Origin: Candidatus Woykebacteria bacterium
GTDB lineage: Bacteria; Patescibacteriota; Microgenomatia; Woykebacterales; RBG-16-39-9b
Direction of reading: 5' to 3'
Assembly: GCA_040876345.1 (NCBI GenBank)
Contig: JBBDPM010000004.1
Location: forward strand, 14,980 to 78,979
Length of the DNA stretch: 64,000 bases
In this document: piece by piece, positions 1 to 64,000 of the stretch
How the letters are laid out: every line of letters starts with the position of its first letter
Position numbering within the stretch: position 1 is the stretch's first letter
Made by a program: the position numbers and the translations under genes
The notes under the pieces: generated by a model
What the model saw: only the letters and a program-made list of their open reading frames with translations
Told to the model about the DNA's origin: nothing
Database searches by the model: none

Positions 1-330
1 TTCCATGCCATTTTCATCTTTGATAGCAAACTTGTCAGTTATAAACCGTCCAACACTAGTGATACGCTGTTGACCATCCAAAACTTCCAAATTGCTAGCA
101 CTCACTTTATTAAAATAAATTAAACCTATCGGGTACCCCTTAAGAACTGATTCAATAACGGCCATTTCTTTCTTACCACCGTCAGACGCATAAATATAGT
201 TGCGTTGGTATTCTGGCTGGATAGTCAATTTACCAGACAAACCAAATAGACCTTTACCCTCCAGTTCGTTATAGACAAATCCATCACAGATTTCTTTTAC
301 AGTTATGGTAGTTTCTAAAATTGTTTTCAT
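1..330 (-). CDS. DUF262 (ParB/Srx-like, GmrSD-N-terminal-type) domain protein, N-terminal part; gene runs past window start
   Basis: Open minus-strand frame from ATG at 330 to the window edge: [96 protein letters not shown]... LDGQQRIT is the DUF262 hallmark. Absent from the ORF track because it is partial. Confidence 0.55.
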
Positions 331-331
331 A

Positions 332-1522
332 TTATTTTTTCTTGTATTTAATAATTACTCTCATGTAAGGAATAGTGGCCTTTCCGTTTTCATTATAATA
401 GCCAAGAATTGGATGGTCTTCACTAATTGATCCTGTGCCTCCATTTTGATAATAATTACTTACAAACTCTTTATTTAAACCCTTTGGTGTAAGCTCTCTA
501 TATAAGTTACCTTGACCTAATCCAATAATTTCAAACTGCTCGGGAGAATACTTATCCAAAAAGCTAATCGGGACACCCATCAAACCGTTATAATCGCTCG
601 GGATATTTTTTACCAATGATACTTCTATCGCCTCATAATTGTCATATTTGTCATATGGTTTTTTTGTTACAAACTTGATTACCTCTGCCTTGGTCATAAG
701 CGGTAATGGTTCGTGACGACGTCCATGATCAAGGTTGGTGAACCAGCGGACGCCTTGCACTCTAGTGATATAAACTTTCTTGCCACTTTCATTTGTTTTT
801 ATTTCACGAACTTGCTCTAAATTTGCAATACCTTCTGGTATCTCAAAAAACATTGCACCACCATTGATTTTATAATTATTACCTAACCAAATTTTATTAT
901 CCTTAATTAGAGGAAATATATTCGTATATTTTAAAGCATTCAAGTTGCCGATGATCAAAAACTTTTTGTCATACTTAACAAGTTGTTGTATATACTCACG
1001 AAACAAACTGAATGGCGGATTAGTTACCACAATGTCAGATTGTTTCAGTAAATCTATAGACTCGTCACTACGAAAGTCGCCATCTCCTTCTAGTGGCGTC
1101 CATTCGTTATTCTTGTTTGCCTTTAACTGCTTGGCGACATCTTTTAAGTTAAATTCGCCATCACCGTCTATATCTTTCACTTCGTTGATAATAAATTTGT
1201 TGGCGGTTATCTTCGGACGTCCTTTTGACTTTGTGAGAGTTTTGTCGTCGCCAAATAATTGTAGTTGCGTGTTGGCGACAGGTGATGGCTTGTAGCTGGT
1301 AGTGATAAGCTGATTTAATCCGAGTTTGTTAAAATTGAGCACGAAATAGCGAAAAAAATTGCTTTCAAACGGATCGTCGCAGTTGCAATATATTACCTTA
1401 CCTCGGAATACATCGGGGTTATATTCTAAATATGCCCCAATCTCTTTCTGAATATCGCTATATTGGGTATAAAACTCGTCGTTCTTTACCCGTTTTGCAT
1501 TTGTAAGATTTTTGTTTGCCAT
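332..1522 (-). CDS. N6-adenine DNA methyltransferase (N6_Mtase-type, NPPF motif IV)
   Basis: ORF 332..1606. TNPPFSLF is motif IV of amino-MTases. Start chosen at ATG 1522 (MANKNL), preceded by GGAGAATAATTTT; this avoids overlap with the upstream gene, which ends at 1527. Confidence 0.7.
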
Positions 1523-1526
1523 AAAA

Positions 1527-2138
1527 TTATTCTCCACTCTCAATTCTTCGTCTGCGTTCATCGAGGGTTTCGCCGTCATACATCCAGTAATCAGTGCCTG
1601 CAACATTATAAGTAACCCCGAGAATTTTTTGAGCGGATGTTGAAAGACTTGTCACTTCACCACTATACTCAATTGATTTTCCTGAATTAAGATTTACGAC
1701 TTTAGCTTTTTTAGACTCGTCACGGCTGAAATAAATTTCAGAACCTAACGGAATGTTTGCCAATTCAAAATTAAACCTTCCACGCCGCTCAAGCGCTTCC
1801 TCGTGCGCCTCACGGTCTTCCTTAGATTCAATTAAATCTTTTTTAGGAGTAATATTTTCAACCTCTGCCAATTTTAAAGCCGCGACCACACGTTCCGGTG
1901 CAATTTGAAAGAATTCCCGACGTGGGTTCACACGGTTGTTATCAAAGGCATCGTGAAGTTGGTGTTCAACGAATTGAGAATTTTTTACAGTGCAAGCATA
2001 GAAAACTATAAAAGGTAACGGTACGCTAGTTGATGCACTTAATTCTCGAACGCGTTGTTCAAGGTTGTTATTTGTTTTCCCAATCTTCACATAACCAGGC
2101 ATCGCTTCATTAGTCAGGATATAAATAATCTCATTCAT
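1527..2138 (-). CDS. GIY-YIG nuclease superfamily protein (T5orf172/MUG113-like N-terminus, DUF4357-like C-terminus)
   Basis: N-terminus IYILTNEAMPGYVKIGKT...RV.EL resembles the T5orf172 GIY-YIG-like domain. First gene of a tightly packed minus-strand operon with the MTase and DUF262 genes. Confidence 0.6.
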   Translation of the reverse strand: MNEIIYILTNEAMPGYVKIGKTNNNLEQRVRELSASTSVPLPFIVFYACTVKNSQFVEHQLHDAFDNNRVNPRREFFQIAPERVVAALKLAEVENITPKKDLIESKEDREAHEEALERRGRFNFELANIPLGSEIYFSRDESKKAKVVNLNSGKSIEYSGEVTSLSTSAQKILGVTYNVAGTDYWMYDGETLDERRRRIESGE

Positions 2139-2203
2139 ATATTTTAATCAGCTTTGATCTAACATCAGTCTCGTTATCTGATAGTTTCATAATTTTATTT
2201 AGC

Positions 2204-2270
2204 TTGATTTTATCAAAAAAAGCTTGAATTAAACAGAAGAACTTTACTTTTAGATTGTTATAACAGAAAA
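2204..2270. repeat. Copy A of a ~66 bp direct repeat (ttgattttatcaaaaaaagcttgaattaaacagRagaactttaYYtttagattgttataRcaRaaaa)
   Basis: Near-identical, with 4 mismatches, to 3234..3300. Lies about 66 bp upstream of the GIY-YIG gene start on the minus strand. Confidence 0.85.
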
Positions 2271-2569
2271 ATTGAATTAAGGGCGGAAAACCCAAATCTT
2301 CAATATTGACCGAGGCAATTTAATTTTGGAAGTATAGAAATAAGGGGAAAGTATGTTGGTTTACTGCGAAAAGCAAGTTAGGCTAATTAATCAGGAGAGT
2401 TTTATCTTTGGATTATTGTAGAAGAAAATTCGTACTATGTGAAATTGACATTACTTGACAAAGTTGTTAATATATATTTTGGATGAGTGATAAGTCCGAT
2501 ACAGGTTGTTCTTAGTGTTCCCATTCATCTGTTTGGCTAAGCTAGGACAAAACAAGCCTGTAAGGCAAC

Positions 2570-3225
2570 TCATCCTTTTAAGTATAAATCCTCAAACTTT
2601 ACTTTCTCCTTAAAAGTTTCTAACCACTCTGTATCTCTTCTCTCATATTTTTGAAAGACTCCCCAGCAAAACATATCGGCAACCTGCAGCCCAGCACTTT
2701 GTTTCGAATCCCAATGATACATATCAAGAGTTACTTTGGGATCTAATCTACCTTGAATTTGAGAGCGGATATAAAAATTAAACTCATCAATCTCGGGTTT
2801 ACTTTTGGACCTATCAATAATAAGCTCGACCCTGTTTACATGGTTCTTTTCAAAAGGAATTTTGTCGATAACTTGTCTTGCAATAAAATTGTAAACTCTG
2901 GGTTTATCTTTAGTGAGTCTATCAAAGACCCTCTTCTTATTGAGAGTTATTGCATAAATCTCAAATTTAACTTTACTTAATTGATTGTAGAAGTACTGCT
3001 TAACTTCTAAAGTTGTATCTTTTCCTTTTAACTCTTCAACAATTCTTCTGCGGTGCCTTTTGGGGTTTAGTTTTCTACGCAGGGTAACCTTTACCCCTTT
3101 TGTTAATTTTCGATTGTCTTCTATCCCACTCACAGCCAAAATAGAAATCGTGAAGAATTTTGAAGGTTTTTTGTTGACAAAGTCAAACCCTAAATCACCA
3201 CTTTCGTCTAAGTATAAATACCACA
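2570..3225 (-). CDS. DUF3800 family protein
   Basis: MWYLYLDESGDLGF at the N-terminus and LQVADMFCWG near the C-terminus are the DUF3800 hallmarks. The ORF-track start at 3246/3247 is a TTG; the ATG at 3225 (MWYLYLDESG) is the more likely start. Confidence 0.7.
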
Positions 3226-3233
3226 TAGTTCCG

Positions 3234-3300
3234 TTTGATTTTATCAAAAAAAGCTTGAATTAAACAGGAGAACTTTATCTTTAGATTGTTATAGCAAAAA
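3234..3300. repeat. Copy B of the ~66 bp direct repeat
   Basis: Matches 2204..2270. Lies immediately upstream of, and overlapping, the 5' end of the DUF3800 gene on the minus strand. Confidence 0.85.
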
Positions 3301-3320
3301 ATACGTGATCATAAAACTGC

Positions 3321-3408
3321 TTGACTTGTAATTTTAACTCTGATATAAATTGATTCACTTAAATATTGTTTGTTCTGAACACTGCCTCAAAAGGCAGTTT
3401 TTTGTTTC
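3321..3408 (+). promoter_or_regulatory. Sigma70-like promoter (TTGACT, 17 bp spacer, TATAAA) followed about 30 nt downstream by an intrinsic-terminator-like hairpin (ACTGCC tcaaaa GGCAGT plus T-run), in the leader of the pilin/T4SS operon
   Basis: -35 at 3321-3326, -10 at 3344-3349. Hairpin at 3381-3398, followed by tttttgtttct. The RBS GGGGGTGA of the pilin gene follows at about 3422. Confidence 0.4.
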
Positions 3409-3434
3409 TAATCCACCCGAAAGGGGGTGAAGGC

Positions 3435-3767
3435 ATGAAAAAACTTATTGTATTACAGTCATTATTTGTAACCTCTCTGATTGTTGCCGCTCCGGCGTTT
3501 GCACAGAGCGCAGATGTGTCTAAAATCTCGAACTTTATCCAAAACATAATTACAATCTTAGTTACTCTCTCAGGATTTGTGGCAACAGGCTTTTTCGTCT
3601 GGGGAGGATTCAGCTACATTACCAGTACCGGAAACCCTGAATCACTGGATAGATCAAAAAAGACGATCTTCTATTCAGCAATCGGTTTGGCAATTGTACT
3701 TGGAGCATTTGTTATCAGTAATATTGTCACTCAGGTTGCAACTGGCGCGTTTGGCACAGGTAACTAA
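3435..3767 (+). CDS. Small secreted two-TM pilin-like protein (VirB2/TrbC-like topology)
   Basis: Start MKKLIVLQSL at 3435 with RBS AAAGGGGGTGAAGGC. Signal peptide ending AFA-QS, then a hydrophobic segment, GGFSYITSTGNPESL, and a second hydrophobic segment. Paralogous to the N-terminus of the next gene. Confidence 0.45.
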   Translation: MKKLIVLQSLFVTSLIVAAPAFAQSADVSKISNFIQNIITILVTLSGFVATGFFVWGGFSYITSTGNPESLDRSKKTIFYSAIGLAIVLGAFVISNIVTQVATGAFGTGN

Positions 3768-3792
3768 GGCAACTCTCTTAAGCCTAAATGTT

Positions 3793-5082
3793 ATGAGAAT
3801 GTTAACTTTTTTTGGCGCCGTGGCCTTATTTCTAATATCGACTACTTCGGCATATGCCGCGAGTAACACTGAAATTGCCAATTTTACCAACCAAACCCTT
3901 TCTGTCTTAATTATTATTGCTTCTTTGGCCTGTACTTTTTTCTTAATCAAGGGCGGTTATGCCTATATAACTTCAACTGGAAAACCCTATTCCCTTGAGA
4001 ACGCTAAAACCACAATTAGAAACGCACTTATTGGTTTTGTAGTTGTTCTGGGAGCTGGAGTAATTTCTTCCCTTTTAAATAATGCCTTTACCACACCAAC
4101 ATCCGGTCTAAATCCAAGTCAACTTAGTCTGACTCCAATCGTGCCTTCAACTCCAACCGGCGGTTTAACGCAAATACTACTTGATGCCGTATCCGGTTTT
4201 CTACAAAATATTGTTCAAAGTGCAACCAAGCCATTAACTGACGGGATCGTTTCCTTTCTGACTACAACACCGTCTCTGGTTTCAAACTCGGTCATTTTTA
4301 ACTTTTGGTTGGTCGTAGTCGGCATTACCGATTCGCTCTTTGCGCTGGTAATTGCCCTTTTAGGTTTCCACTTGATGAGTGCTTCAACTTTTGGGTTTGG
4401 TGAAATAGAGTTTAAACATTTACTCCCAAGAGTGGGCCTGGCCTTTTTACTAGCCAATACCTCAATCTTTCTGGCTGACTGGGTCGTTCAAAGCTGTAAT
4501 GTACTGGTCTCGGCGGTCCTGCATGCAACCGGGGGTATAAACAACGCTCTGGTAACAAATGCATTTGATCCGACTGCACTCTCAACCGGTACAACTCCGC
4601 TTATTATGCTGATTTTTATGATCCTGTTTGTAATTTTAGCAATAGTCCTGCTGCTTTTTTACGTCAGCCGGCTGATTTTTATTGCCTTAGGTGCAGTCCT
4701 CGCACCTCTTATCTTTCTTTTATGGGCAGTTCCAAAATTTACCGACTTTGCCGAAATTTCGATGAAAACCTACATCTTCACCGTATTTACGATTTTTGTT
4801 CATGTCGTAGTTATTCAACTTTCAACTGCATTTTTAACCCTGCCCGGACAAGTCGGAACAAATTCTCTGATTTCAATACTAGTTGGAATTGGGCTTTTGT
4901 TTACTCTTTTAAAAACTCCTTCAATCATGATGCAGTTGGTTTTCTACACTGCCGGTAATAGCTTGATTAAAAAAGTTGGCGGCCAAATTATGAACGTCAT
5001 GACCACGGATAAAAATGCGCCAGGAACAGTCGAGGAAACTGGTAGAGCTGTTTCTACCCCGAGAAAGGTGGTCAAGGCGTGA
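3793..5082 (+). CDS. VirB6/TrbL-like polytopic membrane protein with N-terminal pilin-like domain
   Basis: Start MRMLTFFGAV at 3793; the ORF-track extension back to 3577 overlaps the pilin gene. The N-terminal ~100 aa (signal peptide AYA-AS, GGYAYITSTGKPYSL) are homologous to the 3435..3767 product. This is followed by a Thr/Pro linker and at least 6 TM helices. Confidence 0.5.
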   Translation: MRMLTFFGAVALFLISTTSAYAASNTEIANFTNQTLSVLIIIASLACTFFLIKGGYAYITSTGKPYSLENAKTTIRNALIGFVVVLGAGVISSLLNNAFTTPTSGLNPSQLSLTPIVPSTPTGGLTQILLDAVSGFLQNIVQSATKPLTDGIVSFLTTTPSLVSNSVIFNFWLVVVGITDSLFALVIALLGFHLMSASTFGFGEIEFKHLLPRVGLAFLLANTSIFLADWVVQSCNVLVSAVLHATGGINNALVTNAFDPTALSTGTTPLIMLIFMILFVILAIVLLLFYVSRLIFIALGAVLAPLIFLLWAVPKFTDFAEISMKTYIFTVFTIFVHVVVIQLSTAFLTLPGQVGTNSLISILVGIGLLFTLLKTPSIMMQLVFYTAGNSLIKKVGGQIMNVMTTDKNAPGTVEETGRAVSTPRKVVKA

Positions 5083-5597
5083 GAACTCAAGTAATTCCAG
5101 CCCAAATCACCACAGTTGAGGATAAAATTGCCGGAAGTCTGAATTTAACCCAAATAATTCTTTTGATCTTTCCAGCTTTCTGGGCAACTATTGTTTATTC
5201 CTTATTTATCCCGAGACTTCAGCTTTCCTTATATAAATTACCACTGGTTTTGATTGTTTTGATCCTTTGTCTTGCTCTTTCAGTTCGAATTAAAGGCAGG
5301 GTGGTAATTAACTGGCTAGTAACAATTTTTAGATATAACCTGCGTCCGAAATACTATGTATTTGATAAGAACGATAGCTTTGCCAGAACACTGGATTTGC
5401 CTAACTTTAAAATGAGACAAAAATCCCAAATCAAGAAAACTATTACAATAGATGAAACCGAGAAAATTGCCGCCCCGGTAACAATTGGCAATTTAGTAAA
5501 ACTGGAAGGATTATTTACAAATCCTAAATACAGCTTTTCATTTAAATCAGGCCGAAAAGGAGGCTTAGATGTTGCTTTTAAACAAGAACAAAAATAG
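5079..5597 (+). CDS. PrgI/VirB3-like small membrane protein of Gram-positive T4SS
   Basis: TVEDKIAGSLNLTQIILLIFPAF... with two TM helices. Lies immediately upstream of VirB4, as in pCF10-type loci. Assignment from memory of the PrgI family pattern. Confidence 0.4.
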   Translation: MRTQVIPAQITTVEDKIAGSLNLTQIILLIFPAFWATIVYSLFIPRLQLSLYKLPLVLIVLILCLALSVRIKGRVVINWLVTIFRYNLRPKYYVFDKNDSFARTLDLPNFKMRQKSQIKKTITIDETEKIAAPVTIGNLVKLEGLFTNPKYSFSFKSGRKGGLDVAFKQEQK

Positions 5598-6189
5598 GGT
5601 CAGCTCAAGGCGCCAAATTCAGATCAAAGAGGTCAAAAACGGCACTTTAGTTCTGCCAGACAATGAATACAGATTAATTATTGAAACCTCCTCAATAAAC
5701 TTCGAGCTTAAAAGTGAGGAGGAGCAGGATATTTTAATTGACAATTTCCAAAACTTTCTTAACTCGCTTCCCTGTGAGCTTCAAGTTCTGGTTCGGGTTC
5801 GTGAAGTCGATATCGACCGTTATTTGGAGGAAATCGGTAAGAGCAAAGCGACTGAGCGCGAGAAGGTTTATCGAGATCAAATCAAAAACTACTGTAGTTT
5901 TATTAAAAACTTGGTGGCCGGCAATAAAATTTTATCACGGCGTTTTTACGTGGTTATCCCTTATAAGAATTCTGACAAAAACAGAGAGTTTGCACTAATT
6001 GAGGAACAAATTAACTTGCAGAAAGATATTATCCTGAGAGGCCTGGAGAAGCTAGGAATGAAAGCCAGGGTTTTGGACAGCTTAGAGCTTCTCGACCTGT
6101 TCTACAGCTTCTACAGCCCTGCACAGGCCAAAACTCAGGAGCTTAAAGGCCACACCATCGAAGCCCTGCTGGAGAATCAATATGTTTAA
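5569..6189 (+). CDS. VirB4/TrbE-like N-terminal domain protein (split from the ATPase)
   Basis: RBS AAAGGAGG precedes the ATG at 5569. 206 aa. Ends within ATGTTTAA, overlapping the start of the next ORF, which is in the +1 frame. Confidence 0.55.
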   Translation: MLLLNKNKNRVSSRRQIQIKEVKNGTLVLPDNEYRLIIETSSINFELKSEEEQDILIDNFQNFLNSLPCELQVLVRVREVDIDRYLEEIGKSKATEREKVYRDQIKNYCSFIKNLVAGNKILSRRFYVVIPYKNSDKNREFALIEEQINLQKDIILRGLEKLGMKARVLDSLELLDLFYSFYSPAQAKTQELKGHTIEALLENQYV

Positions 6190-8032
6190 TACTCTTGAAA
6201 AGCTAAATGAAATATCAGCACCTTATCTTGAGAAGCTCAAGAAAGTTAACCGCCGTAAGCGAACTTCCAAGAAAGAACAGGTTAAAAGATCATTTCAATT
6301 TAACTTTGGGGAGCAAGATCAAATTGATTTAATTTCTTACTCCGGTCTTGAAGAAAACAGCACTTACCTTCAGGTTGATAATAAATTTGTTCGAACACTT
6401 TTTATTTCCGGCTTTCCTTATGTAGCCTCAACCGGCTGGCTAAACATGCTGATTAATTTCAATCACAACATTGATATTTCTTATCACATTGAACAGGTAG
6501 ATCCCATTTATGCCCTGCCTAAACTCAACCGGAAAATTACTGAACTTGAATCAACTAAACGAGCCATGCTCAAAGACGGCAAAGTCATAGGTTCGGAAAT
6601 AACTGATCCGCTCAAATCAGCCATAGAGCTTAAAGACAAAATTCAAAGAGGTCAGGAAAAACTCTTCCAAGTCTCAATTTATATGACCATCTCAGCTGAC
6701 AGCTTAGTTGAGCTAAATAAAACAACCACAATTTTGGAAACTGTTATGTCGACCCGACTTTTTTATATCAAAACCGCCACCTTTCAACAGTTAGAGGGAT
6801 TGCAATCCACATTGCCCCGAGCAGAAAACATCTTAAACCAAAGACGCAATCTGGACAGCTCTTCGGCGGCCTTAACTTTTCCCTTTGTTTCCTCAGAACT
6901 CGTGCAGGAGTCCGGAATACTTTATGGAATCAATAAATCGAATAATTCACTCGTAATTATTGATAGGTTCTCGCTAAATAACGCTAACAGTATTGTCTTT
7001 GCCCAATCCGGAAGTGGTAAAAGTTACACCGCTAAAGTGGAAATTCTCAGACAACTGATGCAAGGAACAAAAGTCATTGTAATTGATCCGGAACGTGAAT
7101 ATAAACAATTAGCGGCGTCAGTAAACGGAACCTATATCAAGTTATCAGCCAAATCCATAGAGAAAATAAACCCTTTTGACTTTTCTTTAAGTTCTTATGG
7201 TGCCGAAAACGATTTAGCGGAGCATATTCAGGATTTAACGGAAATTATTTCTCTCATCGTCGGGGGCTTAAATTCAGAGGAAAAAGCCATTGTTGATAAA
7301 GCAATCATCCAAACCTACAAACAACAAGGTTTCTCACTGAATTACACATATATTCCAAAAGAGAATAAAAGTACTCGAGGTCGAAAGCCAAAAGATAGAA
7401 CTTACCCGCTACTGAAAGACTTTTACCAAGTCTTAAAAGAAATGCGACAAAAAGACCTTTGTGATCGTTTGGAAAAGTTTGTCAACGGGTCACTCTCTTC
7501 GGTCTTTGATTCCCAGACTAATATTGAACTTAATAATAGGCTAGTTGTCTTTGACATCAAAGACTTAAATGAATCTCTGCGAGAAATAATGATGTTAGCG
7601 GTTGCAAACTTTGTTAATTCGCAAGTTAAATCAAGCCCGCAGAAACAAATTCTAGTAATTGATGAGGGCTGGTTACTCCTGGAACATGAAGAGAGCGCCA
7701 GATTCGTTTCGGCACTTGTGAGGCGAGCCAGAAAATATTACTTGGGGGTAACGATTATTTCCCAACAGGCAAATGATTTTCTAAACAGTGAATATGGTCG
7801 GGCGATTGCGTCCCAGTCGTCGCTTAGAATCTTAATGAGGCAAGACACAACCACGATTAAAAAGGTGGCTGAAGAGTTTAAATTAAGCGAGTATGAAGAA
7901 CAGTTTCTTTTAACCTGTGATCGTGGAGAGGCACTGATAATTTCCGATCAGAACCACGTTGCCCTAAAAGTTGTTGCCTCAGACAAGGAACATCCTCTCC
8001 TAACTACTGACCCCAGAGAGATCTACATTTAA
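6182..8032 (+). CDS. VirB4/TrbE/CagE-family T4SS ATPase (C-terminal ATPase part)
   Basis: Walker A in FAQSGSGKSYTAK and Walker B in ILVIDEGW; 616 aa. Confidence 0.85.
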   Translation: MFNTLEKLNEISAPYLEKLKKVNRRKRTSKKEQVKRSFQFNFGEQDQIDLISYSGLEENSTYLQVDNKFVRTLFISGFPYVASTGWLNMLINFNHNIDISYHIEQVDPIYALPKLNRKITELESTKRAMLKDGKVIGSEITDPLKSAIELKDKIQRGQEKLFQVSIYMTISADSLVELNKTTTILETVMSTRLFYIKTATFQQLEGLQSTLPRAENILNQRRNLDSSSAALTFPFVSSELVQESGILYGINKSNNSLVIIDRFSLNNANSIVFAQSGSGKSYTAKVEILRQLMQGTKVIVIDPEREYKQLAASVNGTYIKLSAKSIEKINPFDFSLSSYGAENDLAEHIQDLTEIISLIVGGLNSEEKAIVDKAIIQTYKQQGFSLNYTYIPKENKSTRGRKPKDRTYPLLKDFYQVLKEMRQKDLCDRLEKFVNGSLSSVFDSQTNIELNNRLVVFDIKDLNESLREIMMLAVANFVNSQVKSSPQKQILVIDEGWLLLEHEESARFVSALVRRARKYYLGVTIISQQANDFLNSEYGRAIASQSSLRILMRQDTTTIKKVAEEFKLSEYEEQFLLTCDRGEALIISDQNHVALKVVASDKEHPLLTTDPREIYI

Positions 8033-8036
8033 TCCA

Positions 8037-8669
8037 GTGTCTCCAAATCTTTCCGCGATTGCAGCAATTTGGTCTTTCCGTCGAGAACTAAAATTTGTTT
8101 TCTTCGCCTTTCTAATTACCTTACTTATTCCCGTGCTTGCCGTCATTTTAGTTGCCAATATCGGCTTGAGTGTAGTTTCCAATGCGCTGGCGACAATAAA
8201 CCTGCAGAACAACACTGTCGAAATCCATGATCCGAGAACCGGACAAATAGTCCAGGAGCTTAAAATAACCGCTGTCTGGCCGGTACACGGGATTGTGACC
8301 CTGGAATTCGGCGAAAGCAACTTTCCTTTCCAGGTTTTTCATACCGGAATAGACATAGCCAGTCCTACGAGACAAATTGGCGATCCAGTGACACCTTTTA
8401 TGGAAGGAACGGTAACTTTTGCCGGAGAAATTCCCCTGGGACTTGGAAAACACGTCATAATTGATCACGGAAATAATATTACTTCCTATTACGGTCACTT
8501 AAGTGCCATTTATGTAGTAAAGGGACAAAAAGTAAAACCGGGCGACATAATTGGGGCGGAAGGAGAAACCGGCTGGGCAACTGGTCCACACGTGCATTTT
8601 CAAATTAATGTCTATGGAATCCCAGTTAACCCAAGAACTTTTTTACAAGGCAACCCTTCTTTAAGGTGA
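8037..8669 (+). CDS. M23 family metallopeptidase (LytM-like) with N-terminal TM anchor
   Basis: HTGIDIA, GHLS and GPHVHFQ motifs. GTG start at 8037. Confidence 0.8.
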   Translation: MSPNLSAIAAIWSFRRELKFVFFAFLITLLIPVLAVILVANIGLSVVSNALATINLQNNTVEIHDPRTGQIVQELKITAVWPVHGIVTLEFGESNFPFQVFHTGIDIASPTRQIGDPVTPFMEGTVTFAGEIPLGLGKHVIIDHGNNITSYYGHLSAIYVVKGQKVKPGDIIGAEGETGWATGPHVHFQINVYGIPVNPRTFLQGNPSLR

Positions 8670-8708
8670 AATACAAACTATCTCTAAAGATTGTATAATG
8701 AGGAAAAT

Positions 8709-8915
8709 ATGAACTCTCAAGAACAGCTAGGTAAAAACTTAAAAAAAGCTAGACAAAAGTCTGGAATGACCCAGGCCACTGTGGCTGAAAAGGCCGAGGT
8801 ACATGTTAATTATTATGCTAGAATTGAAAGAGGTGAGGTAAACCCGTCGATTGAAATCTTGGAGAACATAGCCAAAGCTTTGAAAGTAAACTCTTCTGAA
8901 ATCTTACCTTTTTAA
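8709..8915 (+). CDS. XRE-family helix-turn-helix transcriptional regulator
   Basis: GMTQATVAEKAEVHVNYYARIERGE is an HTH_3 pattern. ATG at 8709 with RBS TGAGGA. Confidence 0.7.
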   Translation: MNSQEQLGKNLKKARQKSGMTQATVAEKAEVHVNYYARIERGEVNPSIEILENIAKALKVNSSEILPF

Positions 8916-9352
8916 ATAAATCTCTTGAGTTTCAGAAAATCAAACATTTGATTTACAGTTTCAGATCCTTCTATCCTTCTCATTATTTCGCGGCTGTGGT
9001 TTTGGGAAAAAATGTTAAGACTGCCTTCCCAGAGAACAGTTCTATCAAGTATGGCCAGCTTTCGATGGTGATTGCCCAGGCAAATTAGCACTTGAACTCC
9101 TACGACTTCAAATGCTCGTATTCCCGTCTCGGATTGTTGTTCGAGTTTGATCTCATGCTCCTTTGGATTTCTCGTAATGACGAACACCCTTACATTTTTG
9201 TTTAGCAATTTTTTAAGAATTGGTAAGAATAATTTCATTCTTTCGTTGGTTATATAAGGACTTTCAATAATTACTTCCTTTTGACAACTGACTAGGTCTT
9301 TTATAAAAGCTTGGTAAAAAGTTGTCTCATCAAAGAGTTGGGAGGAGAACAT
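8912..9352 (-). CDS. PLD-family (single HKD) nuclease, Nuc-like
   Basis: Perfect HxK(x4)D(x6)GSxN motif in HHRKLAILDRTVLWEGSLN. Start overlaps the stop of the recombinase gene (TAATG). Confidence 0.75.
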   Translation of the reverse strand: MFSSQLFDETTFYQAFIKDLVSCQKEVIIESPYITNERMKLFLPILKKLLNKNVRVFVITRNPKEHEIKLEQQSETGIRAFEVVGVQVLICLGNHHRKLAILDRTVLWEGSLNIFSQNHSREIMRRIEGSETVNQMFDFLKLKRFI

Positions 9353-10992
9353 TACTCTTCCTCCTCTTCCTTATGGTAAACTTCCATTAACTGACTCAGC
9401 CAGGCTAAAAGCGGTTCAAAAGAAAGTGCGGTTGGGTCACCATATGCTTTTTGTTCAGACAAAAAAGCTGGTTGGAGGGTATCGTAAGGTTGTTTTAGCC
9501 TCACATCCACAACTGTTTTGTTATCAATAACAAATTCCTCGATAAATGCATTGATAAACATTCTCTTAGTTGTGGGATCTGCGATTTTGTAGAGATCGTA
9601 ACAATTATTAAGTATACTTAGTGTTTTATCTAAAGCCCGAAGTCTCATCTTCTCGTCCTCTGTGGTTGATTGTCTATGTTGATTTAGAACAGCCGTTTGT
9701 CGATCGTACTCAACAATCTTTACTTCATAAATATCTTCCGGTATTCTCTTTTCCAAATGTTCCTCGACTAACCTTAACCGCTTTTCCAAAAGAGCCTTAT
9801 ACGCTTTATCAGCTGTTTCTTTTGTTAACCCGGACTGTTCTTTTACCTCCTGCTCAATTTGCTTAACCCGTATTGAAACTAAATTGTACATTGCCTTAGG
9901 AAGTTGAAGTCTCTTGAATATATTCTCAACCTTATCCTCGAGAATTGATGCTGACACCATTGGTTGGTCACAAAGCTCTCGACCGTTTCTAATTGAGCCA
10001 ATACATCTGTGATAGAGCCACTGACCTCTTTGTAAATCTCTTGTTAAACCACTTCCACACCTGAAACATTTTAACTTACTTGCCGTTAAGACAACATCTG
10101 CCGTATTAGTAGTTCTGGTCTTGGGTTTCTGTCTAAGTTTAAGAACCTCCTGAATTCTGTGCCAGGTTGGATCATTCCACATTGGTGGGTGCTCTCCTTT
10201 TGACTCCACAACCTCGTTCGTTTTTCGATCTTTAAATGTAACAAGCCCTGCGTAGAACTTACTTGAAAGTATTCTCCTCAAACCCTCAGTTCTAATAGGC
10301 CGCCCGTTGTGAGTTAGGTATCCTGAGTTGTTAAGCTCCTTGCATATTTGGTGAAGGGTAAACTGATCAGTAGAATAAAGTTTGCCTGCGTATTTAAGTG
10401 CATCAAATCTTTGTGGATCAATCTCAATCCAACTCTTTCTTCTCCCGTCCTCTAGCAGAATTCGTTTATTCAAGTATCCTTGCGGTGCAACAAACATCCA
10501 CTTGCCATCCTTTGTTCTCTGTTTCATACCTTTTACTACTTCTTGAGCTAGATTTCTTATATACCATTCATTAATCAAACTCATTTGTCTTCGAGCAAAC
10601 CAACCAGCAGGATTTGTGGGGTCAATGGGTTCTGAAGCACTAACAATAGACACCCCAATTTTATTCAAGTCTTTTTCATACTTCTGAAATTCAAAATCGT
10701 TTCTGAAAGCTCGATCGAACTTGTGAATGATTATATATTTGAAGAATCCTTGTTTAGCGTCATTAAGCAATTGGTTAAACTCTTCTCGGTTCTCAGCCAG
10801 CTTCCCACTTTCTAAATCGACATACTCTCTGTAGATTGGCAATTTTGGTGGTAGGATAAGGTTTTGGCCAAACTGAATGGCCTTGTAACAATTGTCGAGC
10901 TGAGCTGGTATCGAGACTTCTTTCTTTTGTCTTTCTTCATCACTCATTCGACAATAAATAGCTACTTTCTCTTCTGGTTCAATCTTTTTCAT
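9352..10992 (-). CDS. Large serine recombinase (integrase)
   Basis: N-terminal resolvase domain with VAIYCRMSDEE (catalytic Ser), then a recombinase domain and a Cys-rich zinc ribbon (CFRCGSGL...HRC). Start MKKIEPEE at 10992, preceded by GGAAGTGA. Confidence 0.85.
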   Translation of the reverse strand: MKKIEPEEKVAIYCRMSDEERQKKEVSIPAQLDNCYKAIQFGQNLILPPKLPIYREYVDLESGKLAENREEFNQLLNDAKQGFFKYIIIHKFDRAFRNDFEFQKYEKDLNKIGVSIVSASEPIDPTNPAGWFARRQMSLINEWYIRNLAQEVVKGMKQRTKDGKWMFVAPQGYLNKRILLEDGRRKSWIEIDPQRFDALKYAGKLYSTDQFTLHQICKELNNSGYLTHNGRPIRTEGLRRILSSKFYAGLVTFKDRKTNEVVESKGEHPPMWNDPTWHRIQEVLKLRQKPKTRTTNTADVVLTASKLKCFRCGSGLTRDLQRGQWLYHRCIGSIRNGRELCDQPMVSASILEDKVENIFKRLQLPKAMYNLVSIRVKQIEQEVKEQSGLTKETADKAYKALLEKRLRLVEEHLEKRIPEDIYEVKIVEYDRQTAVLNQHRQSTTEDEKMRLRALDKTLSILNNCYDLYKIADPTTKRMFINAFIEEFVIDNKTVVDVRLKQPYDTLQPAFLSEQKAYGDPTALSFEPLLAWLSQLMEVYHKEEEEE

Positions 10993-11167
10993 TATCACTT
11001 CCATTTTGTTCTGATAAATTTACAGTGTCAACCATACCTGCTTGTTCAGACAAATAGGTTCGGTCCTTATCAAATGCTTGCCAAACTGCCATAGAAAGCT
11101 CTTCAACTCTAAGTTGCCAGATCTTTAAGCATCCTCATTCTGTTCCCCAGTCTCTTTCCTAATAAGT

Positions 11168-11536
11168 TCAAGGTCTAGCATCTTGCCCTTCCTTAAACTT
11201 CGTTTGATAGCCCCATCTTTTTAGAATGCCTTGAAAGTAGATGGCTCTCTTTCGAACAAGACGTCCTTCGGTGGCGGCAAGTTTAGTAAAGCTCAAAGCC
11301 TCGTATAGTTTCTGGGGGTCGTAGTTATTAGCAAGTAGTCGGTAATAACCAAGGCTTCTCTCGTCACTGAGACCTTGAGCGAGAACCTTCGCCACACTTT
11401 CCTCTTCTAAGCCAAAGGAGCTAACCAAGTGGTTGACTTGGTCTGTTACAGTAATACTGTTAACTGTATTTGAATTCCTCTTAAGACTGTTAACAGTTTC
11501 TTCTTTTCCCTTCAAGGTTTCTTTAAGACTTTCCAT
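11168..11536 (-). CDS. Hypothetical protein with DnaD/DDBH2-like C-terminal motif
   Basis: C-terminal AIYFQGILKRW fits the YxxxIxxxW motif of DnaD-like replication proteins, which are common in mobile elements. Confidence 0.35.
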   Translation of the reverse strand: MESLKETLKGKEETVNSLKRNSNTVNSITVTDQVNHLVSSFGLEEESVAKVLAQGLSDERSLGYYRLLANNYDPQKLYEALSFTKLAATEGRLVRKRAIYFQGILKRWGYQTKFKEGQDARP

Positions 11537-11764
11537 AAACTAAAATCTGCCGGCTCAGAGAGTAACCAGCAGATTACGGCCTCCCTGAAATTGCCAACTA
11601 AAAAGCAGCCCTTGGTTCATCGTTAATCTTTAATCATTTGACGAACTTTCGGCTGCTACCTTGAGCAACTGTGGAGACTGGAAAGTCCTACCACCTTATT
11701 TATTTGTTAATCATATTATAACACAAGCAACAAGATTGTGCTGGAATCTCTTTAATTAAACATT

Positions 11765-11841
11765 GGCCTAGCAGCAAATAAGACGTGAAAGCGTCGGAGT
11801 CGTAATGCGGCACATCCCGTTGACTCTGACGCTGCTAGGCC
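11765..11841 (+). other. GC-rich imperfect long hairpin (GGCCTAGCAGC...GCGTCGGAGTC / GACTCTGACGC-TGCTAGGCC) with a duplicated TGCGGCACAT(C/T)C box
   Basis: Complementarity was read directly from the sequence. Lies between the recombinase/DnaD-like genes and a small ORF with strong RBS AAAGGAGG. Confidence 0.4.
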
Positions 11842-11902
11842 GATGACGAGGGGTGTGTCGCACTATTTTGCGGCACATTCACAACCAAAGGAGGTCTAGC
11901 AA

Positions 11903-12127
11903 ATGGGTTACTGGGAAATAATAGGTATATTGTTCTTGATTTCCGTTCTTCTAGCGGGGATCTTGGAAAAGAATTGGAAACCGCTACTTGGTTTGATTGG
12001 AGCAATCATATTTCTAGTCTTATTCTTTCTCTTTGTGGACTGGCTTTCACCTAAACCTGGTGAAACCACACCCGAATCCGATCCAAGTTGTATCGAAATG
12101 CAAGGGCAAACAAGGTTGGGCTGCTAA
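11903..12127 (+). CDS. Small two-TM membrane protein
   Basis: Strong RBS AAAGGAGG 8 nt upstream. 74 aa, hydrophobic. Confidence 0.4.
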   Translation: MGYWEIIGILFLISVLLAGILEKNWKPLLGLIGAIIFLVLFFLFVDWLSPKPGETTPESDPSCIEMQGQTRLGC

Positions 12128-12414
12128 CCAATTTCCTAGCAAATCTTAACAAGTAGGTACTTACTCAACATTTCTCAACAAAATCGATTCTGTGAGCAAA
12201 TAGGCACGCTCAGAAACTTAGAATAGATGTTTAGGGCGATTTCCCCAAATACTGCGCGACTAGGTGAGGCATTTAGATAAAGTAAATTATTTTCCAAAAA
12301 GGGTGGTGCGGTAGGGCACTAGCATTTTGAGGCTGAAGTTTCTCTAAACTCCTAAATACTATTTAGTTATTTTAAGTTTGCCGACAACGAGAATAATTGT
12401 TAGAATAGACTACT

Positions 12415-13386
12415 ATGAGTCAGAATAAGGCAGCACTTACTAACAAACCAAAGAAGCACCACTATGTTTCTCAGTTCTATCTGAGGGGCTTTCTGGATTC
12501 AAATAGTCAATTAAACATCTTTGATAGGTACAACAAAGTCTTTTTGAAACGTACTCCTGGTGGTATTGCTTATAACGAGAACTACTACACTGTCGACACC
12601 AAACAGGAGAAGGGCAGCACTATTCTTGAAGAGACACTCGGGCTAGTTGAAACAAAAGCAAAGCCAGTAATTGACAAGCTAACTCAGCACGGAGCTGTGT
12701 TAACCAAAGAGGAACGTGAGAATCTTGGCCTTTTCCTAGCTCTTCAACAACAAAGGGTGCCTGATAGTGAAAAAGCTAAGCGGGAAATGGCGGAAAAGAC
12801 TTATAAAGCCGTGGCTCAGAAGTTTGCTCATCTTTTGGCGACAAATAATGAGGCCTTTGAAACCACCAAGAAAAAGGTGCCTAAAGTTAAGGGCTCGCCA
12901 GAATTAACGCAAGAAGATTGGCTTGGGCTTGCTACAGGTGAGAAGTTTAAATTGGAAATTGAGGTACCGCACAGTTTTGTAGTTAAGCAGATGTTTGACT
13001 TGGCGCTTGAAGTCGCTCCGCTTATTTGTCAAATGAATTGGAAAGTTCTTTACGCATCGAAGAGTAGGGCTTTCACTACATCAGACAACCCATTCATCTT
13101 AAGTGGTAGTCCTTGGGCTCCAGGTAGAGGTGTGGGGCTTATTACGCCGAGGTCAAGAAAGTTCTTCCCTTTAACAAAGGGCGCTTGTTTGTTTATGGGC
13201 GATCAGCCAACAGCAACACTGGAGTTTGCTAGTGCTACTTCAGATGGGGTTCGTCAAATTAACAGGTTGACTGCACTTAACAGTGATAGATATATAATCT
13301 CTCATAATCAAGATCTGCTGAAGAGAATAGTAAAGATAACGAAAGTCGATACCTTCATAAAAGAGGAACGAGTTCAAGTAGGATAG
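12415..13386 (+). CDS. DUF4238 family protein
   Basis: N-terminal HHYVSQFYLRGF matches the DUF4238 signature (HYVPQFYL.xF), from memory. Own promoter TTGCCG, 17 bp spacer, TAGAAT at about 12374-12402. Confidence 0.55.
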   Translation: MSQNKAALTNKPKKHHYVSQFYLRGFLDSNSQLNIFDRYNKVFLKRTPGGIAYNENYYTVDTKQEKGSTILEETLGLVETKAKPVIDKLTQHGAVLTKEERENLGLFLALQQQRVPDSEKAKREMAEKTYKAVAQKFAHLLATNNEAFETTKKKVPKVKGSPELTQEDWLGLATGEKFKLEIEVPHSFVVKQMFDLALEVAPLICQMNWKVLYASKSRAFTTSDNPFILSGSPWAPGRGVGLITPRSRKFFPLTKGACLFMGDQPTATLEFASATSDGVRQINRLTALNSDRYIISHNQDLLKRIVKITKVDTFIKEERVQVG

Positions 13387-13388
13387 AT

Positions 13389-13976
13389 TTACTCACAAGC
13401 TGTGCCGTCACCATCCCTATCAAGGTCGTAAATATCATAACCTATTACCTGAACCGGGCCTGAGACATAAGCAGGGCCATTTCCAGATCCCCCAGCGCAA
13501 TCAACATCGCTAGCAATTGGAACACAACCAGAATAGTTGGGGTCACAATTTGATTTCTGAGCTAATGGGGCAACATAAGTGCCGTTCGCCACAATCTTTT
13601 TCACAGGTTCAGTAACAATCTTTTCAGAAATCTTTTTGCGCGAAACCTCAACACCACCCTCATAAGTAACCTCGTACTTGATCTCCTTTGTACCATCTCT
13701 TCCTTCCTGAGTTATCCTCGTCTTACCTTTTTCCAGCGTAGTGTCGATAGCTTCCTCAGTTTCAAAGGAAACGTTCTCGGTTTCGGTAATAGTCTTAACT
13801 TCGTTTGTTGGCTTTGATTCTTGAATGGTACTCTCTACTTTGGGAGCTGGTTTCGGTTCAGATGAGGGTGAAACAGCCGCAGCAAACACAGTGCCGCTTA
13901 CTAACGCGGCACCAATAAAGGCAGCCTTACCGGCGAGCGAGAGAGCGGAGAACTGAGATTTAAGTTTGTTCAGCAT
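13389..13976 (-). CDS. Secreted G5-domain protein with C-terminal Excalibur calcium-binding domain
   Basis: Signal peptide. G5-like segment ITQEGRDGTKEIKYEVTYEGG. C-terminal CDPNYSGCVP...DLDRDGDGTACE is the Excalibur DxDxDGxxCE motif. Confidence 0.6.
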   Translation of the reverse strand: MLNKLKSQFSALSLAGKAAFIGAALVSGTVFAAAVSPSSEPKPAPKVESTIQESKPTNEVKTITETENVSFETEEAIDTTLEKGKTRITQEGRDGTKEIKYEVTYEGGVEVSRKKISEKIVTEPVKKIVANGTYVAPLAQKSNCDPNYSGCVPIASDVDCAGGSGNGPAYVSGPVQVIGYDIYDLDRDGDGTACE

Positions 13977-14048
13977 ATTTCACGGCGATTGTACCATATT
14001 TGCTTGATAAAGTAATAAATTGCCTTTTGGGTCTATAATGAACCGGCA

Positions 14049-14444
14049 ATGCAAGAAGAAACTGAAAGCTCAAGTTCTGGGTCTAACCTCTGTGGTGGTC
14101 TATTTTGGGCCGTCGTTATTATAGGTGGTTTGATCTGGTTTGGAAACAAAGTATACAGAAATAACATCGAAAGCGAGAAGAAGCCTTTTTGGAGTGGGAC
14201 TGAAACTGTGCAAGTTTGCAAAGCTCCGTATTACTCCAGCAGCGACTGCTACAAACTACCCGTAACTTTGATTGACGAGGAAAGGGCACAAATTAGATTC
14301 AACAATGGAGGGTATGTTGTTGTCGGCGGCCTAAATTGTTGGAACGCGGCAAAGTTGGATGAGACTCCTCGTTATGTCTTTTGCAGAAGTGAGGATAATG
14401 AGGGAAACCGTTGGGATTTCCTACCGAACTGGGTAAATTATTAA
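14049..14444 (+). CDS. Hypothetical membrane-anchored Cys-containing protein
   Basis: One TM helix and 6 Cys. No recognised domain. Confidence 0.3.
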   Translation: MQEETESSSSGSNLCGGLFWAVVIIGGLIWFGNKVYRNNIESEKKPFWSGTETVQVCKAPYYSSSDCYKLPVTLIDEERAQIRFNNGGYVVVGGLNCWNAAKLDETPRYVFCRSEDNEGNRWDFLPNWVNY

Positions 14445-14480
14445 AATGGTAACTACTAAACAGGCACTTCAACGCGTGCT

Positions 14481-15587
14481 TTACCCCACCTTATCGTAAG
14501 GATCATATTCGACTTCTTCCGTTTCTGCGAAATTAAAGTCCCCAGAATCATCGTCCTTAATACCTAAGTAACCAGCAAAGCCTGTGTCGAGGTTTATTCC
14601 TTTGACAAGAGTAGGAATCTTTTTGAGTATTTCTTGAGAGTACTTCTCAGCATTGCCATTACCTACCACGTGCAGAATGGTTTCTTCCTTGCAAGATTTC
14701 AGCATTTCTTTGATAATTTCATCTCTTGCTTTGTACCCTATTAGATAAACCTCGTCCGCCTTACTAAACAATTCTTTGCCTGCCGCAATAATCTTTTCGT
14801 AGAACCCAGTCACGAACTTGTACTCTTTAATTGTCAACGGGAGAAATATAAGTGGGTAGAAATGTTGGTTGCCAAATCTACTACTAACAAGAGGGTGTAG
14901 TTGGTTTAGGTCGGGGTGATTTACTTCTACAACCTTTGTGTCTGTAACCTGTAAGGGTGGGGCACTAAAAATTAGACTGCTCGCAAGATCATAACGAACT
15001 CTCATATCAAAGCGACCCTCTTCAGATATACCCCGATCGTCCTTTCTCTTTGGTATCAACCAATTAACTGAGCCGTGAGGTTTGAGATAGACGATATTTA
15101 AGTCATTATTAAGGCAATCATCCAATGTCCAAAATTCTGCGCCAAACACCTCACTCAGGGCTTTATCTAGTAATATATCGTAATTGAAGTTTACCAAGCC
15201 AAACTCCTCCTCACTCTTAGCCAGCTTGTTTGCAAACACCTTATAGAGGTTTGTTTCGTCATAAGTGTCGGATACCGCTCTAAGTAGGTTCCATACATAT
15301 AAAGCTATTCTTCCAAAGAGTCTCATCTCTGACTCCTTTTGCCAAGGCTTCTTTAACTTCTGTACGTTAAGCCAACGTTCGGTTAAATAATCTTCCAAAC
15401 TCTCGTAGCCGGAGACATCTTTTGCCAAGGACTCCAAGTCTTTTGTAGATAAACCTACTTCCTTGGCGCGATCAGCGTATTGCGAGTTAAATAAATCGTT
15501 TGTTACTGGAGATTCGGTCACTACAGTATGAACTTGCGATCCTTTTGAAGCTCCAGCGCCGAAAATGTACACTTTCATAGCTGCCAT
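14481..15587 (-). CDS. SIR2-like (SIR2_2 / DHS-like NAD-binding) domain protein
   Basis: VYIFGAGASKGS at the N-terminus and KPHGSVNWL are the SIR2_2 hallmarks seen in defence SIR2 proteins (ThsA, DSR). 368 aa. Confidence 0.6.
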   Translation of the reverse strand: MAAMKVYIFGAGASKGSQVHTVVTESPVTNDLFNSQYADRAKEVGLSTKDLESLAKDVSGYESLEDYLTERWLNVQKLKKPWQKESEMRLFGRIALYVWNLLRAVSDTYDETNLYKVFANKLAKSEEEFGLVNFNYDILLDKALSEVFGAEFWTLDDCLNNDLNIVYLKPHGSVNWLIPKRKDDRGISEEGRFDMRVRYDLASSLIFSAPPLQVTDTKVVEVNHPDLNQLHPLVSSRFGNQHFYPLIFLPLTIKEYKFVTGFYEKIIAAGKELFSKADEVYLIGYKARDEIIKEMLKSCKEETILHVVGNGNAEKYSQEILKKIPTLVKGINLDTGFAGYLGIKDDDSGDFNFAETEEVEYDPYDKVG

Positions 15588-15650
15588 TCTAGCATTTTTG
15601 GCCTAAATTATACTAGTTTTCCAATTAATCTAACCTTATAATCACCATAT

Positions 15651-16514
15651 ATGCCGTTTTACTTGTATGCCTGGATTGCGACTATTTCCTTTGGTTTTGT
15701 AGTAGTTATAGTTAAGTTTGCCAGTAAGTATTCCATTTCAAACCCATGGCTGTTTAATTTTCTTACTCAACTCATACTAACGCTCCTACTGATACCCACT
15801 GCGATTTACTATCGTTCGTTTTTGCCAAGTGAATGGCTGTTCCTGGGCATATCTTCTGTTTTTAACGCTATCTGGGTACTCATGTACGTTTTTAGCCTAT
15901 ACAAACTAGATGTATCTGTATTCACACCTCTTTACAACTTTAGGGTCATATTTGCTGTCCTTTTTGGCTTCTTTCTGTTGGGAGAGACGCTTGCACTTTA
16001 CCAATTAGCTTTGTTTTGTGTGATTATAATCGGAGGGCTTTTTGTAAGTATTGATGAGAAATTAAGCCTAAAATCATTCTTTAATAAATCAATCGGTTTA
16101 GCTATAGTTGCTATGTTGTTTTTGGTCCTAAGTAATATCTACGCTAAGAAAACCTTGGCTGTAAATGATGTTTGGGAGGTAGCGCTTTGGACAAATGTAA
16201 TCACCACGTTATTTCTGATTCCGACAATCCCGAAATTTCGTAAAGATATAGGAAAACTTGGGAAGAAACAAATCCCTCCCTTAGTTCTAATGGGTTTAGC
16301 TTCAGTAATAGGCACAATTTTCGTCAATCTGGCTTATCAGATAAATGTAGGTGTTACAGCGATAATTCTTGCTATACCAACATCTATGATTTTGGCTGTA
16401 GGCATTTCTATCTTTATACCAGGCTTTCTAGAGAAACATACTAACAAAGTCTACGCAATTCGTTTTACTGCAGCGGCTGCTATGATTGTTGCTGCTTTAC
16501 TGATATCATTGTGA
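15651..16514 (+). CDS. DMT-superfamily (EamA-like) transporter
   Basis: About 10 TM helices with two-repeat architecture. Confidence 0.55.
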   Translation: MPFYLYAWIATISFGFVVVIVKFASKYSISNPWLFNFLTQLILTLLLIPTAIYYRSFLPSEWLFLGISSVFNAIWVLMYVFSLYKLDVSVFTPLYNFRVIFAVLFGFFLLGETLALYQLALFCVIIIGGLFVSIDEKLSLKSFFNKSIGLAIVAMLFLVLSNIYAKKTLAVNDVWEVALWTNVITTLFLIPTIPKFRKDIGKLGKKQIPPLVLMGLASVIGTIFVNLAYQINVGVTAIILAIPTSMILAVGISIFIPGFLEKHTNKVYAIRFTAAAAMIVAALLISL

Positions 16515-16576
16515 CCCTGGATTATTCTCTCTAATCAGTGCTATAGGATTTTTGTGTCGAGATTCTGAGACACCCC

Positions 16577-16806
16577 TTTTTATAGGGTCTCATTTGTCTC
16601 ATTTAGCCTCCTGATGAGACAAGACCCTTGCGACTATAATCGTCCTCGATTTAGTCCACGAGGTGGTCGCAAAGCGCGAAGCGATCTACATCTCGCCGCT
16701 TGAAACTCTGCGAGTTATAATCGCAGATTACATCAGCTCTTGTAACACAAGAGTGTTATAGCGACTGAACTGACCGAGACCCCAATGCTTCACCATTGTT
16801 GTTTCC
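16577..16806. repeat. Intergenic repeat family, copy 1 (~230 bp), ends GGGTCTC...GAGACCC
   Basis: 5' block tttttataGGGTCTCATTTGTCTCA, internal ATTTAGCCTC, and 3' block AGCGACTGAACTGACCGAGACCCCAATGCTTCACCA are shared with copy 2. Contains an internal hairpin GGGTCTcattTGTCTCAT...ATGAGACAagaccc. Confidence 0.8.
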
Positions 16807-16875
16807 TTGGTGACAAATGGCCCAATTAGCTCGAAGGATAAGTAAGTTCAAGAAAGGCAGGAGGGCAGGTAAGAA

Positions 16876-17286
16876 CTACGGTTTGCGAGAATCAGAGGTT
16901 GCACTACCAAAAGCTCTACCATCAGCTTTGGCAGCCTCTGGTTGAGAATCTGCAACACTATTAGCAAAGTCTGCATTGGAGTTTACCTCACTAACAGATT
17001 GTCCAAAAGTTTGACCATCTAACTTTGGTTCCTCAGGGGTTCTTTCCGAAACCCCAAGGTTTGCATTATCTTCTGCAGTTGTATTGTTGATAACAACATT
17101 TGAAGGCTCAGCTCCTGTTGGGTGGTTTTCCTTTACGTATTCGGAAACAGCAGAACCGGAAATTTTTGCTTCATCAGAAGGATTAGTATCTTTTGAAGCT
17201 GGAACAGACCCACTAACTGCAGCAGAAATACTAACTACAATGGCAAGAACGGCAGCAACAAAGGCTTCTATCATAAAATTAGTCAC
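16876..17286 (-). CDS. Hypothetical secreted low-complexity protein
   Basis: N-terminal TM/signal segment, then a Ser/Ala/Asn/Glu-rich region. Confidence 0.4.
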   Translation of the reverse strand: MTNFMIEAFVAAVLAIVVSISAAVSGSVPASKDTNPSDEAKISGSAVSEYVKENHPTGAEPSNVVINNTTAEDNANLGVSERTPEEPKLDGQTFGQSVSEVNSNADFANSVADSQPEAAKADGRAFGSATSDSRKP

Positions 17287-17437
17287 CTCCTAACCAATAG
17301 TGTTATTACTTGTATTGTACAGATAAATTACACATTTATAATTAGGAGCACCTTTCGAAAAGTGGGCTAAAGAACCTTCGTGGTCACCAATTAGCCTCTT
17401 TTGACTAGCCTTCTATGCAAACTGTATAATTAAATTA

Positions 17438-18439
17438 ATGCTCAATCAAAATGTTCCTAATCCACTCGCCAAAAATCCTAATCTCTATACCCACAAAGTC
17501 TTTGCTGCAATTGGAATAATTCTAATAGTAATAATAATTATCTGTGGTGGGATTTGGTATTTTGCCCAAAGTGCTGAAGACAAATCTCCAACAGTAATTA
17601 AAACTTCAAATTGGAAAAGTTATTCTTCTGAAAGAGAAGGAATAAGTTATACTGTTAAGTACCCGTTAAACTTTAAAATTTACCCAAATTTAAAAACAGA
17701 CCAAAACCCGTCCGTAGACTATATCAGTAACCAGTCTTCTCTGATGGAAAATTCGAAGCCAGGCGATATATCAATATCAATTAGTGTAGAAACTTCTGAT
17801 ACTGTTAATGATTCCTACTCTGATTCAAAATTAGGAAATGTTGAGGCTAAAAGAAAAGAAAGCATAGGCAGTTCAGTACATGGCCCAGACTCTTCAATTA
17901 TTGATTATGAAGTGCCTTTCATAAACGGCAAGGATACCCTCATGGTTTCTTGCTATTTTATGCCAGCGGGGGATAAAAAAGGTAGAGACGCTTGCGAAAA
18001 GATAATTGGAACTTTTAATATTATCGTAGATAAAACTTTAAAATGGGATAGCTATACAAATGACAAATTCAAATATTTTTTTAAATACCCGTCAGACCTC
18101 GTGGTTATTAACGCATACGAGGATGTTTTAGGTGTGCCAACTGACGATAAGGGGTATAAAACTACAAGCAAAATTTATATTCAGAATGCAGCAGGTAGAA
18201 TATTCACGTTATCTGTTTTCAAAAACAATCAAAGCCTCCCAGATTTGGAAAACAAAACAAAGACGGATAAAGCAAATTCTAATATTAGCAAACTTCAAAT
18301 TTCGGGAGTTGAAGCAATAGACTTTAAAAGAGATGGAACTAAGTTTATGGAGGTGGTAAACCGTGGCCAACAATTTGAATTTGCGGTTGCTGATGAAACA
18401 AGAATAGACGAAGTGCTTCAAACATTTAAATTCCTATAA
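17438..18439 (+). CDS. Hypothetical membrane-anchored extracellular protein
   Basis: N-terminal TM helix followed by a hydrophilic domain. Confidence 0.5.
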   Translation: MLNQNVPNPLAKNPNLYTHKVFAAIGIILIVIIIICGGIWYFAQSAEDKSPTVIKTSNWKSYSSEREGISYTVKYPLNFKIYPNLKTDQNPSVDYISNQSSLMENSKPGDISISISVETSDTVNDSYSDSKLGNVEAKRKESIGSSVHGPDSSIIDYEVPFINGKDTLMVSCYFMPAGDKKGRDACEKIIGTFNIIVDKTLKWDSYTNDKFKYFFKYPSDLVVINAYEDVLGVPTDDKGYKTTSKIYIQNAAGRIFTLSVFKNNQSLPDLENKTKTDKANSNISKLQISGVEAIDFKRDGTKFMEVVNRGQQFEFAVADETRIDEVLQTFKFL

Positions 18440-18605
18440 ATTGCTCAGATTCTAATCAACTTAGGTAGTTATGCCCCAACTTGTTGTTAGCCTCGAAAGA
18501 CTGTAGTATATTTAAGTTGCCCCATTGTGTCAGAACCTGGTTCAATGTGTTTAATTGCAGGGTTGCTAGGGTCACCATTAGTCTCTAGCACAAAATTCAA
18601 GAAAA

Positions 18606-20162
18606 ATGGCGCACAATACACGTTTATCACTGACCGGATTAATGATTGCTTGTGCTCTCTATGGAGAATCTCTTCGTCCAGTTTTACTTCCCCTTAACAC
18701 AAACAGCCAAATTATTTTTAGTGGTATTGTGATTGCTATTGGTTATGAAATTGGTGTGCTACTTTCGGTGACAGCTCAAAAATTAGGGATTAGGAAGGTC
18801 GCGTTACAAAGAAGCCTTAAATATTTTATCGCCACCTTAGTTGTTTTAGTTGCGGGGTTTCTCTCATGGAGGGCTATGGACGCTCAACAGAGCTTTCGCG
18901 ACTTTTTAGTAATTGCGGCTCCTGCACCAAATTGGGTAGTAGTCTGGCTGGGATCTTTATTAGTAGCGGCATTGTTAGTTCATTTGGGTTTGCTAATACG
19001 AGCTTTTGCCAGGTGGTGTGGGAAAAAAGTGCAAACCTATCTTAACAAAAAATTTACCTACAATTTCACCTGGCTGCTAGTTGCTGGACTAGGGTATCTG
19101 CTGCTTATTTTATTGGTAGTTGTAATGCAAATATTAGTTGATATCAGTTCGCGAGCAAAGCCGAGGGAAACTTACCAGAAAAGCTCTACTTTTCTTAGCG
19201 GAGGCGAAGGGTCACTGATCTCTTGGGAGGGTTTGGGCCAAAACGGTAGGGAGTTTGTTTCTAGGGATATACAAGCTTTGATGCAGTCGATTATTGGGGA
19301 ACTTCCGCTAAAAACGATGAAACCGATCCGAATTTACGCAGGAATCGACAACGAGCCAGATTTGGAAAAGAGAGTAGATCTAGTGATGAGAGAGTTTGAG
19401 AGAACAAGGGCGTTTGAACGTTCGGTTGTGGTGATGTTTACCCCATCAGGTAGCGGTTGGGTAAACCCCGTGGGAGTTGAATCAGTTGAGTTTGTTACCA
19501 GGGGAGATTCCGCCTCGGTTTCATTGCAATATTCAAACAATCAGCCAATCTTGCAATACATAAGAGATCGCGGGATGCCCGCTAGAGCCAGCAATCTTCT
19601 GTTTTCTAAAATTCGTAGTCGTCTTAATCAGGTGCCAGAGGTAGCACGACCGAAGCTTTACGTTTACGGTGAAAGCTTAGGTTCTCTAGGTTCTCAAGAA
19701 ATGTTCCAGAATACCCCCCAAAGGAATCTAGTAAACGAAGTGGATGGCGCACTTTGGGTTGGTTCGCCTGCTTCCGGTCCACTTTGGTCGGCGTTTGGAC
19801 TTGCCGAGTTATACTCTGGTGGAGAAAGCTCTTTGGTTCGTGTCGAGCCTCACTCGAGAGACTTAACTAGCAATTTGAGTTCGTGGGGACCACCACGCTT
19901 GGCATTTCTCTTCAACTCCACCGACCCAATTGTTTGGTCTAACCCACTAGTTATTTATAAGTTCCCAAGATGGTTAAAAGAACCACGCTTTCCGGAAGTA
20001 AGTAAAGAAGCCCGTTGGTTACCATTACTCACCTTTGGACATATGTGGTTTGAACTATTCTCGGCCAAGAATTTACCCAGTGGTATTGGTCATAACTACG
20101 ATCAGGAAATTCCTTGTGCAATTGCAAATGTTGTACAACCTAGAATTGAGGAGATGTGCTAA
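18606..20162 (+). CDS. Membrane-bound alpha/beta hydrolase (Abhydrolase_9-like, N-terminal multi-TM domain)
   Basis: 4-5 N-terminal TM helices. GESLG nucleophile elbow in YVYGESLGSLGS. Confidence 0.6.
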   Translation: MAHNTRLSLTGLMIACALYGESLRPVLLPLNTNSQIIFSGIVIAIGYEIGVLLSVTAQKLGIRKVALQRSLKYFIATLVVLVAGFLSWRAMDAQQSFRDFLVIAAPAPNWVVVWLGSLLVAALLVHLGLLIRAFARWCGKKVQTYLNKKFTYNFTWLLVAGLGYLLLILLVVVMQILVDISSRAKPRETYQKSSTFLSGGEGSLISWEGLGQNGREFVSRDIQALMQSIIGELPLKTMKPIRIYAGIDNEPDLEKRVDLVMREFERTRAFERSVVVMFTPSGSGWVNPVGVESVEFVTRGDSASVSLQYSNNQPILQYIRDRGMPARASNLLFSKIRSRLNQVPEVARPKLYVYGESLGSLGSQEMFQNTPQRNLVNEVDGALWVGSPASGPLWSAFGLAELYSGGESSLVRVEPHSRDLTSNLSSWGPPRLAFLFNSTDPIVWSNPLVIYKFPRWLKEPRFPEVSKEARWLPLLTFGHMWFELFSAKNLPSGIGHNYDQEIPCAIANVVQPRIEEMC

Positions 20163-20234
20163 ATTTAAGGTGTTTTTTCATATGATTCCTAAAGTAAAAC
20201 TAGAAAGGGACAGCTTACAGTACACAAGAAATTA

Positions 20235-20453
20235 GATGCGAAACATATACAAAGAAACTACAAAAAGATCTTTGATGAAGCCAAAAAGACTAAAGAGCCC
20301 GTGTTTGTCATGAAGAACAATAAACCACAGGTCGCCATCATCGATGCAAAAAAGCTTGAAGAGATGGAAGCTATACTAGCTGTTCTGGAAAGTAGAGAAG
20401 AGGCTAGGGCTGGTAAGACAAAGGTTTTGCGATCTCTCAAAGATCTGTGTTAG
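20235..20453 (+). pseudogene. Phd/YefM-family antitoxin, apparently frameshifted at an A5 run
   Basis: The frame ending at TAG 20451-20453 reads ...AKHIQRNYKKIFDEAKKTKEPVFVMKNNKPQVAIIDAKKLEEMEAILAVLESREEARAGKTKVLRSLKDLC, which is Phd/YefM-like. The only upstream ATG (20236) is in another frame and reads MRNIYKETTKRS..., and the frames meet near caaaaag (20261-20267). Confidence 0.45.
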
Positions 20454-20690
20454 ATGAAGATCCACTACTCGTCAAAGTTTGCTAGAGAATACAAGAAGTT
20501 ACCAAATAGCGTTAAAGACATTGCTGAAAATAAAGAAGATATTCTTCGTCTTGATCCTTTTAACCCTCGGCTGAAGACTCACAAGTTAAAAGGAGAGTTG
20601 GCAGATTTTTATTCGTTTTCGATCACTTACCAGCTAAGGATAGTTTTTCACTTCGGTTGCTTGTTTTTACCCAATAAAAGTACAATATAA
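20454..20690 (+). CDS. RelE/ParE-family toxin, possibly C-terminally degenerate
   Basis: KLPNSVKDIAENKEDILRLDPFNPRLKTHKLKGELADFYSFSITYQLRIVF is a RelE/ParE pattern. The start overlaps the antitoxin stop (TAGATG). C-terminus is atypical. Confidence 0.6.
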   Translation: MKIHYSSKFAREYKKLPNSVKDIAENKEDILRLDPFNPRLKTHKLKGELADFYSFSITYQLRIVFHFGCLFLPNKSTI

Positions 20691-20694
20691 ATAG

Positions 20695-21471
20695 ATGTTT
20701 CCTTTTTCCAAGAAAACCGATTTTGGGTACTTGCGAAAATTCAACCTAATTATGGCTGCCTTGCACGCACTTCAAGGTATCGCCATTTTACTTCTTAGCA
20801 CAGACTTCAAGCTTCCAGTTACCGCTGGATATTTAACCTTTAATGCAGCCACTCAAGCTCTGGAACCGGCTAAAGAAACTTTGTTTGATCTTTCACTTGC
20901 TCCCCTTGTGGCTATCTTTTTCTTTCTTTCAGCTGCGGCTCACTTAACCATTGCCACGCTTTGGAGAAAAGGTTACGAGAATGATTTATCCAAAGGGATG
21001 AACAGAGCCCGTTGGTTTGAATACGCGCTATCAGCAAGTGTGATGATGGTGGCTATTGCTCTTTTAGTTGGAATCTACGAGGTTACCCAGCTGATCATGA
21101 TCTTTGCTTTGGTTGCTTTTATGAACCTGATGGGACTCTTGATGGAAGTATATAACCAAACTACCCAAAAGACTAATTGGCTCTCATTTATAATCGGCAG
21201 TTTTGCCGGGATTGTACCCTGGTTGGTCGTTGGCCTTTACTTCTGGGCCGCAGCGGCCTTTGGAGAAGGAGAGGTACCTACCTTTGTTTACTGGATTTAC
21301 GTATCAATCCTTATTTTCTTCAATTGCTTCGCAATAAATATGTACCTGCAATACAAGAAAGTTGGAAAATGGAGGGACTATATTTTTGGTGAAAAATCTT
21401 ATATAGTTCTGAGCCTGGTTGCAAAATCCGCTCTTGCTTGGCAAGTATTCGCTGGGACACTCCGACCGTAA
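20695..21471 (+). CDS. Heliorhodopsin
   Basis: 7-TM protein. The C-terminal helix EKSYIVLSLVAKSALAWQVF, and also LRKFN, RWFEYALSASVMM and FAGIVPW, match what I recall of heliorhodopsin 48C12, including the Schiff-base Lys in VAKS. Confidence 0.75.
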   Translation: MFPFSKKTDFGYLRKFNLIMAALHALQGIAILLLSTDFKLPVTAGYLTFNAATQALEPAKETLFDLSLAPLVAIFFFLSAAAHLTIATLWRKGYENDLSKGMNRARWFEYALSASVMMVAIALLVGIYEVTQLIMIFALVAFMNLMGLLMEVYNQTTQKTNWLSFIIGSFAGIVPWLVVGLYFWAAAAFGEGEVPTFVYWIYVSILIFFNCFAINMYLQYKKVGKWRDYIFGEKSYIVLSLVAKSALAWQVFAGTLRP

Positions 21472-21493
21472 AACTTGATATACTTAAAATACT

Positions 21494-22303
21494 ATGGATA
21501 AAACACCTGTAAATAAGCTATTAGATCTTTCCTCCAAGACTGCTGTGGTTACCGGTGCAGGTGTAGGAATTGGATTTGGGATAGCCAGCCGATTGGCTGA
21601 GGCTGGGGCAAACGTGGTAGTAGCTGATCTAAGTGAGGAGAGAGCTTCTGAGGCAGCAAGAAAGCTATCTGGTAACGGTTTTAAGGCGACAGCAATAGCA
21701 GTCGATGTTTCAAAAGAGGAAGATGTTCAGAAAATGGCAGATGAGTCTATAAAGCAGTTTGGCGGGATAGACATATTAGTAAACAACGCTGGTATTTACC
21801 CAAACATTTTAGTAATGAATATGACCCAGGAAGATTTTGATAAACTAATCGCTGTGAACCTGAGAAGTGTGTTCCTATGCACCAAAAAAGTCGCTGAGAA
21901 GATGATTGGCCAAGGAAAAGGTGGGAGAGTCATCAACATTACCTCCATTGACGCTCTTCACCCCTCGTCTGCCGGTCTTGCTCACTATGATGCTTCTAAA
22001 CACGGGGTTTGGGGTTTCACCAAGAACGTTGCGTTGGAACTGGCTCCACACAAAATCTGGGTAAACGCAGTGGCTCCAGGAGGCATTGCTACCCCGGGCG
22101 TGGAAGAAGTTCAGAAAAAGATGGAACTTCCCAAAGGAGTGGATATGAGTAAGCTCCTTGAAGCTTTTATGGCAAAAATCCCAATTAAGAGGATGGGAGA
22201 TCCAGATGACATTGGCAAAGCCGTACTCTTCTTGGCTTCAGATATGTCCTCCTATATGACTGGTTCCCAAATTGTGGTTGATGGCGGAGTTCTTCTTTCT
22301 TAA
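21494..22303 (+). CDS. SDR-family oxidoreductase (classical short-chain dehydrogenase)
   Basis: TGAGVGIGFG cofactor motif, NNAG, and the YxxxK pair in YDASKHG. Confidence 0.85.
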   Translation: MDKTPVNKLLDLSSKTAVVTGAGVGIGFGIASRLAEAGANVVVADLSEERASEAARKLSGNGFKATAIAVDVSKEEDVQKMADESIKQFGGIDILVNNAGIYPNILVMNMTQEDFDKLIAVNLRSVFLCTKKVAEKMIGQGKGGRVINITSIDALHPSSAGLAHYDASKHGVWGFTKNVALELAPHKIWVNAVAPGGIATPGVEEVQKKMELPKGVDMSKLLEAFMAKIPIKRMGDPDDIGKAVLFLASDMSSYMTGSQIVVDGGVLLS

Positions 22304-22324
22304 ACCTTAATTTTAGACATTCAC

Positions 22325-22452
22325 TTTTTATACTGTCTCATTTGTCTCACTTCGGTATCCTCGGTGTAAACACTTCGACTTCACTCAGTACAAGCATTTA
22401 GCCTCTAAGCGATTGAACTGACCGAGACCCCAATGCTTCACCAAATTTGTTT
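22325..22452. repeat. Intergenic repeat family, copy 2 (~128 bp)
   Basis: Shares both terminal blocks and the ATTTAGCCTC box with copy 1, in the same orientation. Confidence 0.8.
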
Positions 22453-22524
22453 TTGAGCCTCGCGGCTTCGCAATTATATTGATAGTGCATTGCTATTTGC
22501 CAACTAATGTTCTAATATAAATAC

Positions 22525-22776
22525 ATGGCTATATACATTGCAAACGAGGCTCATGAGGAAGGCGAACATGAAAATAAAGTAAAGGAAGTAGAAAGTTTTC
22601 GATCACCATTGAAGGAGGTAACTTTTTACGCCAGCTGTTCTACTGGTGGTCCACACCGCTCTTTTATCATAGTTCACGCCGACTCATTGGACGAGGCAAA
22701 ATCTGGTGTCCCTGAAGGTTTTAGAGAAAATTTAGTTGAAGTCGAAGAAATGGACTGGGGTCCAGCACCAGAGTAG
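22525..22776 (+). CDS. Hypothetical small acidic protein
   Basis: ORF only. No clear RBS. Confidence 0.25.
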   Translation: MAIYIANEAHEEGEHENKVKEVESFRSPLKEVTFYASCSTGGPHRSFIIVHADSLDEAKSGVPEGFRENLVEVEEMDWGPAPE

Positions 22777-22777
22777 T

Positions 22778-23299
22778 TTATCCTTTTTCAAGCCATTCAA
22801 AAAATTCAGTTTCGTAGCCAATAATTGTCCACTTATAATTCTTTTTAGTGAGTAATGTATCTTTTACCTCCGAGATTGGTAACAATTTAAGTTCCTCCAC
22901 CTCGTCTTTATCAAATTTAATTTTTGAAATGTCCCCGTACCAAAGTATTTTAAAAATAGATTGAAATTCTTTATGATCCCTATCTTTGAATATTTTAAAA
23001 AGTGTAAGGTCCTTTTTCCTAACGCTAAGGCCAAGTTCTTCATTAACTTCTTGAACAGCTGACTCCAAATATTCTTGGTTGGGTTTTAGATGCCCTCCGA
23101 AAAAAGGCTCCCAAAATCCGGGGTTACTATCTTTCTTCAGGGATCTTTTTTGACAAAGGATTTCGTCGCGGGAGTTTATTATCCAAACGTGCGAATTACG
23201 ATGCCATAAGCCTTTGGAATGAGCCTCATCTCTTGGTCTTGACTCAATGGGATTATTATTTTCATCCACGACAAATATCTCTTCTTTTTTGTTTAACAC
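22778..23299 (-). CDS. NUDIX hydrolase
   Basis: Nudix box GGHLKPNQEYLESAVQEVNEELGL. Confidence 0.8.
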   Translation of the reverse strand: MLNKKEEIFVVDENNNPIESRPRDEAHSKGLWHRNSHVWIINSRDEILCQKRSLKKDSNPGFWEPFFGGHLKPNQEYLESAVQEVNEELGLSVRKKDLTLFKIFKDRDHKEFQSIFKILWYGDISKIKFDKDEVEELKLLPISEVKDTLLTKKNYKWTIIGYETEFFEWLEKG

Positions 23300-23346
23300 T
23301 AAATTTATTCTACAGCACCCAAGGTATTTTTGATATAATCAGCCTC

Positions 23347-23805
23347 ATGGAAAAAGAAAAAAGAAAAGTGAGCCGAATCTGCCTTTGTTCAAGCGCCTCC
23401 TTCTTTAAAGAAGTGTTAGAGATAGAAAAAGAACTTAAGAAAATGGGTTTTAGTGTTTCGGTGCCCCTCACCTCCAAAAAAATGGAGAAATCAGGCAATT
23501 TTGACGTTTCGCACTACAAAAATTGGTATAAAGATAAAAGTGAATATAGAAGAAAAGCGTACTTGATGAGGAACCATTTTGAAAAAATAGAGAAGAGTGA
23601 CGCTATTTTAGTCGTTAATTTAAAAAAGAATGGTTTGGACGGTTACATTGGTGGTAACGGGTTAATAGAGATGGCTTTGGCTTTTTGGCTTAAGAAAAAG
23701 ATATTTGTTTTAAACAAAGTCTCCGAGAAATCGTCGTTGTATGAAGAAATACTAGGAGTTCAACCTATCTTTCTAGATGCTGATTTAAACAGGCTTAGAG
23801 TCTAG
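23347..23805 (+). CDS. Nucleoside 2-deoxyribosyltransferase-like fold protein
   Basis: Start MEKEKRKV at 23347; the ORF-track start at 23233 overlaps the NUDIX gene. ICLCSSASF and DGYIGGNGLIEMALAFWLKKKIFVL resemble the NDT-like family. Weak. Confidence 0.35.
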   Translation: MEKEKRKVSRICLCSSASFFKEVLEIEKELKKMGFSVSVPLTSKKMEKSGNFDVSHYKNWYKDKSEYRRKAYLMRNHFEKIEKSDAILVVNLKKNGLDGYIGGNGLIEMALAFWLKKKIFVLNKVSEKSSLYEEILGVQPIFLDADLNRLRV

Positions 23806-24236
23806 GCCGATGTCTCTGCTTTTGGAGTAGTGCGAGGGTAATGGTGCCGTTTCACTCTTAGTCTAGCTAAAGACTTCTCTAGAGCAGCCGCTACAGCTGC
23901 ATATTCTTCGCTAGATAGTCTTTCTTTATCTTTCAGAGCTTCTTCAGCTCGTTTTCTTGCTTCCTCTGCTTCCTTTTCGGAGATTTCAGCCGCTCCTTCA
24001 GCAAGATCAGTCAAAACAGAAACGTTTTTAGCAGAAATTTCGGCAAAGCCGAAGCCAACGGCTAAATGCGAGTCTTTACCTTTTTGAACTGCGATAAGCT
24101 CTCCCGGGGAGATTTGGGTTACTAGAGAGGTATGCCCTGGTAAAACGGTGATTTGTCCTGTAGTTGTTGGTAGGGACACTTGGTCCACCTCACCTTCAAA
24201 AGTTTTTTTCTCTGGAGTTGCGATGGTTAATTGCAT
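23802..24236 (-). CDS. atpC: F1 ATP synthase epsilon subunit
   Basis: Sequence pattern and position at the end of the atp operon. Confidence 0.85.
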   Translation of the reverse strand: MQLTIATPEKKTFEGEVDQVSLPTTTGQITVLPGHTSLVTQISPGELIAVQKGKDSHLAVGFGFAEISAKNVSVLTDLAEGAAEISEKEAEEARKRAEEALKDKERLSSEEYAAVAAALEKSLARLRVKRHHYPRTTPKAETSA

Positions 24237-24240
24237 GGTA

Positions 24241-25611
<1,371 letters not shown>

Positions 25612-26469
25612 TCACTCCATTGCAATTTGGGCAGTGGTTATGTCCAAAATTTCACTGGTTATTGCCCCCTGACGAATACCATTGTAAGTGAGTGTTAAAT
25701 CATCAACTAGGTCCAAGGCGTTATCAGTTGCATTTTTCATGGCAACCATTCTGGAGGAGTGCTCTGAGGCCTTCGCTTCGAGAAGTATTTGGTAGAGCTC
25801 CATTAAAACGTAATGTGGTAAAATTGTCGCCAAAACTTCATCCGCATTTGGCTCAAACAAAGGCTCGGATATTTCTTCTTCGAATTCAATAATTAATTCT
25901 TCTAGAATCTTCCCATCTAGAATCGGAAGAAGTTGCCGTACTCTAGGTTCTTGCCTTAAAGTAGAGATAAACTCACTATAAAGCACGTGTACTTGGTCAA
26001 ACTCGCCATTCAGAAAACCCTCAAGTACAAGTTTGTAGATAGATCGTATATCCGCAAGGGTCGGTTTTTCCGGTAGAGGGAAATCGGCTAATAAGTCTTT
26101 ACCGGACTTCACTACATAATTTCTTGCTTTTTTACCGATTGAGATAAACTTTAGTTCGCCCACCAGACTAGAAAGCTCTTTAAAAAGATTGCTGTTCAGG
26201 GCACCAGCAAGCCCGCGGTCAGTGGAGAAAAAGATAATGGCAGAGTTTTTACCCTCGACCTTAGAGAGTAGGGGGTGCAGTTCAGGGTTGATTTTGCTAG
26301 CAATTCTTCGTAGCACTCGGTTTACTAGATCTGAGTAAGGTTTTCCAGAGAGGGCTGCATCCTGGGCTTTTTTCATTTTTGCAGCGGACACAAGTTCCAT
26401 GGCATGGGTGATTTTAGCGGTGTTATTTATAGATTTTATTCTCTTGCGTATCTCCTTAGTATTACTCAT
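25612..26469 (-). CDS. atpG: F1 ATP synthase gamma subunit
   Basis: Conserved gamma N- and C-terminal helices. Operon position. Confidence 0.9.
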
Positions 26470-27967
26470 GTTTGAAGCCTTTTTTAAATTCCCCGACTGC
26501 TTCCTCTAGTTCTTTTTCGAGTTTGTCGGAGAGGAATTTCTCCTTCATAATTGCTTCCGACAGTTTAGAGCGCCGTGCCGACATAAAATCTAGAAACTTT
26601 TTCTCAAACTCAGAGATTTTTTCAACTGAAATATCATCCAAATGGCCTTTGGTAGAGGCCCAAATAAGGGCGATTTGTCTTTCCACGGAGATGGGTTCGT
26701 ATTGAGGTTGCTTGAGTATCTCCAATAAGCGTTTGCCTCGCTCAAGTCGCTTTTGAGTTGACTCGTCCAAATCGGATCCAAATTGAGCGAAGGAGGCAAG
26801 CTCTCGGTATTGGGCAAGGTCAAGCCGCAAAGATCCCGCCACTTGTTTCATCGCTTTTATTTGGGCTGCTCCTCCAACCCGAGAAACGGAAAGCCCAACA
26901 TTAATTGCCGGCCGAGTCCCTGCGTAAAAAAGGTCCCCCTCAAGATAGATTTGTCCATCTGTTATTGATATGACATTAGTTGGTACATATGCGGAAACGT
27001 CTCCCGCCTGAGTTTCTATTATTGGTAGTGCTGTAAGGGAACCGCCGCCGTAATTTTTATTTAATTTGGCAGCCCGTTCCAAAAGCCTGGAATGAAGGTA
27101 AAATACATCTCCTGGGTATGCTTCACGCCCGGAAGGACGCCGCATTAATAGAGAAAGCTGACGATAGGCCCAGGCGTGTTTTGATAAGTCATCGTAAATT
27201 ACTAGAGCGTCCTTGCCTTGGTCCATAAAATATTCGCCGATAGCACATCCTGTGTACGGGGCAAGATACTGCATAGCAGCAGAATCCGCGGCCGAGGCTG
27301 ACACTACAATTGTATGGTCAAGCGCGTCGTTTTTTTCGAGTGTATCCACTATCTGGGCAACTTTCGATGTTTTTTGGCCAACTGCAACATAAATACAAAC
27401 AACCCCGGCATCTTTTTGGTTTATAATTGTGTCCAAAGTTATGGCTGTTTTTCCTAGGCCTCTGTCCCCAATTATAAGTTCTCGTTGCCCTCGGCCAATT
27501 GGGATCATACTGTCAACTGCTTTAATACCAGTCTGCAGGGGAGTGTTTACTGGCTCTCGTGTAATTACTCCTGGAGCTATCTTTTCTACCGGGTACATTT
27601 TTGTAGTTTTAATTGGTCCCTTACCATCAAGCGGCTCTCCCAAAGCATTTACTACCCTTCCCGGCAAAGCTTCACCAACTGGGACCTGGAGGATCCGGCC
27701 AGTAGTGGAGACCTCGTCACCCTCCTTTAGAAGAGTGTAGTCACCAAAAATAACAATACCGACACTCGTCTCTTCTAAGTTTAAAGCTAGGCCCTTAAGA
27801 TTGTTAGGCAATTCCACTAGTTCGTTGAAGGCTACATTTGAAAGCCCATCTACTTTGGCAACACCATCGTAAACCTCAGTAATAACCCCCACGTTTTTTG
27901 CCTCTTGGCTAGTTTTCAAATTTGCTATTTCTCTTTTGATTTCGTCTACTAAATTAGCCACGGGCAA
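26462..27967 (-). CDS. atpA: F1 ATP synthase alpha subunit
   Basis: GDRGLGKT P-loop; conserved alpha subunit. Confidence 0.95.
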
Positions 27968-28352
27968 TCTCCTTAAAGGCAGATAGAGTTTGATTTATAG
28001 AATAGTCCCAGACGTTGTCGCCGAGCTTTACTTTCAAACCACCAACTAGAGACGGATTTTCCCTAAATTCAATTTCCAGACTTTTGCTTTCCCTTTTCTC
28101 AAAAATCTCCCTAATCTTAATTAAACTTTTTTCATCAATAACTTTGGAAGACTGGGTAAAAATTGTTTTTTGCCTGTAAAAAGAGCTAACAAAAGCCAAA
28201 AGTGATTTAAGGAGGCCGATACTTTTCCTTGGACTTAAGTTTTTGATTTTTTTAATCCAGCTAGAGATTTTTGCCTCGTCCAATTCCCCATCGGCAATAT
28301 TTGATAGGAATATGTACTTTGCGATTTTAATGTCTTTCTTAGCTAATTTCAT
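27954..28352 (-). CDS. atpH: ATP synthase delta (OSCP) subunit, short form
   Basis: Operon position between atpF and atpA; 132 aa. Confidence 0.65.
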
Positions 28353-28846
28353 GATTCTAGTTCCTTAATTGACTTTTGCACTAGCTCCTGATTGTCCTTG
28401 GAAGTTAGGCTCTTTTCCAAAACTTTTTTGGTGGTTTCAGCTACCAAGTCGGCCATCTCTGCCTTTACTTGGGAGATCATCTTCTCCCTTTCAAGAGTGG
28501 CTGCCTCTTTCGCCTTAGTTAAAGTTTCTTCGACTTTCTTGGCAGTTTCAGTTAAAGTTTCTTCTTGAAGTTTTTTAGCAGCCCCCTTAGTTTCTTCGAT
28601 TATTCTTGAGGCGCTAGATTCGGCAGAGGAAATTATTTCTTTTTGCCTCATCTCTGTTTCCTCAAGCCTCTTTTGAATTTCCTCGGCTTGTTTTACACTA
28701 GTTTCAATCTTTTGCTTTCTTTCTGCCAATACCTTCATTATCGGTTTGTAGAAAAACCGTTTCAGAATCAATAGCAAAATTAAAAAATTTACTATTTGAG
28801 CTAGTAGTAAGAGGGGATTTACCCCAAAATCTTTAAGAAATTCCAT
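28349..28846 (-). CDS. atpF: Fo ATP synthase b subunit
   Basis: N-terminal TM helix plus a long charged coiled coil. Operon position. Confidence 0.75.
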   Translation of the reverse strand: MEFLKDFGVNPLLLLAQIVNFLILLLILKRFFYKPIMKVLAERKQKIETSVKQAEEIQKRLEETEMRQKEIISSAESSASRIIEETKGAAKKLQEETLTETAKKVEETLTKAKEAATLEREKMISQVKAEMADLVAETTKKVLEKSLTSKDNQELVQKSIKELES

Positions 28847-28851
28847 TTAGT

Positions 28852-29058
28852 CTATCCTCTAAAAGCCAAAACTAACGCGTAAATTGCAATTGCCTCGGCA
28901 AACGCCATTCCCAAAAGCATCGCTGGTAAAACTTTAGCCTGAGCTTCAGGGTTTCGACCAATCGCTTCCATAGCCTTGGCGCCAATCAAACCAATACCAA
29001 TTGCCGGTGCAATACCACCGATTGCTATAATCAGACCACCGCTTACAGAAAACTCCAT
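28852..29058 (-). CDS. atpE: Fo ATP synthase c subunit
   Basis: Two TM helices, 68 aa. Operon position. Confidence 0.9.
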   Translation of the reverse strand: MEFSVSGGLIIAIGGIAPAIGIGLIGAKAMEAIGRNPEAQAKVLPAMLLGMAFAEAIAIYALVLAFRG

Positions 29059-29096
29059 TTAGCCACCTCCTCTCCGGTTGATAAGCTGACTGCAAA

Positions 29097-29834
29097 TTAA
29101 TGAACAGCTTGCTTATCGGTAAGAATAACCATAAATACTAATGTTAACATCATAAATATTGCTGCCTGAACAAACCCGACTATTATTTCCAAAAACATAA
29201 AGGGCAAGGGAAGAATAAAAGCCGCCATTGACGATATCGTCAAGAGCAGAGCTTCTCCCGCAAATACATTACCAAAGAGCCGGAACGAAAGCGATAGTAT
29301 TTTAGTAAATTCAGCGACAATTTCTAAGAGCCCAACGAATAAGTTTACCGGGTTCAAACTGATATAGCGTCCTAGATATTTGAAGATTCCTAGGGTGGAT
29401 ATTGAATAATAATGAGTGATTGATACTGATATCAGAGCGAGGGCTAGAGTCACATTTAAGTCGCTATTTATCGAGCGTAGTAGCGGAATTAAAGTTTTCT
29501 CTTCACCATGGTGCTCAAAAAAACCCACTGTCGAAAATCCAGGCAAAAGACCTAGGTAATTTGCGACTATTATATAGATAAAAAACGTGGCGACAAAAGG
29601 TAAAAACTTCTTTGCTCTTTTTTCATCAGCTAGACTAAGAGTAAGATTGTATATTGTGTCGATTACTACTTCAGCAATAGATTGAGCCAGACTGGGCACC
29701 AAAGAAACTTTTCGTGTCGCAATAAATGCCAGAGTGACTACCACAACCATTGTCAACCAGGTTGTGATTAAAGTATTGGTGATGGGAAAATTTCCCACCG
29801 TAAAGATTTTTTCGGCAAATAAAGTAACTTCCAT
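29097..29834 (-). CDS. atpB: Fo ATP synthase a subunit
   Basis: Polytopic protein with the conserved Arg in the LSLSFRLFGN helix. Confidence 0.85.
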   Translation of the reverse strand: MEVTLFAEKIFTVGNFPITNTLITTWLTMVVVVTLAFIATRKVSLVPSLAQSIAEVVIDTIYNLTLSLADEKRAKKFLPFVATFFIYIIVANYLGLLPGFSTVGFFEHHGEEKTLIPLLRSINSDLNVTLALALISVSITHYYSISTLGIFKYLGRYISLNPVNLFVGLLEIVAEFTKILSLSFRLFGNVFAGEALLLTISSMAAFILPLPFMFLEIIVGFVQAAIFMMLTLVFMVILTDKQAVH

Positions 29835-29835
29835 T

Positions 29836-30204
29836 TTAGCTAGGTTTTCTAACCCCGGAGAAGGTGGCCATAAAAGTTTCTACGAATACGTCCGGATATC
29901 TTTCTCTGATTGTATCCTTTGCTTTTTGGAGGTTTTCCCGATGTCTTTCTAATGAGTTATCAGGTCCGTAGGCACCGCAATCTTCGTGATCAAAAATATA
30001 AACTGCTTCAGGCTGGTGAAGTTTAAAAGATATGTCAATACTACCCTCAATTTTATCAAAATTGAGCGAAGATCCCGGCACGGTAACTAAATCGTACTTA
30101 CCTTCCAACTTTTCATCTTGGGTAAGATAGTCTCTAACCTGGCTAATGAATCTGAAATCAATACAGGTGATAGCTAACGCCTCACAATTTTGGCTCTGTG
30201 ACAT
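29836..30204 (-). CDS. Hypothetical small protein with beta-carbonic-anhydrase-like CxDxR and HxxCG motifs, first gene of the atp operon
   Basis: CIDFR at residues 14-18 and HEDCG at 83-87. Ends 1 nt before the atpB start. Occupies the usual atpI position but is soluble. Confidence 0.35.
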   Translation of the reverse strand: MSQSQNCEALAITCIDFRFISQVRDYLTQDEKLEGKYDLVTVPGSSLNFDKIEGSIDISFKLHQPEAVYIFDHEDCGAYGPDNSLERHRENLQKAKDTIRERYPDVFVETFMATFSGVRKPS

Positions 30205-30237
30205 AACGGAGTATCATAGCAAAAGTGATCTAAGCCT

Positions 30238-30269
30238 GCAAGGGTTTTTTGATATTGAAAAACCCTTGC
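30238..30269. promoter_or_regulatory. Perfect 12 bp inverted repeat GCAAGGGTTTTT-tgatattg-AAAAACCCTTGC in the ~95 bp divergent intergenic region between the atp operon and gpmI
   Basis: Read directly. Both flanking genes start here, not end, so a terminator role is unlikely. Candidate operator. Confidence 0.45.
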
Positions 30270-30299
30270 CAAGAGCGCTATGATAGATATACACCCTTA

Positions 30300-31865
30300 A
30301 TGCCAATTTCATCTAATAAAGCAGCCAAACCCTTAATAATTATTATTCTAGACGGTTGGGGAGTGGCAGCGGAAAACTCCTCAAACGCAATTACACTCGC
30401 CCGCAAGCCAAATATGGACTCATATTACAGTAGCTTTCCCCACACCGAGCTTTTGGCAGCTGGTACCGCTGTCGGTTTGCCAACTGCAGAATCGGGAAAT
30501 TCCGAGGTTGGACATCTCAACTTAGGTGCTGGTAGGGTAGTTTATCAAGATCTTGAGAGAATAAACATGGCCATCGCCGATGGCTCTTTTCTTGAAAACG
30601 AAGTACTAAAGAGCGCAATTGAGCACGCTACAAAAAATAAATCCAAAGTTCATCTTCTCGGTTTAGTAGGCTCCGGGGCAGTCCATTCAAGCCTTGAGCA
30701 TTTATACGCCCTGCTTTGGCTTTTAAAGAGCTTAGGGGTGCCGCAGGCTTTTATGCACTTATTTACTGACGGCAGAGACTCACCCCCTTCTTCGGCCTTG
30801 AGGTTAGTTACAGAGTTATCTGGCAAATTAAAAGAAATTGGATACGGGGAAATTTCTTCAGTAAGTGGGCGGTATTACGCTATGGATAGAGACAATCGTT
30901 GGGAAAGAACAAGTGCTGTCTACAGGCGGATTGTTAACGGGGAAGGAAGGATTGCCCAAAGTGCCCCTCAGGTTATAGAAGACTCCTACAAGAATAAAAT
31001 CACTGATGAATTTGTTGAACCGACATTAGTAGCGGCTAAAGATAAGGGTCCTACAACAATCAAAGACAACGATGCCGTAATATTCTTTAATTTTAGACCT
31101 GATAGGGCAAGACAACTTACCAAGGCGATTGTTTCGCAAAACTTCCCCTACTTTGATAGAGGCCAAAAATTAAACAACGTTTTTTTTGTAACAATGACCG
31201 AATATGAAAAGGGTCTACCTTGCTCAGTCGCATTCCCGGCTCCCAAAGTGAACTTTCCGATAGCTCAAGTAATATCTGAGTCAGGTTTTCGTCAACTTCA
31301 TATTAGCGAGACTGAAAAATACGCTCACGTCACTTACTTTTTTAATGGTGGGGTTGAAGGACCTTTTGTCCAGGAAAACCGAATTCACCTACCATCCCCA
31401 AGGGTAGCCACTTACGACTTAAAACCAGAAATGTCAGCTGAACTCATCACCGACACTTTATTACAAAAATTAAGAGGGGAGCAGTATGACTTTTACGTAG
31501 TTAATTTTGCAAATGCCGATATGGTTGCTCATACCGGTTCTCTTGAAGCTACTATACAGGCTGTTGAATTTCTTGATAAATGTGTCGGTAGAATTGTTCT
31601 GGAAACTTTATCATTGGGAGGGGCGGTTGTAATTACCGGAGACCACGGTAATGCAGAGCAAATGAGAAATCTACTGACAGGTGAAGTTGATACTGAGCAC
31701 TCATCCAATCCCGTGCCCTTTTTAGCCCTAACCGAATCTTTGCGGAGAAGACCTGATAAACTCCAATCCGGAGTTCTAGCCGACATTGCGCCCACAATAC
31801 TGTTTTTACTCAAACTCCAAAAACCAAATGTAATGACCGGCCGAAATCTTCTAGCGCAGTACTAA
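30300..31865 (+). CDS. gpmI: 2,3-bisphosphoglycerate-independent phosphoglycerate mutase
   Basis: Start MPISSNKAAKPLIIIILDGWG at 30300. iPGM family pattern throughout. Confidence 0.9.
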   Translation: MPISSNKAAKPLIIIILDGWGVAAENSSNAITLARKPNMDSYYSSFPHTELLAAGTAVGLPTAESGNSEVGHLNLGAGRVVYQDLERINMAIADGSFLENEVLKSAIEHATKNKSKVHLLGLVGSGAVHSSLEHLYALLWLLKSLGVPQAFMHLFTDGRDSPPSSALRLVTELSGKLKEIGYGEISSVSGRYYAMDRDNRWERTSAVYRRIVNGEGRIAQSAPQVIEDSYKNKITDEFVEPTLVAAKDKGPTTIKDNDAVIFFNFRPDRARQLTKAIVSQNFPYFDRGQKLNNVFFVTMTEYEKGLPCSVAFPAPKVNFPIAQVISESGFRQLHISETEKYAHVTYFFNGGVEGPFVQENRIHLPSPRVATYDLKPEMSAELITDTLLQKLRGEQYDFYVVNFANADMVAHTGSLEATIQAVEFLDKCVGRIVLETLSLGGAVVITGDHGNAEQMRNLLTGEVDTEHSSNPVPFLALTESLRRRPDKLQSGVLADIAPTILFLLKLQKPNVMTGRNLLAQY

Positions 31866-32525
31866 AGTCATCTCTCCTTTAAGGGACCTGCCTTTAACCT
31901 GTTCGAAAACTTCCGGGACTTTCCCCTTCAATTTCTCCTCGTTTACTTTAGTAAGCTCACGCGCTAAAGCTAATTCACGCTCAGGGAAACTCGCATCTAA
32001 AATCTCCAAAGTAGTCAGGATTCGGTGGGGAGTTTCAAAGAAGACTACCGTAATTTTAAGATCCCTAACTAGAATACTAATTTTTTCAAGAAATTTATCC
32101 TGTTTACCCTTTTTCTTTGGGAAGTATCCAAGAAAAGCGAAAGAGTCAGTCGGAAGTCCTGATGCAGCCAAGGCTGCCAAAATTGCCGATGCCCCAGGGA
32201 TTGAAAACACGTTTATTTTCTCCTCATAACACCGGCGCACTAATTTAAACCCTGGGTCTGATAGAGTTGGTGTTCCTGCGTCCGAAATTAAGGCGACGTT
32301 TTGCCCACTTTTTAAAATGCCGATAATTTCATCTTCCCTTCGCAATTCATTGTGCTCATGGAAGCTAGATAGGGGCTTCTTAATTTCGAAATGTTTAAGC
32401 AAGACGCCAGCCCTGCGTGTGTCCTCCGCGAGAATTAAATCCACCTCTTTGAGAGTCTCCAAAGCTCTGAAAGTTATGTCCTGCAGATTACCGATCGGGG
32501 TGCCGACCAAGTAGAGATTACCCAT
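31851..32525 (-). CDS. rsmI: 16S rRNA (cytidine1402-2'-O)-methyltransferase
   Basis: N-terminus LYLVGTPIGNLQDITFRALETL and tetrapyrrole-methylase fold pattern. Confidence 0.85.
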   Translation of the reverse strand: MGNLYLVGTPIGNLQDITFRALETLKEVDLILAEDTRRAGVLLKHFEIKKPLSSFHEHNELRREDEIIGILKSGQNVALISDAGTPTLSDPGFKLVRRCYEEKINVFSIPGASAILAALAASGLPTDSFAFLGYFPKKKGKQDKFLEKISILVRDLKITVVFFETPHRILTTLEILDASFPERELALARELTKVNEEKLKGKVPEVFEQVKGRSLKGEMTLVLR

Positions 32526-32566
32526 ATTTGGTCATTATACAACCTTTATGATAGACTAATTATTTA

Positions 32567-33199
32567 GTGATATATTCAATACTTGAGACTATCACCAGCT
32601 TTGTCATAAACTTAATATCCACCTTTGGATATTTTGGTGTTTTCGCTGCCATGGCGATAGAATCTGCCTCAATTCCACTTCCCTCAGAAATAATAATGCC
32701 TTTTTCAGGATTTTTGGTAACTCAAGGTAAGTTTAATTTTTGGCTGTTAGTTTTAGTTGGGGCAGCTGGTAATTTGTTTGGTTCCTGGGTTATGTATTTT
32801 CTGGGTTATTGGGGTCAAGAGGTTGTAGTTCGGAGGCTAATAAGAGCCTGGGGTAAGTACGTTTTGGTATCAGAAAAAGAGCTTGATCAGGCAGAGAAGT
32901 GGTTCAATCGATTTGGCTCCTGGATTATTTTTTTCTCAAGAATTCTACCCGTGGTTCGTACTTTTATCTCCGTTCCCGCAGGGATTGCAAAGATAGATAT
33001 TGTGCGCTTTAGCATTCTAACTTTCTTAGGATCCTTCATTTGGTCCGCAGTTCTAGCCTACATAGGAGTTGTTTTAGGTGAGAATTGGCGAAATATCGAG
33101 CCCTTGTTTCGCCGTTTTGATATTCTGGTTGCAATTTTTATTATAATTTTAATTGGCTTTTTCCTTTACCATAAATCCAAGGAGTTTTCTAAACCCTAA
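32567..33199 (+). CDS. DedA-family (VTT domain) membrane protein
   Basis: GYFGVFAAMAIESASIPLPSE DedA motif. Confidence 0.8.
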   Translation: MIYSILETITSFVINLISTFGYFGVFAAMAIESASIPLPSEIIMPFSGFLVTQGKFNFWLLVLVGAAGNLFGSWVMYFLGYWGQEVVVRRLIRAWGKYVLVSEKELDQAEKWFNRFGSWIIFFSRILPVVRTFISVPAGIAKIDIVRFSILTFLGSFIWSAVLAYIGVVLGENWRNIEPLFRRFDILVAIFIIILIGFFLYHKSKEFSKP

Positions 33200-34455
33200 T
33201 GATTAAGAAGCTAAGAAAGTTTTTAAAAATAGTTGGACCAGGGGTAATCACCGGTGCATCTGATGATGACCCATCTGGTATTGCAACCTATTCTCAAGCT
33301 GGAGCCCAGGGTGGCTTTAGTATGCTCTGGACTGCTCCCTTAACATTTCCCCTAATGGCAGGGGTTCAAGAGATGTGCGCCAGAGTCGGTCTTGTTACCG
33401 GACACGGACTTTCCGGAGTTTTAAAAAAGCATTACCCCTCCTGGGTAGTTTATCTGCTTGCCGCCCTTGTTCTTTTCGCCAACACCATAAATATAGCCGC
33501 CGATATTGCCGGTATGGCCGCGGCCGCAAATCTTCTGATCCCAATCCCAAATTTTATTTTGGCTGTTTTTTTCTCAGGGGTAATAATTTGCCTGCTAATT
33601 TATGCTCCTTACCACCTGATAGCCAATTACTTGAAGTGGTTTACTCTGGCTCTTTTTGCCTACTTCATTGTCCCTTTTGCAATCAGGACAGACTGGTTAG
33701 ACGTCATTTACCATACAACCCTACCAAATATTAAGTTTGACTCTTTAACCATAACGTTGTTTGTGGCAATACTGGGTACCACAATCTCTCCATACCTTTT
33801 CTTCTGGCAAGCGTCGATGGAGGTTGAAAACAAGTTAGACGAGATAAAAGCAAAAGTTCTGAAGCGCTGGGTAGTTACAAAACACGAGGTCAGACTTATG
33901 GAGGAAGATGTTACCTTGGGGATGTTTTTTTCAAACATAACGATGTGGTTCATTATAATCGCCACTGCCGTCACTTTAGCGCCATCCGGAATAGTTAATA
34001 TTGAAACTGCTGAGCAAGCAGCCGCCGCCTTAAAACCAATAGCGGGGGATTTTGCCTCGCTTCTTTTTACTTTGGGAATTGTTGGAACAGGGTTTTTAGC
34101 AATACCAGTGCTTGCCGGATCTTCCTCCTACGTTCTTTCTGAGGCTTTTGGTTGGGAAGAAGGATTAAATAAACCGTTTCATAAAGCCAAGAAATTTTAC
34201 CTGGTGATAATTTTTTCAACAATTGTTGGGGCCTTAATAAACTTCATTGGCCTAAACCCCATTAAAATGCTTCTTTACACGGCCGTAATCTACGGGATAG
34301 TTTCACCACCGCTAATCTTAGTTATCTTACACATAGCCAACAACAAAAAAATAATGGGTGACTGGACAAATGGTAGGATTTCCAATTACTTGGGAATTTC
34401 TACTTTGTTTTTAATGTCTTTTGCGGCGGTTGCTTTCTTTGTAGTAAATTTGTAG
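33199..34455 (+). CDS. mntH: NRAMP-family divalent metal transporter
   Basis: GPGVITGASDDDPSGIATYSQAGA and MAG motifs. Confidence 0.85.
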   Translation: MIKKLRKFLKIVGPGVITGASDDDPSGIATYSQAGAQGGFSMLWTAPLTFPLMAGVQEMCARVGLVTGHGLSGVLKKHYPSWVVYLLAALVLFANTINIAADIAGMAAAANLLIPIPNFILAVFFSGVIICLLIYAPYHLIANYLKWFTLALFAYFIVPFAIRTDWLDVIYHTTLPNIKFDSLTITLFVAILGTTISPYLFFWQASMEVENKLDEIKAKVLKRWVVTKHEVRLMEEDVTLGMFFSNITMWFIIIATAVTLAPSGIVNIETAEQAAAALKPIAGDFASLLFTLGIVGTGFLAIPVLAGSSSYVLSEAFGWEEGLNKPFHKAKKFYLVIIFSTIVGALINFIGLNPIKMLLYTAVIYGIVSPPLILVILHIANNKKIMGDWTNGRISNYLGISTLFLMSFAAVAFFVVNL

Positions 34456-34459
34456 AAAT

Positions 34460-35077
34460 TTAGTGGTACTTTCTTATGACTCCAACTACCTTGCCTTGAA
34501 TTTTAACGTTCCTAGTAAGGATAGGATTCATTGAGGAATTTGCTGGCTCAAGACGCACGTGATCAATTTCTCTAAAATATCTTTTTAAAGTAGCAAATGA
34601 GTCGTTTAGCAAAGCTACAACAATATCTCCGTTTTGCGCATCTTCCTGTTGCTCAATTACTACGAAGTCACCATCCAAAATTGCTGCTTCCACCATGGAG
34701 TTTCCTTTGACTTGGAGAACATAGCAGCGCTTATTACCAACCATGTCTGGTGGAATCATTACCGAGGAGGTGTGATCCTCAATTGCTTCTATTGGAGAGC
34801 CAGCTGCAATTCTGCCTACCAATGGGAGCTCGACTGCCGATGGTACCCAGCCAATCGCTCTTTGATCCACTACTTCAATTCCGCGGCGTACCCCATCTGT
34901 TTTTTTAAGCACCCCCTTAGCCATTAAGTTTTGGATGTGCTCGTGCACAGTAGCGGGAGAGCGAAGGCCCAGACCATCACAAATTTCGGCCAAAGTTGGG
35001 GCATAGCCATGCTTTTGCATAAACTGCGAAACAAATTGTAGTAAGTCTCTTTGTCGTTTGTAAATTACTGGGGCCAT
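34460..35077 (-). CDS. lexA: LexA repressor
   Basis: N-terminal winged HTH, C-terminal S24 peptidase with GNSM and the catalytic Ser/Lys region. Confidence 0.9.
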   Translation of the reverse strand: MAPVIYKRQRDLLQFVSQFMQKHGYAPTLAEICDGLGLRSPATVHEHIQNLMAKGVLKKTDGVRRGIEVVDQRAIGWVPSAVELPLVGRIAAGSPIEAIEDHTSSVMIPPDMVGNKRCYVLQVKGNSMVEAAILDGDFVVIEQQEDAQNGDIVVALLNDSFATLKRYFREIDHVRLEPANSSMNPILTRNVKIQGKVVGVIRKYH

Positions 35078-35233
35078 ATGAGTTTTTATTTAAATTATAA
35101 ACTAGAAGACGAGCAGGTTTTGTTAGAACTACTTCGTCTAATTTCTGGATTAATTATCGCCCTATTTTCGGGGTTGGTCAAGAGAGTCAAAATGGGTAAA
35201 AAAGGGTCAGATATGGTCAGTTGAAATATATCC

Positions 35234-35261
35234 TTGACGTAAAGCTCGTTTGGTATATAAT
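35234..35261 (+). promoter_or_regulatory. Strong sigma70-like promoter (TTGACG, 16 bp spacer, TATAAT)
   Basis: -35 at 35234-35239, -10 at 35256-35261. Fires into the GC-rich ORF-less region upstream of uvrB. Confidence 0.55.
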
Positions 35262-35269
35262 AATTTTGG

Positions 35270-35700
35270 AATTGCGGGTTTTCCTAGTTCGTGTAGGGAA
35301 GCAGGCCCACCACCTTAACTTCCCGCCTGCAATGACCTGGACCGCTCCAAAGCCTCCCTGCCGAGGAGCGGACAGAGAGATCTCAGAGCGAAAGCTCTGT
35401 TTTCTTGTAGAGCGCCAAATTAGCGCTCACAACTAATTTTGTGGATCTGGGTCACGCCCTTCCCGTACACCAGTGTGGCCTGGGGAAGCGTGCAGGAGTT
35501 TGTCGGCCTGTGGCCTACTCCTGCCACGAAATTTCCATGGAAAGCGCTAACCACGCGCCATCCATTTAGGCTGTCTTCTGGTCTCGTGTGCTGGTACGTC
35601 CCTCCTCCAGGACGAACACCGCACGCGGGAATCAGAATGATCGCTACGGGCCCAAGTTGAGCGCTCCTCACCGAGAATCTCTTGGGCCCTAACCCTTTAG
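35270..35700 (+). ncRNA. Candidate structured ncRNA or long structured leader of unknown class (GC-rich island)
   Basis: About 430 nt, much more GC-rich than its surroundings. Only short overlapping ORFs on both strands. Many local hairpins: gcaggc/gcctgc, ccgctcc/ggagcgg, cagagc-GAAA-gctctg, gagcgc/gcgctc, and a 9 bp closing-type helix GGGCCCAAG...CTTGGGCCC at the 3' end. Lies downstream of the promoter above. Confidence 0.4.
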
Positions 35701-35775
35701 GTTATTCACTTTTCCTAGAATGCTTATTACTCGAGGTCTTTAATACTTCAACTTCTTAAGTTAGAATCTAGATTT

Positions 35776-37800
35776 ATGAACAAGTTTAAACTAAAGTCCC
35801 CCTGGCCGCCGACGGGTGATCAACCAGTGGCGATAGAAAAGCTAGTCAAGGGGCTTCAGGAGGGCTTTAAACACCAAGTTTTGCTGGGCGCCACTGGGAC
35901 CGGTAAGACTTTTACCATGGCCAATGTTGTGGCCCAGATTAACAAACCAACTCTGTTAATCGCTCATAATAAGACTTTAGCAGCCCAACTTGCTTCTGAG
36001 TTTCGTGAATTTTTCCCCGAAAATGCTGTCGAATATTTTGTAAGCTATTACGATTACTACCAACCAGAAGCGTATGTCCCGCAGATTGACTTATACATCG
36101 AAAAAGACGCCGATATTAATGAAGAAATAGATAGGCTTAGACTGGCAGCTACAAAAGCTTTAATGACTAGAAGTGATGTCCTAATCGTTGCATCAGTTTC
36201 TTGTATTTACAATATTGGCTCGCCAGAGGCTTACAAAGAGAGCGTTTTAACGCTTTTCAAAGGCCAAAAAATCTTGGTTAAAGAAATCTTGGCAAGGCTC
36301 GTAGAAATCCAGTACGAGAGAAATGATCTTGATCTGAAAAGGGGAAAATTTAGAGTGAAGGGGGACACGGTGGAAATTTACCCTGCCTATGAGGAGTTTG
36401 TGGTAAGAGTAAGTTTCCTTGGAGATTCGATTGAGAAGATTGAAAAGCTAGACCCGACAAGCTTCGATAATCAAGAAGCTCTTGAAGAGATAGTTGTTTT
36501 CCCAGCCCGCCATTACGTAATGCCTCGTCAAAACCTCGAAGATCCACTTTCTCAAATTAGAAATGATCTTGATGGCAGACTAAAATATCTAAAAAAAGAA
36601 AACAGGGTAGTTGAAGCAAAAAGACTGGAAGCCCGCACCAAATTTGACCTTGAACAACTTGAGCAGCTCGGTTTTGTAAAGGGAATAGAGAATTATTCAC
36701 GCTATTTTGACGGTCGTGAGGCTGGAGAACCACCATACACCCTGATTGATTATTTTCCCAAGGACTATCTTTTAATTATTGATGAATCCCACATGAGTGT
36801 GCCGCAAATAAAGGCGATGTGGCACGGGGAACGAGCTCGAAAGAATGTCCTGATTGATAACGGCTTTAGACTACCTAGTGCAATGGATAACCGGCCTTTA
36901 ACTTTTGAAGAATTTTCCCGGAAAGTAAATCAAGTGGTTTACACTTCTGCGACCCCAAGCGTCTATGAAACTTCTCTTGCGGAGAGAGTTGTTGAACAAG
37001 TAATAAGGCCGACTGGTATTGTTGATCCCCAGATTGAGGTAAGAAAAACAAAGGGACAAATTCAGGATTTGATTGAGGAAATACAAAAACGAGTTAAAAA
37101 GGGTCAACGAGTCTTAGTTACCACGCTAACGAAACACATGGCTGAGGACCTTACTGAGTTTTTAGCTGAACGCGAGATAAAAGTGATGTACATTCACTAC
37201 CAAGTGGATACTTTGCAAAGAATAGACATCCTGCGGGATTTAAGAAAGGGAATTTATGACGTACTGGTCGGAATAAATCTACTTCGAGAAGGATTGGACC
37301 TTCCCGAAGTTTCCTTGGTCGCAATACTAGATGCCGATAAAGAAGGTTTCTTGCGGTCTCAAACGAGTTTGATTCAAACAACTGGCAGAGCTGCCCGTCA
37401 CATTGAGGGTAGAGTGATAATGTATGCCGATAACATCACTGGCTCCATGAAAGCGGCAATTGCGGAGACTAATCGTCGGCGCAACGTTCAAATCTCGTAT
37501 AACAAAAAGCACAATATCACACCTGCCACAATTCAGAAAGCGATTCATGATATTGGTGAGAGGCTAGCTGAACTTCAGCCAGAAGTAACAACGGTCGAAG
37601 AGCTTGATTTCACTAAGATTCCTAAAACTGAAATAAAAAGGTTGTCGAAAGATTTGGAATCTGAGATGAAGCTAGCTGCCGAAAACCTCGAGTTCGAGCG
37701 CGCAGCCTTACTTCGTGATCAATTTTTAGAGCTAAAAAACCAAAATTTGGTAATTCCCAAAACAATAACAACTAAAGAAGCAAGAAAAATTAAAATGTAG
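35776..37800 (+). CDS. uvrB: Excinuclease ABC subunit B
   Basis: GATGTGKT helicase motif I, beta-hairpin region, C-terminal UVR domain. Confidence 0.95.
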
Positions 37801-38130
37801 GTGGTGGAGCCAAGTTCGCCGTGTCAACGACGGGGGCGGAAACTCAACCCCACCTGAACTGTTGTCAACCTAGTTGACTCAACGACCATCCTCAACCTTC
37901 ACTCCTAGACTGATGGACGCGATGTTGGTCCGAAGAACCTGGAACCATGGACGGCGTGCGATCATCAGCAGCTCTGGTCAAGACAGGAACGCTTCGGCTT
38001 AATCTATACCAGCTCCTCTTGGTCAGGCAAGGTGCCGTGGTAGGGACTATCCTACAGAGGGTGATCCTCACCGCACCTAGTTTCGACTCACTTCTAATTA
38101 GTTGCATTTTAAACTTTAATATTGCGAGTT
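37801..38130. other. GC-rich structured intergenic element between uvrB and uvrA; contains the palindrome GTCAAC-cta-GTTGAC at 37864-37878
   Basis: ORF-poor and GC-rich. Multiple stems, for example GGTGGTGG...CCCCACC at the 5' edge. Confidence 0.35.
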
Positions 38131-38191
38131 GTTGTAAAAATTTGCGAAAGAGACTATACTTTTACGCTACGCTATTTCAGTAATCACGATC

Positions 38192-41032
38192 ATGGCCGAT
38201 AAAATAATTATCCGCGGAGCCCGCGAGCACAACTTGAAAAACGTTGATGTAGAAATTCCCAAAAACAAATTGGTAGTAATTACCGGTATCTCCGGATCTG
38301 GTAAATCCTCTCTTGCTTTTGACACAATTTACGCCGAAGGGCAAAGGCGCTACGTCGAGTCCCTTTCGGCCTACGCTCGGCAGTTTCTAGGACTTATGGA
38401 AAAGCCTGATGTTGATCAGATTGAAGGTTTATCACCGGCAATTTCAATTGATCAAAAAAGCGCTCCTAAAAACCCCCGCTCGACGGTGGGCACAATTACC
38501 GAAATTTACGATTACATGAGGCTTCTTTGGGCTAGAGTTGGAGTTCCGCACTGCCCAATCGATGGCAAGGAGATTAAAGCCCAAACCCCCCAAGAAATCG
38601 TGGATCAGATAATTGAAATTGGTAGCAAACAAGTTAAAGGCCACAAGAGCGCAGAGTCGTTAATTCTAATCCTTGCCCCAATAGTGAAAGGTAGGAAAGG
38701 TATTTATGACGAGGTTTTTGTGGATCTGCGAAAAAAAGGTTACGTTAGGGTAAGGGTCGACGGTAAAGTCTACGAGATAGGGGAGACTCCGAAACTTGGT
38801 CGCTATAAAATCCATGATATTGAGGCGGTTGTTGATAGGATTGCGTCGCCATTTGAAAGACAAAGGCTTACCGAGTCTGTCGAAACTGCTCTAAAGTTAT
38901 CCGATGGTATTATAATCACCTCTGTCAAACAAAAAGACTACACGTTCTCCGAAAAATTTGCTTGTCCGCAGCACGGTGTATCTCTTCCAGAAATAGAGCC
39001 CCGAACTTTTTCATTTAATTCTCCCTATGGCGCTTGCCCTTCTTGCGCTGGAATTGGGTCAAAACTTACCGTGGATCCCGATCTTGTGATCCCAAACAAA
39101 AGCCTTTCAATTTCGGAAGGGGCAATACTACCCTGGAGTAGAATACTTGGGGCCGACACTTGGTCTGCAAGAAGGCTAGAAGCTCTTTTTGAGCACTTAA
39201 ATCTTTCTTTAAGTACCCCTATAAAAGATTTACCAAAAGATTCCCTGGACATTGTTCTTTACGGATCTGAAGATGAGGTTTTTGAGGTTTCGGGCAGGAA
39301 TCGCTTTGGTAGACAAATCACGTTTAATACTACTTTTGAAGGTGTAGTCCCGGAGATTCTACGCCGCTATAAGGAAACTGACAGTGACTGGACAAAACGA
39401 GAGATAGAAAAATATATGAGAGAGGAAACTTGTGAAGTTTGTCGGGGGTTTAGATTAAAAAAAGAGGCCAAATTTATTACAGTCGGCGGAAAGTCCATTA
39501 GTGAGGTAAGCGCTTCCTCAATTCAAGAGTCAAATCAGTGGTTTGGGGATCTTACTCTTTCGGAAAAAAAAGAAAAAATCGCAAAACAAGTGCTTAAGGA
39601 AATAAGGAGTAGACTAAAGTTTCTACTAGACGTCGGTTTGGGTTACTTAACTATTGATAGAACGAGCGCAACTTTGGCCGGTGGGGAGGCGCAAAGAATT
39701 CGTCTTGCATCGCAAATCGGTTCGGGTCTCTCTGGCGTGCTTTACGTTTTGGATGAGCCTTCCATCGGGCTTCACCAAAAGGATAATGGCAAACTTATCG
39801 AAACTTTGAAAAACCTGAGAGACTTAGGAAACACTGTTATTGTGGTTGAGCATGATAAAGAAACCATTGAAAATGCCGATTGGGTTATTGACGTTGGGCC
39901 GGGAGCCGGTGAGCACGGGGGAAAAATTATTGCCTCCGGCACACCGGAGACCATAAAGAGGGCAAAAGACTCGATAACAGGAGATTTTCTAGTAGGCAAA
40001 AGAAAGATTCGTACCAAAGCCCAGCGTAGTGTTAAAGCCAATCATAAACTTACTATTCTAGGAGCTGAAGAGCACAATCTTAAAAATATTGACGTTGAGT
40101 TTCCACTAGGCTTATTTATTTGCGTCACCGGAGTTTCGGGAAGTGGAAAATCCACCCTGGTCGAAGATACACTTCGTAAGGCGCTAAGTAGCAAGATATA
40201 CAGGTCAAAGGAAAAAATCGGCAGACACAAAGAAATTGTTGGAATGGAGCATATCGATAAGGTGGTTAACATAGACCAATCACCTATAGGGAGAACGCCA
40301 AGAAGTAACCCGGCTACTTATACTGGGGCTTTCTCGCATATTAGAGAGCTCTTCGCGAAAACTCCAGAGTCTAAGATAAGAGGCTACAAGTCAGGTAGAT
40401 TCTCCTTTAATGTAAAAGGAGGTCGCTGCGAAGCTTGCGAGGGGGATGGCGTGATAAAAATCGAAATGCAGTTTCTTCCTGATGTATATGTAACTTGCGA
40501 AACTTGTCAAGGGAAACGTTACAATCGAGAAGCCCTAGAAATAACTTTTAAGGGTAAAAATATTTCCGACGTTCTTGATATGACCGTTGAGGAGGCACTT
40601 CTCTTCTTCCAAAATATCCCAGTAATAAATAACAAGCTTCAAACACTATCTGACGTTGGACTCTCCTATATAAGGCTTGGGCAAAGAGCAACGACTTTAT
40701 CCGGTGGTGAGGCCCAAAGAATAAAACTTTCGGCAGAGCTTTCAAAAAGGAGTACTGGTCGGACTTTTTATATACTGGATGAGCCAACAACTGGGCTTCA
40801 TTTTGCCGACATCGAGAACCTCCTCTCAGTTTTGCAAAGACTAGTTGAACTTGGAAACACTGTTTTAGTTATCGAACACAATCTCGATGTAATTAAAGAT
40901 GCTGACTGGCTAATCGACTTGGGGCCGGACGGTGGAGATTTAGGTGGGAGGGTAGTGGCTGTCGGGACTGTTGAGCAAACCGCGAAAAATGCAGCTTCAT
41001 ACACCGGCTCTTATCTGAAAAAAATAATTTAG
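38192..41032 (+). CDS. uvrA: Excinuclease ABC subunit A
   Basis: Two ABC ATPase modules (GISGSGKSS and GVSGSGKST) and zinc-finger Cys pairs. Confidence 0.95.
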
Positions 41033-41088
41033 GCTATATAAAACCGGTTTGCCCATTAGCTACTAAATGTGTTAAACTCGATTCTTGA

Positions 41089-41484
41089 GTGAGTACTTTT
41101 TCCAATAAAGAAAATGCTACGATCAAGATACTTTTGGTGGATGACGACCCTTCATGCTTGAAACTGTATAAGCTTAAGTTTGAATTAGATGGGTTTGATG
41201 TTAGAGTGGCTAAGGATGGAAAAGAAGGTCTTGAAAAGGCAATAGCTGATGCTCCAAATATAATTCTTCTAGATATAAAAATTCCCGAGATGGATGGCTT
41301 GGAACTTTTAAAAAACCTAAAAAATACCGAAAGTCTGAGCAACACTTCTGTTGTGGTATTTTCGAACTTCGATGATCAAGAGCTAATTGAAAAAAGTCTG
41401 AGCATTGGGGCCAAAGACTACATTGTAAAATCTCAATTCACTCCCGAAGAAATTTCGACTAAAATTAAAACGTTGGTCAGATGA
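41089..41484 (+). CDS. Single-domain response regulator (REC/CheY-like)
   Basis: Phospho-acceptor region LLVDDD...ILLDIKIPEMDG. GTG start. Confidence 0.8.
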   Translation: MSTFSNKENATIKILLVDDDPSCLKLYKLKFELDGFDVRVAKDGKEGLEKAIADAPNIILLDIKIPEMDGLELLKNLKNTESLSNTSVVVFSNFDDQELIEKSLSIGAKDYIVKSQFTPEEISTKIKTLVR

Positions 41485-43376
41485 AAGCAAAGGCTACACT
41501 TCTCTCACTACTAACTATTCTTTCGTTGATACTTCCAATTTATTTGCGAAGCGGTGAAGTGCAGGCTGCCTCTTTTTCGGTCGCCTACGACATCACCTTT
41601 ATCTTCAATGAAGATGGTAGCGCCAGAGCCGTCCAGAAGATTGCTCTGAAAAATCTAACCACCGACCTCTACCCTTCGGAGTACAGCTTAAACATTGGAC
41701 CTGGCAATGTAACGAAAATAGCGGGCAGCGACTCCTTAGGAGCTATCCAGGTGCGAAGTTTAAAGGATAAGGATTCAACTGTTTTAAGAGCCGAGATAAA
41801 TGAAAAAGTCATCGGTAAGAATAAAAAAACTGATTTGACTCTAAATTATACTATTAAAAATCTTGCCTCAAAGAAAGGGAGGATGTGGGAACTTTTGGTA
41901 CCTGGAATCAACACGTCCGAAAATCTTGACTCGTTCAGAGTCAAGATAGAAGTCCCCAAAAAATGGGGCAGCGTGTACTCAATTTATCCCTCTTCTACAA
42001 AAAAAGAAAATGTTGGCTCTACCCAGATCCTAACATTCGACAAGAAAAAAAATCCTGCGGAGAACATAATTGCTAGTTTTGGAGACTATCAGGTTGTGGA
42101 ATTTTCCCTAAGCCAGAAACTGAAGAATCCCAACTTCTTCGCTAGAGAGGGGTCAATTTTGGTACCTTCAGATACCCAGTTCCAAGAGATATATTTTTCG
42201 CAAATCCAGCCTCGTCCAGACAAATTTGAAACCGATCAAGACGGAAACTGGGGTGCCAGATATAATCTTAAAGCGGGTGAAGAAAAGAATGTCTTAATCA
42301 AGGGCTTAGCCAGAATAGATAAAACTTTGGCCGAGAAAGTTCCTTCACCAGAGAGTGAAAATGCAAGGGGGAGTTTAAGGTTTTGGGAGGCGGACTCCAA
42401 GGAAATTTCGGAACAAGCCAAAAAATTGCAGGGCCCGAAAGAAATCTATAACTTTGTTCTTGAAACCCTAACTTTCAATAAAGAACTAGCAAAAGAGAAA
42501 CTTGATAAACGAGACGGGGCGCAGGGTTCTTTACGCAGCCCTGATAAGGCCCTGACAAGCGAATTTGCTGACCTTTTCATAGCCTTGGCCAGGGCAAAGG
42601 GAATCAAGGCGCGTCAACTAGTAGGCTTTGCCTTTGGAGACGGCTCCGACCTGACACCTACCCTTGTGAACGGTGAGAGAGGAACAGATAAACTTCATTC
42701 TTGGGTCGAATATCAAGATCCCGGTAGCAGCGTCTGGAGGCAGGTTGATCCTGCCTGGGGTGAGACCAGAAGTGTTAATTACTTTGATTACTTTGATTCA
42801 AATCATTTCTCTCTTTTTACGAGGGGGGAGAATAGCGAAAACCCCAAAATACCAGACACAGTCTTTAGCGCAGGTTCTCAAGGCGGAACTCTCGAGGTAA
42901 AGCTTGTTGAAACAGATTTCAATTTTGTAGCCCAACCAAAAATGGAGGTCGACTTAAACAGTGTTGTTTCAGGGTTTCCTTCCACTGGAAAATTAATAAT
43001 CTTTAACGATTCTGGCAAGTCCCTGAGGGCCGCAACCTTAACTTTCTCCCCAAATTCTTTAAAATTAATTGGCGAGCCTACCCAAAACCTAGGCACAATT
43101 CTACCTTTTAGCCAGTATGTGTTAAACTTCAAACTGAGAAGTGGGTCACTCTTAAGCAGTGACAACGGGGAAGTCAACGCTCTCCTTTCTGGGTTTGATC
43201 AAGGCAACAAAAAAGACTTTACGGTTACAAAACAAGTCCAAATTAAACCCTTCTTTAGCTTAAATTTGCCTCAAATCATTCTACTAATAATACTTATAGT
43301 CACTTTAGCGGGCCTTGGCGCCCCTTTCTATAAAAAATTCTTAAGAATAGTAAGAGAGACTTCTGATGAAACTTAA
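41481..43376 (+). CDS. Secreted, C-terminally anchored protein with a transglutaminase-like domain; the nucleophile position appears to be Ser/Thr, not Cys
   Basis: Signal peptide. LTSEFADLFIALARAKGIKARQLVGFAF and HSWVEYQD...W...DPAWGE fit the transglutaminase-like core with His and Asp, but the usual G-x-C is L-T-S. C-terminal TM helix. Overlaps the REC stop (ATGA) and the uvrC start. Confidence 0.5.
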   Translation: MKAKATLLSLLTILSLILPIYLRSGEVQAASFSVAYDITFIFNEDGSARAVQKIALKNLTTDLYPSEYSLNIGPGNVTKIAGSDSLGAIQVRSLKDKDSTVLRAEINEKVIGKNKKTDLTLNYTIKNLASKKGRMWELLVPGINTSENLDSFRVKIEVPKKWGSVYSIYPSSTKKENVGSTQILTFDKKKNPAENIIASFGDYQVVEFSLSQKLKNPNFFAREGSILVPSDTQFQEIYFSQIQPRPDKFETDQDGNWGARYNLKAGEEKNVLIKGLARIDKTLAEKVPSPESENARGSLRFWEADSKEISEQAKKLQGPKEIYNFVLETLTFNKELAKEKLDKRDGAQGSLRSPDKALTSEFADLFIALARAKGIKARQLVGFAFGDGSDLTPTLVNGERGTDKLHSWVEYQDPGSSVWRQVDPAWGETRSVNYFDYFDSNHFSLFTRGENSENPKIPDTVFSAGSQGGTLEVKLVETDFNFVAQPKMEVDLNSVVSGFPSTGKLIIFNDSGKSLRAATLTFSPNSLKLIGEPTQNLGTILPFSQYVLNFKLRSGSLLSSDNGEVNALLSGFDQGNKKDFTVTKQVQIKPFFSLNLPQIILLIILIVTLAGLGAPFYKKFLRIVRETSDET

Positions 43377-44619
43377 TTTAACTAGAATAGTGCAAAAACC
43401 GGGGGTTTATTTGCTAAAAGACCAAGAGGGGTCGGTACTTTATGTGGGAAAGGCGATAAATCTTAAGAGCCGCCTTCGTGCATACAGTGCGCCGCCGCAA
43501 GATTTAAGGCAAAAAAGTCTCCAAGAAAAAATCCACAAGGTTGAAACTATTGAGGTAGGATCGGAAATAGAAGCTTTAGTTTTAGAAGCAAACCTGATAA
43601 AAAAACACTACCCTCAATTTAATTCCCAACTTAAGGACGATAAGGATTATTTATATATTGTTGTAACCAAAGAAAAGTATCCAAAAGTTATCCCCGTTAG
43701 GAAACGATCAATTGAGGACTCTTTAGCCTATTTTGGTCCCTTTCCGGCCGCTTCTTCAGTAAGATTAACCTTGAGATCCATCAGAAAGATATTTCCCTTT
43801 AGCACTTGCTCACCCACCGCTAAAAAAGCTTGTCTTTACTACCACCTCGGCCTTTGTCCTGGAGTTTGTGTCGGCGCAATTAGCGAAAAAGCCTACCAGA
43901 AAAACATTAAAAACATTGTTTTGTTTCTCCAGGGGAAAAAGCAAAAGGTTACCCAGGATTTGCGAAAAGACATCGCTAAGGCGGCCAAGGAAACGCGCTA
44001 CGAAGAAGCCCAAGAACTTCTGAAAAAACTAAGAAGCATGGAGTATATACTTCAGCCAAGAGCCGACGTTACTAAATATCTTGAGGAGCCTGAGTTTTTG
44101 AAAAACTACCGAAGGGAAGAGCTGGAAGAGCTAAAAAAAATCCTTTCCCTTCCTAAAATACCAAAACGAATCGAAGGTTATGACATTTCTAATATTCACG
44201 GGCAGTACGCGACTGGATCCATGGTGGTTTTAAAAGATGGGGAAGTAGATAAAGCAAGTTATCGAAAGTTTAAGATTAAGAGTGTCAAAGGCATTAATGA
44301 TACGAAGATGCTTGAAGAAGTTCTCAAAAGAAGGTTTAATAACGATTGGGAGAGGCCGGATCTTATTGTTGTCGACGGTGGGAAAGGCCAACTTTCGGCT
44401 TGTTCTTCAGTTTTACGGCAAAGAGATCTTTCAATAGCCCACGTTTCCCTTGCAAAAAGGTTAGAAGAAATCTACGTGCCGAATTTAGAGAGACCCTTAA
44501 GGTTGGAAAGAAACTCAAAAGCGCTCCACCTAGTTCAAAGGCTGAGAGACGAAGCCCACCGCTTCGCGGTTTCTTATCACCGAAAGCTTAGGGATAGCAA
44601 CCTTCTGGTGGTTACATAA
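43366..44619 (+). CDS. uvrC: Excinuclease ABC subunit C, compact form lacking the C-terminal (HhH)2 domain
   Basis: GIY-YIG module (GVYLLKD...YVGKA), Cys cluster CLYYHLGLCPGVCV, UVR domain, and endonuclease domain (IEGYDISN ... EAHRFAVSYHRKLR). 417 aa. Confidence 0.85.
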   Translation: MKLNLTRIVQKPGVYLLKDQEGSVLYVGKAINLKSRLRAYSAPPQDLRQKSLQEKIHKVETIEVGSEIEALVLEANLIKKHYPQFNSQLKDDKDYLYIVVTKEKYPKVIPVRKRSIEDSLAYFGPFPAASSVRLTLRSIRKIFPFSTCSPTAKKACLYYHLGLCPGVCVGAISEKAYQKNIKNIVLFLQGKKQKVTQDLRKDIAKAAKETRYEEAQELLKKLRSMEYILQPRADVTKYLEEPEFLKNYRREELEELKKILSLPKIPKRIEGYDISNIHGQYATGSMVVLKDGEVDKASYRKFKIKSVKGINDTKMLEEVLKRRFNNDWERPDLIVVDGGKGQLSACSSVLRQRDLSIAHVSLAKRLEEIYVPNLERPLRLERNSKALHLVQRLRDEAHRFAVSYHRKLRDSNLLVVT

Positions 44620-45017
44620 TGAAAAAACTAGCAAAACAGTTTATTTTAAGTTTCTCCTCTTTTCTTGTCGTCGCCTATTTCTACCCAGGATTTAGTTTTG
44701 AGAAGAGCCAGGTAGTGCTTCTATCTGCCTTTGCTTTTGCCCTGCTTGGCCTTTTTATGAATCCAATTCTAAAGGCCCTATCTTTACCCCTCAATCTATT
44801 CACTTTTGGCCTTTTTAGCTTCTCAAGTGGAGCTGTCTTGATTTTCTTAGTTAAGACTCTTGTAGCAGGCTTTACTGTAAAGGGTTTTGATTTCGTCGGG
44901 GCAGATTTACTTGGTTTTGTTGTACCCGGCTTTTACGTAATTCCATTCCTTTCAGCTCTTGCCGCCTCGGCTCTTATAGGTTGGCTTTCTACCATACTTC
45001 GGTGGGTGTTTCATTAG
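44619..45017 (+). CDS. Four-TM membrane protein, holin family IV / DUF360 (YvlD)-like
   Basis: Topology and size; weak family resemblance. Confidence 0.4.
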   Translation: MKKLAKQFILSFSSFLVVAYFYPGFSFEKSQVVLLSAFAFALLGLFMNPILKALSLPLNLFTFGLFSFSSGAVLIFLVKTLVAGFTVKGFDFVGADLLGFVVPGFYVIPFLSALAASALIGWLSTILRWVFH

Positions 45018-45045
45018 ATTGAAGTCTGTGGTAAAATTCCAGTTT

Positions 45046-45267
45046 ATGCTAACAAACGTTTTGCTCTTATCAATGATAGTAATTTCGGCTTCTTTGGCAG
45101 CTGTTATTTTAGTTCAGAACAAAGGCACCGGAGTTGGTTCGGTTTTTGGTGGCGGAGGCGGGGTTTACCGAAGCCGGAGAGGCGCTGAGAAATTTCTTCA
45201 TTATCTAACAATTATACTAGCTGCCCTTTTTACTTTAGTTTCTTTGACGCTTCTCATTATTAGGTGA
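45046..45267 (+). CDS. secG: Preprotein translocase subunit SecG
   Basis: Start MLTNVLLL. LVQNKGTG...GGGG...RRG.E pattern with two TM helices. Confidence 0.65.
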   Translation: MLTNVLLLSMIVISASLAAVILVQNKGTGVGSVFGGGGGVYRSRRGAEKFLHYLTIILAALFTLVSLTLLIIR

Positions 45268-46874
45268 TGGGTAAGAAACTCCGCTTCTACTATCATTTCT
45301 TAATCGTTATCGTAACAAAAAAATACCGCCAAGTTTTCCTTCTTTTAGCCGGTTTAGGTCTTATCACCCTCCTTGGCTTTTACGTAGTTCCTGATGCGTT
45401 TCACAGGCTTTACGATGGAGTTTCTAATAATATCAGGAAGCCAAAGTATATCGAAGGTATTGTTGGATCAGTCCAAACACTGAACCCAGTATATACAAAA
45501 ACTTTGGCGGAGAAAGAAATAAGCTCGCTTGTTTTTCGCTCTCTTATGAGAGTTAGTGAAGACGGAACCCTCTCTCCCGACATTGCCGAAAGTTACACCC
45601 GAAGAGGCGAAACCGAGTATATTTTCAAGTTAAAGGACAATCTTTTTTGGCAGGACGGTGCCCCAATTACAGCCGATGACGTTGTTTATACAGTTGAATT
45701 AACGCAAAAAGCATCTCCAGGCTCGGATCTAGCCCCGAACTTCAAGGATGTACTTACTACTAAGATCGACGATCTAACGGTGAGCTTTAAGCTTTCCGAG
45801 CCTTACTCTCCATTTCCTCTAAATACCGCTATAAAAATTGTCCCCAAGCACATTCCGCTGGCAGCGTACAGACCAATTGGGAGTAGTGACTTTGCCGTCA
45901 AAAGTATTTCCGATGACAAAATAGTTCTGGAAAGCAGCTTCGCGAACTTGACTTTTAGATTATATAAAAAAGCGGACGATGCTCTTCTTGCTCTGAAGTT
46001 GGGTGAGGTCGATAGCCTTGGTGGTTTGGGATTTTCGCAGGTAAACGAGATGCGTTTTTGGCAGAACTTAAATATCTACAGTCTCGATATGTCTCAGAGG
46101 CAAATAATGCTTTTCTTCAACCTAAAAGATAAAACCCTTTCGGAAAGAGAAATTAGAAGAGCCCTATCCCTTAGCGTTGCAAAAAAGCTAATAACCCAAG
46201 TGCTACCAGGATTTAACCCCCATATTGCAAATTCTTCCTACCCATTAAACAGTTGGGCAAATGATTCAAATTTTCAGACTGAAGGAAATGGTAGGGAGGA
46301 GGCAGAGAAAATTTTGGATAGTATCGGTTGGAAGAAAAAAGGCAATATTCGAACTAAGGGCAACGAGAGTCTTAAATTGAAGATAACTATAAGTGATGGG
46401 GAAGAATTTCACTCTCTTGCAAAGATTCTAGAAACTTCTTGGAAGGCGCTTGGTGCCAATGTTGCAATCTTTCCTGTTTCGGCGCTAGAAATGAGAGAGC
46501 GCGTAATACCAGAAAGAGACTTTCAAGCTTTGCTAACTACCCAGGAAATTGGAGCCGATCCAGATCAATACAGCCTTTGGCACAGCTCCCAAATACACGA
46601 AGCAAATGTGTCATCCCTTAGCTCAGCGAAAATAGATAAGATTTTGGAGGACGCAAGAAGATCGTCAGATTTAAAGTTCCGAAGGGAAAAATACTTTCTT
46701 TTTGCAAGACTTTTGGCCGATGAAACACCCGCAATATTTCTTTACTATCCAAAATACTTTTGGGTGGTTAATAAAAGAGTCGAAAACATTAAACCAAAGG
46801 GTCTTCTAAACACTTGGAACAGGTTTGATGACATCAAGGGATGGAAGCTAAATCAGAACTTCAAGTTTTGGTGA
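45264..46874 (+). CDS. ABC transporter substrate-binding protein, family 5 (peptide/nickel type)
   Basis: N-terminal TM anchor; SBP_bac_5-like pattern. Confidence 0.65.
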   Translation: MMGKKLRFYYHFLIVIVTKKYRQVFLLLAGLGLITLLGFYVVPDAFHRLYDGVSNNIRKPKYIEGIVGSVQTLNPVYTKTLAEKEISSLVFRSLMRVSEDGTLSPDIAESYTRRGETEYIFKLKDNLFWQDGAPITADDVVYTVELTQKASPGSDLAPNFKDVLTTKIDDLTVSFKLSEPYSPFPLNTAIKIVPKHIPLAAYRPIGSSDFAVKSISDDKIVLESSFANLTFRLYKKADDALLALKLGEVDSLGGLGFSQVNEMRFWQNLNIYSLDMSQRQIMLFFNLKDKTLSEREIRRALSLSVAKKLITQVLPGFNPHIANSSYPLNSWANDSNFQTEGNGREEAEKILDSIGWKKKGNIRTKGNESLKLKITISDGEEFHSLAKILETSWKALGANVAIFPVSALEMRERVIPERDFQALLTTQEIGADPDQYSLWHSSQIHEANVSSLSSAKIDKILEDARRSSDLKFRREKYFLFARLLADETPAIFLYYPKYFWVVNKRVENIKPKGLLNTWNRFDDIKGWKLNQNFKFW

Positions 46875-46958
46875 GGAACGCGCAGCCTAAAAGGCTCCCG
46901 CCCTGAGGTTGAAGTTCCCGGGTACTTACAATACAATTGTAATAACTAATAGTTAAGT

Positions 46959-46987
46959 TTGACACATGGACTAAGATTGAAGATAAT
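46959..46987 (+). promoter_or_regulatory. Sigma70-like promoter (TTGACA, 17 bp spacer, GATAAT)
   Basis: Lies upstream of the small zinc-ribbon gene, which has RBS AAAGGAGGTG. Confidence 0.5.
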
Positions 46988-47039
46988 AGCATAAGTGGTA
47001 AAAAAAGCCTAAGATTTGAAAGGAGGTGTAACTAAAAAC

Positions 47040-47180
47040 ATGTCAGAAGCATACTGCGTAAAGTGTAAGCAGAAAAGAGAAGTTACAAATCCTGAGCAAG
47101 TTACCATGAAAAATGGTAGAAAAGCCTTGAAAGGTACTTGCCCAGTTTGTGGAACAAAAATGTTTAAAATTGGAGGCTAA
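47040..47180 (+). CDS. DUF5679-like zinc-ribbon mini-protein (46 aa)
   Basis: MSEAYCVKCKQKREVTNPEQVTMKNGRKALKGTCPVCGTKMFKIGG has two CxxC pairs. Perfect RBS. Not in the ORF track because it is under 60 aa. Confidence 0.6.
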   Translation: MSEAYCVKCKQKREVTNPEQVTMKNGRKALKGTCPVCGTKMFKIGG

Positions 47181-47536
47181 AGCCTTCAGTTTAATATTCG
47201 ATAAAGCTAATGCGGCCTTGAAAGAGGTAGTATTTTTTCCCAAGAAATACAAATTCATGGTGGATATTGTAAATCTGGCTTGGAGCTATCCAGGAATTTG
47301 AATTGCGATATTGGACCGTTGTATCAGTCAATTTTACGATTCGGAACACCTGGTGTCCACTTTGGTGAACCTCGGTTCTATGTTAACGAACGAAATTATA
47401 GATCAATTAGTTGAAACTTTCAAAGAATGGGACCTTGTTTTTAAAAACTATCCTGTTAACGTAGCAACCGCGTAAAGCCATGCCTTAGGACTAAATACAA
47501 ACCTATTAAAAATTACCAGAATTTACTAGAATATAA

Positions 47537-48358
47537 TTGATGACTAAATTGCTCATTTATAGAGAAGATCTAAAAATACTTTTAAAGACAGACGGGGAGG
47601 GGTCTTTACCCAGTTTAGATTCAGACACTCCCGAAAACCTAGGGGGATATACATCCGAGAACCTTGGTTTTTCAATTCGTAGTTTTGGACAAAAACACGC
47701 TGACATCTTGATAGCCCAAAGGGTTTTCGGAAATCAGAAGGAAGGGACAGGATGGTTCGGTATAAAAAGAGCCTCAAAATCAACTGGGTTAAAAGAAACT
47801 GATATCAGAGAATGGGTTGATAATGATATTGATTACTCAACCAGAAAACAGCTTGGTCTGATTAAAAAAGTATTTGCTGAATTTAAAAATGAAGCAGTAG
47901 AAATTTTTTTATGGGGCGGCTGGGCGGTAGATTTTTTGGCGGGCACAGTCACAAGACCTCATATTGACACCGATACGCTTGTTTGGAAAAAAGATAAAGA
48001 AAAGGTTCAAAAAATTATGTCCCGCTTAGGCTTTACCACAAAGGATAAGATAAGAAAATTCCAAAACGGATTTGAAGAATTTCAATTTGACAACGATTTT
48101 GTTGAATCATATGGAGATAAATTTATTTCGAGCGTTTCTCCACAAACTTCGGGAATAGTGTGGTCCAAAGAAACTTTTTTGGAACCTGTTGAGGCCAAAC
48201 TAGATAATATTCATGCCACAGTCATAAATCCTAAATCCTTGTACTCTTTTCTTGAGCAAAAAATCAAATCTTATAAGAGAAAGGTCGGTAAAACGAGCGG
48301 TCCGGTTGAGAAAACTCAAAAAGACTTAGAAGTGCTGAAGAAAGTTATCGGGAACTAG
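47537..48358 (+). CDS. Nucleotidyltransferase, ANT(2'')/LinB-like
   Basis: LWGGWAVDFLAGTVTRPHIDTDTLV closely resembles the IGGGWAIDARLGRVTRKHDDIDL core of ANT(2'')-Ia, from memory. Confidence 0.5.
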   Translation: MMTKLLIYREDLKILLKTDGEGSLPSLDSDTPENLGGYTSENLGFSIRSFGQKHADILIAQRVFGNQKEGTGWFGIKRASKSTGLKETDIREWVDNDIDYSTRKQLGLIKKVFAEFKNEAVEIFLWGGWAVDFLAGTVTRPHIDTDTLVWKKDKEKVQKIMSRLGFTTKDKIRKFQNGFEEFQFDNDFVESYGDKFISSVSPQTSGIVWSKETFLEPVEAKLDNIHATVINPKSLYSFLEQKIKSYKRKVGKTSGPVEKTQKDLEVLKKVIGN

Positions 48359-48456
48359 TAAATTGGTGGGTTGTTTTTCTTTGGGTTTAAAGTTCGAATC
48401 AACAGTGCTTGGTGGGTTTTCTTGATAAAATCTAAGGCTAAATTTTACTAAATTTT

Positions 48457-48532
48457 TGGTGAGCCAGGAAGGACTCGAACCTTCAACCCGTTGCTTAAGA
48501 GGCAACTGCTCTGCCAATTGAGCTACTGGCCC
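48457..48532 (-). tRNA. tRNA-Lys (anticodon CTT), CCA encoded
   Basis: Manual cloverleaf: acceptor GGGCCAG/CTGGCTC, D-arm GCTC-AATTGGCA-GAGC, anticodon stem GTTGC with loop CTCTTAA, T-arm GAAGG-TTCGAGT-CCTTC. Confidence 0.85.
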
Positions 48533-48568
48533 ACAAAAGTTCACTTAATTTGAATTTAGCAAATAAAG

Positions 48569-48644
48569 TGGTACCCCAGGAGGGATTCGAACCCCCGACC
48601 TTGACGTTAGAACCGTCCTGCTCTATCCGCTGAGCTACTGGGGC
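48569..48644 (-). tRNA. tRNA-Arg (anticodon TCT), CCA encoded
   Basis: Manual fold: acceptor GCCCCAG, D-arm GCTC-AGCGGATA-GAGC, anticodon loop GTTCTAA, T-loop TTCGAAT. Position 32 is G, which is atypical. Confidence 0.7.
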
Positions 48645-48710
48645 AAGACGCTGCTATTATACCAACCCTAGCCTCAATTATCAATTATGATGGTATAATT
48701 TAAAAAGCCT

Positions 48711-49250
48711 ATGGCAAGTACCTATAGAAATATTGTGGTTTCTGGGGACGTTGGAACTGGCACCTCGACCTTGACAAAAGGATTGGCCGAAAAACTTGGC
48801 TGGGAGTACCTTTCAGCCGGGAATTTTTTTCGAAAATATTTTATTGAACACAATATTCCGCTTTGGAACAAAGCAGCAATACCTAATAGTGTTGAAAACG
48901 AGATCGATTATGATTTATACGAAAAGATGGCGAAGAATGAACACATCGTGTTTGACGGCCATTATGGCGCCTGGTTCGCAAGGGATTTACCGGACGTCTA
49001 TAGAGTTTTACTAATTTGCGACAAAAGCGAAGCAACTAAAAGAATATTAGAAAGGGAACATACTCATAAAGAAACTAAGATAGAAATTGAAAAAAGACGA
49101 GTGCAACTACGCGAAAAATTCAAAAAACTCTATTCAGAAGAAGATTATGAGGATCCAGGCTTATTTCATTTGATTATCGACACTACAAATAAAGGCCCTG
49201 AAGAAACAATTAAAGAGGCTTTGGAGAACTTTAAAACCTTGAGTAAGTAG
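48711..49250 (+). CDS. Cytidylate kinase-family (P-loop NMP kinase) protein
   Basis: IVVSGDVGTGTSTL P-loop and LGWEYLSAGNFFR. Confidence 0.65.
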   Translation: MASTYRNIVVSGDVGTGTSTLTKGLAEKLGWEYLSAGNFFRKYFIEHNIPLWNKAAIPNSVENEIDYDLYEKMAKNEHIVFDGHYGAWFARDLPDVYRVLLICDKSEATKRILEREHTHKETKIEIEKRRVQLREKFKKLYSEEDYEDPGLFHLIIDTTNKGPEETIKEALENFKTLSK

Positions 49251-49259
49251 AAAACACGA

Positions 49260-51242
49260 TCAAAGAAAAGGAACCAAGAGTAGAGCTACTATGTTAATAA
49301 CCTTTATCATTGGATTTATTGCCGGGCCCGCAGTATCCTTGTAAGGATCTCCGACCGTGTCCCCAGTAACCGCCGCTTTATGAGCTTCGCTTCCTTTTCC
49401 ACCAAGGTTGCCCTCTTCAATATACTTTTTGGCGTTGTCCCAAGCAGCACCTCCAGTGGTCATCGAAATAGCGACGAATACACCTGTAACAATCGAGCCG
49501 ACCAAGAGACCACCAAGAGCTTCTGGCCCAAGCCATAAACCAACTACTACCGGGGCAACAATTGGTATTAGAGCGGGAACAATCATTTCTTTTTGGGCAG
49601 CCGCCGTAACAATTGCAACGGCCCTTGCATAATCTGGCTTCGCAGTTCCTTCCATTATTCCGTCGATTTCTTTAAATTGACGGCGGACTTCCGTAACAAC
49701 ACTTCCGGCAGCTTTCCCCACGGCTTCCATAGCCATAGCACCAAATATATAAGGAAGGGCTGCTCCAATGAAAAGCCCCACCAAAACATTCGGGTCATCC
49801 AATCTAAATATTACTTGCTTACCCGCAGCTGAGAGCTCTTGCGAGTAAGAAGCGAAAAGAACTAGGGCGGCCAGCGCTGCTGAAGCAATGGCGTATCCCT
49901 TCGTAATAGCCTTAGTGGTGTTTCCAACAGCATCCAGGGCGTCAGTTACCTTCCGAACAGAATCTGGGAGGCCAGCCATTTCAGCTATTCCACCGGCATT
50001 ATCAGTAATTGGCCCAAAAGCATCAATTGCAACGATAATCCCTGTCATAGATAACATACTCATCGCCGCAATCGCCACTCCGTAAATCCCGGCAATATTA
50101 AAAGCGATTAGGGTTGCGCCAGAGATCAAAACGATTGGAGCCAAAGTCGATTTCATAGAAATAGCTAGCCCTTGGATAATATTTGTGGCGTGGCCTGTTT
50201 CACTCGCTTTGGCTATATTTTTGACGGAAGAGAAATTTTTTGAAGTGTAAAACTCAGTAATCCCAACCATACCTAAGGTTACGACAAGTCCCAAAAGGCT
50301 GACAGTGAATAGATCAGAGTTGTTCGGGAAAAAAATAGGGGTTACGTAGAAAAACCCTAAAGCTGCTAAAAGACCAGAAACGATCAGTCCTAGGTAAAGA
50401 GCACCCATGATATTTTTACCAATCAGGCGAACACATAAACTGCCCACTATGGAAGCGACTACTGAGATAGCCCCCAAAGCTAAAGGATAGATCAAGGCGT
50501 TTTCATTTCCCGGAAATATTAAGCTTCCAAGTAGCATCGCGGCGATTGCGGTCACGGCGTAGGTTTCAAAAAGGTCGGCGGCCATACCGGCATCATCGCC
50601 AACATTGTCGCCAACATTATCCGCAATAACGGCTGGATTCCTTGGGTCATCTTCCGGAATACCAACCTCCACTTTACCCACTAAATCAGCGCCAACGTCG
50701 GCTCCCTTAGTGTAAATACCACCGCCGAGCCTAGCAAAAACTGAAATTAAACTACCACCAAAACCAAGGCCAATTAAAGCTTTAACATCGCCGGTAACAA
50801 AATAAAAGCCGGAAACGGAAAGAAGTGCTAACCCAACAACTATCATGCCAGTTACAGCCCCACCTTTAAACGCTACGTCTAAAGATTGAGCAAGGCCGGT
50901 CTTGGCTGCTTCTGCCACTCGTACATTAGCTCGAACAGCCACATTCATTCCAATATAGCCTGCAAGAGCTGAAGCTAAGGCACCCGTCGCAAACCCAGCG
51001 GCCGTTGTTCTCTGATCAAGACCCAACCAAATAAGAAGAAATACGATAAGTCCAACAACCCCTACTACCAAATACTGGCGATTTAGATACGAAGAGGCCC
51101 CTTCTTGAATTGCTTGGGCAATCTCTTGCATTTTCTTAGTACCAGCTGACTTTCTAAGAACTAATATAGTTAGGACAATTCCATATAAAACAGCCAAAAT
51201 AGAGGCTAGCCCAATCCAAACAAACGTTTGCGAAATTTGCAT
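49260..51242 (-). CDS. hppA: Membrane-bound proton/sodium-translocating pyrophosphatase
   Basis: [10 protein letters not shown] and DxxGDxxKD-type motifs. About 15 TM helices. Confidence 0.9.
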
Positions 51243-51406
51243 AAGGCATAATTTACACTAAAGAAGAAAAATTGGCAATAGGAAGAGAGTTGACAACTTA
51301 TTTTTTTAGTTGTAGACTGATAGTAAAGACCCTTCTGCCAAATCTACTAAATAAATGTCTTTCATCCTCGCGAAAAAGTTACTAAGTAAAATATTGAAAA
51401 ATAACT

Positions 51407-52090
51407 TTGAAAGGAGGTGAAAAAATGACACTACAGGACTACATATTACTTTCCCAGGATTCAATTAATAGGCTATTCTCAACGCTTGGTAGCACAGTTA
51501 CCAATGTTATTGCGGCTGTAATCGCTTTAGCAGTTGGTCTAGTAATAGGATATATCCTCAAAAGGATTGTCGTCGAAATCTCTCAGGCAATAAACTTTGA
51601 GAAAACCATATCCGGCTGGTCAGTTTACCAAAACTTGACTAAATCACAGGAGAACATCGATCTCACAACCCTAATAGGTGAACTATTGAGATGGATTGCA
51701 GTTGCCGTATTTCTTATTCCGGCAGTCCAGTCACTGCAAGTTGTTGGGCCAGAAGAAGTGCTGACTACAGTTCTTAGTTATATTCCAAACGCGATACTTG
51801 CAGCGCTCTTCCTAATCTTAGGGTTTGTTGTGGCATGGTTCACTCACAGAATAGTTATGCTAGTAGCAGTACTAGTTGGCAATAATCCAGCCCGTTTAAT
51901 TGCCAACATAGTCTATCTTGCTATTGTAGTATTCGCAACTTTGCAAGCTTTGCTTCAACTTGGAGTAACTGGCGAAATCATTAGATTGATTGTAATTGCA
52001 GCCATTGCCGCTTCGGCTTTAGCATTAGGGCTCGGTTCGCGTGACCAAGCCATGGAACTTGTTAAAAAGTTCATGGATAAAGTAAAATAG
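51407..52090 (+). CDS. Membrane protein with conserved TM-helix repeats (MscS-N-terminal-like); paralog 1
   Basis: Internal repeats of the L..LP..V.A..I...G and IA..V(R)..L...G(FD) pattern. Tandem paralog of the next gene. Confidence 0.45.
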   Translation: MKGGEKMTLQDYILLSQDSINRLFSTLGSTVTNVIAAVIALAVGLVIGYILKRIVVEISQAINFEKTISGWSVYQNLTKSQENIDLTTLIGELLRWIAVAVFLIPAVQSLQVVGPEEVLTTVLSYIPNAILAALFLILGFVVAWFTHRIVMLVAVLVGNNPARLIANIVYLAIVVFATLQALLQLGVTGEIIRLIVIAAIAASALALGLGSRDQAMELVKKFMDKVK

Positions 52091-52176
52091 CAACAACTAC
52101 TAGACGCGTATAACTTTAATTGTCAAAATTGAAGCTCATAAGTGATATTATATTGTTTGAGTTAGGGGGTGAATGA

Positions 52177-52863
52177 ATGCTTAGAGATATAACTGATGCT
52201 GCGTTAATTGCGCTCAACGATTCCCTGGTAAATACGGCTAAGCTTCTTCCAAACTTAGTAGTGGCCCTAATTATATTCATAATTGGTGTCCTTATTGCGG
52301 CGGTAATTAAAAACACTTTGGTAAGAGTTCTAAGAGCCGCTGGATTTGATAAGCTGCTTTCCAAGACAGCGATTGACTCGGCGGTCAAGAGTATTGGTCC
52401 GGGTGTCACCATAATCACTCTTGTAGGTGAGCTTGTCCGCTGGTTTATAATCCTTATCTTCCTGATTCCAGCAGTTGATCAATTGGGACTAGGTGCTGTC
52501 AACGAAATTTTGACAGCCATACTGCTTTATATTCCAAACGTGGTGGTCGCTGTAATCATTATTGCCGTGGGTTCCGTCTTTTCAAAACTTGCCCGGGACT
52601 TAGTAGCCGCTACAACTCAAGGACTTGGTGGGCACGCTTCCGGAGTGGTTGGTCAAGTAGCCAGATGGTCTATATTCATCTTTGCGCTGCTGGCTGCTCT
52701 AAATCAACTTGGAGTCGCCACTGATCTAATCAGGATACTTTTCACCGGGCTTGTGGCTATGGTGGCAATTGCGGGCGGACTTGCGTTTGGACTAGGCGGC
52801 AAGGAGACAGCCGAAATAATCCTGAAGAAACTACGCAAAGACGTGCTTGGAGAAGAGGAGTAG
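52177..52863 (+). CDS. Membrane protein with conserved TM-helix repeats; paralog 2
   Basis: Homologous to 51407..52090. Confidence 0.45.
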   Translation: MLRDITDAALIALNDSLVNTAKLLPNLVVALIIFIIGVLIAAVIKNTLVRVLRAAGFDKLLSKTAIDSAVKSIGPGVTIITLVGELVRWFIILIFLIPAVDQLGLGAVNEILTAILLYIPNVVVAVIIIAVGSVFSKLARDLVAATTQGLGGHASGVVGQVARWSIFIFALLAALNQLGVATDLIRILFTGLVAMVAIAGGLAFGLGGKETAEIILKKLRKDVLGEEE

Positions 52864-52910
52864 GCCTTGTTTTTAACACTCCTAAATGGTAGAATTTCGG
52901 ATATTCTGCC

Positions 52911-55199
52911 ATGAAATACGTTGTAAATTTTTCGCAAGTTGGTAAAGAAGATATATCACTGGTTGGGGCTAAAGCTGCGAATCTTGGAGAACTCTCCAAA
53001 ATAAGAATCTCAGTTCCAACAGCGTATATTTTAACCTCCCAAGCATATTTTGAGTTTCTCAATCAAAACAAACTTGAAAAGGAAATCAGTAATAGACTCA
53101 AGAGAGTAAATTACGAGGATACTCATCTTCTAAACAAAATCTCCTCTGATATAAAAAATTTAATATTAGGCGCAGAATTGCCAGCGGAAATTATCGAGGA
53201 AATCAGGCAAACCCACAAGAAAATATCAATTAAAAACCCCTTTGTGGCGGTCAGAAGCTCGGCAACAGCCGAGGATTTACCTCAAGCTTCTTTTGCGGGG
53301 CAATATCAAAGCTTTCTTAACGTCAAGGGTGAGAAGGATTTGATTTTTGCAATAAGAAAATGCTGGGCTTCACTTTTTGAACCCAGGGCAATTTTTTACC
53401 GAGAGGAGAAGAGCTTTAATCATCTAAAGGTCGGTATTGCCGTAATAATTCAGGAGATGATTGAGCCAGAAGCTTCTGGTGTCATGTTTACCGTAAATCC
53501 CGTCACAAATAATAAATCCCGAATCGTAATTGAGTCTGTGTGGGGATTGGGTGAGCTGGTTGTTAAGGGGGAGGTAACTCCAGACCACTACGAAGTGGAG
53601 AAGGGTAAGTTTGTTATTATCGATAAAAAAATCAGCCTCCAAAAAGATCAGCTTGTTCTTGTAGAGGACAAAAACAGGAAAATACAGGTATCTAACAAAT
53701 ATGCCGGTTCCCAAAAGATATCCGATGTGAAAATACTTGAACTAGCTAAAATTGGTAAGAAAATTGAGAACTTATATCTTCTTCCTCAAGACATAGAGTG
53801 GGCCTATTCCGACAAGCTCTATATATTGCAATCAAGGCCCGTTACAACCTTTTCCCCTGGCCGACAAACGTCAGTCAAGACCCTGGATATAAAGCTGCCG
53901 ATACTTTTAAAGGGTACAGCAGTCTCACCAGGTATATCGCAGGGAGTAGCTAGGGTGATCAAAAATCAGAAAGATTTAGAAAAGATAAAGAGAGGAGAAA
54001 TATTAGTTGTCAGAAGTACGCAACCTAATCTCCTTCCGGCCATGAAAAAAGCCTGTGCGATAATTACCGAGCAAGGAGATAGCACCTCTCATGCTTCTAT
54101 TGTATCTCGAGAGCTTGGTAAGCCCTGCGTAGTCTCCGCTCTTGGCGCAACTGATATAGTGAAACCCGGATCTGCTCTAACAATCAACGGTACTTCGGGA
54201 ATAGTTTATAAAGGCTCCCTACCTGTATCAAAAATGAGCTTGCTGCTTTCAACCTATGAAGAAAAATCCACTGAAGGGGCGCCTAAGGATTATGAGAGCC
54301 TGAAAACAGCCACGAAAATTCTTTTAAACCTATCAGAGGTAAATTTAGCAGCTGAAGCGTCCAGCCTCAATGTAGACGGGGTGGGGTTGCTACGAGCCGA
54401 GTTTATTGTGTCTGAAATTGGAGTACACCCTCAAAAACTTATCGATGAAAAAAAGGAAAAGGATTTTATTGAGTCTCTCGCCGAGGGGTTGAAAATTTTC
54501 GGCGCTTCTTTTGAGCCCCGGCCAGTTATTTATCGGGCAGTAGATTTTAGAAGCAGTGAGTATAAAAGCTTGGGCGGCGGGGAAGATTATGAACCAGACG
54601 AGCCAAATCCATTTCTTGGTCACCGAGGCGCTTCACGATATATAAGCAACCCCAAGGTTTTCGAACTCGAGCTCTCGGCCATCAAGATTGCCCGAAACAA
54701 ATTTAACCTAAAAAACCTTTGGATATCCTTGCCTTTCGTAAGGACACTAAAGGAAATGGAGGAAGTCAAAAAAATTATTTCCGCTTCCGGTCTGCACCGC
54801 TCACCCTCCTTCAAGCTCTTAATGATAGTGGAAATTCCTTCAAACGTAGTGTTAATTGATAAATTTTTAGACTTGGGCTTAGACGGGGTAATAATTGATT
54901 TAAACGATCTAACAATGCTCATGTTGGGGATGGATAAGCATAATTCGTTTTCAGGAGGCTACCTAGAAACAGACCAATCAGTTATGTGGTCACTAGAGAG
55001 GGTTATTAAGGAGTGCCGCCAAAGAGGCCTTTACTCGGGAGTTTATGGTCATGGTCCAACGATTTATCCAAATCTTGCCGAAAAGCTAGTAGAGTGGGGA
55101 GTTACTTCAATTTCAGTTTCTCTTGATTTAGTGGAAAAAACCCGCGAAATAATTTACGAAGCCGAGAAGAAACTAGTCGCCGCTAGGTCTCATAGCTAA
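52911..55199 (+). CDS. ppsA: Phosphoenolpyruvate synthase / pyruvate, water dikinase
   Basis: N-terminal PEP/pyruvate-binding domain (GGKAANLGEL), phosphohistidine domain GDSTSHASIVSRELGKPCVV, and a C-terminal PEP-utilising TIM barrel. Confidence 0.85.
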   Translation: MKYVVNFSQVGKEDISLVGAKAANLGELSKIRISVPTAYILTSQAYFEFLNQNKLEKEISNRLKRVNYEDTHLLNKISSDIKNLILGAELPAEIIEEIRQTHKKISIKNPFVAVRSSATAEDLPQASFAGQYQSFLNVKGEKDLIFAIRKCWASLFEPRAIFYREEKSFNHLKVGIAVIIQEMIEPEASGVMFTVNPVTNNKSRIVIESVWGLGELVVKGEVTPDHYEVEKGKFVIIDKKISLQKDQLVLVEDKNRKIQVSNKYAGSQKISDVKILELAKIGKKIENLYLLPQDIEWAYSDKLYILQSRPVTTFSPGRQTSVKTLDIKLPILLKGTAVSPGISQGVARVIKNQKDLEKIKRGEILVVRSTQPNLLPAMKKACAIITEQGDSTSHASIVSRELGKPCVVSALGATDIVKPGSALTINGTSGIVYKGSLPVSKMSLLLSTYEEKSTEGAPKDYESLKTATKILLNLSEVNLAAEASSLNVDGVGLLRAEFIVSEIGVHPQKLIDEKKEKDFIESLAEGLKIFGASFEPRPVIYRAVDFRSSEYKSLGGGEDYEPDEPNPFLGHRGASRYISNPKVFELELSAIKIARNKFNLKNLWISLPFVRTLKEMEEVKKIISASGLHRSPSFKLLMIVEIPSNVVLIDKFLDLGLDGVIIDLNDLTMLMLGMDKHNSFSGGYLETDQSVMWSLERVIKECRQRGLYSGVYGHGPTIYPNLAEKLVEWGVTSISVSLDLVEKTREIIYEAEKKLVAARSHS

Positions 55200-55200
55200 G

Positions 55201-55665
55201 ATGAAAAAAGAAATTGAGCGTAGATTCCTAGTGATCAGAGAAAAACTTCCAAAACTTACGAGAGGCCAAAAAATAGTGCAAGGGTATTTATCAACGGACC
55301 CAGTAGTCAGAGTAAGGGTCAAAAACTCAAATTCCTACCTAACTCTAAAATTCAGGAAAGAAAAAGTTAATCACGAGTTTGAATATAAAATTCCCTTGCG
55401 TGATGCCCAAAAATTACTAACCGAGTGCAAATTTAAGATAGAAAAAAACCGCTACCTATTTAAGCTTAATGGTAATATCTTGGAAATTGATTTTTTTGAG
55501 GGTGAAAACTCTGGATTGATAATCACCGAAGTAGAATTTCCAAATCTAAATACGTATTTCCAAAAACCCCTCTGGCTTGGGAAAGAAATAACCGACGACG
55601 AAAAATATTTTAATGCAAACCTTGCTCAAAGGCCTTATTTAAGATGGGGTACTAAAATATCCTGA
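55201..55665 (+). CDS. CYTH-domain protein (CyaB / thiamine-triphosphatase-like triphosphate tunnel enzyme)
   Basis: N-terminal EIERRFLV is the CYTH signature. Confidence 0.75.
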   Translation: MKKEIERRFLVIREKLPKLTRGQKIVQGYLSTDPVVRVRVKNSNSYLTLKFRKEKVNHEFEYKIPLRDAQKLLTECKFKIEKNRYLFKLNGNILEIDFFEGENSGLIITEVEFPNLNTYFQKPLWLGKEITDDEKYFNANLAQRPYLRWGTKIS

Positions 55666-55693
55666 GGAAACTCCGCAATGAGCGAGAAGAAGA

Positions 55694-56242
55694 TCATTTA
55701 TGATCCTGCGTCACAGTATAGGCGGATCCATCGCTTAGCACTGCAGACAAGGAGTAAGTAGTTGAGGTTTCACTTGGTACGTAATCGTAAGGCTTTTTGG
55801 TTACTGGATCAAGCGGAATAACTTGTAAAGACCCTTCTGTTAAATCTTCAAGTTTTGCTGGATATTTTTTGTTTTTTTCAAAGTATCGACTGACCCCACC
55901 TTTAATTGTGGCCAGATCAAGTTTTCTGGTTTGATCATTCTCCGAATTCTCCGCCAGAGTAGCCTGTTTTTTCTGTTCTTCTACCCTTTGAACAACTGTT
56001 TGTTTTGTTTGATTAATATTTTGATTTTGTTGATATTGCAAGTAAAAATACCCGCCAAAGAATAAAATCAGCGTTACTAAAAGGATACCGAAAACTGAAA
56101 CCGCCGGAGAGCCAGACTTAGGGGTTTGCTTATCTGGTAAACTGGGTTGCGTTTGGTTTGGAATTGGATTAACAGGAAAATTTTGGGGTGGTTGGATATT
56201 TTGATTAGCCATTACTGGGGCTGGACTTTGCTGAGCAGGCAT
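55694..56242 (-). CDS. Hypothetical Pro/Gln-rich membrane-anchored protein
   Basis: Pro-rich N-terminus, one TM helix, C-terminal globular part. Confidence 0.45.
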   Translation of the reverse strand: MPAQQSPAPVMANQNIQPPQNFPVNPIPNQTQPSLPDKQTPKSGSPAVSVFGILLVTLILFFGGYFYLQYQQNQNINQTKQTVVQRVEEQKKQATLAENSENDQTRKLDLATIKGGVSRYFEKNKKYPAKLEDLTEGSLQVIPLDPVTKKPYDYVPSETSTTYSLSAVLSDGSAYTVTQDHK

Positions 56243-56435
56243 TAATTTTATTATCTAATTTTAGGATTAAATTGTCAAAAAATATTTTGGGCAAAGTCTT
56301 GCTAATTGAATTTTTAGCCTTGATTTGATAAAATTACTCAATCTGAAAGCCCGTAGCTCAATCAGTAGAACAATAAAGCGTTCTGCGACTACTAAAGCTG
56401 ACTATGAGCAGCGGCCTTTGAAGGAAGATTCTGCT

Positions 56436-56511
56436 GGGCGGCTAGCTCAATTGGTAGAGCAGCGGCCTTTTAAGCCGCGTGTTCTGGGTTCGAGTCCCAG
56501 GCCGCTCACCA
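56436..56511 (+). tRNA. tRNA-Lys (anticodon TTT), CCA encoded
   Basis: Acceptor GGGCGGC/GCCGCTC, D-arm GCTC-AATTGGTA-GAGC, anticodon stem GCGGC with loop CTTTTAA, T-arm CTGGG-TTCGAGT-CCCAG. Confidence 0.85.
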
Positions 56512-56894
56512 GAATCTTCTTTTTATTTTGAAAATAAATCACGTGTTCTGGGTTCTGGACCTCAATAGATTCACATCTCACCTCATAGCTAATTCGATAA
56601 ATTGACAACCTATAGTCAATGTAGTACAATACAATATGTACTACTATAGGAGGTATGTTGATAATTTCATATCAATGGCTCTTGTTAGTCTCTACGCTTC
56701 TGTTCTGCTCGCGGAAGGTAGTGAGTTTCTTGTTAAGAAAGAAATCTCTTCTAATTTAACTAACCATTCAAACGAAAAAACCATTCATTATGAATCAAGC
56801 GAATTCCCGAAGCACTTACCGGAAAAAATTCAGGGCTTTAAACTTTGCGTATGGGATAACTGCTCAATTTCCGTCAGTATCGCCGGTATTAAAC

Positions 56895-59264
56895 CTAGGC
56901 AGTAGGAATTATCGTAGCCGGCAAATCTGGCTGGACTCTTGCGGCTCTGCCTCTGAAAGGACTTGCGGTTAGAGCGTGCTTTAAAACTTCCTCCATAGAC
57001 TCCACAAATATAAATTTAAGATCCTTCTGAGTTTTTGAAGGTATCTCTTCAAGATCCTTACGATTGTCTTTGGGAAGGATAATTGTGCGCAGTCCCGCTC
57101 GGTGGGCTGCTAAAACTTTTTCCTTGACACCACCAATTTCCAAAACTTTTCCACGCAGGGTTACTTCCCCTGTCATGGTTACTTCTTTACGCGTTGGGAT
57201 TTTAGTTAAGAGGCTAATTAAGGCAGTTGTTATAGTGATACCCGCACTTGGACCATCCTTTGGTATTGCGCCAGACGGAACATGAACGTGAATGTCAGCT
57301 GTTTTGAAAAAATTATCCCTAATTCCGAATTCAACCACTTTAGACCTTGCGAAGGAGAGGGCGGCTTGCGCAGATTCTTTCATGACGTCCCCAAGTTGCC
57401 CAGTCAGAATAAGGCTTCCTTTACCTGGCATTATTGTCGCTTCAACCGAGAGAACTTCTCCGCCAACCTGCGTCCAAGCAAGACCGGTGGAAACCCCGAC
57501 TTCATCTCTTTTTTCGGCTGCCCATGGTCTAAACTTCTCCGGACCCAGATATTTTGCTATATTTTTGGAACTTACCAACACCTTACCCATCTTTTTCTCG
57601 GTAATTTCTTTTGCTATCTTTCTACAAATTGCAGCTAGCTCACGTTCCAGATTCCGCACGCCTGCCTCGCGGGTGTACTTACTAATAATGGAGCCGATTC
57701 CACTGTCTTCCAGCTTTAACTTGCTTTCTGAAAGACCGTGAGATTCAAATTGTTTTGGTAGAAGGTAATTTTTGGCGATATGAAATTTTTCCTCTTCAGT
57801 GTAACCTGGGAATTCAATTACCTCCATCCGGTCCCGAAGGGCGGGTGGAATAGTCTCAAGAACGTTTGCAGTGGTAATGAACATTACATCTGATAAGTCA
57901 AAGGGAACCTCTAAATAATGATCTGAGAAAGAATGATTTTGTTCAGGATCCAGTGCTTCAAGTAAAGCCGAAGACGGGTCTCCACGAAAATCAAATCCAA
58001 GCTTATCTATTTCATCCAGCATAAAGATTGGGTTTTTGGTAGTAGCTTCCTTTACGCCTTGAACAATTCTTCCAGGGAGCGCGCCAACATAAGTTCGGCG
58101 GTGTCCTCGAATTTCCGCTTCATCCCTAATTCCGCCAAGAGACACTTTTACAAATTTTCTCCCCAAGGCTCTCGCAATTGAGCGTCCAATCGAAGTTTTA
58201 CCCACCCCAGGAGGACCAGCAAAACAAAGTATCGGACCTTTTATCTTCCCAGTTAGTTTTTGGACGGCCAAATACTCAATAATCCGCTCTTTTACTTTAG
58301 CCAGTCCGTAATGATCAGTGTTTAAAATATTTTCGGCTCCTTTTATGTCAATTTTACTCTCACTCTTAATGCTCCATGGAAGATCCACTAACCAGTCAAG
58401 ATAGGTTCTTAAATAAGATATTTCCGGTGAAAATGAAGGCATTTTCTGAAGCCTATCAAGTTCCTTCAGTGCTTTTCCTTCTGTTTCTTTGGGCATCTTC
58501 GCATCAAGAATTTTTTTTCTAAGCTCGGAAAATTCCTCCTGCTCTTCCTTCATTCCCAGTTCTTTTTCAATTGTCTTTAGTTGTTCCCTAAGAAAAGCTT
58601 CTTTGGCGGTTTTTCCGATTTGCTCAGCTGTTTGATCTTGGATTTTTCGGGCTGTTTTCATTACGGAAAGTTCTCGAGAAATATGTCCGGCAATTTTCTT
58701 AACCCTGATTTTCAAATCTGATGCTTCAAGAAGAGATTGTTTTTCAGCTGATTTGAGATCCAGATTAAAGATTACAAGATCTACTACTTGATACGGGTTG
58801 GAAAGGTCAAAAACAGACGGCAGCACGTCCAGTGGTATTGGCTTTCCTAGAGTAATAAGCTGTCTAAATTGTTCAACAAGAGGGCGAACTAGAGTCTCTA
58901 AATCTTCCCTTGAATACTCAGTTTCCTTTAAATGATTCACCTTTACGCCAAAGTAGGGCTCTTCAGTTGAAAACTCCACTATCTTACCCTTACTTTGGCC
59001 TTCAACCAAAATATTAATCACCCCGTCTGGTTGCCGCTGGACCTGAACGATTAGGCCGATTGTTCCCGTCGAGTAGAGGTCTTCCTTTGCGGGATTATCT
59101 TGATCCTTATTCTTTTGCATAACCAAAAATATTTTCTTATCTTTTTTCAAACTTTCTTCCAAAGCAGCCACAGATTTTTCACGCTTCAAGGAAATAGGCA
59201 CCGAAGCCTTTGGAAAGATGACAACGTCTCTTACAGGTATAAGTGGTAAAGAATGTTTTTCCAT
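56895..59264 (-). CDS. lon: ATP-dependent Lon protease
   Basis: LON N-domain, AAA+ (GPPGVGKTS) and S16 protease (PKDGPSAGIT). Confidence 0.95.
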   Translation of the reverse strand: MEKHSLPLIPVRDVVIFPKASVPISLKREKSVAALEESLKKDKKIFLVMQKNKDQDNPAKEDLYSTGTIGLIVQVQRQPDGVINILVEGQSKGKIVEFSTEEPYFGVKVNHLKETEYSREDLETLVRPLVEQFRQLITLGKPIPLDVLPSVFDLSNPYQVVDLVIFNLDLKSAEKQSLLEASDLKIRVKKIAGHISRELSVMKTARKIQDQTAEQIGKTAKEAFLREQLKTIEKELGMKEEQEEFSELRKKILDAKMPKETEGKALKELDRLQKMPSFSPEISYLRTYLDWLVDLPWSIKSESKIDIKGAENILNTDHYGLAKVKERIIEYLAVQKLTGKIKGPILCFAGPPGVGKTSIGRSIARALGRKFVKVSLGGIRDEAEIRGHRRTYVGALPGRIVQGVKEATTKNPIFMLDEIDKLGFDFRGDPSSALLEALDPEQNHSFSDHYLEVPFDLSDVMFITTANVLETIPPALRDRMEVIEFPGYTEEEKFHIAKNYLLPKQFESHGLSESKLKLEDSGIGSIISKYTREAGVRNLERELAAICRKIAKEITEKKMGKVLVSSKNIAKYLGPEKFRPWAAEKRDEVGVSTGLAWTQVGGEVLSVEATIMPGKGSLILTGQLGDVMKESAQAALSFARSKVVEFGIRDNFFKTADIHVHVPSGAIPKDGPSAGITITTALISLLTKIPTRKEVTMTGEVTLRGKVLEIGGVKEKVLAAHRAGLRTIILPKDNRKDLEEIPSKTQKDLKFIFVESMEEVLKHALTASPFRGRAARVQPDLPATIIPTA

Positions 59265-59394
59265 AGAAAATATATCCTAGCATATATTAGCAGACTGGTC
59301 AAGAGGGTGCTAAACGAATGTTTGGGTGGCGGAAACCGTCGAGAATTTAATCCGGCGGTTTCCACCACACTAGGGACATTTGAAGACCCTAATA

Positions 59395-59709
59395 TCAGCA
59401 GGATGCAATACTGAGGGTTATTGTACCACCACGACGCACCTCAAAATTGTACCTGCTGATAATGACACGGTACGTGGTGTCTTCCCTGACAGTTGTACCA
59501 GTGATAACTATTTGGTCGTTGCCGATGTGGCCAGCGCTCTTGATCTTCACATCAACAACTCCCCAACATCGCGTTGGGAATGGGACAGTATCTTCGCCTT
59601 TTGGCCAAGCGCTGTCGATTGTCTCAAGCGTTGGTCCTCCGTCGTCAATTACATCCGAGCTCTCAGCCGTCGTCACCTCTAGACTCCTCTCAATCACGAA
59701 AGTACTCAC
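59395..59709 (-). CDS. Hypothetical protein; call ambiguous because long ORFs overlap on both strands in a GC-richer segment
   Basis: GTG start with no SD. Competing plus-strand ORFs at 59380..59682 and 59447..59800. Confidence 0.2.
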   Translation of the reverse strand: MSTFVIERSLEVTTAESSDVIDDGGPTLETIDSAWPKGEDTVPFPTRCWGVVDVKIKSAGHIGNDQIVITGTTVREDTTYRVIISRYNFEVRRGGTITLSIASC

Positions 59710-59918
59710 CAGGTATTGGCGAGCCTTTTTTATCCTTGTTTTGTTGTTGGGTGGGGGAATTCTTAAACCAAGACCAAAGAAGGATCGCCAACTATTTTAG
59801 TTGGTAATCCCAATAATGATACTAATTTGGTTTAAACAAGAGGTCATTTTATTTAAATACTAAAACAAAGTACGCTTGTCAAGAAAATTAACCCTTGGCA
59901 TAATACCTGAATCCTTGA

Positions 59919-60143
59919 TTAGAACTTCAGACATTCGTAATATCGTGCTTCGTCAAACACTACTTCCTGCCCAATTGCAATTTTTTGAGCACTCTCAGAG
60001 TCATCACCTCGGTCAACTAAGTATGTCGCTGCCTGTAAGCACTCTGCTTTCGCTCTCGGCCTAGCTACAAAAAAGAGATATGAGAAAAACATAAGTACAA
60101 TTGCTAAAAGTAAAATTATCAAAGCAATAAATTTTTTATTCAT
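59919..60143 (-). CDS. Small membrane-anchored hypothetical protein
   Basis: N-terminal TM helix; 74 aa. Confidence 0.35.
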   Translation of the reverse strand: MNKKFIALIILLLAIVLMFFSYLFFVARPRAKAECLQAATYLVDRGDDSESAQKIAIGQEVVFDEARYYECLKF

Positions 60144-60156
60144 AATGTTTAAACTA

Positions 60157-60232
60157 TGGGGTGGGTTAGGGGACTCGAACCCCCAGCCTTCTCCTCCACA
60201 GGGAGACGCTCTGCCATTGAGCTAAACCCACC
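60157..60232 (-). tRNA. tRNA-His (anticodon GTG) with genomically encoded G-1 and CCA
   Basis: Acceptor GTGGGTT/AACCCAC. The extra 5' G pairs with discriminator C73. Anticodon loop CTGTGGA. Confidence 0.85.
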
Positions 60233-60236
60233 ATGA

Positions 60237-60312
60237 TGGCACGCCCAGAGGGATTCGAACCCCCGACCTCATGGTCCGAAGCCATGCGCTCTATCCACTG
60301 AGCTATGGGCGC
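60237..60312 (-). tRNA. tRNA-Arg (anticodon TCG), CCA encoded
   Basis: Acceptor GCGCCCA/TGGGCGT (G1-U72), D-arm GCTC-AGTGGATA-GAGC, anticodon stem CATGG with loop CTTCGGA, T-loop TTCGAAT. Confidence 0.8.
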
Positions 60313-60339
60313 ACATTTATCAATTTTTCAAAACAGCCT

Positions 60340-60416
60340 TGGAGCGGGAGACGGGATTCGAACCCGCGACCTTCTCCTTGGAAGGGAGACGCTCTAGCCA
60401 GCTGAGCTACTCCCGC
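60340..60416 (-). tRNA. tRNA-Gly (anticodon TCC), CCA encoded
   Basis: Acceptor GCGGGAG/CTCCCGC, anticodon stem TCTCC with loop CTTCCAA, T-loop TTCGAAT. Confidence 0.85.
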
Positions 60417-60460
60417 ACGATCGTGATTATATCAAAATTGTAAGTCAGATTCAATTTGAA

Positions 60461-61033
60461 TTACGTAAGATTTGTTTGGATAATATCGGAAAGAAGTATG
60501 CCTTCAACAATGAGTCCTTTGTGACCAAGCTCTGCTACCACTAGGTCTTTAATTTTTCTCTCAGCATCATGACGGGTGGATGAATTCAGTTGCTGATATG
60601 TAAACTCGGAAAGTGCCGTGCGAATTCTACTTCTTGATACTGGCCGAATTATTTTTGAAACAAAATCCTCCCCAATGTTTTCCCACAGAGAAACAATACT
60701 TTCCTTATTTATTCTTACCAGAATCGTACCTTTAACAGTGATATTAATGTTATCGGAAGTTGTAGCGTTAATTGGGTCGTCTCCCAAAGCTTCTTTGTTT
60801 TCCTCTGCATTAAAGCCTTCCCTGATAGTATATTCAATAGTCTGAGCGTTAAAAACCTTGGCTTTTTGCCAAAAGGGGATTTTGAAGTGAAGACCAGGCC
60901 CCCAAGTGGTGCGAAGTACACCTCTGCCTTTATCATATACTGTCGAGATGTGACCAGGCGGCACATCGACAAAGAAACCACCGGCTACTTCATCTACCAA
61001 AAATGATATTACTAATTTATCAAAGGATGCCAT
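60461..61033 (-). CDS. SPFH/Band-7 (stomatin/prohibitin-like) domain protein
   Basis: PGLHFKIPFWQKAKVFNAQTIEY fits the SPFH N-terminal pattern. Confidence 0.6.
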   Translation of the reverse strand: MASFDKLVISFLVDEVAGGFFVDVPPGHISTVYDKGRGVLRTTWGPGLHFKIPFWQKAKVFNAQTIEYTIREGFNAEENKEALGDDPINATTSDNINITVKGTILVRINKESIVSLWENIGEDFVSKIIRPVSRSRIRTALSEFTYQQLNSSTRHDAERKIKDLVVAELGHKGLIVEGILLSDIIQTNLT

Positions 61034-61053
61034 ATTTAACTCTCAAAGTGTTA

Positions 61054-61794
61054 CTAACCCCGTCTTCCGGCGTGCATTATGGTTTTTATAGCAAGTGAGA
61101 AACCCACTGAAGTTGCCACAAAAACTGCCTTGGCGCTTGGCAGTAACATCAAGATTATAAAACTAATGACGGGTAAAATCAACGGATCCCACCGATCCGA
61201 CAAATGAAATCCAATATGTTTTTTCTCGTTATACTCCCACATACGCTCAACGAACAACACAACTGCAGCTATGAAACTTAGAATAAAGGCTGGGTGTGTT
61301 AAATCAAAGCCAAAAAAGAGAGTGTTTATCACATCCGGACCTTTGACAAAGCTGTATAAATGCCCATATCCAGAATTGATAATTCCCACCTGAAGAATTT
61401 GATAAAGCGCAATTAAGAAAATCACCTGGGCAAAAATTGGGATGGATTCAAGAAAAGGGTTGATACCGTGAGGTTTTGTAATTGCGGACACTTTTTCAAT
61501 TTTTTCCCGGGATGTCAGTTTTTTATCAGTCTCAATCTGATCTATTAAAGGCTTTACTTTCTCAAGCGCCTTATCCTGTTCATAGCTTCGCAATGTAAAG
61601 TGTAGAAAAATAAATCTGATTAAAATGGCCAGACCAATAATGGTTATCCCAAAGTTCGGACCAGGGGATAGGTTGTAACTAAATACAACTAGGTTTAGAA
61701 CGGGCTGATAAACAATTAAATTCCAAGCGTTGATAAAAAAATCAAACATTTTAAAAAATAGGCGCCCAAGAAACCAATTTCGAACTACTAACAA
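61054..61794 (-). CDS. yidC: Membrane protein insertase YidC/Oxa1 (short monoderm type)
   Basis: QPVLNLVVFSYN...GLAILIRFIF... and the 5-TM core. Confidence 0.75.
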   Translation of the reverse strand: MLVVRNWFLGRLFFKMFDFFINAWNLIVYQPVLNLVVFSYNLSPGPNFGITIIGLAILIRFIFLHFTLRSYEQDKALEKVKPLIDQIETDKKLTSREKIEKVSAITKPHGINPFLESIPIFAQVIFLIALYQILQVGIINSGYGHLYSFVKGPDVINTLFFGFDLTHPAFILSFIAAVVLFVERMWEYNEKKHIGFHLSDRWDPLILPVISFIILMLLPSAKAVFVATSVGFSLAIKTIMHAGRRG

Positions 61795-61956
61795 AAGCTA
61801 TTTTAACACATTGGAAGTTTCCAAAAATCTGCTAGAAACAAAAGATGATTAGAAAGGAGATCTGGACGCAAGTCCAAAGTAGGATCGGGTTTAAACATTA
61901 CTTTTGGCCAAGAAGAGCAGTTTTAAACTTTAAACTAAAAATGCTAAGATTTAACC

Positions 61957-62874
61957 ATGCAAGATGATAATCCAGAATCCAAAGAATTAGACATCCCACC
62001 AGAGCAAATGATGTCTGACCGTGGGCGAGAAGAGATAGGACAAAAATTTCAAGACCAGCTCGAGCATACTAAAAGGGACATTTTTCCCTTAGATAAAAAC
62101 AAGATAGAAGTAATTGCCCCAGATAACAGCCAACTTTTTGCAATTTTTAAAGTGGAGGATGAGTGGGGGACCGACTTCCACAGAAAGTACTTTTCCTACG
62201 ATCCCCAAACCGGAAAATTTTTAGAAGCTTCGTCTGTTAGCATCGAAAAAGCGCAGGATGAATATTTGAGATTTACAAAAGTGGGAAGAACTATAAGAGT
62301 GCCCTTCCGTGAGATTGAAGAAGTGGGTTTTGATTTTTGGGAAAATACTGAACCTGGTGAAGTTCGATATATACAAACCATTTTTAAAGGCGATCAAGTA
62401 CTAATACACAACTCAGGTCAATATAAAGAAGCGCAAAGAACTGGAATAGAAGTGGGTTATAGTAGAGAAAAGGGGGTGCTAGATCGAATCGGCGCCGTTA
62501 CCCCAGCGCGGCACTTTGTACCAAACGATTTCAATCTAATAGCTGATCTAGATAGTGAGGAGGCCTTTGAAGATTTGATAACACAGGCGTCTCAGGAAGG
62601 CGGCGAAGAATGGTTAAATAATGACGGATCTACTTGGGCAAGAGTTCCCTTTGACCCAAGTATAGGTATGTTTACCATGGAAGCAATTGGCCTGGAAGGA
62701 GAGCCAATATATGAAATTAACTTCCCCCAAAGAATTGATACCCAAGCAGTTATTGCTGAATTTAACCCCAAAAGGTTCTATGAAAACCCAACTTTACCTC
62801 CTGAAGAGGACTTGAAATGGAAGGGTTTAGAGTTCTCGACAGTTGTAGGTGTGAAAATTACTCCTTTAGTATAG
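61957..62874 (+). CDS. Hypothetical acidic cytoplasmic protein
   Basis: Clean 305 aa ORF. No recognised domain. Confidence 0.5.
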   Translation: MQDDNPESKELDIPPEQMMSDRGREEIGQKFQDQLEHTKRDIFPLDKNKIEVIAPDNSQLFAIFKVEDEWGTDFHRKYFSYDPQTGKFLEASSVSIEKAQDEYLRFTKVGRTIRVPFREIEEVGFDFWENTEPGEVRYIQTIFKGDQVLIHNSGQYKEAQRTGIEVGYSREKGVLDRIGAVTPARHFVPNDFNLIADLDSEEAFEDLITQASQEGGEEWLNNDGSTWARVPFDPSIGMFTMEAIGLEGEPIYEINFPQRIDTQAVIAEFNPKRFYENPTLPPEEDLKWKGLEFSTVVGVKITPLV

Positions 62875-63168
62875 GGATTTCAGTATTATTATCGATCAAG
62901 ATAAGGCGAGGAGTACATTTTAACAGCTAAAGTTGGTGCGTCTTTATCGTTGTAATTGCTTACTCGAATGCACTCGGCTCAGGAAGTAATGGTTGGTCGC
63001 GTAGAGGCTCAAGATTTTGAACTTCTCACTAAAGCTATTTTAACATACTGGAAACCGCCGGAAATTGATTGGAAGAAAATAGCACTTAGCCAATCGAATT
63101 CGGTGAAAGGCCAAAGTGGAATGGGATTTGAGTATTACTACTGATCAGGGAGATCAGTTTTGAACTTA

Positions 63169-63792
63169 TTAATACTTAATGTGGAAAATAAAGAATGGTT
63201 TGTCAGAAACTTCTCTTACCAGAGTGCCACCTAAAATTTGCTTCATTTCTTGTCTCTCGCCTTTTGTAAACCATTTACTAGTGTAACCGGTTTTGCTTAC
63301 ATAAACTCCCTTTTCAGAATCGCACTTGTCTATATCCGGCTCGCCAACCAATTTCGCAGCCGAGGTATACATATCAATTGCAAATTCAGAAAAAGCCTCT
63401 TGTTTGAATGAAGAAAGGATAATCTCACCCTTGCTAGCCTCGGCTACTTTCCTCATTTGCTCTAAACCAACTTTCCAATCTCCTATCCACGGACCAATTG
63501 AATTTTGCAAACACAGCAGTACTGGATTTATCAACTCATAACCTGAAAGTAACTCTGATAATTTGTTTGCGTCTCCTCGGATAATTTGAAGGTTGGGAAT
63601 TTCTGTCACCTTTTCCTCTAAGTCCTTAAACATAGAATCGTCAATCTCAACTGCGACCACATTTCTCGCTAAATCTGATAAGGTTGCAAGGACTCTGCCG
63701 TAGCCAGCTCCAACATCTATAAACGTTTTGCTCTTGGGGTTTTCGACTTCTTTAACAAACTCAATTTCCTGTTCTCCATACTGACGAAGCAT
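63169..63792 (-). CDS. Class I SAM-dependent methyltransferase
   Basis: Motif I FIDVGAGYGRV. Start placed at ATG 63792 (MLRQYGE) or GTG 63855, because the ORF-track N-terminus overlaps tRNA-Pro. Confidence 0.65.
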   Translation of the reverse strand: MLRQYGEQEIEFVKEVENPKSKTFIDVGAGYGRVLATLSDLARNVVAVEIDDSMFKDLEEKVTEIPNLQIIRGDANKLSELLSGYELINPVLLCLQNSIGPWIGDWKVGLEQMRKVAEASKGEIILSSFKQEAFSEFAIDMYTSAAKLVGEPDIDKCDSEKGVYVSKTGYTSKWFTKGERQEMKQILGGTLVREVSDKPFFIFHIKY

Positions 63793-63893
63793 AGGAAAAT
63801 TTGTAGCCTCAACGTATTTTCGATAATTATCAGGGGACCAATTGAATTTTTTCACTACAGTAGACCTCAGATTTAAAAAATTGTTAAAAACCT

Positions 63894-63968
63894 TGGTCGG
63901 GGTGACAGGACTTGAACCTGCGGCCTCACGCTCCCAAAGCGCGCGCTCTACCACTGAGCTACACCCCG
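63894..63968 (-). tRNA. tRNA-Pro (anticodon TGG), CCA encoded
   Basis: Acceptor CGGGGTG/CACCCCG, D-arm GCTC-AGTGGTA-GAGC, anticodon stem CGCGC with loop TTTGGGA, T-arm GCAGG-TTCAAGT-CCTGT. Confidence 0.85.
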
Positions 63969-64000
63969 ATGTTTATACTAACCTGTCTCTTCTGGTGCAC

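Follow-up and report, generated by a model that had tools for sequence, protein, structure and literature searches.

A modular family of intergenic elements in CPR bacteria, two copies of which flank a heliorhodopsin segment: possible promoter/stem-loop/leader cassettes

In the 64-kb stretch of a Woykebacteria MAG analyzed here (the window), two similar intergenic repeats lie on either side of a 5.5-kb segment carrying a heliorhodopsin gene, which raises the question of whether the repeats delimit a mobile cassette or have a role of their own. Both repeats reported in an earlier note on this DNA were borne out, on the + strand and in the same orientation, as were the three blocks that they have in common, namely, a 5' block, a ATTTAGCCTC box, and a 3' block. 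The 5' block, CTTTTTATA-NN-GTCTCATTTGTCTCA, is identical at 26 of 29 positions (16576-16604 versus 22324-22352), and the 3' block (16760-16804 versus 22408-22452) shows 91% identity across 45 nt. The near-identity of the latter, given as 33 of 34 in the note, was confirmed, with the core AGCGAYTGAACTGACCGAGACCCCAATGCTTCACCA counted by us as 35 of 36 identical. The ATTTAGCCTC box is found at 16601-16610 in copy 1 and at 22396-22405 in copy 2, where a 46-nt insert (22350-22395) shifts it. Copy-number mapping yielded only these two copies within the window: each of the two cores, 30 nt in the 3' block and 15 nt in the 5' block, occurs exactly twice in 64 kb, no shuffled sequence had two matches to either core, and no third copy was found in the window with up to three mismatches allowed or with family profiles. 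The main features are as follows.

16562..16805, + strand: copy 1, a complete element whose middle part is enlarged
20695..21471, + strand: heliorhodopsin gene (Pfam PF18761, E = 1.9e-99)
22310..22452, + strand: copy 2, a complete element with an insert and only one 3' module
22525..22776, + strand: 83-amino-acid (aa) ORF, the first co-oriented gene past copy 2 (ORF list; gene call in Logan contigs)

Searches beyond the window revealed that both copies belong to a widespread CPR family of 100- to 230-bp intergenic elements that apparently has not been described before. The 25-nt 5' block TTTTTATANNGTCTCATTTGTCTCA gave more than 120 exact matches in metagenome contigs, among the matches listed, and the family occurs in Microgenomates (the window included) and Parcubacteria (Nealsonbacteria). 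The earlier suggestion of a lineage-specific MITE or structured-RNA family thus stands as to the family, but not as to its confinement to one lineage. Searches of Rfam 15, of cultured phages and plasmids, and of the literature covered gave no match to the block, only two hits were obtained in 2.9 million viral contigs, and the Rfam search proposed for the conserved blocks returned no family even at a permissive E value. When the window was left out of its construction, a family profile still matched copy 1 at 16587-16622 (E = 2e-7) and 16746-16805 (E = 2e-5), and a family profile spans copy 2 end to end (22333-22453, E = 1.9e-8). Copy 1 can be aligned to copy 2 and to other members. The two copies are independent members of one family with differing architecture and not att-type duplications.

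The members follow a common order: a -10-like TATA(G/C)T box, tandem GTCTCATTT, an optional hairpin insert, frequently an extended -10 motif (TGnTACAAT), and 3' modules. Conservation exceeds what the search pattern required: across 117 unique TTTTTATANNGTCTCATTTGTCTCA matches, T occupies the second of the free N positions (1.9 bits), which completes TATA(G/C)T, and the T-tract has CCY on its 5' side. The box is often enclosed by a GAGACAC/GTGTCTC stem-loop; an arm complementary to NNGTCTC (at least 5 nt) was present 3 to 6 nt upstream in 50% of 121 members versus 6.6% of shuffles. In the stretch from the 5' block to the 3' module, an extended -10 (TGnTAnWMT) was found on the forward strand in 41 of 81 cases and on the reverse strand in 1 of 81, ending 21 to 44 nt ahead of AGACC. 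No convincing -35 was detected in family elements at 16 to 18 nt from TATA(G/C)T. The 3' module, ..GGTTCYAGACC-N4-TGCTCMGCC, is present once or more per element, sometimes alone and sometimes in tandem with a period of 55 to 70 nt (L087, L138, L123, L183, and L193). It is strongly conserved with only one covarying pair, and RNAalifold gave no consensus structure for 3' modules or for the members designated type B.

Within copy 1, the following parts were recognized.

16566..16591, + strand: stem-loop around the -10-like box, TGAGACACCC / TTTTTATA / GGGTCTCA (direct sequence reading)
16587..16604, + strand: two tandem GTCTCATTT, the core of the 5' block (exact in copies 1 and 2 and in metagenome contigs, more than 120 of them among the matches listed)
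16594..16622, + strand: P1 hairpin, in which TTGTCTCAT pairs with ATGAGACAA and the TTAGCCTCC box lies in the loop (MFE fold)
16623..16752, + strand: internal expansion with four hairpins and two TATAAT boxes (fold)
16753..16795, + strand: 3' module GTGTTATAGCGACTGAACTGACCGAGACCCCAATGCTTCACCA (column-by-column alignment to the family module)

The hexamer of copy 1, TATAGG, lacks the final T that is near-invariant across the family. In the MFE fold, nine perfect pairs form its P1 hairpin, and the GAGACA partner of this hairpin was found in 26 of 81 members. The whole copy folds at -76.8 kcal/mol (z = -6.5 versus shuffles). The expansion, with its TATAAT boxes at 16635-16640 and 16716-21, looks like degenerate tandem 3' modules, and the related locus L213 has an element as in copy 1 without this stretch. 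The 3' module was the top nhmmer match in the window (E = 0.027); it aligns to the family module GTTATAgGGAyaGAAaGGTTCCAGACCnnnnTGCTCcGCC, with L213, L215, and L147 as linking intermediates. The inverted termini GGGTCTC/GAGACCC noted earlier are indeed present (16585-16591 and 16777-16783), but in copy 1 only, and they are not the element ends, since the similarity between copies 1 and 2 extends beyond both. Copy 2 is composed as follows.

22314..22349, + strand: 5' block with the arm TAGACA, TTTTTATA-CT (hexamer TATACT), and GTCTCATTT GTCTCA (exact match to the family pattern)
22350..22395, + strand: insert CTTCGG...CTCAGTACAAGC, between GTCTCA and the TTTAGCC box
22396..22443, + strand: ATTTAGCCTC box and 3' module (core 35 of 36 identical to the copy 1 module)

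Variable inserts at exactly this point were also seen in L109, L123, L131, L153, L156, L186, L093, and L158, and some of the members' inserts are perfect GC hairpins. The fold of copy 2 is about as stable as that of shuffles (z = 0.1).

All family elements lie between genes. The closest ORF downstream was co-oriented in 62 of 87 cases (71%; p = 9e-5), while 29% of the elements, copy 1 among them, face a convergent gene. Co-oriented ORF starts within 250 nt were recorded for 63 of 86 modules versus 49 of 98 on the control side, and two elements abut co-oriented tRNA genes. Judged by this bias, copy 2 is probably the leading element of the 83-aa gene at 22525, a candidate driven or led gene for which a Pfam search found no family. 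The genes that follow the elements have no function in common (NUDIX, GIY-YIG, HIT, GTPases, primase, and others), which fits a generic promoter/leader rather than a regulon or riboswitch. No elements occurred near atp operons in 1.33 Mb that included about 20 CPR loci, or, in relatives further removed, near the heliorhodopsin gene, so the element is not a general promoter of these genomes.

The elements have sharp edges at which homology between loci breaks. L171 and L204 have exactly the 120-bp element in common, at 100% identity, with unrelated flanks; the homology of L116 and L204 (98.5% over 5.6 kb) ends at the last base of the element; and 7 of 26 internal megablast ends lay no more than 25 nt from an element edge. 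In L145, L201, L160, and L202, two upstream and two downstream flanks are combined around near-identical elements. The heliorhodopsin ORF is the sole sequence common to the window and seven related loci, every flank being different, and in the two closest relatives (L213 and L215; 85% and 84% aa identity) the gene is directly bracketed by elements: a half element, limited to the first half of the 5' block, lies about 60 nt upstream of the ATG, and a full element begins 1 to 8 nt past the stop codon. The earlier idea that heliorhodopsin came on a recombination-prone cassette thus gains indirect support from the differing flanks and direct bracketing of this gene and from the breakpoints and reassorted flanks at other loci, but not for the whole segment.

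For the 5.5-kb segment as a moving unit, no sign was obtained. All Logan assemblies carrying it have one arrangement and showed no insertion/deletion polymorphism of it, no recombinase lies within it, and at 35 to 46% GC its composition does not stand out from the surroundings. Of the contents listed in the earlier note, the heliorhodopsin and the SDR (E = 2e-66) are firmly annotated, as is an Abhydrolase_9 protein, but the evidence for the toxin-antitoxin (TA) pair is weak, its YafQ/RelE-like (E = 2e-4) and Phd/YefM-like (E = 7e-3) matches falling short of the Pfam cutoffs. Its proposed stabilizing role was not supported, the module also being absent from the heliorhodopsin cassettes of relatives. 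Homologues of the SDR with 65 to 70% identity occur in family loci L179 and L164, away from their elements.

With a probability of about 50%, we read the elements as composite, modular promoter/stem-loop/leader cassettes of CPR/Patescibacteria that double as recombination linkers; their promoter activity, termination, and recombination mechanism are predicted from sequence. The 5' block would be the promoter, formed by the T-tract and the TATA(G/C)T hexamer, often within the GAGACAC/GTGTCTC stem-loop, which could also halt or insulate read-through of the upstream gene. Transcripts would begin in or near the tandem GTCTCATTT repeats and carry a structured leader made up of the P1 hairpin, any inserted hairpins, and at least one 3' module with the ending ..AGACC-N4-TGCTCMGCC; in many cases it would also include a further, extended -10 promoter. 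This leader would precede the next gene or, occasionally, form a short stand-alone transcript. Since blocks of about 25 to 45 nt recur between unrelated genes, the cassettes may also be where homologous (or factor-assisted) exchange takes place, by which the genes between them would be shuffled. Counting against this reading are the lack of a convincing -35, the 29% of elements that face a convergent gene, the strong conservation of a 3' module that the reading does not account for, the restricted occurrence of the elements, and the single arrangement of the segment in the window. Copy 1, facing a convergent gene and having lost the final T of its -10, may be decaying or yield only a short RNA.

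Alternatively, the family could be a structured noncoding RNA, either cis-regulatory leaders or small trans-acting RNAs, with constant ends (GUCUCAUUUGUCUCA... and ...AGACC-N4-stem-GCCA), a modular interior, and upstream conserved DNA that is merely its promoter; the function would then reside in the RNA, e.g., in protein binding, processing, or stability. The fold of copy 1, strong P1 and 3' hairpins in many members, and the single exact insertion point tolerating variable GC hairpins are in line with this, as are the tandem 3' modules, the inner helix of the 3' module (86% of cells paired), and the compensatory pair closing that module (U:A in 25 sequences, G:C in 18). Type B members (such as L154, L104, L141, L099, and L195) run directly into intrinsic-terminator-like hairpins with T-runs and resemble independent small genes. 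We nevertheless regard this explanation as rather unlikely: conservation lies in the primary sequence, mutual information tracks subfamilies and not base pairs, and the partner of the conserved 3' strand differs in position between subfamilies. The Rfam and RNAalifold results and the shuffle-like stability of copy 2 also speak against it, and what precedes the heliorhodopsin gene in L213 and L215 is a half element with the promoter-like part only.

A nonautonomous mobile element mobilized in trans (MITE/PATE-like), with any promoter as incidental cargo, appears less probable still. It might have subterminal hairpins as in IS200/IS605 derivatives or REP elements, without terminal inverted repeats (TIRs) or target duplications, or be spread by a homing-type nuclease or serine recombinase. 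Sharp edges, hairpins close to both ends, and identical 120-bp copies with unrelated flanks in different metagenomes would suit it, and the exact 5' block in both Woykebacteria and Nealsonbacteria suggests horizontal spread. Such identity in unrelated contexts and across two CPR superphyla is more than ordinary promoter conservation predicts, which also tells against the cassette reading, and hints that the elements are actively mobile or have a binding factor of their own. Of about 120 family loci, 7 contain large serine recombinase genes, several of which adjoin the element and one of which lies 5.5 kb from copy 1, and small GIY-YIG genes recur just 3' of elements. Yet the L171/L204 comparison gave no TIRs, target-site duplication, or conserved flanking tetranucleotide, the neighborhoods held no recurrent transposase (TnpA/RAYT/TnpB), and no pair of loci with an empty and a filled site turned up. 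Contigs carry few copies, which are clustered (at least two exact 5' blocks in an 847-kb contig, among the matches listed), and length and architecture vary by internal module gain and loss and not by copying of one master. It is very improbable that the copies are attL/attR-type direct repeats of one TA-stabilized integrated cassette, although they flank accessory genes beside an ICE-like region with a serine recombinase, the segment genes except heliorhodopsin lack homologues in the heliorhodopsin-region loci of relatives, and the assembly of one sample breaks within both copies. Instead of a single crossover core, the copies have in common two blocks set apart by unrelated middles, the family occupies more than 120 unrelated sites among the matches listed, and no recombinase lies inside or abuts the segment. 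Its ordinary composition and single arrangement in all recovered contigs argue likewise, and the closest relatives bracket the heliorhodopsin gene without TA, SDR, or hydrolase.

The cassette reading has a counterpart in the promoter-early stem-loops (PeSLs) of T4-type phages, conserved intergenic composite elements of about 100 bp with an AT-rich tract, a sigma-70-type promoter, and a stem-loop between the boxes or overlapping the -10 (PMC2839356, PMC4122927). PeSLs sit just upstream of the next gene start and flank small accessory genes in plastic regions, where the homology of related genomes breaks and single ORFs lie between two elements; promoter activity, terminator activity, and mini-circles have been demonstrated (PMC2839356, PMC4122927). 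The CPR elements resemble them in size, predicted promoter/stem-loop layout, position, small accessory neighbors, breakpoints, and bracketed single ORFs. Unlike PeSLs, they reside in cellular genomes (Microgenomates and Parcubacteria), have no sequence similarity to PeSLs and no clear -35, and possess a long conserved part that is predicted to be transcribed (tandem GTCTCATTT and 3' module), with 3' modules in tandem or solitary.

BOX elements of Streptococcus pneumoniae are modular intergenic repeats with constant end modules, a variable number of internal modules, and predicted stable RNA structures, and they can influence the expression of neighboring genes; to our knowledge they are restricted to one genus, at over 100 copies per genome, and carry no embedded consensus promoter. 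The CPR family is likewise modular and intergenic with constant ends and a variable interior, but it is low-copy, clustered, spread across very deep lineages, and without sequence similarity to BOX. Correia repeat-enclosed elements of Neisseria are short and intergenic, supply their neighbor genes with promoters and with hairpins that are terminator-like or processed by RNase, and are linked to sequence rearrangement, all of which has parallels in the predicted promoters, hairpins, and rearrangement association of the CPR elements; their 26-bp TIRs and TA target duplication were looked for in the CPR elements and not found. REP/BIME and IS200/IS605-derived PATEs, like the CPR elements, are intergenic and hairpin-based and lack TIRs and target duplication. 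The CPR elements differ from these in having no recurrent nearby RAYT/TnpA gene or conserved flanking tetranucleotide and in being much longer and modular, with promoter motifs.

Two intergenic repeats in the window, which the earlier note had reported as sharing a 5' block, a box and a 3' block, were confirmed, both on the forward strand:

Copy 1, ~16562-16805, + strand: gap flanked by an EamA transporter gene and a convergent 136-aa ORF
Copy 2, ~22310-22452, + strand: gap between an SDR gene and an 83-aa ORF

The copies have CTTTTTATA-NN-GTCTCATTTGTCTCA in common (26/29 identical), a ATTTAGCCTC box, which in copy 2 is pushed away by a 46-nt insert, and a 45-nt 3' block of 91% identity with a 36-nt core identical at 35/36 positions. 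The 5' and 3' cores occur exactly twice each in the 64-kb window, while two matches were found in zero shuffles, and neither profile nor mismatch searches detected a third copy in the window.

Both copies belong to a family that we defined from metagenome loci (designated L083 to L204). The 5' block, used as the query TTTTTATANNGTCTCATTTGTCTCA with 23 fixed bases, matched at least 120 metagenome contigs and 2 viral contigs, and the criterion TTTTTATA-NN-GTCTCATTTGTCTCA is exact in copies 1 and 2 as well as in at least 120 metagenome and 2 viral contigs. One of these loci, L154, was assigned to Nealsonbacteria (Parcubacteria) by a 96% RpoD match, and the 5' block is therefore conserved base for base between the two main CPR superphyla. 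A 20-mer of the 3' block had 0 matches in the three collections searched (genome, metagenome and viral). In both window copies the 3' module follows the 5' block on the same strand and is divergent yet alignable to the family module: a profile built without the window recovered 16746-16805 with an E value of 2.3e-5 and copy 2 end to end with 1.9e-8, and three loci (L213, L215 and L147) carry intermediates between the two forms. The 3' module of the window is a variant specific to its lineage. The module profile gave 110 hits over the 764 kb of family loci, whereas 1.33 Mb of atp-operon loci, about 20 CPR genomes included, yielded no hit. No similar sequence was found in cultured phages (50,697 records) or plasmids (72,556 records), and nothing relevant to the motif sequence or to CPR noncoding RNA motifs turned up in the literature searched. 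The family appears to be undescribed; its unusual features are conservation at the nucleotide level across the CPR and a link to gene-exchange junctions.

Aligned members share the following order of parts on the + strand, from 5' to 3':

1. TATATCAAAnTAYATCA motif, optional
2. Arm (G/A)AGACACYCC, found in roughly half the members and complementary to NNGTCTC after the T-tract
3. TTTTTATA(G/C)T, which gives a -10-like TATA(G/C)T
4. GTCTCATTT GTCTCA
5. Variable insert exactly after GTCTCA, optional and often a GC hairpin; one is present in copy 2
6. TTTAGCC(T)C
7. (T)GA(G/T)ACA(A/C)T; the G form pairs back to GTCTCA and makes the P1 hairpin, which copy 1 has, the T form is an extended -10, TGnTACAAT
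8. One or more 3' modules, GTTATArGGAy-N5-GGkyCyAGACC-N4-TGCTCmGCC

In 50% of the members, compared with 6.6% of shuffles, an arm of 5 nt or more is complementary across TTTTTATA. The final T of TATA(G/C)T is nearly invariant (1.9 bits), although the search pattern left this position free, and the extended -10 motif was found on the forward strand of 41/81 elements and on the reverse strand of 1/81. A -35 is not evident; both the -10 hexamer and the extended -10 show conservation and strand specificity. Solo and tandem 3' modules were also observed. Past some elements, further conserved noncoding motifs were observed, namely AAGACGGGCACC..GTGACCC and GGA(G/C)(A/G)GGGATGAGAAGTTTACC with a CCCTCCCTCTCCGC partner (after the 3' module in L156, L169, L183, L192 and L118; also in L097, L145, L153 and L160), which suggest longer modular leaders.

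Within this family the window pair is ordinary. The element of L213 has the architecture of copy 1 minus its 130-nt middle, which identifies copy 1 as a member with an internal expansion; copy 1 bears three TTATA boxes, and its -10 hexamer reads TATAGG, with a convergent gene as its neighbor. Copy 2 is an insert-bearing member.

The elements are invariably intergenic and often occupy the whole gap between two genes. Their surroundings are those of CPR chromosomes, with rpoD, primase, tRNAs and the atp operon nearby. In 62/87 cases the closest ORF downstream has the orientation of the element (p = 9e-5), for the upstream ORF there was no significant bias, and a co-oriented ORF starts within 250 nt of 63/86 modules versus 49/98 on the control side; two elements adjoin co-oriented tRNA genes. 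The 48 downstream proteins fall into 67 different Pfam families, of which the commonest, NUDIX, accounts for 4/48, and neighborhood clustering yielded no single protein family as a constant neighbor. Serine recombinase genes (in 7 of ~120 family loci), small GIY-YIG genes and NUDIX genes seem to recur near elements more often than would be anticipated. Small GIY-YIG genes (~85-100 aa) lie directly downstream of elements in L085, L111, L138, L167, L193 and L215, and NUDIX genes have the same position in L123, L131, L132 and L204. In some members, termed type B, such as the one right after rpoD in L154, terminator-like hairpins directly follow, and these members look like stand-alone short transcription units.

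The element edges are sharp, and breakpoints of homology fall on them. Loci L171 and L204 have exactly the 120-bp element in common, at 100% identity, and nothing else, with unlike left flanks (TAAAAC versus TGTTCT); L116 matches L204 at 98.5% identity along 5.6 kb, a homology that stops on the last base of the element. Among family loci, 7/26 internal megablast ends lie within 25 nt of an element edge, windows that make up just a few percent of family-locus sequence. Flanks are exchanged on either side: L145 and L201 carry near-identical elements with a common upstream gene and different downstream genes, and a downstream gene is common to L145 and L160, another to L201 and L202, with differing upstream regions in each pair. 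Terminal inverted repeats, target duplications or a conserved flanking tetranucleotide were not seen at element edges. The viral contig L204 (IMGVR_UViG_3300020195_001307) has an exact 9117-bp period (5363/5363 identical at that offset) and probably represents either a small circular element or a concatemer from assembly; its unit codes for a terminase-like protein, two DNA methylases (one ParB-fused), RNR and a PfkB kinase, and also has a NUDIX gene directly after the element.

The heliorhodopsin of the window is 100% identical to that of a Candidatus Woykebacteria MAG (Microgenomates, CPR). In seven related loci (76 to 85% amino acid identity), the heliorhodopsin ORF alone aligns with the window, from ~10 nt 5' of the ATG to the stop codon, and all flanks differ. 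The two closest relatives, L213 (85%) and L215 (84%), carry the first half of the 5' block (..GAGACAC-C-TTTTTATACT-GTCTCAT..) ~60 nt upstream of the heliorhodopsin ATG, and a full element belonging to the subfamily of the window copies starts 1 to 8 nt past the stop codon, followed in L215 by a small GIY-YIG gene. In this lineage the heliorhodopsin gene therefore forms a unit of one gene, with family elements on both sides. No elements were found near the gene in more distant relatives (76 to 79%). In related CPR genomes (L209, L210/L211, L212, L214 and L216 to L219), heliorhodopsin occurs in highly variable neighborhoods (restriction-modification, Fic, DUF2177, DUF2196); in several of these loci the str operon (rpsL-rpsG-fusA) lies a few kilobases downstream, whereas the window's gene is located beside the atp operon.

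The best-supported interpretation is that the elements are composite regulatory cassettes combining promoter, stem-loop, leader and recombination linker. Each would supply a promoter, in many cases set within a stem-loop with the potential to stop transcription arriving from upstream, and a conserved leader transcribed downstream of it, and as a dispersed block of homology it could serve as a recombination linker. The analysis demonstrates membership in the family, the anatomy, the strand bias, the sharp edges and the breakpoints located there; promoter activity, terminator activity and the mechanism of exchange are inferred. Similar composite promoter/stem-loop cassettes acting at recombination, the promoter-early stem-loops (PeSLs), are described for T4-type phages (PMC2839356, PMC4122927). 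As in PeSLs, a stem-loop adjoins or overlaps a promoter-like box, also in both window copies, and the elements are exchange points between unrelated flanks, with single genes bracketed by two of them (heliorhodopsin in L213/L215); such bracketing and exchange was seen in family loci and not for the window's own 5.5-kb segment. Unlike PeSLs, which lie in hyperplastic regions of T4-type phage genomes, the family occurs in cellular CPR genomes, with 0 matches in the 50,697 phage records, and its elements carry an extra conserved leader. The location of the motif at unrelated gene starts and at homology breakpoints suggests that the T4-type principle of regulatory cassettes as recombination linkers also exists in cellular genomes.

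A broader form of this interpretation is a pan-CPR mobile regulatory cassette of promoter, stem-loop and leader with a dedicated partner, which moves or recombines between Microgenomates and Parcubacteria as a vehicle for accessory genes. We hold it tentatively, at a probability of about 0.3. The partner would be a protein recognizing the GTCTC/AGACC repeats, a role for which the recurrent serine recombinases or the small GIY-YIG nucleases are possible candidates, and cassettes would be exchanged among Microgenomates and Parcubacteria genomes and their mobile elements. If true, the cassette would be a means of swapping single accessory genes, such as heliorhodopsin, in minimal CPR genomes. The motif also offers a specific hypothesis for the movement between lineages of heliorhodopsin genes, whose scattered distribution is unexplained. 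CPR bacteria (Patescibacteria) are mostly uncultured, and their promoters, RNA regulators and gene-exchange routes are almost unknown. A 25-nt motif that is base-exact over two CPR superphyla is a testable CPR promoter/leader candidate, of use for annotation, for reading metatranscriptomes and for expression tools.

Part of this evidence would also fit a structured noncoding RNA family, which the earlier note had named, beside a MITE, as an alternative: folds are strong, hairpin inserts are tolerated, stand-alone units end in terminators and one pair covaries. Mutual information and RNAalifold analyses of 3' modules and type B members, however, yielded no consensus structure, and we regard this explanation as improbable. 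Relative to shuffles, copy 1 is strongly structured (z = -6.5) and copy 2 is not. An Rfam 15 family was rejected for lack of a covariance-model match to either copy: nothing but a chance CRISPR-DR31 match (E = 7) appeared at E values up to 10, 20 family loci returned tRNAs only (E up to 0.1), and a scan at gathering thresholds gave no family. A hairpin-type nonautonomous mobile element would account for identical copies within unrelated flanks, but neither a transposase nor target features were found, and we regard it as somewhat less probable still. A strict version of the earlier suggestion, in which the repeats are attL and attR of a mobile 5.5-kb island, is very unlikely: what the copies have in common is two separated blocks with unrelated middles instead of a single core, the family is widespread, no recombinase adjoins the segment (the nearest lies 5.5 kb outside) and all assemblies show one arrangement. 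The separated blocks and the distant recombinase also led to the rejection of tRNA-type islands and serine-recombinase att repeats. The cassette idea of the earlier note is partly supported, by the presence of elements at exchange junctions and the bracketed heliorhodopsin of L213/L215.

Further identities were rejected individually. A MITE, including the Correia type, does not agree with the lack of terminal inverted repeats and target duplications at the edges of the identical L171/L204 elements, and GGGTCTC/GAGACCC occurs in copy 1 only, inside the conserved span. IS200/IS605-derived PATE or REP elements were dismissed, as no TnpA/RAYT is among the recurrent neighbors or the 48 downstream genes and left flanks differ; an integron attC array, as RYYYAAC...GTTRRRY cores are absent at element ends and the bracket formed by copies 1 and 2 spans six genes; and TIGR-Tas arrays, as these are made of 36-nt units. 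The GG-UUCYAGA-CC stretch is T-loop-like, and many copies end in GCCA (the window copies in CACCA); for a tRNA-like minihelix only 2 to 3 stem pairs are supported, and ARAGORN and the Rfam tRNA model find nothing. The lack of functional coherence among downstream genes speaks against a riboswitch or regulon operator. The hammerhead-like CUGAUGAG of copy 1 is merely the P1 strand (UGAUGAGACA), and a T7/SP6-type promoter on the reverse strand (GACACTATA) was rejected because gene orientation and downstream terminators favor the + strand. Likeness to sigma-54, ECF, LexA and CIRCE operators is confined to half-sites with the wrong spacing, and these were likewise discarded. For a small leader peptide initiating at the NTG of ..NTGCTCAGCC, the codon-like variation to be expected was lacking, and GTCTC is not an avoided restriction site (89 observed versus 85 expected).

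The segment and the region upstream of copy 1 contain the following features:

332-11004: ICE-like island with an EcoRI-type adenine methylase, T5orf172, type IV secretion genes (pilin/TrbL-like, PrgI, TraC-like, TraG/VirB4-type ATPase), M23 peptidase, PLD-family nuclease, large serine recombinase and DUF3800
9352-11004, - strand: the large serine recombinase of this island, 550 aa
12415-13386: DUF4238 protein, between the ICE-like region and copy 1
14481-15587, - strand: protein of 368 aa, SIR2-like by a weak match, in the same interval
Between the copies: 136-aa ORF (- strand), 333-aa ORF, Abhydrolase_9 protein, RelE/Phd-like pair, heliorhodopsin, SDR

The DUF4238 and SIR2-like genes (12415-15587) are possible defense genes. 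The toxin-antitoxin pair claimed for the segment corresponds to the RelE/Phd-like pair, an assignment with weak support, and the GC content of the segment is unremarkable. Its arrangement is identical in Logan assemblies from two samples. In Logan SRR27977662, the region is split over three contigs (L002, L206 and L208) with ends inside copy 1 (16690-16716) and copy 2 (22354-22375), which could reflect population heterogeneity or hairpin-related coverage loss. The conserved atp operon starts at ~23.8 kb; none of 80 GTDB atp-operon loci has EamA, the 83-aa ORF, NUDIX or any segment gene alongside, and in no GTDB relative do the genes of 11-23.8 kb lie beside this operon.

The window has seven tRNA genes whose CCA ends are encoded, among them a His-Arg-Gly cluster, at 48457-48644, 56436-56511, 60157-60416 and 63894-63968; 0/7 are associated with the repeat family. 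Within the ICE-like island, a DUF3800-V RNA (RF02964, 64.5 bits) at 2480-2576 (+ strand) adjoins the DUF3800 gene at 2570-3247 (- strand). Both are enclosed by a 67-nt direct repeat with 93% identity (2204-2270 and 3235-3301), and this pair, at 2204-3301, is a second instance in the window of a small unit within direct repeats.

Follow-up and report, generated by a model that had tools for sequence, protein, structure and literature searches.

Genes and features of the locus

The window analysed here is a 64,000-nucleotide stretch of a contig from a Candidatus Woykebacteria bacterium. It contains a heliorhodopsin (HeR) gene that is followed on the same strand, after a 22-bp gap, by the gene of a classical SDR oxidoreductase (Table 1). 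An earlier note on this DNA described these two co-directional genes and their spacing, and the coordinates of both open reading frames (ORFs) agree with it. The note also stated that the window holds no retinal-synthesis gene. Indeed, neither blh/BCD nor genes of phytoene synthase, phytoene desaturase or lycopene cyclase were found among approximately 60 ORFs across the 64 kb (Pfam scans and precomputed calls).

Table 1. Genes and sequence features around the heliorhodopsin gene (window coordinates)
Feature	Position	Strand	Evidence and remarks
Element copy 1	16576..16804	+	Repeat search: D1 (45 nt, 91%), D2 (29 nt, 90%); alignment
Alpha/beta hydrolase, membrane-anchored	18606..20162	+	Abhydrolase_9_N and Abhydrolase_9, Pfam E 3.9e-75 and 2e-23
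Antitoxin, weakly Phd/YefM-like	20301/20310-20453	+	Pfam E 0.0067, below gathering score
Toxin, YafQ/RelE-like	20454-20690	+	Pfam E 2.2e-4, below gathering score
TACAAT, -10-like hexamer of HeR	20681..20686	+	Starts 14 nt before ATG; sequence
HeR gene	20695..21471	+	258 aa, ATG start; PF18761, NF038020, PDB alignments
HeR-SDR spacer	21472..21493	+	22 bp; sequence
TATACT, -10-like hexamer of SDR	21479-21484	+	Starts 15 nt before ATG
Classical SDR oxidoreductase	21494..22303	+	269 aa, ATG start; Pfam adh_short, adh_short_C2
Element copy 2	22324..22452	+	Alignments to L170 and L182; repeat families D1, D2
orf83, small acidic protein	22525..22776	+	No Pfam or NCBIfam match; downstream of element copy 2
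NUDIX gene	22778-23299	-	

Immediately upstream of the HeR gene lies a toxin-antitoxin pair that is absent from all related HeR loci. The end of the toxin ORF and the HeR ATG are 4 bp apart. This toxin is probably truncated because its match covers only positions 1-64 of the 88 in the profile. Further upstream, 533 bp from the HeR gene, a 518-aa alpha/beta hydrolase is encoded. We rejected it as a HeR partner, as the toxin-antitoxin pair intervenes and no homologue was detected in 160 HeR loci (tblastn, E ≤ 1e-5). Nor does it correspond to the published "alpha/beta hydrolase" partner of heliorhodopsins, from which it differs in kind (518 aa, Abhydrolase_9).

Downstream of the SDR gene, orf83 is followed by a NUDIX gene on the opposite strand. 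The NUDIX gene was considered as an isopentenyl-diphosphate isomerase, which might have tied the locus to isoprenoids, and rejected (60.4 bits against a cut-off of 127). The residue that we take to be the catalytic Cys of E. coli IDI is replaced in it by Gly (FFGGH). Weak NUDIX homologues (25-31% identity) occur upstream of HeR at three related loci (L007, L099 and L100). Genes of DegV, DUF2177 and DUF1295 proteins are absent from the ORFs scanned across the window, and no other window gene within 12 kb on either side recurs near HeR in relatives.

The heliorhodopsin

The identification of the 258-aa protein as a heliorhodopsin, proposed in the earlier note, is confirmed by profile searches and structure-based alignments, with a match far beyond chance. 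It covers the whole Pfam profile PF18761 (positions 1-242 of 242; E 1.9e-99, 332.4 bits, cut-off 26.7) and scores 345.5 bits against the NCBIfam heliorhodopsin equivalog NF038020 (cut-off 100). The best match among solved structures is TaHeR (6is6, E 1.3e-84), and 48C12 (6su3) also matches, with E 2e-54. NCBI already holds a 100% identical protein under the name "heliorhodopsin HeR".

We aligned the protein with TaHeR and 48C12 residue by residue. The SLVAKSALAWQ segment, which the note had recognized, occupies residues 240-250. Within its SLVAK part (the SxxxK motif of helix 7), S240 and K244 align with S237 and K241 of 48C12, and K244 matches the Schiff-base Lys in both 48C12 and TaHeR; the absence of this Lys would have spoken against a heliorhodopsin. 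In the alignment with 48C12, E109 takes the counterion position in helix 3 (E107 in 48C12), and H24 and H83 align to the His23/His80 pair. E109, S240, K244 and H83 are invariant among 25 homologues, and H24 is at least 90% conserved. Thus all five functional positions of 48C12 (His23, His80, Glu107, Ser237 and Lys241) are conserved here.

The window HeR aligns over its full length with 48C12 and with TaHeR of Thermoplasmatales archaeon SG8-52-1 (PDB 6is6/7u55) and is of the same length class. Also identical is the C-terminal helix (SLVAKSALAWQVFAGTLRP). The loop at residues 187-191 is longer by 5 residues than in TaHeR. Unlike those two proteins, the window HeR comes from a CPR bacterium (Woykebacteria). 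Given the end-to-end homology to solved HeR structures, we expect the inverted membrane topology, with a cytoplasmic N-terminus. SLVAK is the commonest form of the motif, and heliorhodopsins are frequent in CPR (PMC9166423). A search for phage-borne heliorhodopsins returned none; two plasmid-borne cases were found, neither with an SDR.

The SDR oxidoreductase

The second gene encodes a classical SDR (adh_short_C2, E 2e-66; adh_short, E 8e-59, 198.8 bits). It contains the cofactor motifs TGAGVGIG (residues 20-27) and NNAG (97-100) and the catalytic set N122/S151/Y165/K169; in an alignment of 10 family members both the motifs and the set are invariant. D45, at the end of strand beta-2, is the residue typical of NAD preference. 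The only NCBIfam cut-off that the protein passes is that of a broad "glucose 1-dehydrogenase" subfamily (254 bits, cut-off 215), and no equivalog is passed.

At least 120 homologues were found. Those among the matches listed are all 69-100% identical to the window protein, and those that carry an organism name are all from CPR. NCBI already holds the window protein too, named as an SDR. Judged by these matches, the SDR is a member of a tight family that shows strong conservation and a wide distribution in CPR. A foreign origin of the gene was considered on composition and rejected, as its GC and GC3 are inside the range of the genome.

Among solved structures, the SDR resembles FabG, glucose 1-dehydrogenase and KduD-type enzymes (PDB 4jro, 2hq1, 2uvd) and DHRS4 (3o4r), with E from 1e-51 to 1e-45 and a length of about 250-270 aa. 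It shares with them the TGxxxGxG and NNAG motifs and the N-S-Y-K set. Unlike the FabG, glucose 1-dehydrogenase and KduD types, it sits in a tight CPR-wide family.

FabG 4jro is the best PDB match (E 1.6e-51), and several FabG models give 210-246 bits. These scores raise the alternative that the earlier note had set against its own proposal, namely that the gene is the ordinary FabG (3-oxoacyl-ACP reductase) of fatty-acid synthesis in this genome. We consider this extremely unlikely. The SDR is below the cut-offs of all NCBIfam FabG equivalogs (NF004198, 245.9 vs 296; TIGR01830, 230 vs 297.75; NF004202, 227.3 vs 333). FabG uses NADPH, whereas Asp45 of the SDR, by the rules of SDR classification, points to NAD(H). 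The ORFs scanned in the window include no fab or acp genes; to our knowledge, type II fatty-acid synthesis is generally missing from CPR bacteria.

The note had also suggested, as a speculation, that the SDR is a retinoid-processing partner of the heliorhodopsin. Known retinol dehydrogenases are SDRs, and the enzyme might produce all-trans retinal for HeR from scavenged retinol or another retinoid. The lack of retinal-synthesis genes among the ORFs scanned in the 64-kb window agrees with this, as does D45, since NAD preference would suit alcohol oxidation. One of the PDB matches is DHRS4, a mammalian retinal reductase (3o4r, E 3.6e-45). However, it ranks ninth, behind FabG- and glucose-dehydrogenase-type chains, and 271 SDR structures match the protein at E ≤ 1e-30. 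Therefore these matches carry no specific retinoid signal: hundreds of other SDRs are at least as close to the protein as retinoid SDRs are. The best curated family is the "glucose 1-dehydrogenase" subfamily, and the listed homologues are the uniform CPR set described above. Chromophore import by CPR bacteria with rhodopsins would also fit the proposal: rhodopsin-bearing Saccharibacteria lack blh and are likely to take up retinal (PMC9296517). In the same study, TaHeR was fast in binding retinal supplied from outside. Taken with the genomic context presented below, a retinoid role is not supported; nothing indicates one, and we regard it as very unlikely.

Adjacency of HeR and SDR genes in related genomes

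The SDR was used as a tblastn query against 160 HeR loci (52-76% identical), of which 132 have at least 850 bp downstream, and afterwards against those of seven closer relatives. An orthologous SDR adjoins HeR in one of approximately 137 related loci with readable downstream sequence. This is the saccharibacterial locus L029, and it is the only such case among the 132 informative distant loci, where about 0.1 would be expected by chance; the difference is not significant. Any SDR-like match within approximately 6 kb of HeR was found in 3 of the 160 loci.

The gene order in L029 is DUF2177 (minus strand), DUF1295, HeR, SDR; the last three genes are separated by 15 and 1 nt. The SDR belongs to the same family as that of the window, and its Shine-Dalgarno sequence lies inside the 3' end of the HeR gene. 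A comparison of the window and L029 SDRs revealed no residues that stood out as marks of HeR-linked copies. L029 represents the DegV/DUF2177/DUF1295 neighbourhood of heliorhodopsins described by Chazan et al. (10.1101/2021.02.16.431466); the scanned ORFs of the window include none of these genes.

None of the seven closer relatives with readable context has an SDR next to HeR. Downstream of HeR are PDDEXK_1 in L163 (79% HeR identity), YjbQ in L164 (76%), a small ORF and then HD_4 in L171 (78%), and a small ORF and then Fic in L172 (76%). No SDR was found at the HeR locus of L001, another member of Woykebacteria (76%).

The closest relatives by HeR are L170 (85-86% identical, depending on the method) and L182 (84%). 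They are sisters (89% aa identity), and the window branches outside both. In both loci the HeR stop codon is followed after 0-3 nt by CTTTT(T)ATA...GTCTCATTTGTCTCA...GCTTCACCA. This is the same element that follows the SDR stop codon in the window (copy 2), and in L170 an orf83-like start comes after it too. As the element abuts the HeR stop in L170 and L182 and follows the SDR in the window, the SDR segment of approximately 850 bp is an indel. Its left junction lies in the 22-bp spacer: immediately beyond TATACT, the sequence is no longer homologous to L170 and L182. By parsimony alone, the indel is most simply read as a gain in the window lineage rather than a loss in the ancestor of L170 and L182. 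The SDR thus looks like a recent, lineage-specific neighbour of HeR.

Orthologues of the SDR were also located in five other CPR genomes (84, 77, 76, 70 and 71% identity). They are in unrelated contexts (HTH_20/DHO_dh, Cupin_2/MFS, DUF1801/glyoxalase, TrmB/surface protein), and no HeR was found near them. These orthologues adjoin detoxification-type genes (AHSA1, DUF1801, glyoxalase, cupin, MFS) and not rhodopsins. All of this speaks against the retinoid proposal of the earlier note: the linkage is not conserved, the closest heliorhodopsins manage without an adjacent SDR, and the SDR is unlinked from HeR in relatives.

Transcription signals

The HeR gene has no Shine-Dalgarno sequence. Its -10-like hexamer TACAAT lies within the final part of the toxin-like ORF upstream. 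We regard it as a putative promoter of the leaderless type; HeR genes of close relatives are arranged likewise (TACAAT in L001, TAGAAT in L163). The SDR gene also lacks a Shine-Dalgarno sequence and has a -10-like TATACT in the spacer.

In the window, 12 of 53 genes have a hexamer that matches TATAAT at 5-6 of 6 positions, starts at -17 to -13 and is not accompanied by a Shine-Dalgarno sequence, while about 2.8 would be expected from the background. Both HeR (-14) and SDR (-15) belong to this class. Operon-internal ATP-synthase and T4SS genes of the window have GGAG at -10 to -14 instead. By these signals, the SDR gene would open a separate leaderless-type unit with its own putative promoter and would not be an operon-internal gene. 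Co-transcription by read-through from HeR is possible, given the common direction, the short distance of 22 bp and a gap in which no terminator-like hairpin was found.

A non-coding element flanking the heliorhodopsin gene

A conserved unclassified non-coding element of approximately 100-230 nt flanks HeR in the three closest genomes. The window has two copies, which bracket a 5.7-kb block of orf333, the Abhydrolase_9 gene, the toxin-antitoxin pair, HeR and SDR. Copy 2 has the layout CTTTTTATAC-TGTCTCA-TT-TGTCTCA ... AGCGATTGAACTGACCGAGACC ... GCTTCACCA. Copy 1 contains an extra hairpin-rich insert of approximately 145 nt and folds with -75.8 kcal/mol against -49.7 for shuffled sequences (z = -6.0). 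In all, five or six copies of the element were collected from the related loci and the window; the element has a GTCTCAY/RTGAGAC hairpin.

Rfam has no entry that matches the element, whether the gathering score or E ≤ 10 is applied, and viral contigs gave no match either; nhmmer over 1.4 Mb of loci gave nothing significant beyond the known copies. Two candidate identities were rejected: inspection of core-site motifs gives no support for an integron attC site, and ARAGORN gives none for a tRNA-like end. The TGTCTCA-repeat element could be a new regulatory RNA or an operator that controls HeR expression.

Discussion

The presence of heliorhodopsins in CPR is already known and published, so the judgement of the earlier note that the locus is interesting rather than new was fair. 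Also known are SDRs as occasional HeR neighbours (PMC11109279). HeR-SDR operons were reported for Rhodococcus spp., Nocardioides dokdonensis, Thermococcus sp. 2319x1 and Chloroflexi isolate bacterium MO-CFX2 (Cho et al. 2024, PMC11109279, Supplementary Data 6). In the actinobacterial cases there is a 4-nt overlap between the two genes, and many Rhodococcus strains retain the pair. In contrast, the window has a 22-bp gap and a -10 box of the SDR's own, and its closest relatives lack the pair.

Three proven partners of heliorhodopsins are encoded by adjacent genes: glutamine synthetase for AbHeR (PMC9529153), photolyase for TfHeR (PMC9769723) and the OmrDE ABC transporter for OcHeR (PMC11109279). 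An adjacent-gene partner is the best-supported general mechanism for prokaryotic heliorhodopsins, and the window protein belongs to the same family as these three. However, no glutamine synthetase, photolyase or ABC exporter gene adjoins it, and its SDR neighbour is not conserved in the way that supported the three proven pairs.

By analogy with these systems, HeR and SDR might form a functional pair, in which light-activated HeR would bind the SDR via its cytoplasmic loops and modulate its redox reaction. The common strand, the short gap and the lack of a terminator in it are consistent with such a pair. So is L029, where a member of the same SDR family forms an independent operon with HeR that is much tighter; together with the published operons, repeated origin could mean a real functional link. 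Nevertheless we consider the pair unlikely. The pairing is missing in all seven readable closer relatives and is an indel relative to the two closest, its single distant occurrence is not significant, and in five other CPR genomes the SDR family is located away from HeR. The SDR gene of the window comes with a -10 box of its own but without the Shine-Dalgarno sequence that operon-internal genes typically have here. Besides, SDR neighbours are not specific to heliorhodopsins, as SDR-domain genes are equally frequent beside DTE proton-pump rhodopsins (bioRxiv 10.1101/2021.02.16.431466).

The reading that we prefer, and hold to be probable, is that an ordinary, intact heliorhodopsin and an NAD(H)-type SDR of a CPR family are most likely adjacent incidentally. 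It follows from the SDR indel, the absence of SDR at other close heliorhodopsins, the position of the orthologues away from HeR, and the promoter signature of the SDR gene. Given incidental adjacency and the SDR's own putative promoter, the two genes are probably expressed and used independently. The heliorhodopsin is of the TaHeR-like type common in CPR bacteria. Judging from characterised heliorhodopsins, it would bind all-trans retinal taken up from outside; according to the literature, genes for retinal synthesis are generally missing from CPR genomes, as they are from the ORFs scanned in the window. With a slow photocycle, the protein would sense light and influence a partner protein, without ion pumping. 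The SDR is predicted to be a functional NAD(H)-type classical enzyme.

A more far-reaching idea is that the several independent origins of HeR-SDR neighbourhoods reflect a selective advantage, either of a light-gated NAD-dependent oxidoreductase or of a redox step on lipids or retinoids that is tied to HeR and accompanied by the DUF1295 reductase-like protein of L029. We find it decidedly unlikely, and we are just as doubtful about the separate idea that the flanking element is a regulator of HeR.

In view of the evidence against a HeR-SDR link, what remains is mainly a further annotated heliorhodopsin from CPR. If the SDR truly served HeR, it would give the first biochemical handle on chromophore supply or recycling in retinal-auxotrophic CPR, and also a handle on what most heliorhodopsins do. 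Two results keep some value: sister lineages that offer a clean natural comparison of the same heliorhodopsin beside an inserted SDR and without one, and a conserved non-coding element next to the heliorhodopsin gene, which may bear on its regulation.

Heliorhodopsin gene and retinal supply

An earlier note described a heliorhodopsin (HeR) gene followed by a gene of a short-chain dehydrogenase/reductase (SDR). Both ORFs were confirmed with exact coordinates and 22 bp between them (see the table of coordinates). The first ORF matches the whole Pfam profile PF18761 (E 1.9e-99) and the heliorhodopsin equivalog of NCBIfam (345.5 bits, cut-off 100); its best matches among solved structures are TaHeR (6is6, E 1.3e-84) and 48C12 (6su3, E 2e-54). 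Residues H24, H83, E109, S240, and K244 align with H23, H80, E107, S237, and K241 of 48C12. The counterion Glu and the His residues, which the note proposed to check, are thus in place, as is the Schiff-base Lys (K244). E109, S240, and K244 are invariant among the 25 homologues compared. Judging by these alignments, the first ORF is a heliorhodopsin beyond reasonable doubt. It is real, intact, and ordinary for the candidate phyla radiation (CPR). Proteins 100% identical to the HeR and to the SDR, from a Candidatus Woykebacteria MAG, are already present in NCBI, and the finding is covered by existing annotation and literature.

Neither Pfam scans of the window ORFs nor the calls precomputed for the central 20 kb revealed any carotenoid or retinal genes, in agreement with the note. 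This fits the published picture of CPR (PMC9166423, PMC9296517). Chiriac et al. described 98 HeRs in 86 CPR genomes, SLVAK being the commonest motif (PMC9166423). Jaffe et al. argue that rhodopsin-bearing Saccharibacteria, which lack blh, import retinal, and report that TaHeR quickly binds external retinal (PMC9296517). A NUDIX protein encoded near the HeR gene weakly resembles isopentenyl-diphosphate isomerase (IDI)/YfcD (60 bits, cut-off 127) and appears to lack the IDI catalytic Cys. Three other loci encode distant homologues (25-31% identity) at a distance of 1-2 kb, upstream of HeR; such proximity is probably due to chance.

Coordinates of features in the window and in other heliorhodopsin loci (L-numbers)
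Feature	Location	Strand	Remark
HeR ORF	20695..21471	+	258 aa
SDR ORF	21494..22303	+	269 aa
Element, copy 1	16576-16804	+	hairpin-rich insert of ~145 nt
Element, copy 2	22324-22452	+	follows SDR stop
Element in L170	2052-2152		directly follows HeR
Element in L182	880-1012		directly follows HeR
Toxin-antitoxin pair	20301-20690		abuts HeR
Called ORF	16876-17286	-	132-136 aa
orf83	22525-22776	+	small ORF
NUDIX protein	22778-23299	-
NUDIX homologue, L007	4901-5329
NUDIX homologue, L099	391-768
NUDIX homologue, L100	3813-4109
Conjugative/integrative-element-like region	1-11004		ends ~5.5 kb before element copy 1
DUF3800-V RNA	2480-2576		Rfam, 64.5 bits
Large serine recombinase	9352-11004	-
lexA	34460-35077	-
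GC-rich non-coding stretch	~35270-35740	+	~470 nt
uvrB	35776-37800	+
HeR-SDR gene group, L029	4159-6944
HeR, L173	4146-4922		lone gene

Adjacency of HeR and SDR genes in other genomes

We collected 160 HeR loci, 80 from species-representative genomes and 80 from metagenomes, most of them belonging to CPR; their HeRs are 52-76% identical to that of the window, and in 132 of the loci the sequence extends 850 bp or more beyond HeR on the downstream side. According to tblastn against all 160 loci, an SDR gene lies directly downstream only in L029, a Saccharibacteria MAG, where its product is 60% identical to the SDR of the window. SDR-like matches of any kind within ~6 kb of HeR were found in three of the 160 loci. 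Closer HeR relatives were reached through exact-protein look-ups. HeR is followed by PDDEXK_1 in L163 (79% HeR identity), by a small ORF and then HD_4 in L171 (78%), by YjbQ in L164 (76%), and by a small ORF and then Fic in L172 (76%); L001, also from Woykebacteria (76%), has no SDR within 6 kb. The adjacency is likewise absent in the two closest relatives, L170 and L182.

The best argument for HeR and SDR being a functional pair is L029 itself. Its genes DUF2177 (on the minus strand), DUF1295, HeR, and SDR, with gaps of 15 and 1 nt and a Shine-Dalgarno (SD) sequence inside the 3' end of HeR, include a genuine HeR-SDR operon. However, a single case among 132 loci does not differ significantly from the ~0.1 that chance would give. 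L029 represents the DUF2177/DUF1295 type of HeR neighbourhood of Chazan et al., supplemented with the CPR SDR family of the window; its DUF1295 protein is weakly similar to steroid 5-alpha-reductases and ICMT. Chazan et al. list DegV, DUF2177, and DUF1295 as neighbours distinguishing HeRs, and found "enoyl-ACP reductase" genes (the Pfam name of the SDR domain adh_short_C2) near HeRs and equally near proton pumps (10.1101/2021.02.16.431466). According to Supplementary Data 6 of Cho et al., helR overlaps the SDR gene that follows it by 4 nt in many strains of Rhodococcus and in Nocardioides dokdonensis; in Thermococcus sp. 2319x1 the gap is 56 nt, and in bacterium MO-CFX2 the SDR gene lies upstream of helR (PMC11109279).

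No other gene of the window is syntenic with HeR in any of the HeR loci compared. Immediate HeR neighbours form 207 clusters, 167 of them singletons, so HeR behaves like a free-standing gene whose neighbours change. Direct evidence that it moves as a single-gene unit comes from L173, a mobilizable 10.5-kb plasmid of Lactococcus petauri (NZ_CP141705.1), where HeR lies alone between an IS6 transposase and a recombinase. A Chloroflexota plasmid (CP069395.1, L174) also carries HeR. The commonest immediate neighbour in CPR-type loci is a ~168-aa family without Pfam match (motif ..WFQWYCRYYLGRR..), found in nine loci (L002, 14 bp downstream of HeR; L033, L054, L053, L043, L007, L100, L152, and L153), often on the HeR strand and 1-17 bp away. 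Other recurrent neighbours are tRNA U5-methyltransferase (6 loci), a second family of 160-179 aa without Pfam match (6), VKOR (4), and sortase (4).

The SDR segment as an indel

The HeRs of L170 (85-86% identity, depending on the method) and L182 (84%) group as sisters (89% aa identity), to the exclusion of the window. In both loci a non-coding element, CTTTT(T)ATA...GTCTCATTTGTCTCA...GCTTCACCA, comes 0-3 nt after the stop codon of HeR. The same element occurs in the window right after the SDR stop. Comparing window positions 21472-22334 with L170 2049-2075 and L182 876-950, we found that homology stops just after TATACT (21479-21484) and restarts at TATACT (22329-22334). The SDR segment is therefore an indel of ~850 bp (9 nt, the SDR ORF, and 20-odd nt), edged by a short near-repeat, CTTGATATACT / CTTTTTATACT. 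Since SDR is missing in more distant relatives, the simplest scenario is that the window lineage gained it; alternatively, it may have been lost in the ancestor of L170 and L182. Whichever the direction, the HeRs closest to that of the window function with no SDR gene beside them, and this comparison settles the adjacency question.

The 22-bp gap between the two genes contains no terminator-like hairpin. A hexamer matching TATAAT at 5-6 positions begins 13-17 nt before the start codon in 12 of the 53 window genes (~2.8 expected from the upstream background), at exactly -14 in six of them. Among the 53 gene starts that define this pattern are those at 12415, 14049, 15651, 17438, 20695, 21494, 23347, 31851, and 35776. 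The 12 genes have no SD, and operon-internal genes for ATP synthase and type IV secretion have GGAG at -10 to -14 instead. The pattern suggests that first genes of units in this genome have leaderless mRNAs. As HeR (TACAAT at -14) and SDR (TATACT at -15, no SD) both follow it, each appears to have its own leaderless-type promoter.

The non-coding element and other features of the window

The element consists of CTTTTTATAC, TGTCTCA-TT-TGTCTCA, a hairpin GTCTCAY...RTGAGAC, and AGCGATTGAACTGACCGAGACC..GCTTCACCA. Its two direct copies bracket a 5.7-kb block of orf333, Abhydrolase_9, the toxin-antitoxin pair, HeR, and SDR. A related promoter-like module, CCTTTTTATA[CG][TC]GTCTC, is found ~60 nt upstream of HeR in both L170 and L182, so that HeR is flanked on both sides there. 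The blocks of the element are 90-100% identical between genomes, and the HeR DNA of the same genomes is 78-79% identical. The hairpin has one compensatory change between L182 and L170, and the fold of copy 1 is far more stable than those of shuffled sequences (z = -6.0). Related TGTCTCA-TT-TGTCTCR motifs, all on the HeR strand, flank HeR in L027 (516, 2009) and lie upstream of it in L009 (273) and L061 (3300). Neither Rfam nor viral sequences gave a match to the element, and 1.4 Mb of loci yielded no significant copies beyond these. It may act as an operator-promoter or a small RNA, or be a scar of recombination. The called ORF downstream of copy 1 has a GC3 of 0.226 (genome mean 0.380, sd 0.044) and no family match; it is unlikely to be a gene, and without it ~630 nt after copy 1 would be unannotated.

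The toxin-antitoxin pair is weakly Phd/YefM-YafQ/RelE-like, and the match of the toxin ends at position 64 of the 88-position profile. Since the last ~30 nt of the toxin resemble the sequence just upstream of orf83, ..AATATAAATA[GC]ATG (repeat family D3), the HeR promoter region has apparently overwritten its 3' end. The conjugative/integrative-element-like region encodes an EcoRI-type methylase, T5orf172, DUF3800 accompanied by a DUF3800-V RNA, TrbC/T4SS pilins, TrbL-like and PrgI-like proteins, TraC/VirB4-like and TraG P-loop proteins, an M23 peptidase, a PLD nuclease, and the large serine recombinase. The GC-rich stretch between lexA and uvrB, preceded by TTGACG..TATATAAT, has a folding energy of -195 kcal/mol, compared with -151 kcal/mol for shuffled sequences (z = -7.2), and Rfam gave no match to it with E <= 10; it is a candidate large structured RNA.

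The SDR family and the role of the heliorhodopsin

The SDR is classical (TGAGVGIG, NNAG, catalytic N122/S151/Y165/K169); Asp45 at the end of the second strand would, by SDR rules, indicate NAD(H) preference. It clears only the cut-off of the broad NCBIfam subfamily "glucose 1-dehydrogenase". All FabG equivalogs of NCBIfam fail. As many as 271 SDRs in the PDB match with E <= 1e-30; the retinoid SDR DHRS4 is just one of these, and FabG-type chains rank above it. We therefore rejected both the FabG of this genome, the alternative named in the note, and a recognisable retinoid enzyme. All 120 listed homologues are 69-100% identical to the SDR, including proteins of Woykebacteria, Peregrinibacteria, Kerfeldbacteria, Roizmanbacteria, Daviesbacteria, and Minisyncoccia; this conservation across CPR is unusually high. 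None of the five distinct orthologue contexts that we read contains HeR: the neighbours are an ArsR-type regulator and dihydroorotate dehydrogenase (77% orthologue), a cupin and an MFS transporter (76%), TrmB and a giant surface protein (71%), and DUF1801 and glyoxalases (70%), while the 84% orthologue is readable upstream only (a small ORF), a run of N following it.

The suggestion that the SDR is a retinoid-processing partner is thus not supported, as the adjacency is not conserved and the PDB comparison gave no specific retinoid signal. A CPR oxidoreductase of the housekeeping type, the SDR came to lie, or stayed, beside HeR in the window lineage only. By analogy with characterised HeRs (PMC9529153, PMC9769723, PMC11109279), the heliorhodopsin itself most likely scavenges retinal and serves as a light sensor, which would modulate a partner.

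Follow-up and report, generated by a model that had tools for sequence, protein, structure and literature searches.

Between the divergently oriented lexA gene and uvrB of a Candidatus Woykebacteria genome lies a GC-rich element of ~430 nt (~35268-35715, plus strand), which very probably belongs to a genuine family of structured non-coding RNA (ncRNA) genes. All positions are those of the window, i.e. the whole 64,000-nt stretch of DNA analysed, unless a related locus is named. The family was previously undescribed and is not contained in Rfam 15; so far it has four distinct members, which come from one narrow lineage and occupy one locus. With moderate confidence we interpret the element as an independent ncRNA gene of a small Woykebacteria family at lexA-uvrB, the product of which is most likely a trans-acting regulator.

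A GC-rich element with its own promoter in the lexA-uvrB gap

The lexA gene (205 aa, 34460-35077) is located on the minus strand, divergently from the RNA gene, and uvrB (674 aa, 35776-37800) on the plus strand. The lexA homologues carry the domains PF01726 and PF00717 and are named LexA in Candidatus Woykebacteria; for uvrB, the UvrB Pfam domains were found on the syntenic genes of the relatives. A preliminary description of this DNA had reported a GC content far above that of the surroundings, only short overlapping ORFs on both strands, a textbook promoter at 35234-35261, many hairpins including a GNRA-capped stem, a 9-bp terminal helix, and no match to RNase P RNA, tmRNA or SRP RNA. All these observations were reproduced. 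The gap between the two genes (35078-35775, 698 nt) was the GC-richest of the 22 intergenic gaps compared in the window; when GC content was determined in 200-nt windows, it amounted to 0.54-0.57 across 35300-35699 versus 0.36-0.44 in the flanking DNA and 0.41 in the window as a whole.

The promoter of the RNA gene (35234-35261, plus strand, TTGACG-16-TATAAT) matches 11 of the 12 sigma-70 consensus positions and was the top site of the region, in which four promoter-like sites were found versus 0.8 expected from shuffles. As judged from the promoter sequence, transcription would start near G35268. The lexA promoter (TTGACC-17-GATAAT, 35153-35181, minus strand) is conserved in all related loci.

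The ORFs within the element are short and overlapping, the longest encoding 83 aa on the minus strand and 73 and 71 aa on the plus strand. They gave no meaningful match in Pfam and PADLOC searches, are not hydrophobic, have no ribosome binding site (RBS), and none is common to the homologues described below. Comparison of the inserts of the related loci by tblastx, including the ORFs that occupy the same place in some relatives, revealed no protein-level similarity and no ORF conserved in the homologues. The type I toxin-antitoxin mRNA was rejected as a candidate, since there is no conserved hydrophobic small ORF. When the element was searched on both strands against Rfam 15, no family matched at the gathering score or at E <= 10; the homologues had no Rfam match, and ARAGORN run on the window predicted no tmRNA anywhere in it and no tRNA at the element.

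Occupancy of the lexA-uvrB slot in related lineages

The lexA neighbourhoods of relatives (designated L081, L082, etc.) were gathered by exact-protein look-up of LexA homologues and by a LexA-based metagenome scan. UvrB is too conserved for this purpose: among the matches listed by a UvrB-based scan of genome contigs there was no close relative (best identity 60%), and nhmmer revealed no useful locus. The resulting survey comprised 17 distinct lineages including the window, with LexA identities of 73-88%. The order uvrB/gap/lexA was kept in the relatives, and the content of the gap varied. In nine of the 17 lineages (L088, L089, L094 (=L173), L169, L170, L179, L181, L090 and L093) the gap was empty, that is, about 190-260 nt long with only the lexA and uvrB promoters inside. 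A related RNA was found in four lineages, the window, L087 (=L166), L081 (=L168) and L182, always in the same slot; the element was absent from the syntenic site in the other 13. At the equivalent place, L182 has the promoter TTGACA-18-TAGATT, and the counterparts in L087 and L081 have a perfect TATAAT with a weak -35 hexamer.

The remaining four lineages carried unrelated cargo behind a similarly placed promoter. In L084 this is an 84-aa ORF with a strong RBS (L084 3580-3835, minus strand), and L082 has three small ORFs within 1.3 kb (L082 2596-3900, minus strand), two of them encoding 164 and 68 aa and the third one being short, with strong GGAGG sites. L092 has a different GC-rich non-coding stretch of 530 nt (L092 ~1500-2050, minus strand), and L086 yet another one, on a truncated contig (L086 1-160, minus strand). 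No match was obtained when the cargo ORFs of L082 and L084 were searched with Pfam and PADLOC. Since the gap content varies among relatives, the slot has to be regarded as hypervariable and the element as accessory.

The element is flanked by a perfect 9-nt direct repeat (TTTTCCTAG, 35279-35287 and 35710-35718) and by an 11-nt inverted repeat of 91% identity (35219-35229 and 35743-35753). These repeats were not read as transposition scars, because their occurrence is about at chance level for 650 nt. A MITE- or IS-like mobile element was rejected on this ground and because the element is present in a single copy in the window and in the loci; neither the window nor 490 kb of related loci contained a second copy.

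A promoter-like site for uvrB (TTAATA-16-TAGAAT, 35740-35767, plus strand) lies between the element and the gene. The ATG follows the end of its -10 hexamer at a distance of 8 nt, and a Shine-Dalgarno (SD) sequence is lacking. Filled and empty loci are alike in this respect: in the window (35762-35778), L081, L087, L088, L089, L094, L169, L170 and L182, uvrB has no SD, and a hexamer resembling a -10 element (TAGAAT or TAAAAT) precedes its ATG by 8-9 nt. This spacing together with the missing SD implies a leaderless mRNA, and suggests that uvrB is transcribed from its own promoter.

The gap downstream of uvrB (37801-38191, between uvrB and uvrA) is a second GC-rich, ORF-poor stretch, which begins directly after the uvrB stop codon and has a core GC content of 0.54-0.57. 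It folds no better than shuffled sequences (z +0.47 and -1.44 on the two strands) and has no Rfam match. In L169 and L170 the uvrB-uvrA gaps contain different GC-rich fillers followed by a conserved uvrA promoter block, CTTGTAAAAnyTTGyAAAAA...ATATACTGnTACGCT.

Predicted secondary structure of the RNA

The minimum free energy (MFE) of the element was -186.6 kcal/mol, and its folding z-score relative to shuffled sequences was -7.1 on the plus strand versus -3.7 on the minus strand. In the 44 gap-strand tests (22 gaps on both strands, z-scores computed with mononucleotide shuffles) the element ranked third, behind 56343-56782 (plus strand).

The 5' domain (35268-35375), which was delineated from the MFE fold and a hand alignment with L081, L087 and L182, consists of helix P1 followed by helix P2. 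P1 (35268/35271-35279 paired with 35325-35333/35336) encloses a variable hairpin (35296-35324). P2 has a lower part (35337-35339 with 35373-35375) and an upper part, CCGCUCC/GGAGCGG (35342-35348 with 35365-35371). The 5' domain is followed by a variable middle expansion (35376-35534), which the window and L087 possess and of which L081 and L182 have almost nothing. The window and L087 thus represent long forms with 150-185 nt between P2 and the next conserved hairpin; most of this part is missing in L182 and in L081, which is about 300 nt long, and the length of the members differs about 1.5-fold. The expansion includes the GNRA-capped stem CAGAGC-GAAA-GCUCUG (35384-35399), which together with a U-tract extending to 35409 resembles an internal terminator. 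L087 has an equivalent of this hairpin and U-tract. In all, three members (the window at 35384-35409, L087 and L081) have terminator-like hairpins with U-runs after the 5' domain. Such internal terminator-like hairpins make a shorter product or an attenuator conceivable.

The conserved 3' domain (35535-35693), supported by covariance models and by the alignment A6 (see below), is made up of the hairpin Pa/Px (35537-35565), in which a GCGC/GCGC stem lies inside a short outer helix, a UUUAG linker between Pa/Px and Py, the long hairpin Py (35569-35645) with the C-rich apical loop CCCUCCUCCA (35600-35609), and the GC-rich terminal hairpin Pt (35648-35689). The 9-bp terminal helix, GGGCCCAAG/CUUGGGCCC, is formed by 35648-35656 and 35681-35689, which are 100% complementary. 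When the 3' half of each member was folded separately, the same three-hairpin layout (Pa/Px, UUUAG, Py, Pt) recurred. In the predicted fold the 5' and 3' ends of the element do not pair with each other.

The 3' tail (35690-35715) contains a weak AU hairpin and the U-rich run UAACCCUUUAGGUUAUUCACUUUUCC, and the 3' end of the RNA is probably located in this interval, which has no canonical intrinsic terminator. U-rich runs directly follow Pt in L081 and L182. In the window and L087 Pt has no canonical U-tract, so read-through into uvrB could occur.

Other gaps of the window also gave low folding z-scores. The strongest value (-8.0) belongs to 56343-56782 (plus strand), which holds the tRNA-Lys gene (56436-56511); just upstream of it, at about 56345-56420, there is a tRNA-like stretch (GCCCGTAGCTCAATCAGTAGAAC...) called neither by ARAGORN nor by Rfam, which may be a degenerate or interrupted tRNA. 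The 182-nt gap 59265-59446 (plus strand, z -6.1) precedes the gene at 59447-59800 and contains a long hairpin, GGTGGCGGAAACCG...CGGCGGTTTCCACCAC; it has no Rfam match and may be a cis-regulatory leader. The gaps 16515-16875 and 11547-11986 (both plus strand) had z-scores of about -4.5 to -4.8 at a GC content of 0.45 and no Rfam match. A DUF3800-V RNA motif was recognized at Rfam gathering level at 2480-2576 (plus strand, 64.5 bits, E 3.5e-12).

Structural homologues and compensatory base changes

Sequence searches with the element against the relatives (nhmmer, blastn) gave only a 33-nt match, to L087; sequence search alone therefore misses the RNA family. A covariance model built from the 3' domain of the window alone (35535-35693) with its own MFE structure (R1) was run against the window and 490 kb of related loci; its only matches outside the window were the elements at the syntenic sites of L087 (E 2e-7) and L182 (E 0.04). 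The 3' domains of the window, L087 and L182 were then aligned with Infernal (A6). In this alignment 94% of the cells form standard pairs, and 23 of the 53 base pairs are changed on both sides, a result that none of 500 shuffles matched. In control alignments in which the 3' partner was slid by 1-3 columns, 36-48% of the cells were paired and 0-6 pairs were changed on both sides. When the three-sequence model (R2) was used with filters off, its top match, covering the full length, was the syntenic site of L081 (14.4 bits, E 0.02), and L081 is accordingly a weak fourth member. About 11 G-U cells in A6 would become A-C mismatches on the opposite strand. These G-U cells, the orientation of the promoter and the folding z-scores indicate that the RNA is encoded by the plus strand.

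The 5' domains of the window, L081, L087 and L182 were aligned by hand to fit the structure, using UUGGnnnUG(C)GGGU, CCUGG(A)CCGCU and GCGGAC as anchors. In this alignment 87% of the cells in P1 and 97.5% of those in P2 were paired, with seven and six pairs, respectively, changed on both sides. For all 63 hand-aligned pairs, 91% of the cells were paired versus 33-43% in slid controls. A covariance model of the 5' domain of the window alone (R3) found no homologue. Because the alignment was structure-fitted by hand and R3 found nothing, the homology of the 5' domains is considered tentative. Full-length alignment by MAFFT followed by RNAalifold misaligned the 5' half; its one useful result was the correspondence of GCCCAAUUAGUUUAGG of L081 to GCGCCAUCCAUUUAGG of the window.

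Viral contigs were also searched. Two patterns of conserved motifs gave no matches; a gapped pattern gave at least 120 matches, 80 of which were scored with model R2 and all of these were rejected.

Alternative interpretations of the element

The preliminary description had proposed either a lineage-specific ncRNA of unassigned class or a long structured uvrB leader. The former proposal agrees with the results: there is no Rfam, ARAGORN or protein signal, no conserved reading frame was detected by tblastx or Pfam, and conservation is evident, as three further Woykebacteria lineages have homologues at this locus that keep the structure through many compensatory changes. Neither of the outcomes named in that description as refuting was thus obtained. 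The latter proposal is less likely, since uvrB has its own promoter and most relatives express uvrB without the element. A cis-acting leader or attenuator would require that transcription starting at the strong promoter continues across the element as far as uvrB; the internal and terminal hairpins would then act as conditional terminators. The element is indeed co-oriented with uvrB and directly upstream of it, Pt is not followed by a canonical U-tract in either the window or L087, and the window, L087 and L081 have terminator-like hairpins with U-runs 3' of the 5' domain. However, the conserved promoter-like site between the element and the ATG is arranged in the same way whether a locus is empty or filled, the SD-less start codon of uvrB would lie inside a read-through transcript, nine of the 17 lineages have no insert at all, and a ligand-binding aptamer would not be expected to be hypervariable in the way that the P1 interior and the middle region are. 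As uvrB has retained its promoter and is apparently leaderless, the element probably does not serve as its leader, and we consider the attenuator model rather unlikely. We also judge it unlikely that the RNA, instead of regulating host functions, travels with or forms part of a cassette of mobile, selfish or defence type inserted in the lexA-uvrB gap, for example as an orphan guide, as an antitoxin RNA or as what is left after a cassette was swapped. Presence of the element is polymorphic among lineages whose LexA proteins are 82-88% identical, the same slot behind a similar promoter accommodates unrelated cargo (ORFs in L082 and L084, GC-rich DNA in L092 and L086), the GC content is well above that of the host, and flanking 11-nt inverted and 9-nt direct repeats exist. 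The chance level of these repeats argues against a cassette, as do the single copy per locus, with no second one in the window or in the 490 kb of related loci, the lack of an adjacent partner gene for a reverse transcriptase, nuclease or transposase, the absence of PADLOC or Pfam matches among the cargo ORFs of the relatives, and the negative outcome with viral contigs.

It is very unlikely that the element is a decayed protein gene or another non-functional GC-rich remnant whose structure would be a by-product of base composition. Relatives hold small ORFs in the same slot, and the neighbouring uvrB-uvrA gap is likewise GC-rich, but that gap is not unusually structured. The conservation of pairing despite changes on both sides in 23 of the 53 pairs and the folding z-score of -7.1 are hard to reconcile with such a remnant. 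There is no tblastx similarity between the inserts or to the ORF cargo, and no Pfam match; moreover, a remnant would be expected to lose GC in a genome with 41% GC, yet 56% is kept. The least probable explanation, which can practically be dismissed, is a divergent housekeeping RNA, i.e. RNase P RNA, tmRNA, SRP RNA or 6S RNA. The size and the GC-rich multi-helix fold would fit, and short motifs recall a T-loop and CCACCA. These points are outweighed by the lack of any Rfam match even at E <= 10 for the window or the homologues, the negative ARAGORN search for tmRNA, the unpaired ends, the ~1.5-fold length difference between members, and the fact that most close relatives lack the element at this locus. 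Its patchy occurrence excludes any housekeeping RNA, including the products of rnpB, ssrA and ffs. Individual candidates were rejected as well: a two-piece tmRNA or tRNA-like RNA, suggested by the T-loop- and CCACCA-like motifs, because ARAGORN and Rfam were negative and the motifs are not positionally conserved; bacterial RNase P RNA, because no covariance model matched on either strand, the ends are unpaired and 13 of the 17 syntenic sites lack the element; and SRP RNA and 6S RNA, because no covariance model of these families matched.

Discussion

The interpretation as an independent gene would imply that a highly structured ncRNA of ~430 nt is transcribed from its own sigma-70-type promoter and ends with a GC-rich terminal hairpin. 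The core of the family would consist of P1-P2, the GCGC hairpin, UUUAG, a long hairpin whose C-rich apical loop (CUCCYCC) resembles an anti-SD sequence, and the terminal hairpin. Several traits of trans-acting small RNAs are present, namely the own promoter, the conserved 3' hairpin (with a weak U-tract in the window) and the lack of an ORF. We infer that the RNA acts in trans, in the manner of multi-hairpin RNAs of the RNAIII/RsaE/RoxS type, and that its exposed C-rich loops might pair with G-rich or ribosome-binding regions of target mRNAs. The CUCCYCC motif occurs in all four members, in the apical loop of Py or, in L087, in Pt (C-rich loops: CCCUCCUCC in the window, CUCCCCAC.. in L087, CCUCCCCCG in L182 and CCUCCCCC in L081), and further CACC and CCUCC motifs are found in the terminal hairpin. 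L087 carries CACCUCCU, which we take to be the canonical sequence of the 16S rRNA 3' tail. A trans-acting mechanism through the C-rich loop is nevertheless a tentative proposal. A motif scan detected no G-rich complement of the loop at any start codon in the 64-kb window, and an RNAduplex scan against 55 start regions gave duplexes of long sequences that were uninformative. With no G-rich site at the starts and an SD-like core in only eight of the 55 long ORFs of the window, the anti-SD idea has no target in the window.

In Gram-positive bacteria the slot divergent from lexA classically holds poorly conserved, fast-evolving SOS-induced genes, such as yneA, chiZ, divS and sosA (PMC6851548). Because of this classical occupancy, the RNA may belong to the DNA-damage response; the link to the SOS system would be one of position only, given the place of the gene beside lexA. 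When the promoter regions were inspected by eye for a LexA box, no convincing shared palindrome was found. A more far-reaching scenario, which we put forward as a speculation with little likelihood, would be that an RNA effector of the DNA-damage response has taken the lexA-divergent SOS slot in some CPR bacteria, for example silencing division or growth genes through its anti-SD-like loops, as one of several interchangeable cassettes coding for an RNA or a small protein.

CPR bacteria (Patescibacteria) are uncultivated, and almost nothing is known of their regulatory RNAs. The element described here offers a large ncRNA family with covariation support that is good for so few sequences, clean gene boundaries and a defined locus beside the SOS repressor gene. 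It is a concrete object for metatranscriptomic work and for a family entry in the style of Rfam. The hypervariable slot, filled with RNA or small ORFs or mostly with nothing, is a tractable example of rapid accessory-gene turnover beside an SOS repressor. If the RNA were damage-induced, it would be a non-protein occupant of a slot that holds division inhibitors in Gram-positive bacteria.

RNAIII of S. aureus and RsaE/RoxS of Firmicutes are multi-hairpin trans-acting regulatory RNAs with C-rich loops. Compared with them on the basis of general knowledge, the element is similar in being an independent unit of several hundred nt with many hairpins and no coding capacity, and in that its apical loops and terminal hairpin contain unpaired C-rich motifs (CUCCYCC, CACC) that are conserved. 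It differs in having no sequence or Rfam relation to these RNAs, in coming from a CPR lineage whose genome has few SD-like sites, and in being accessory rather than core. With riboswitch and attenuator leaders it shares the location upstream of a co-oriented gene and the succession of hairpins and U-runs, whereas the downstream gene, uvrB, has retained a promoter of its own and seems to be leaderless, the region that would be the aptamer is hypervariable, and the element is missing in most relatives. Like yneA, chiZ, divS and sosA, it fills the lexA-divergent slot with content that is poorly conserved between related lineages, as illustrated by the 84-aa ORF in the slot of L084. Unlike these genes, it is a structured RNA with no ORF and does not specify a transmembrane or LysM protein, and its control by LexA is putative. 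Finally, the element resembles the orphan motifs of the type described by Weinberg and Breaker (e.g. the DUF3800-V RNA) in being a GC-rich, ORF-free, covarying intergenic element of uncultivated bacteria; it is distinguished from these by its absence from Rfam 15, by a size larger than that of most of them, and by its association with a locus, lexA-uvrB, rather than with a gene family.
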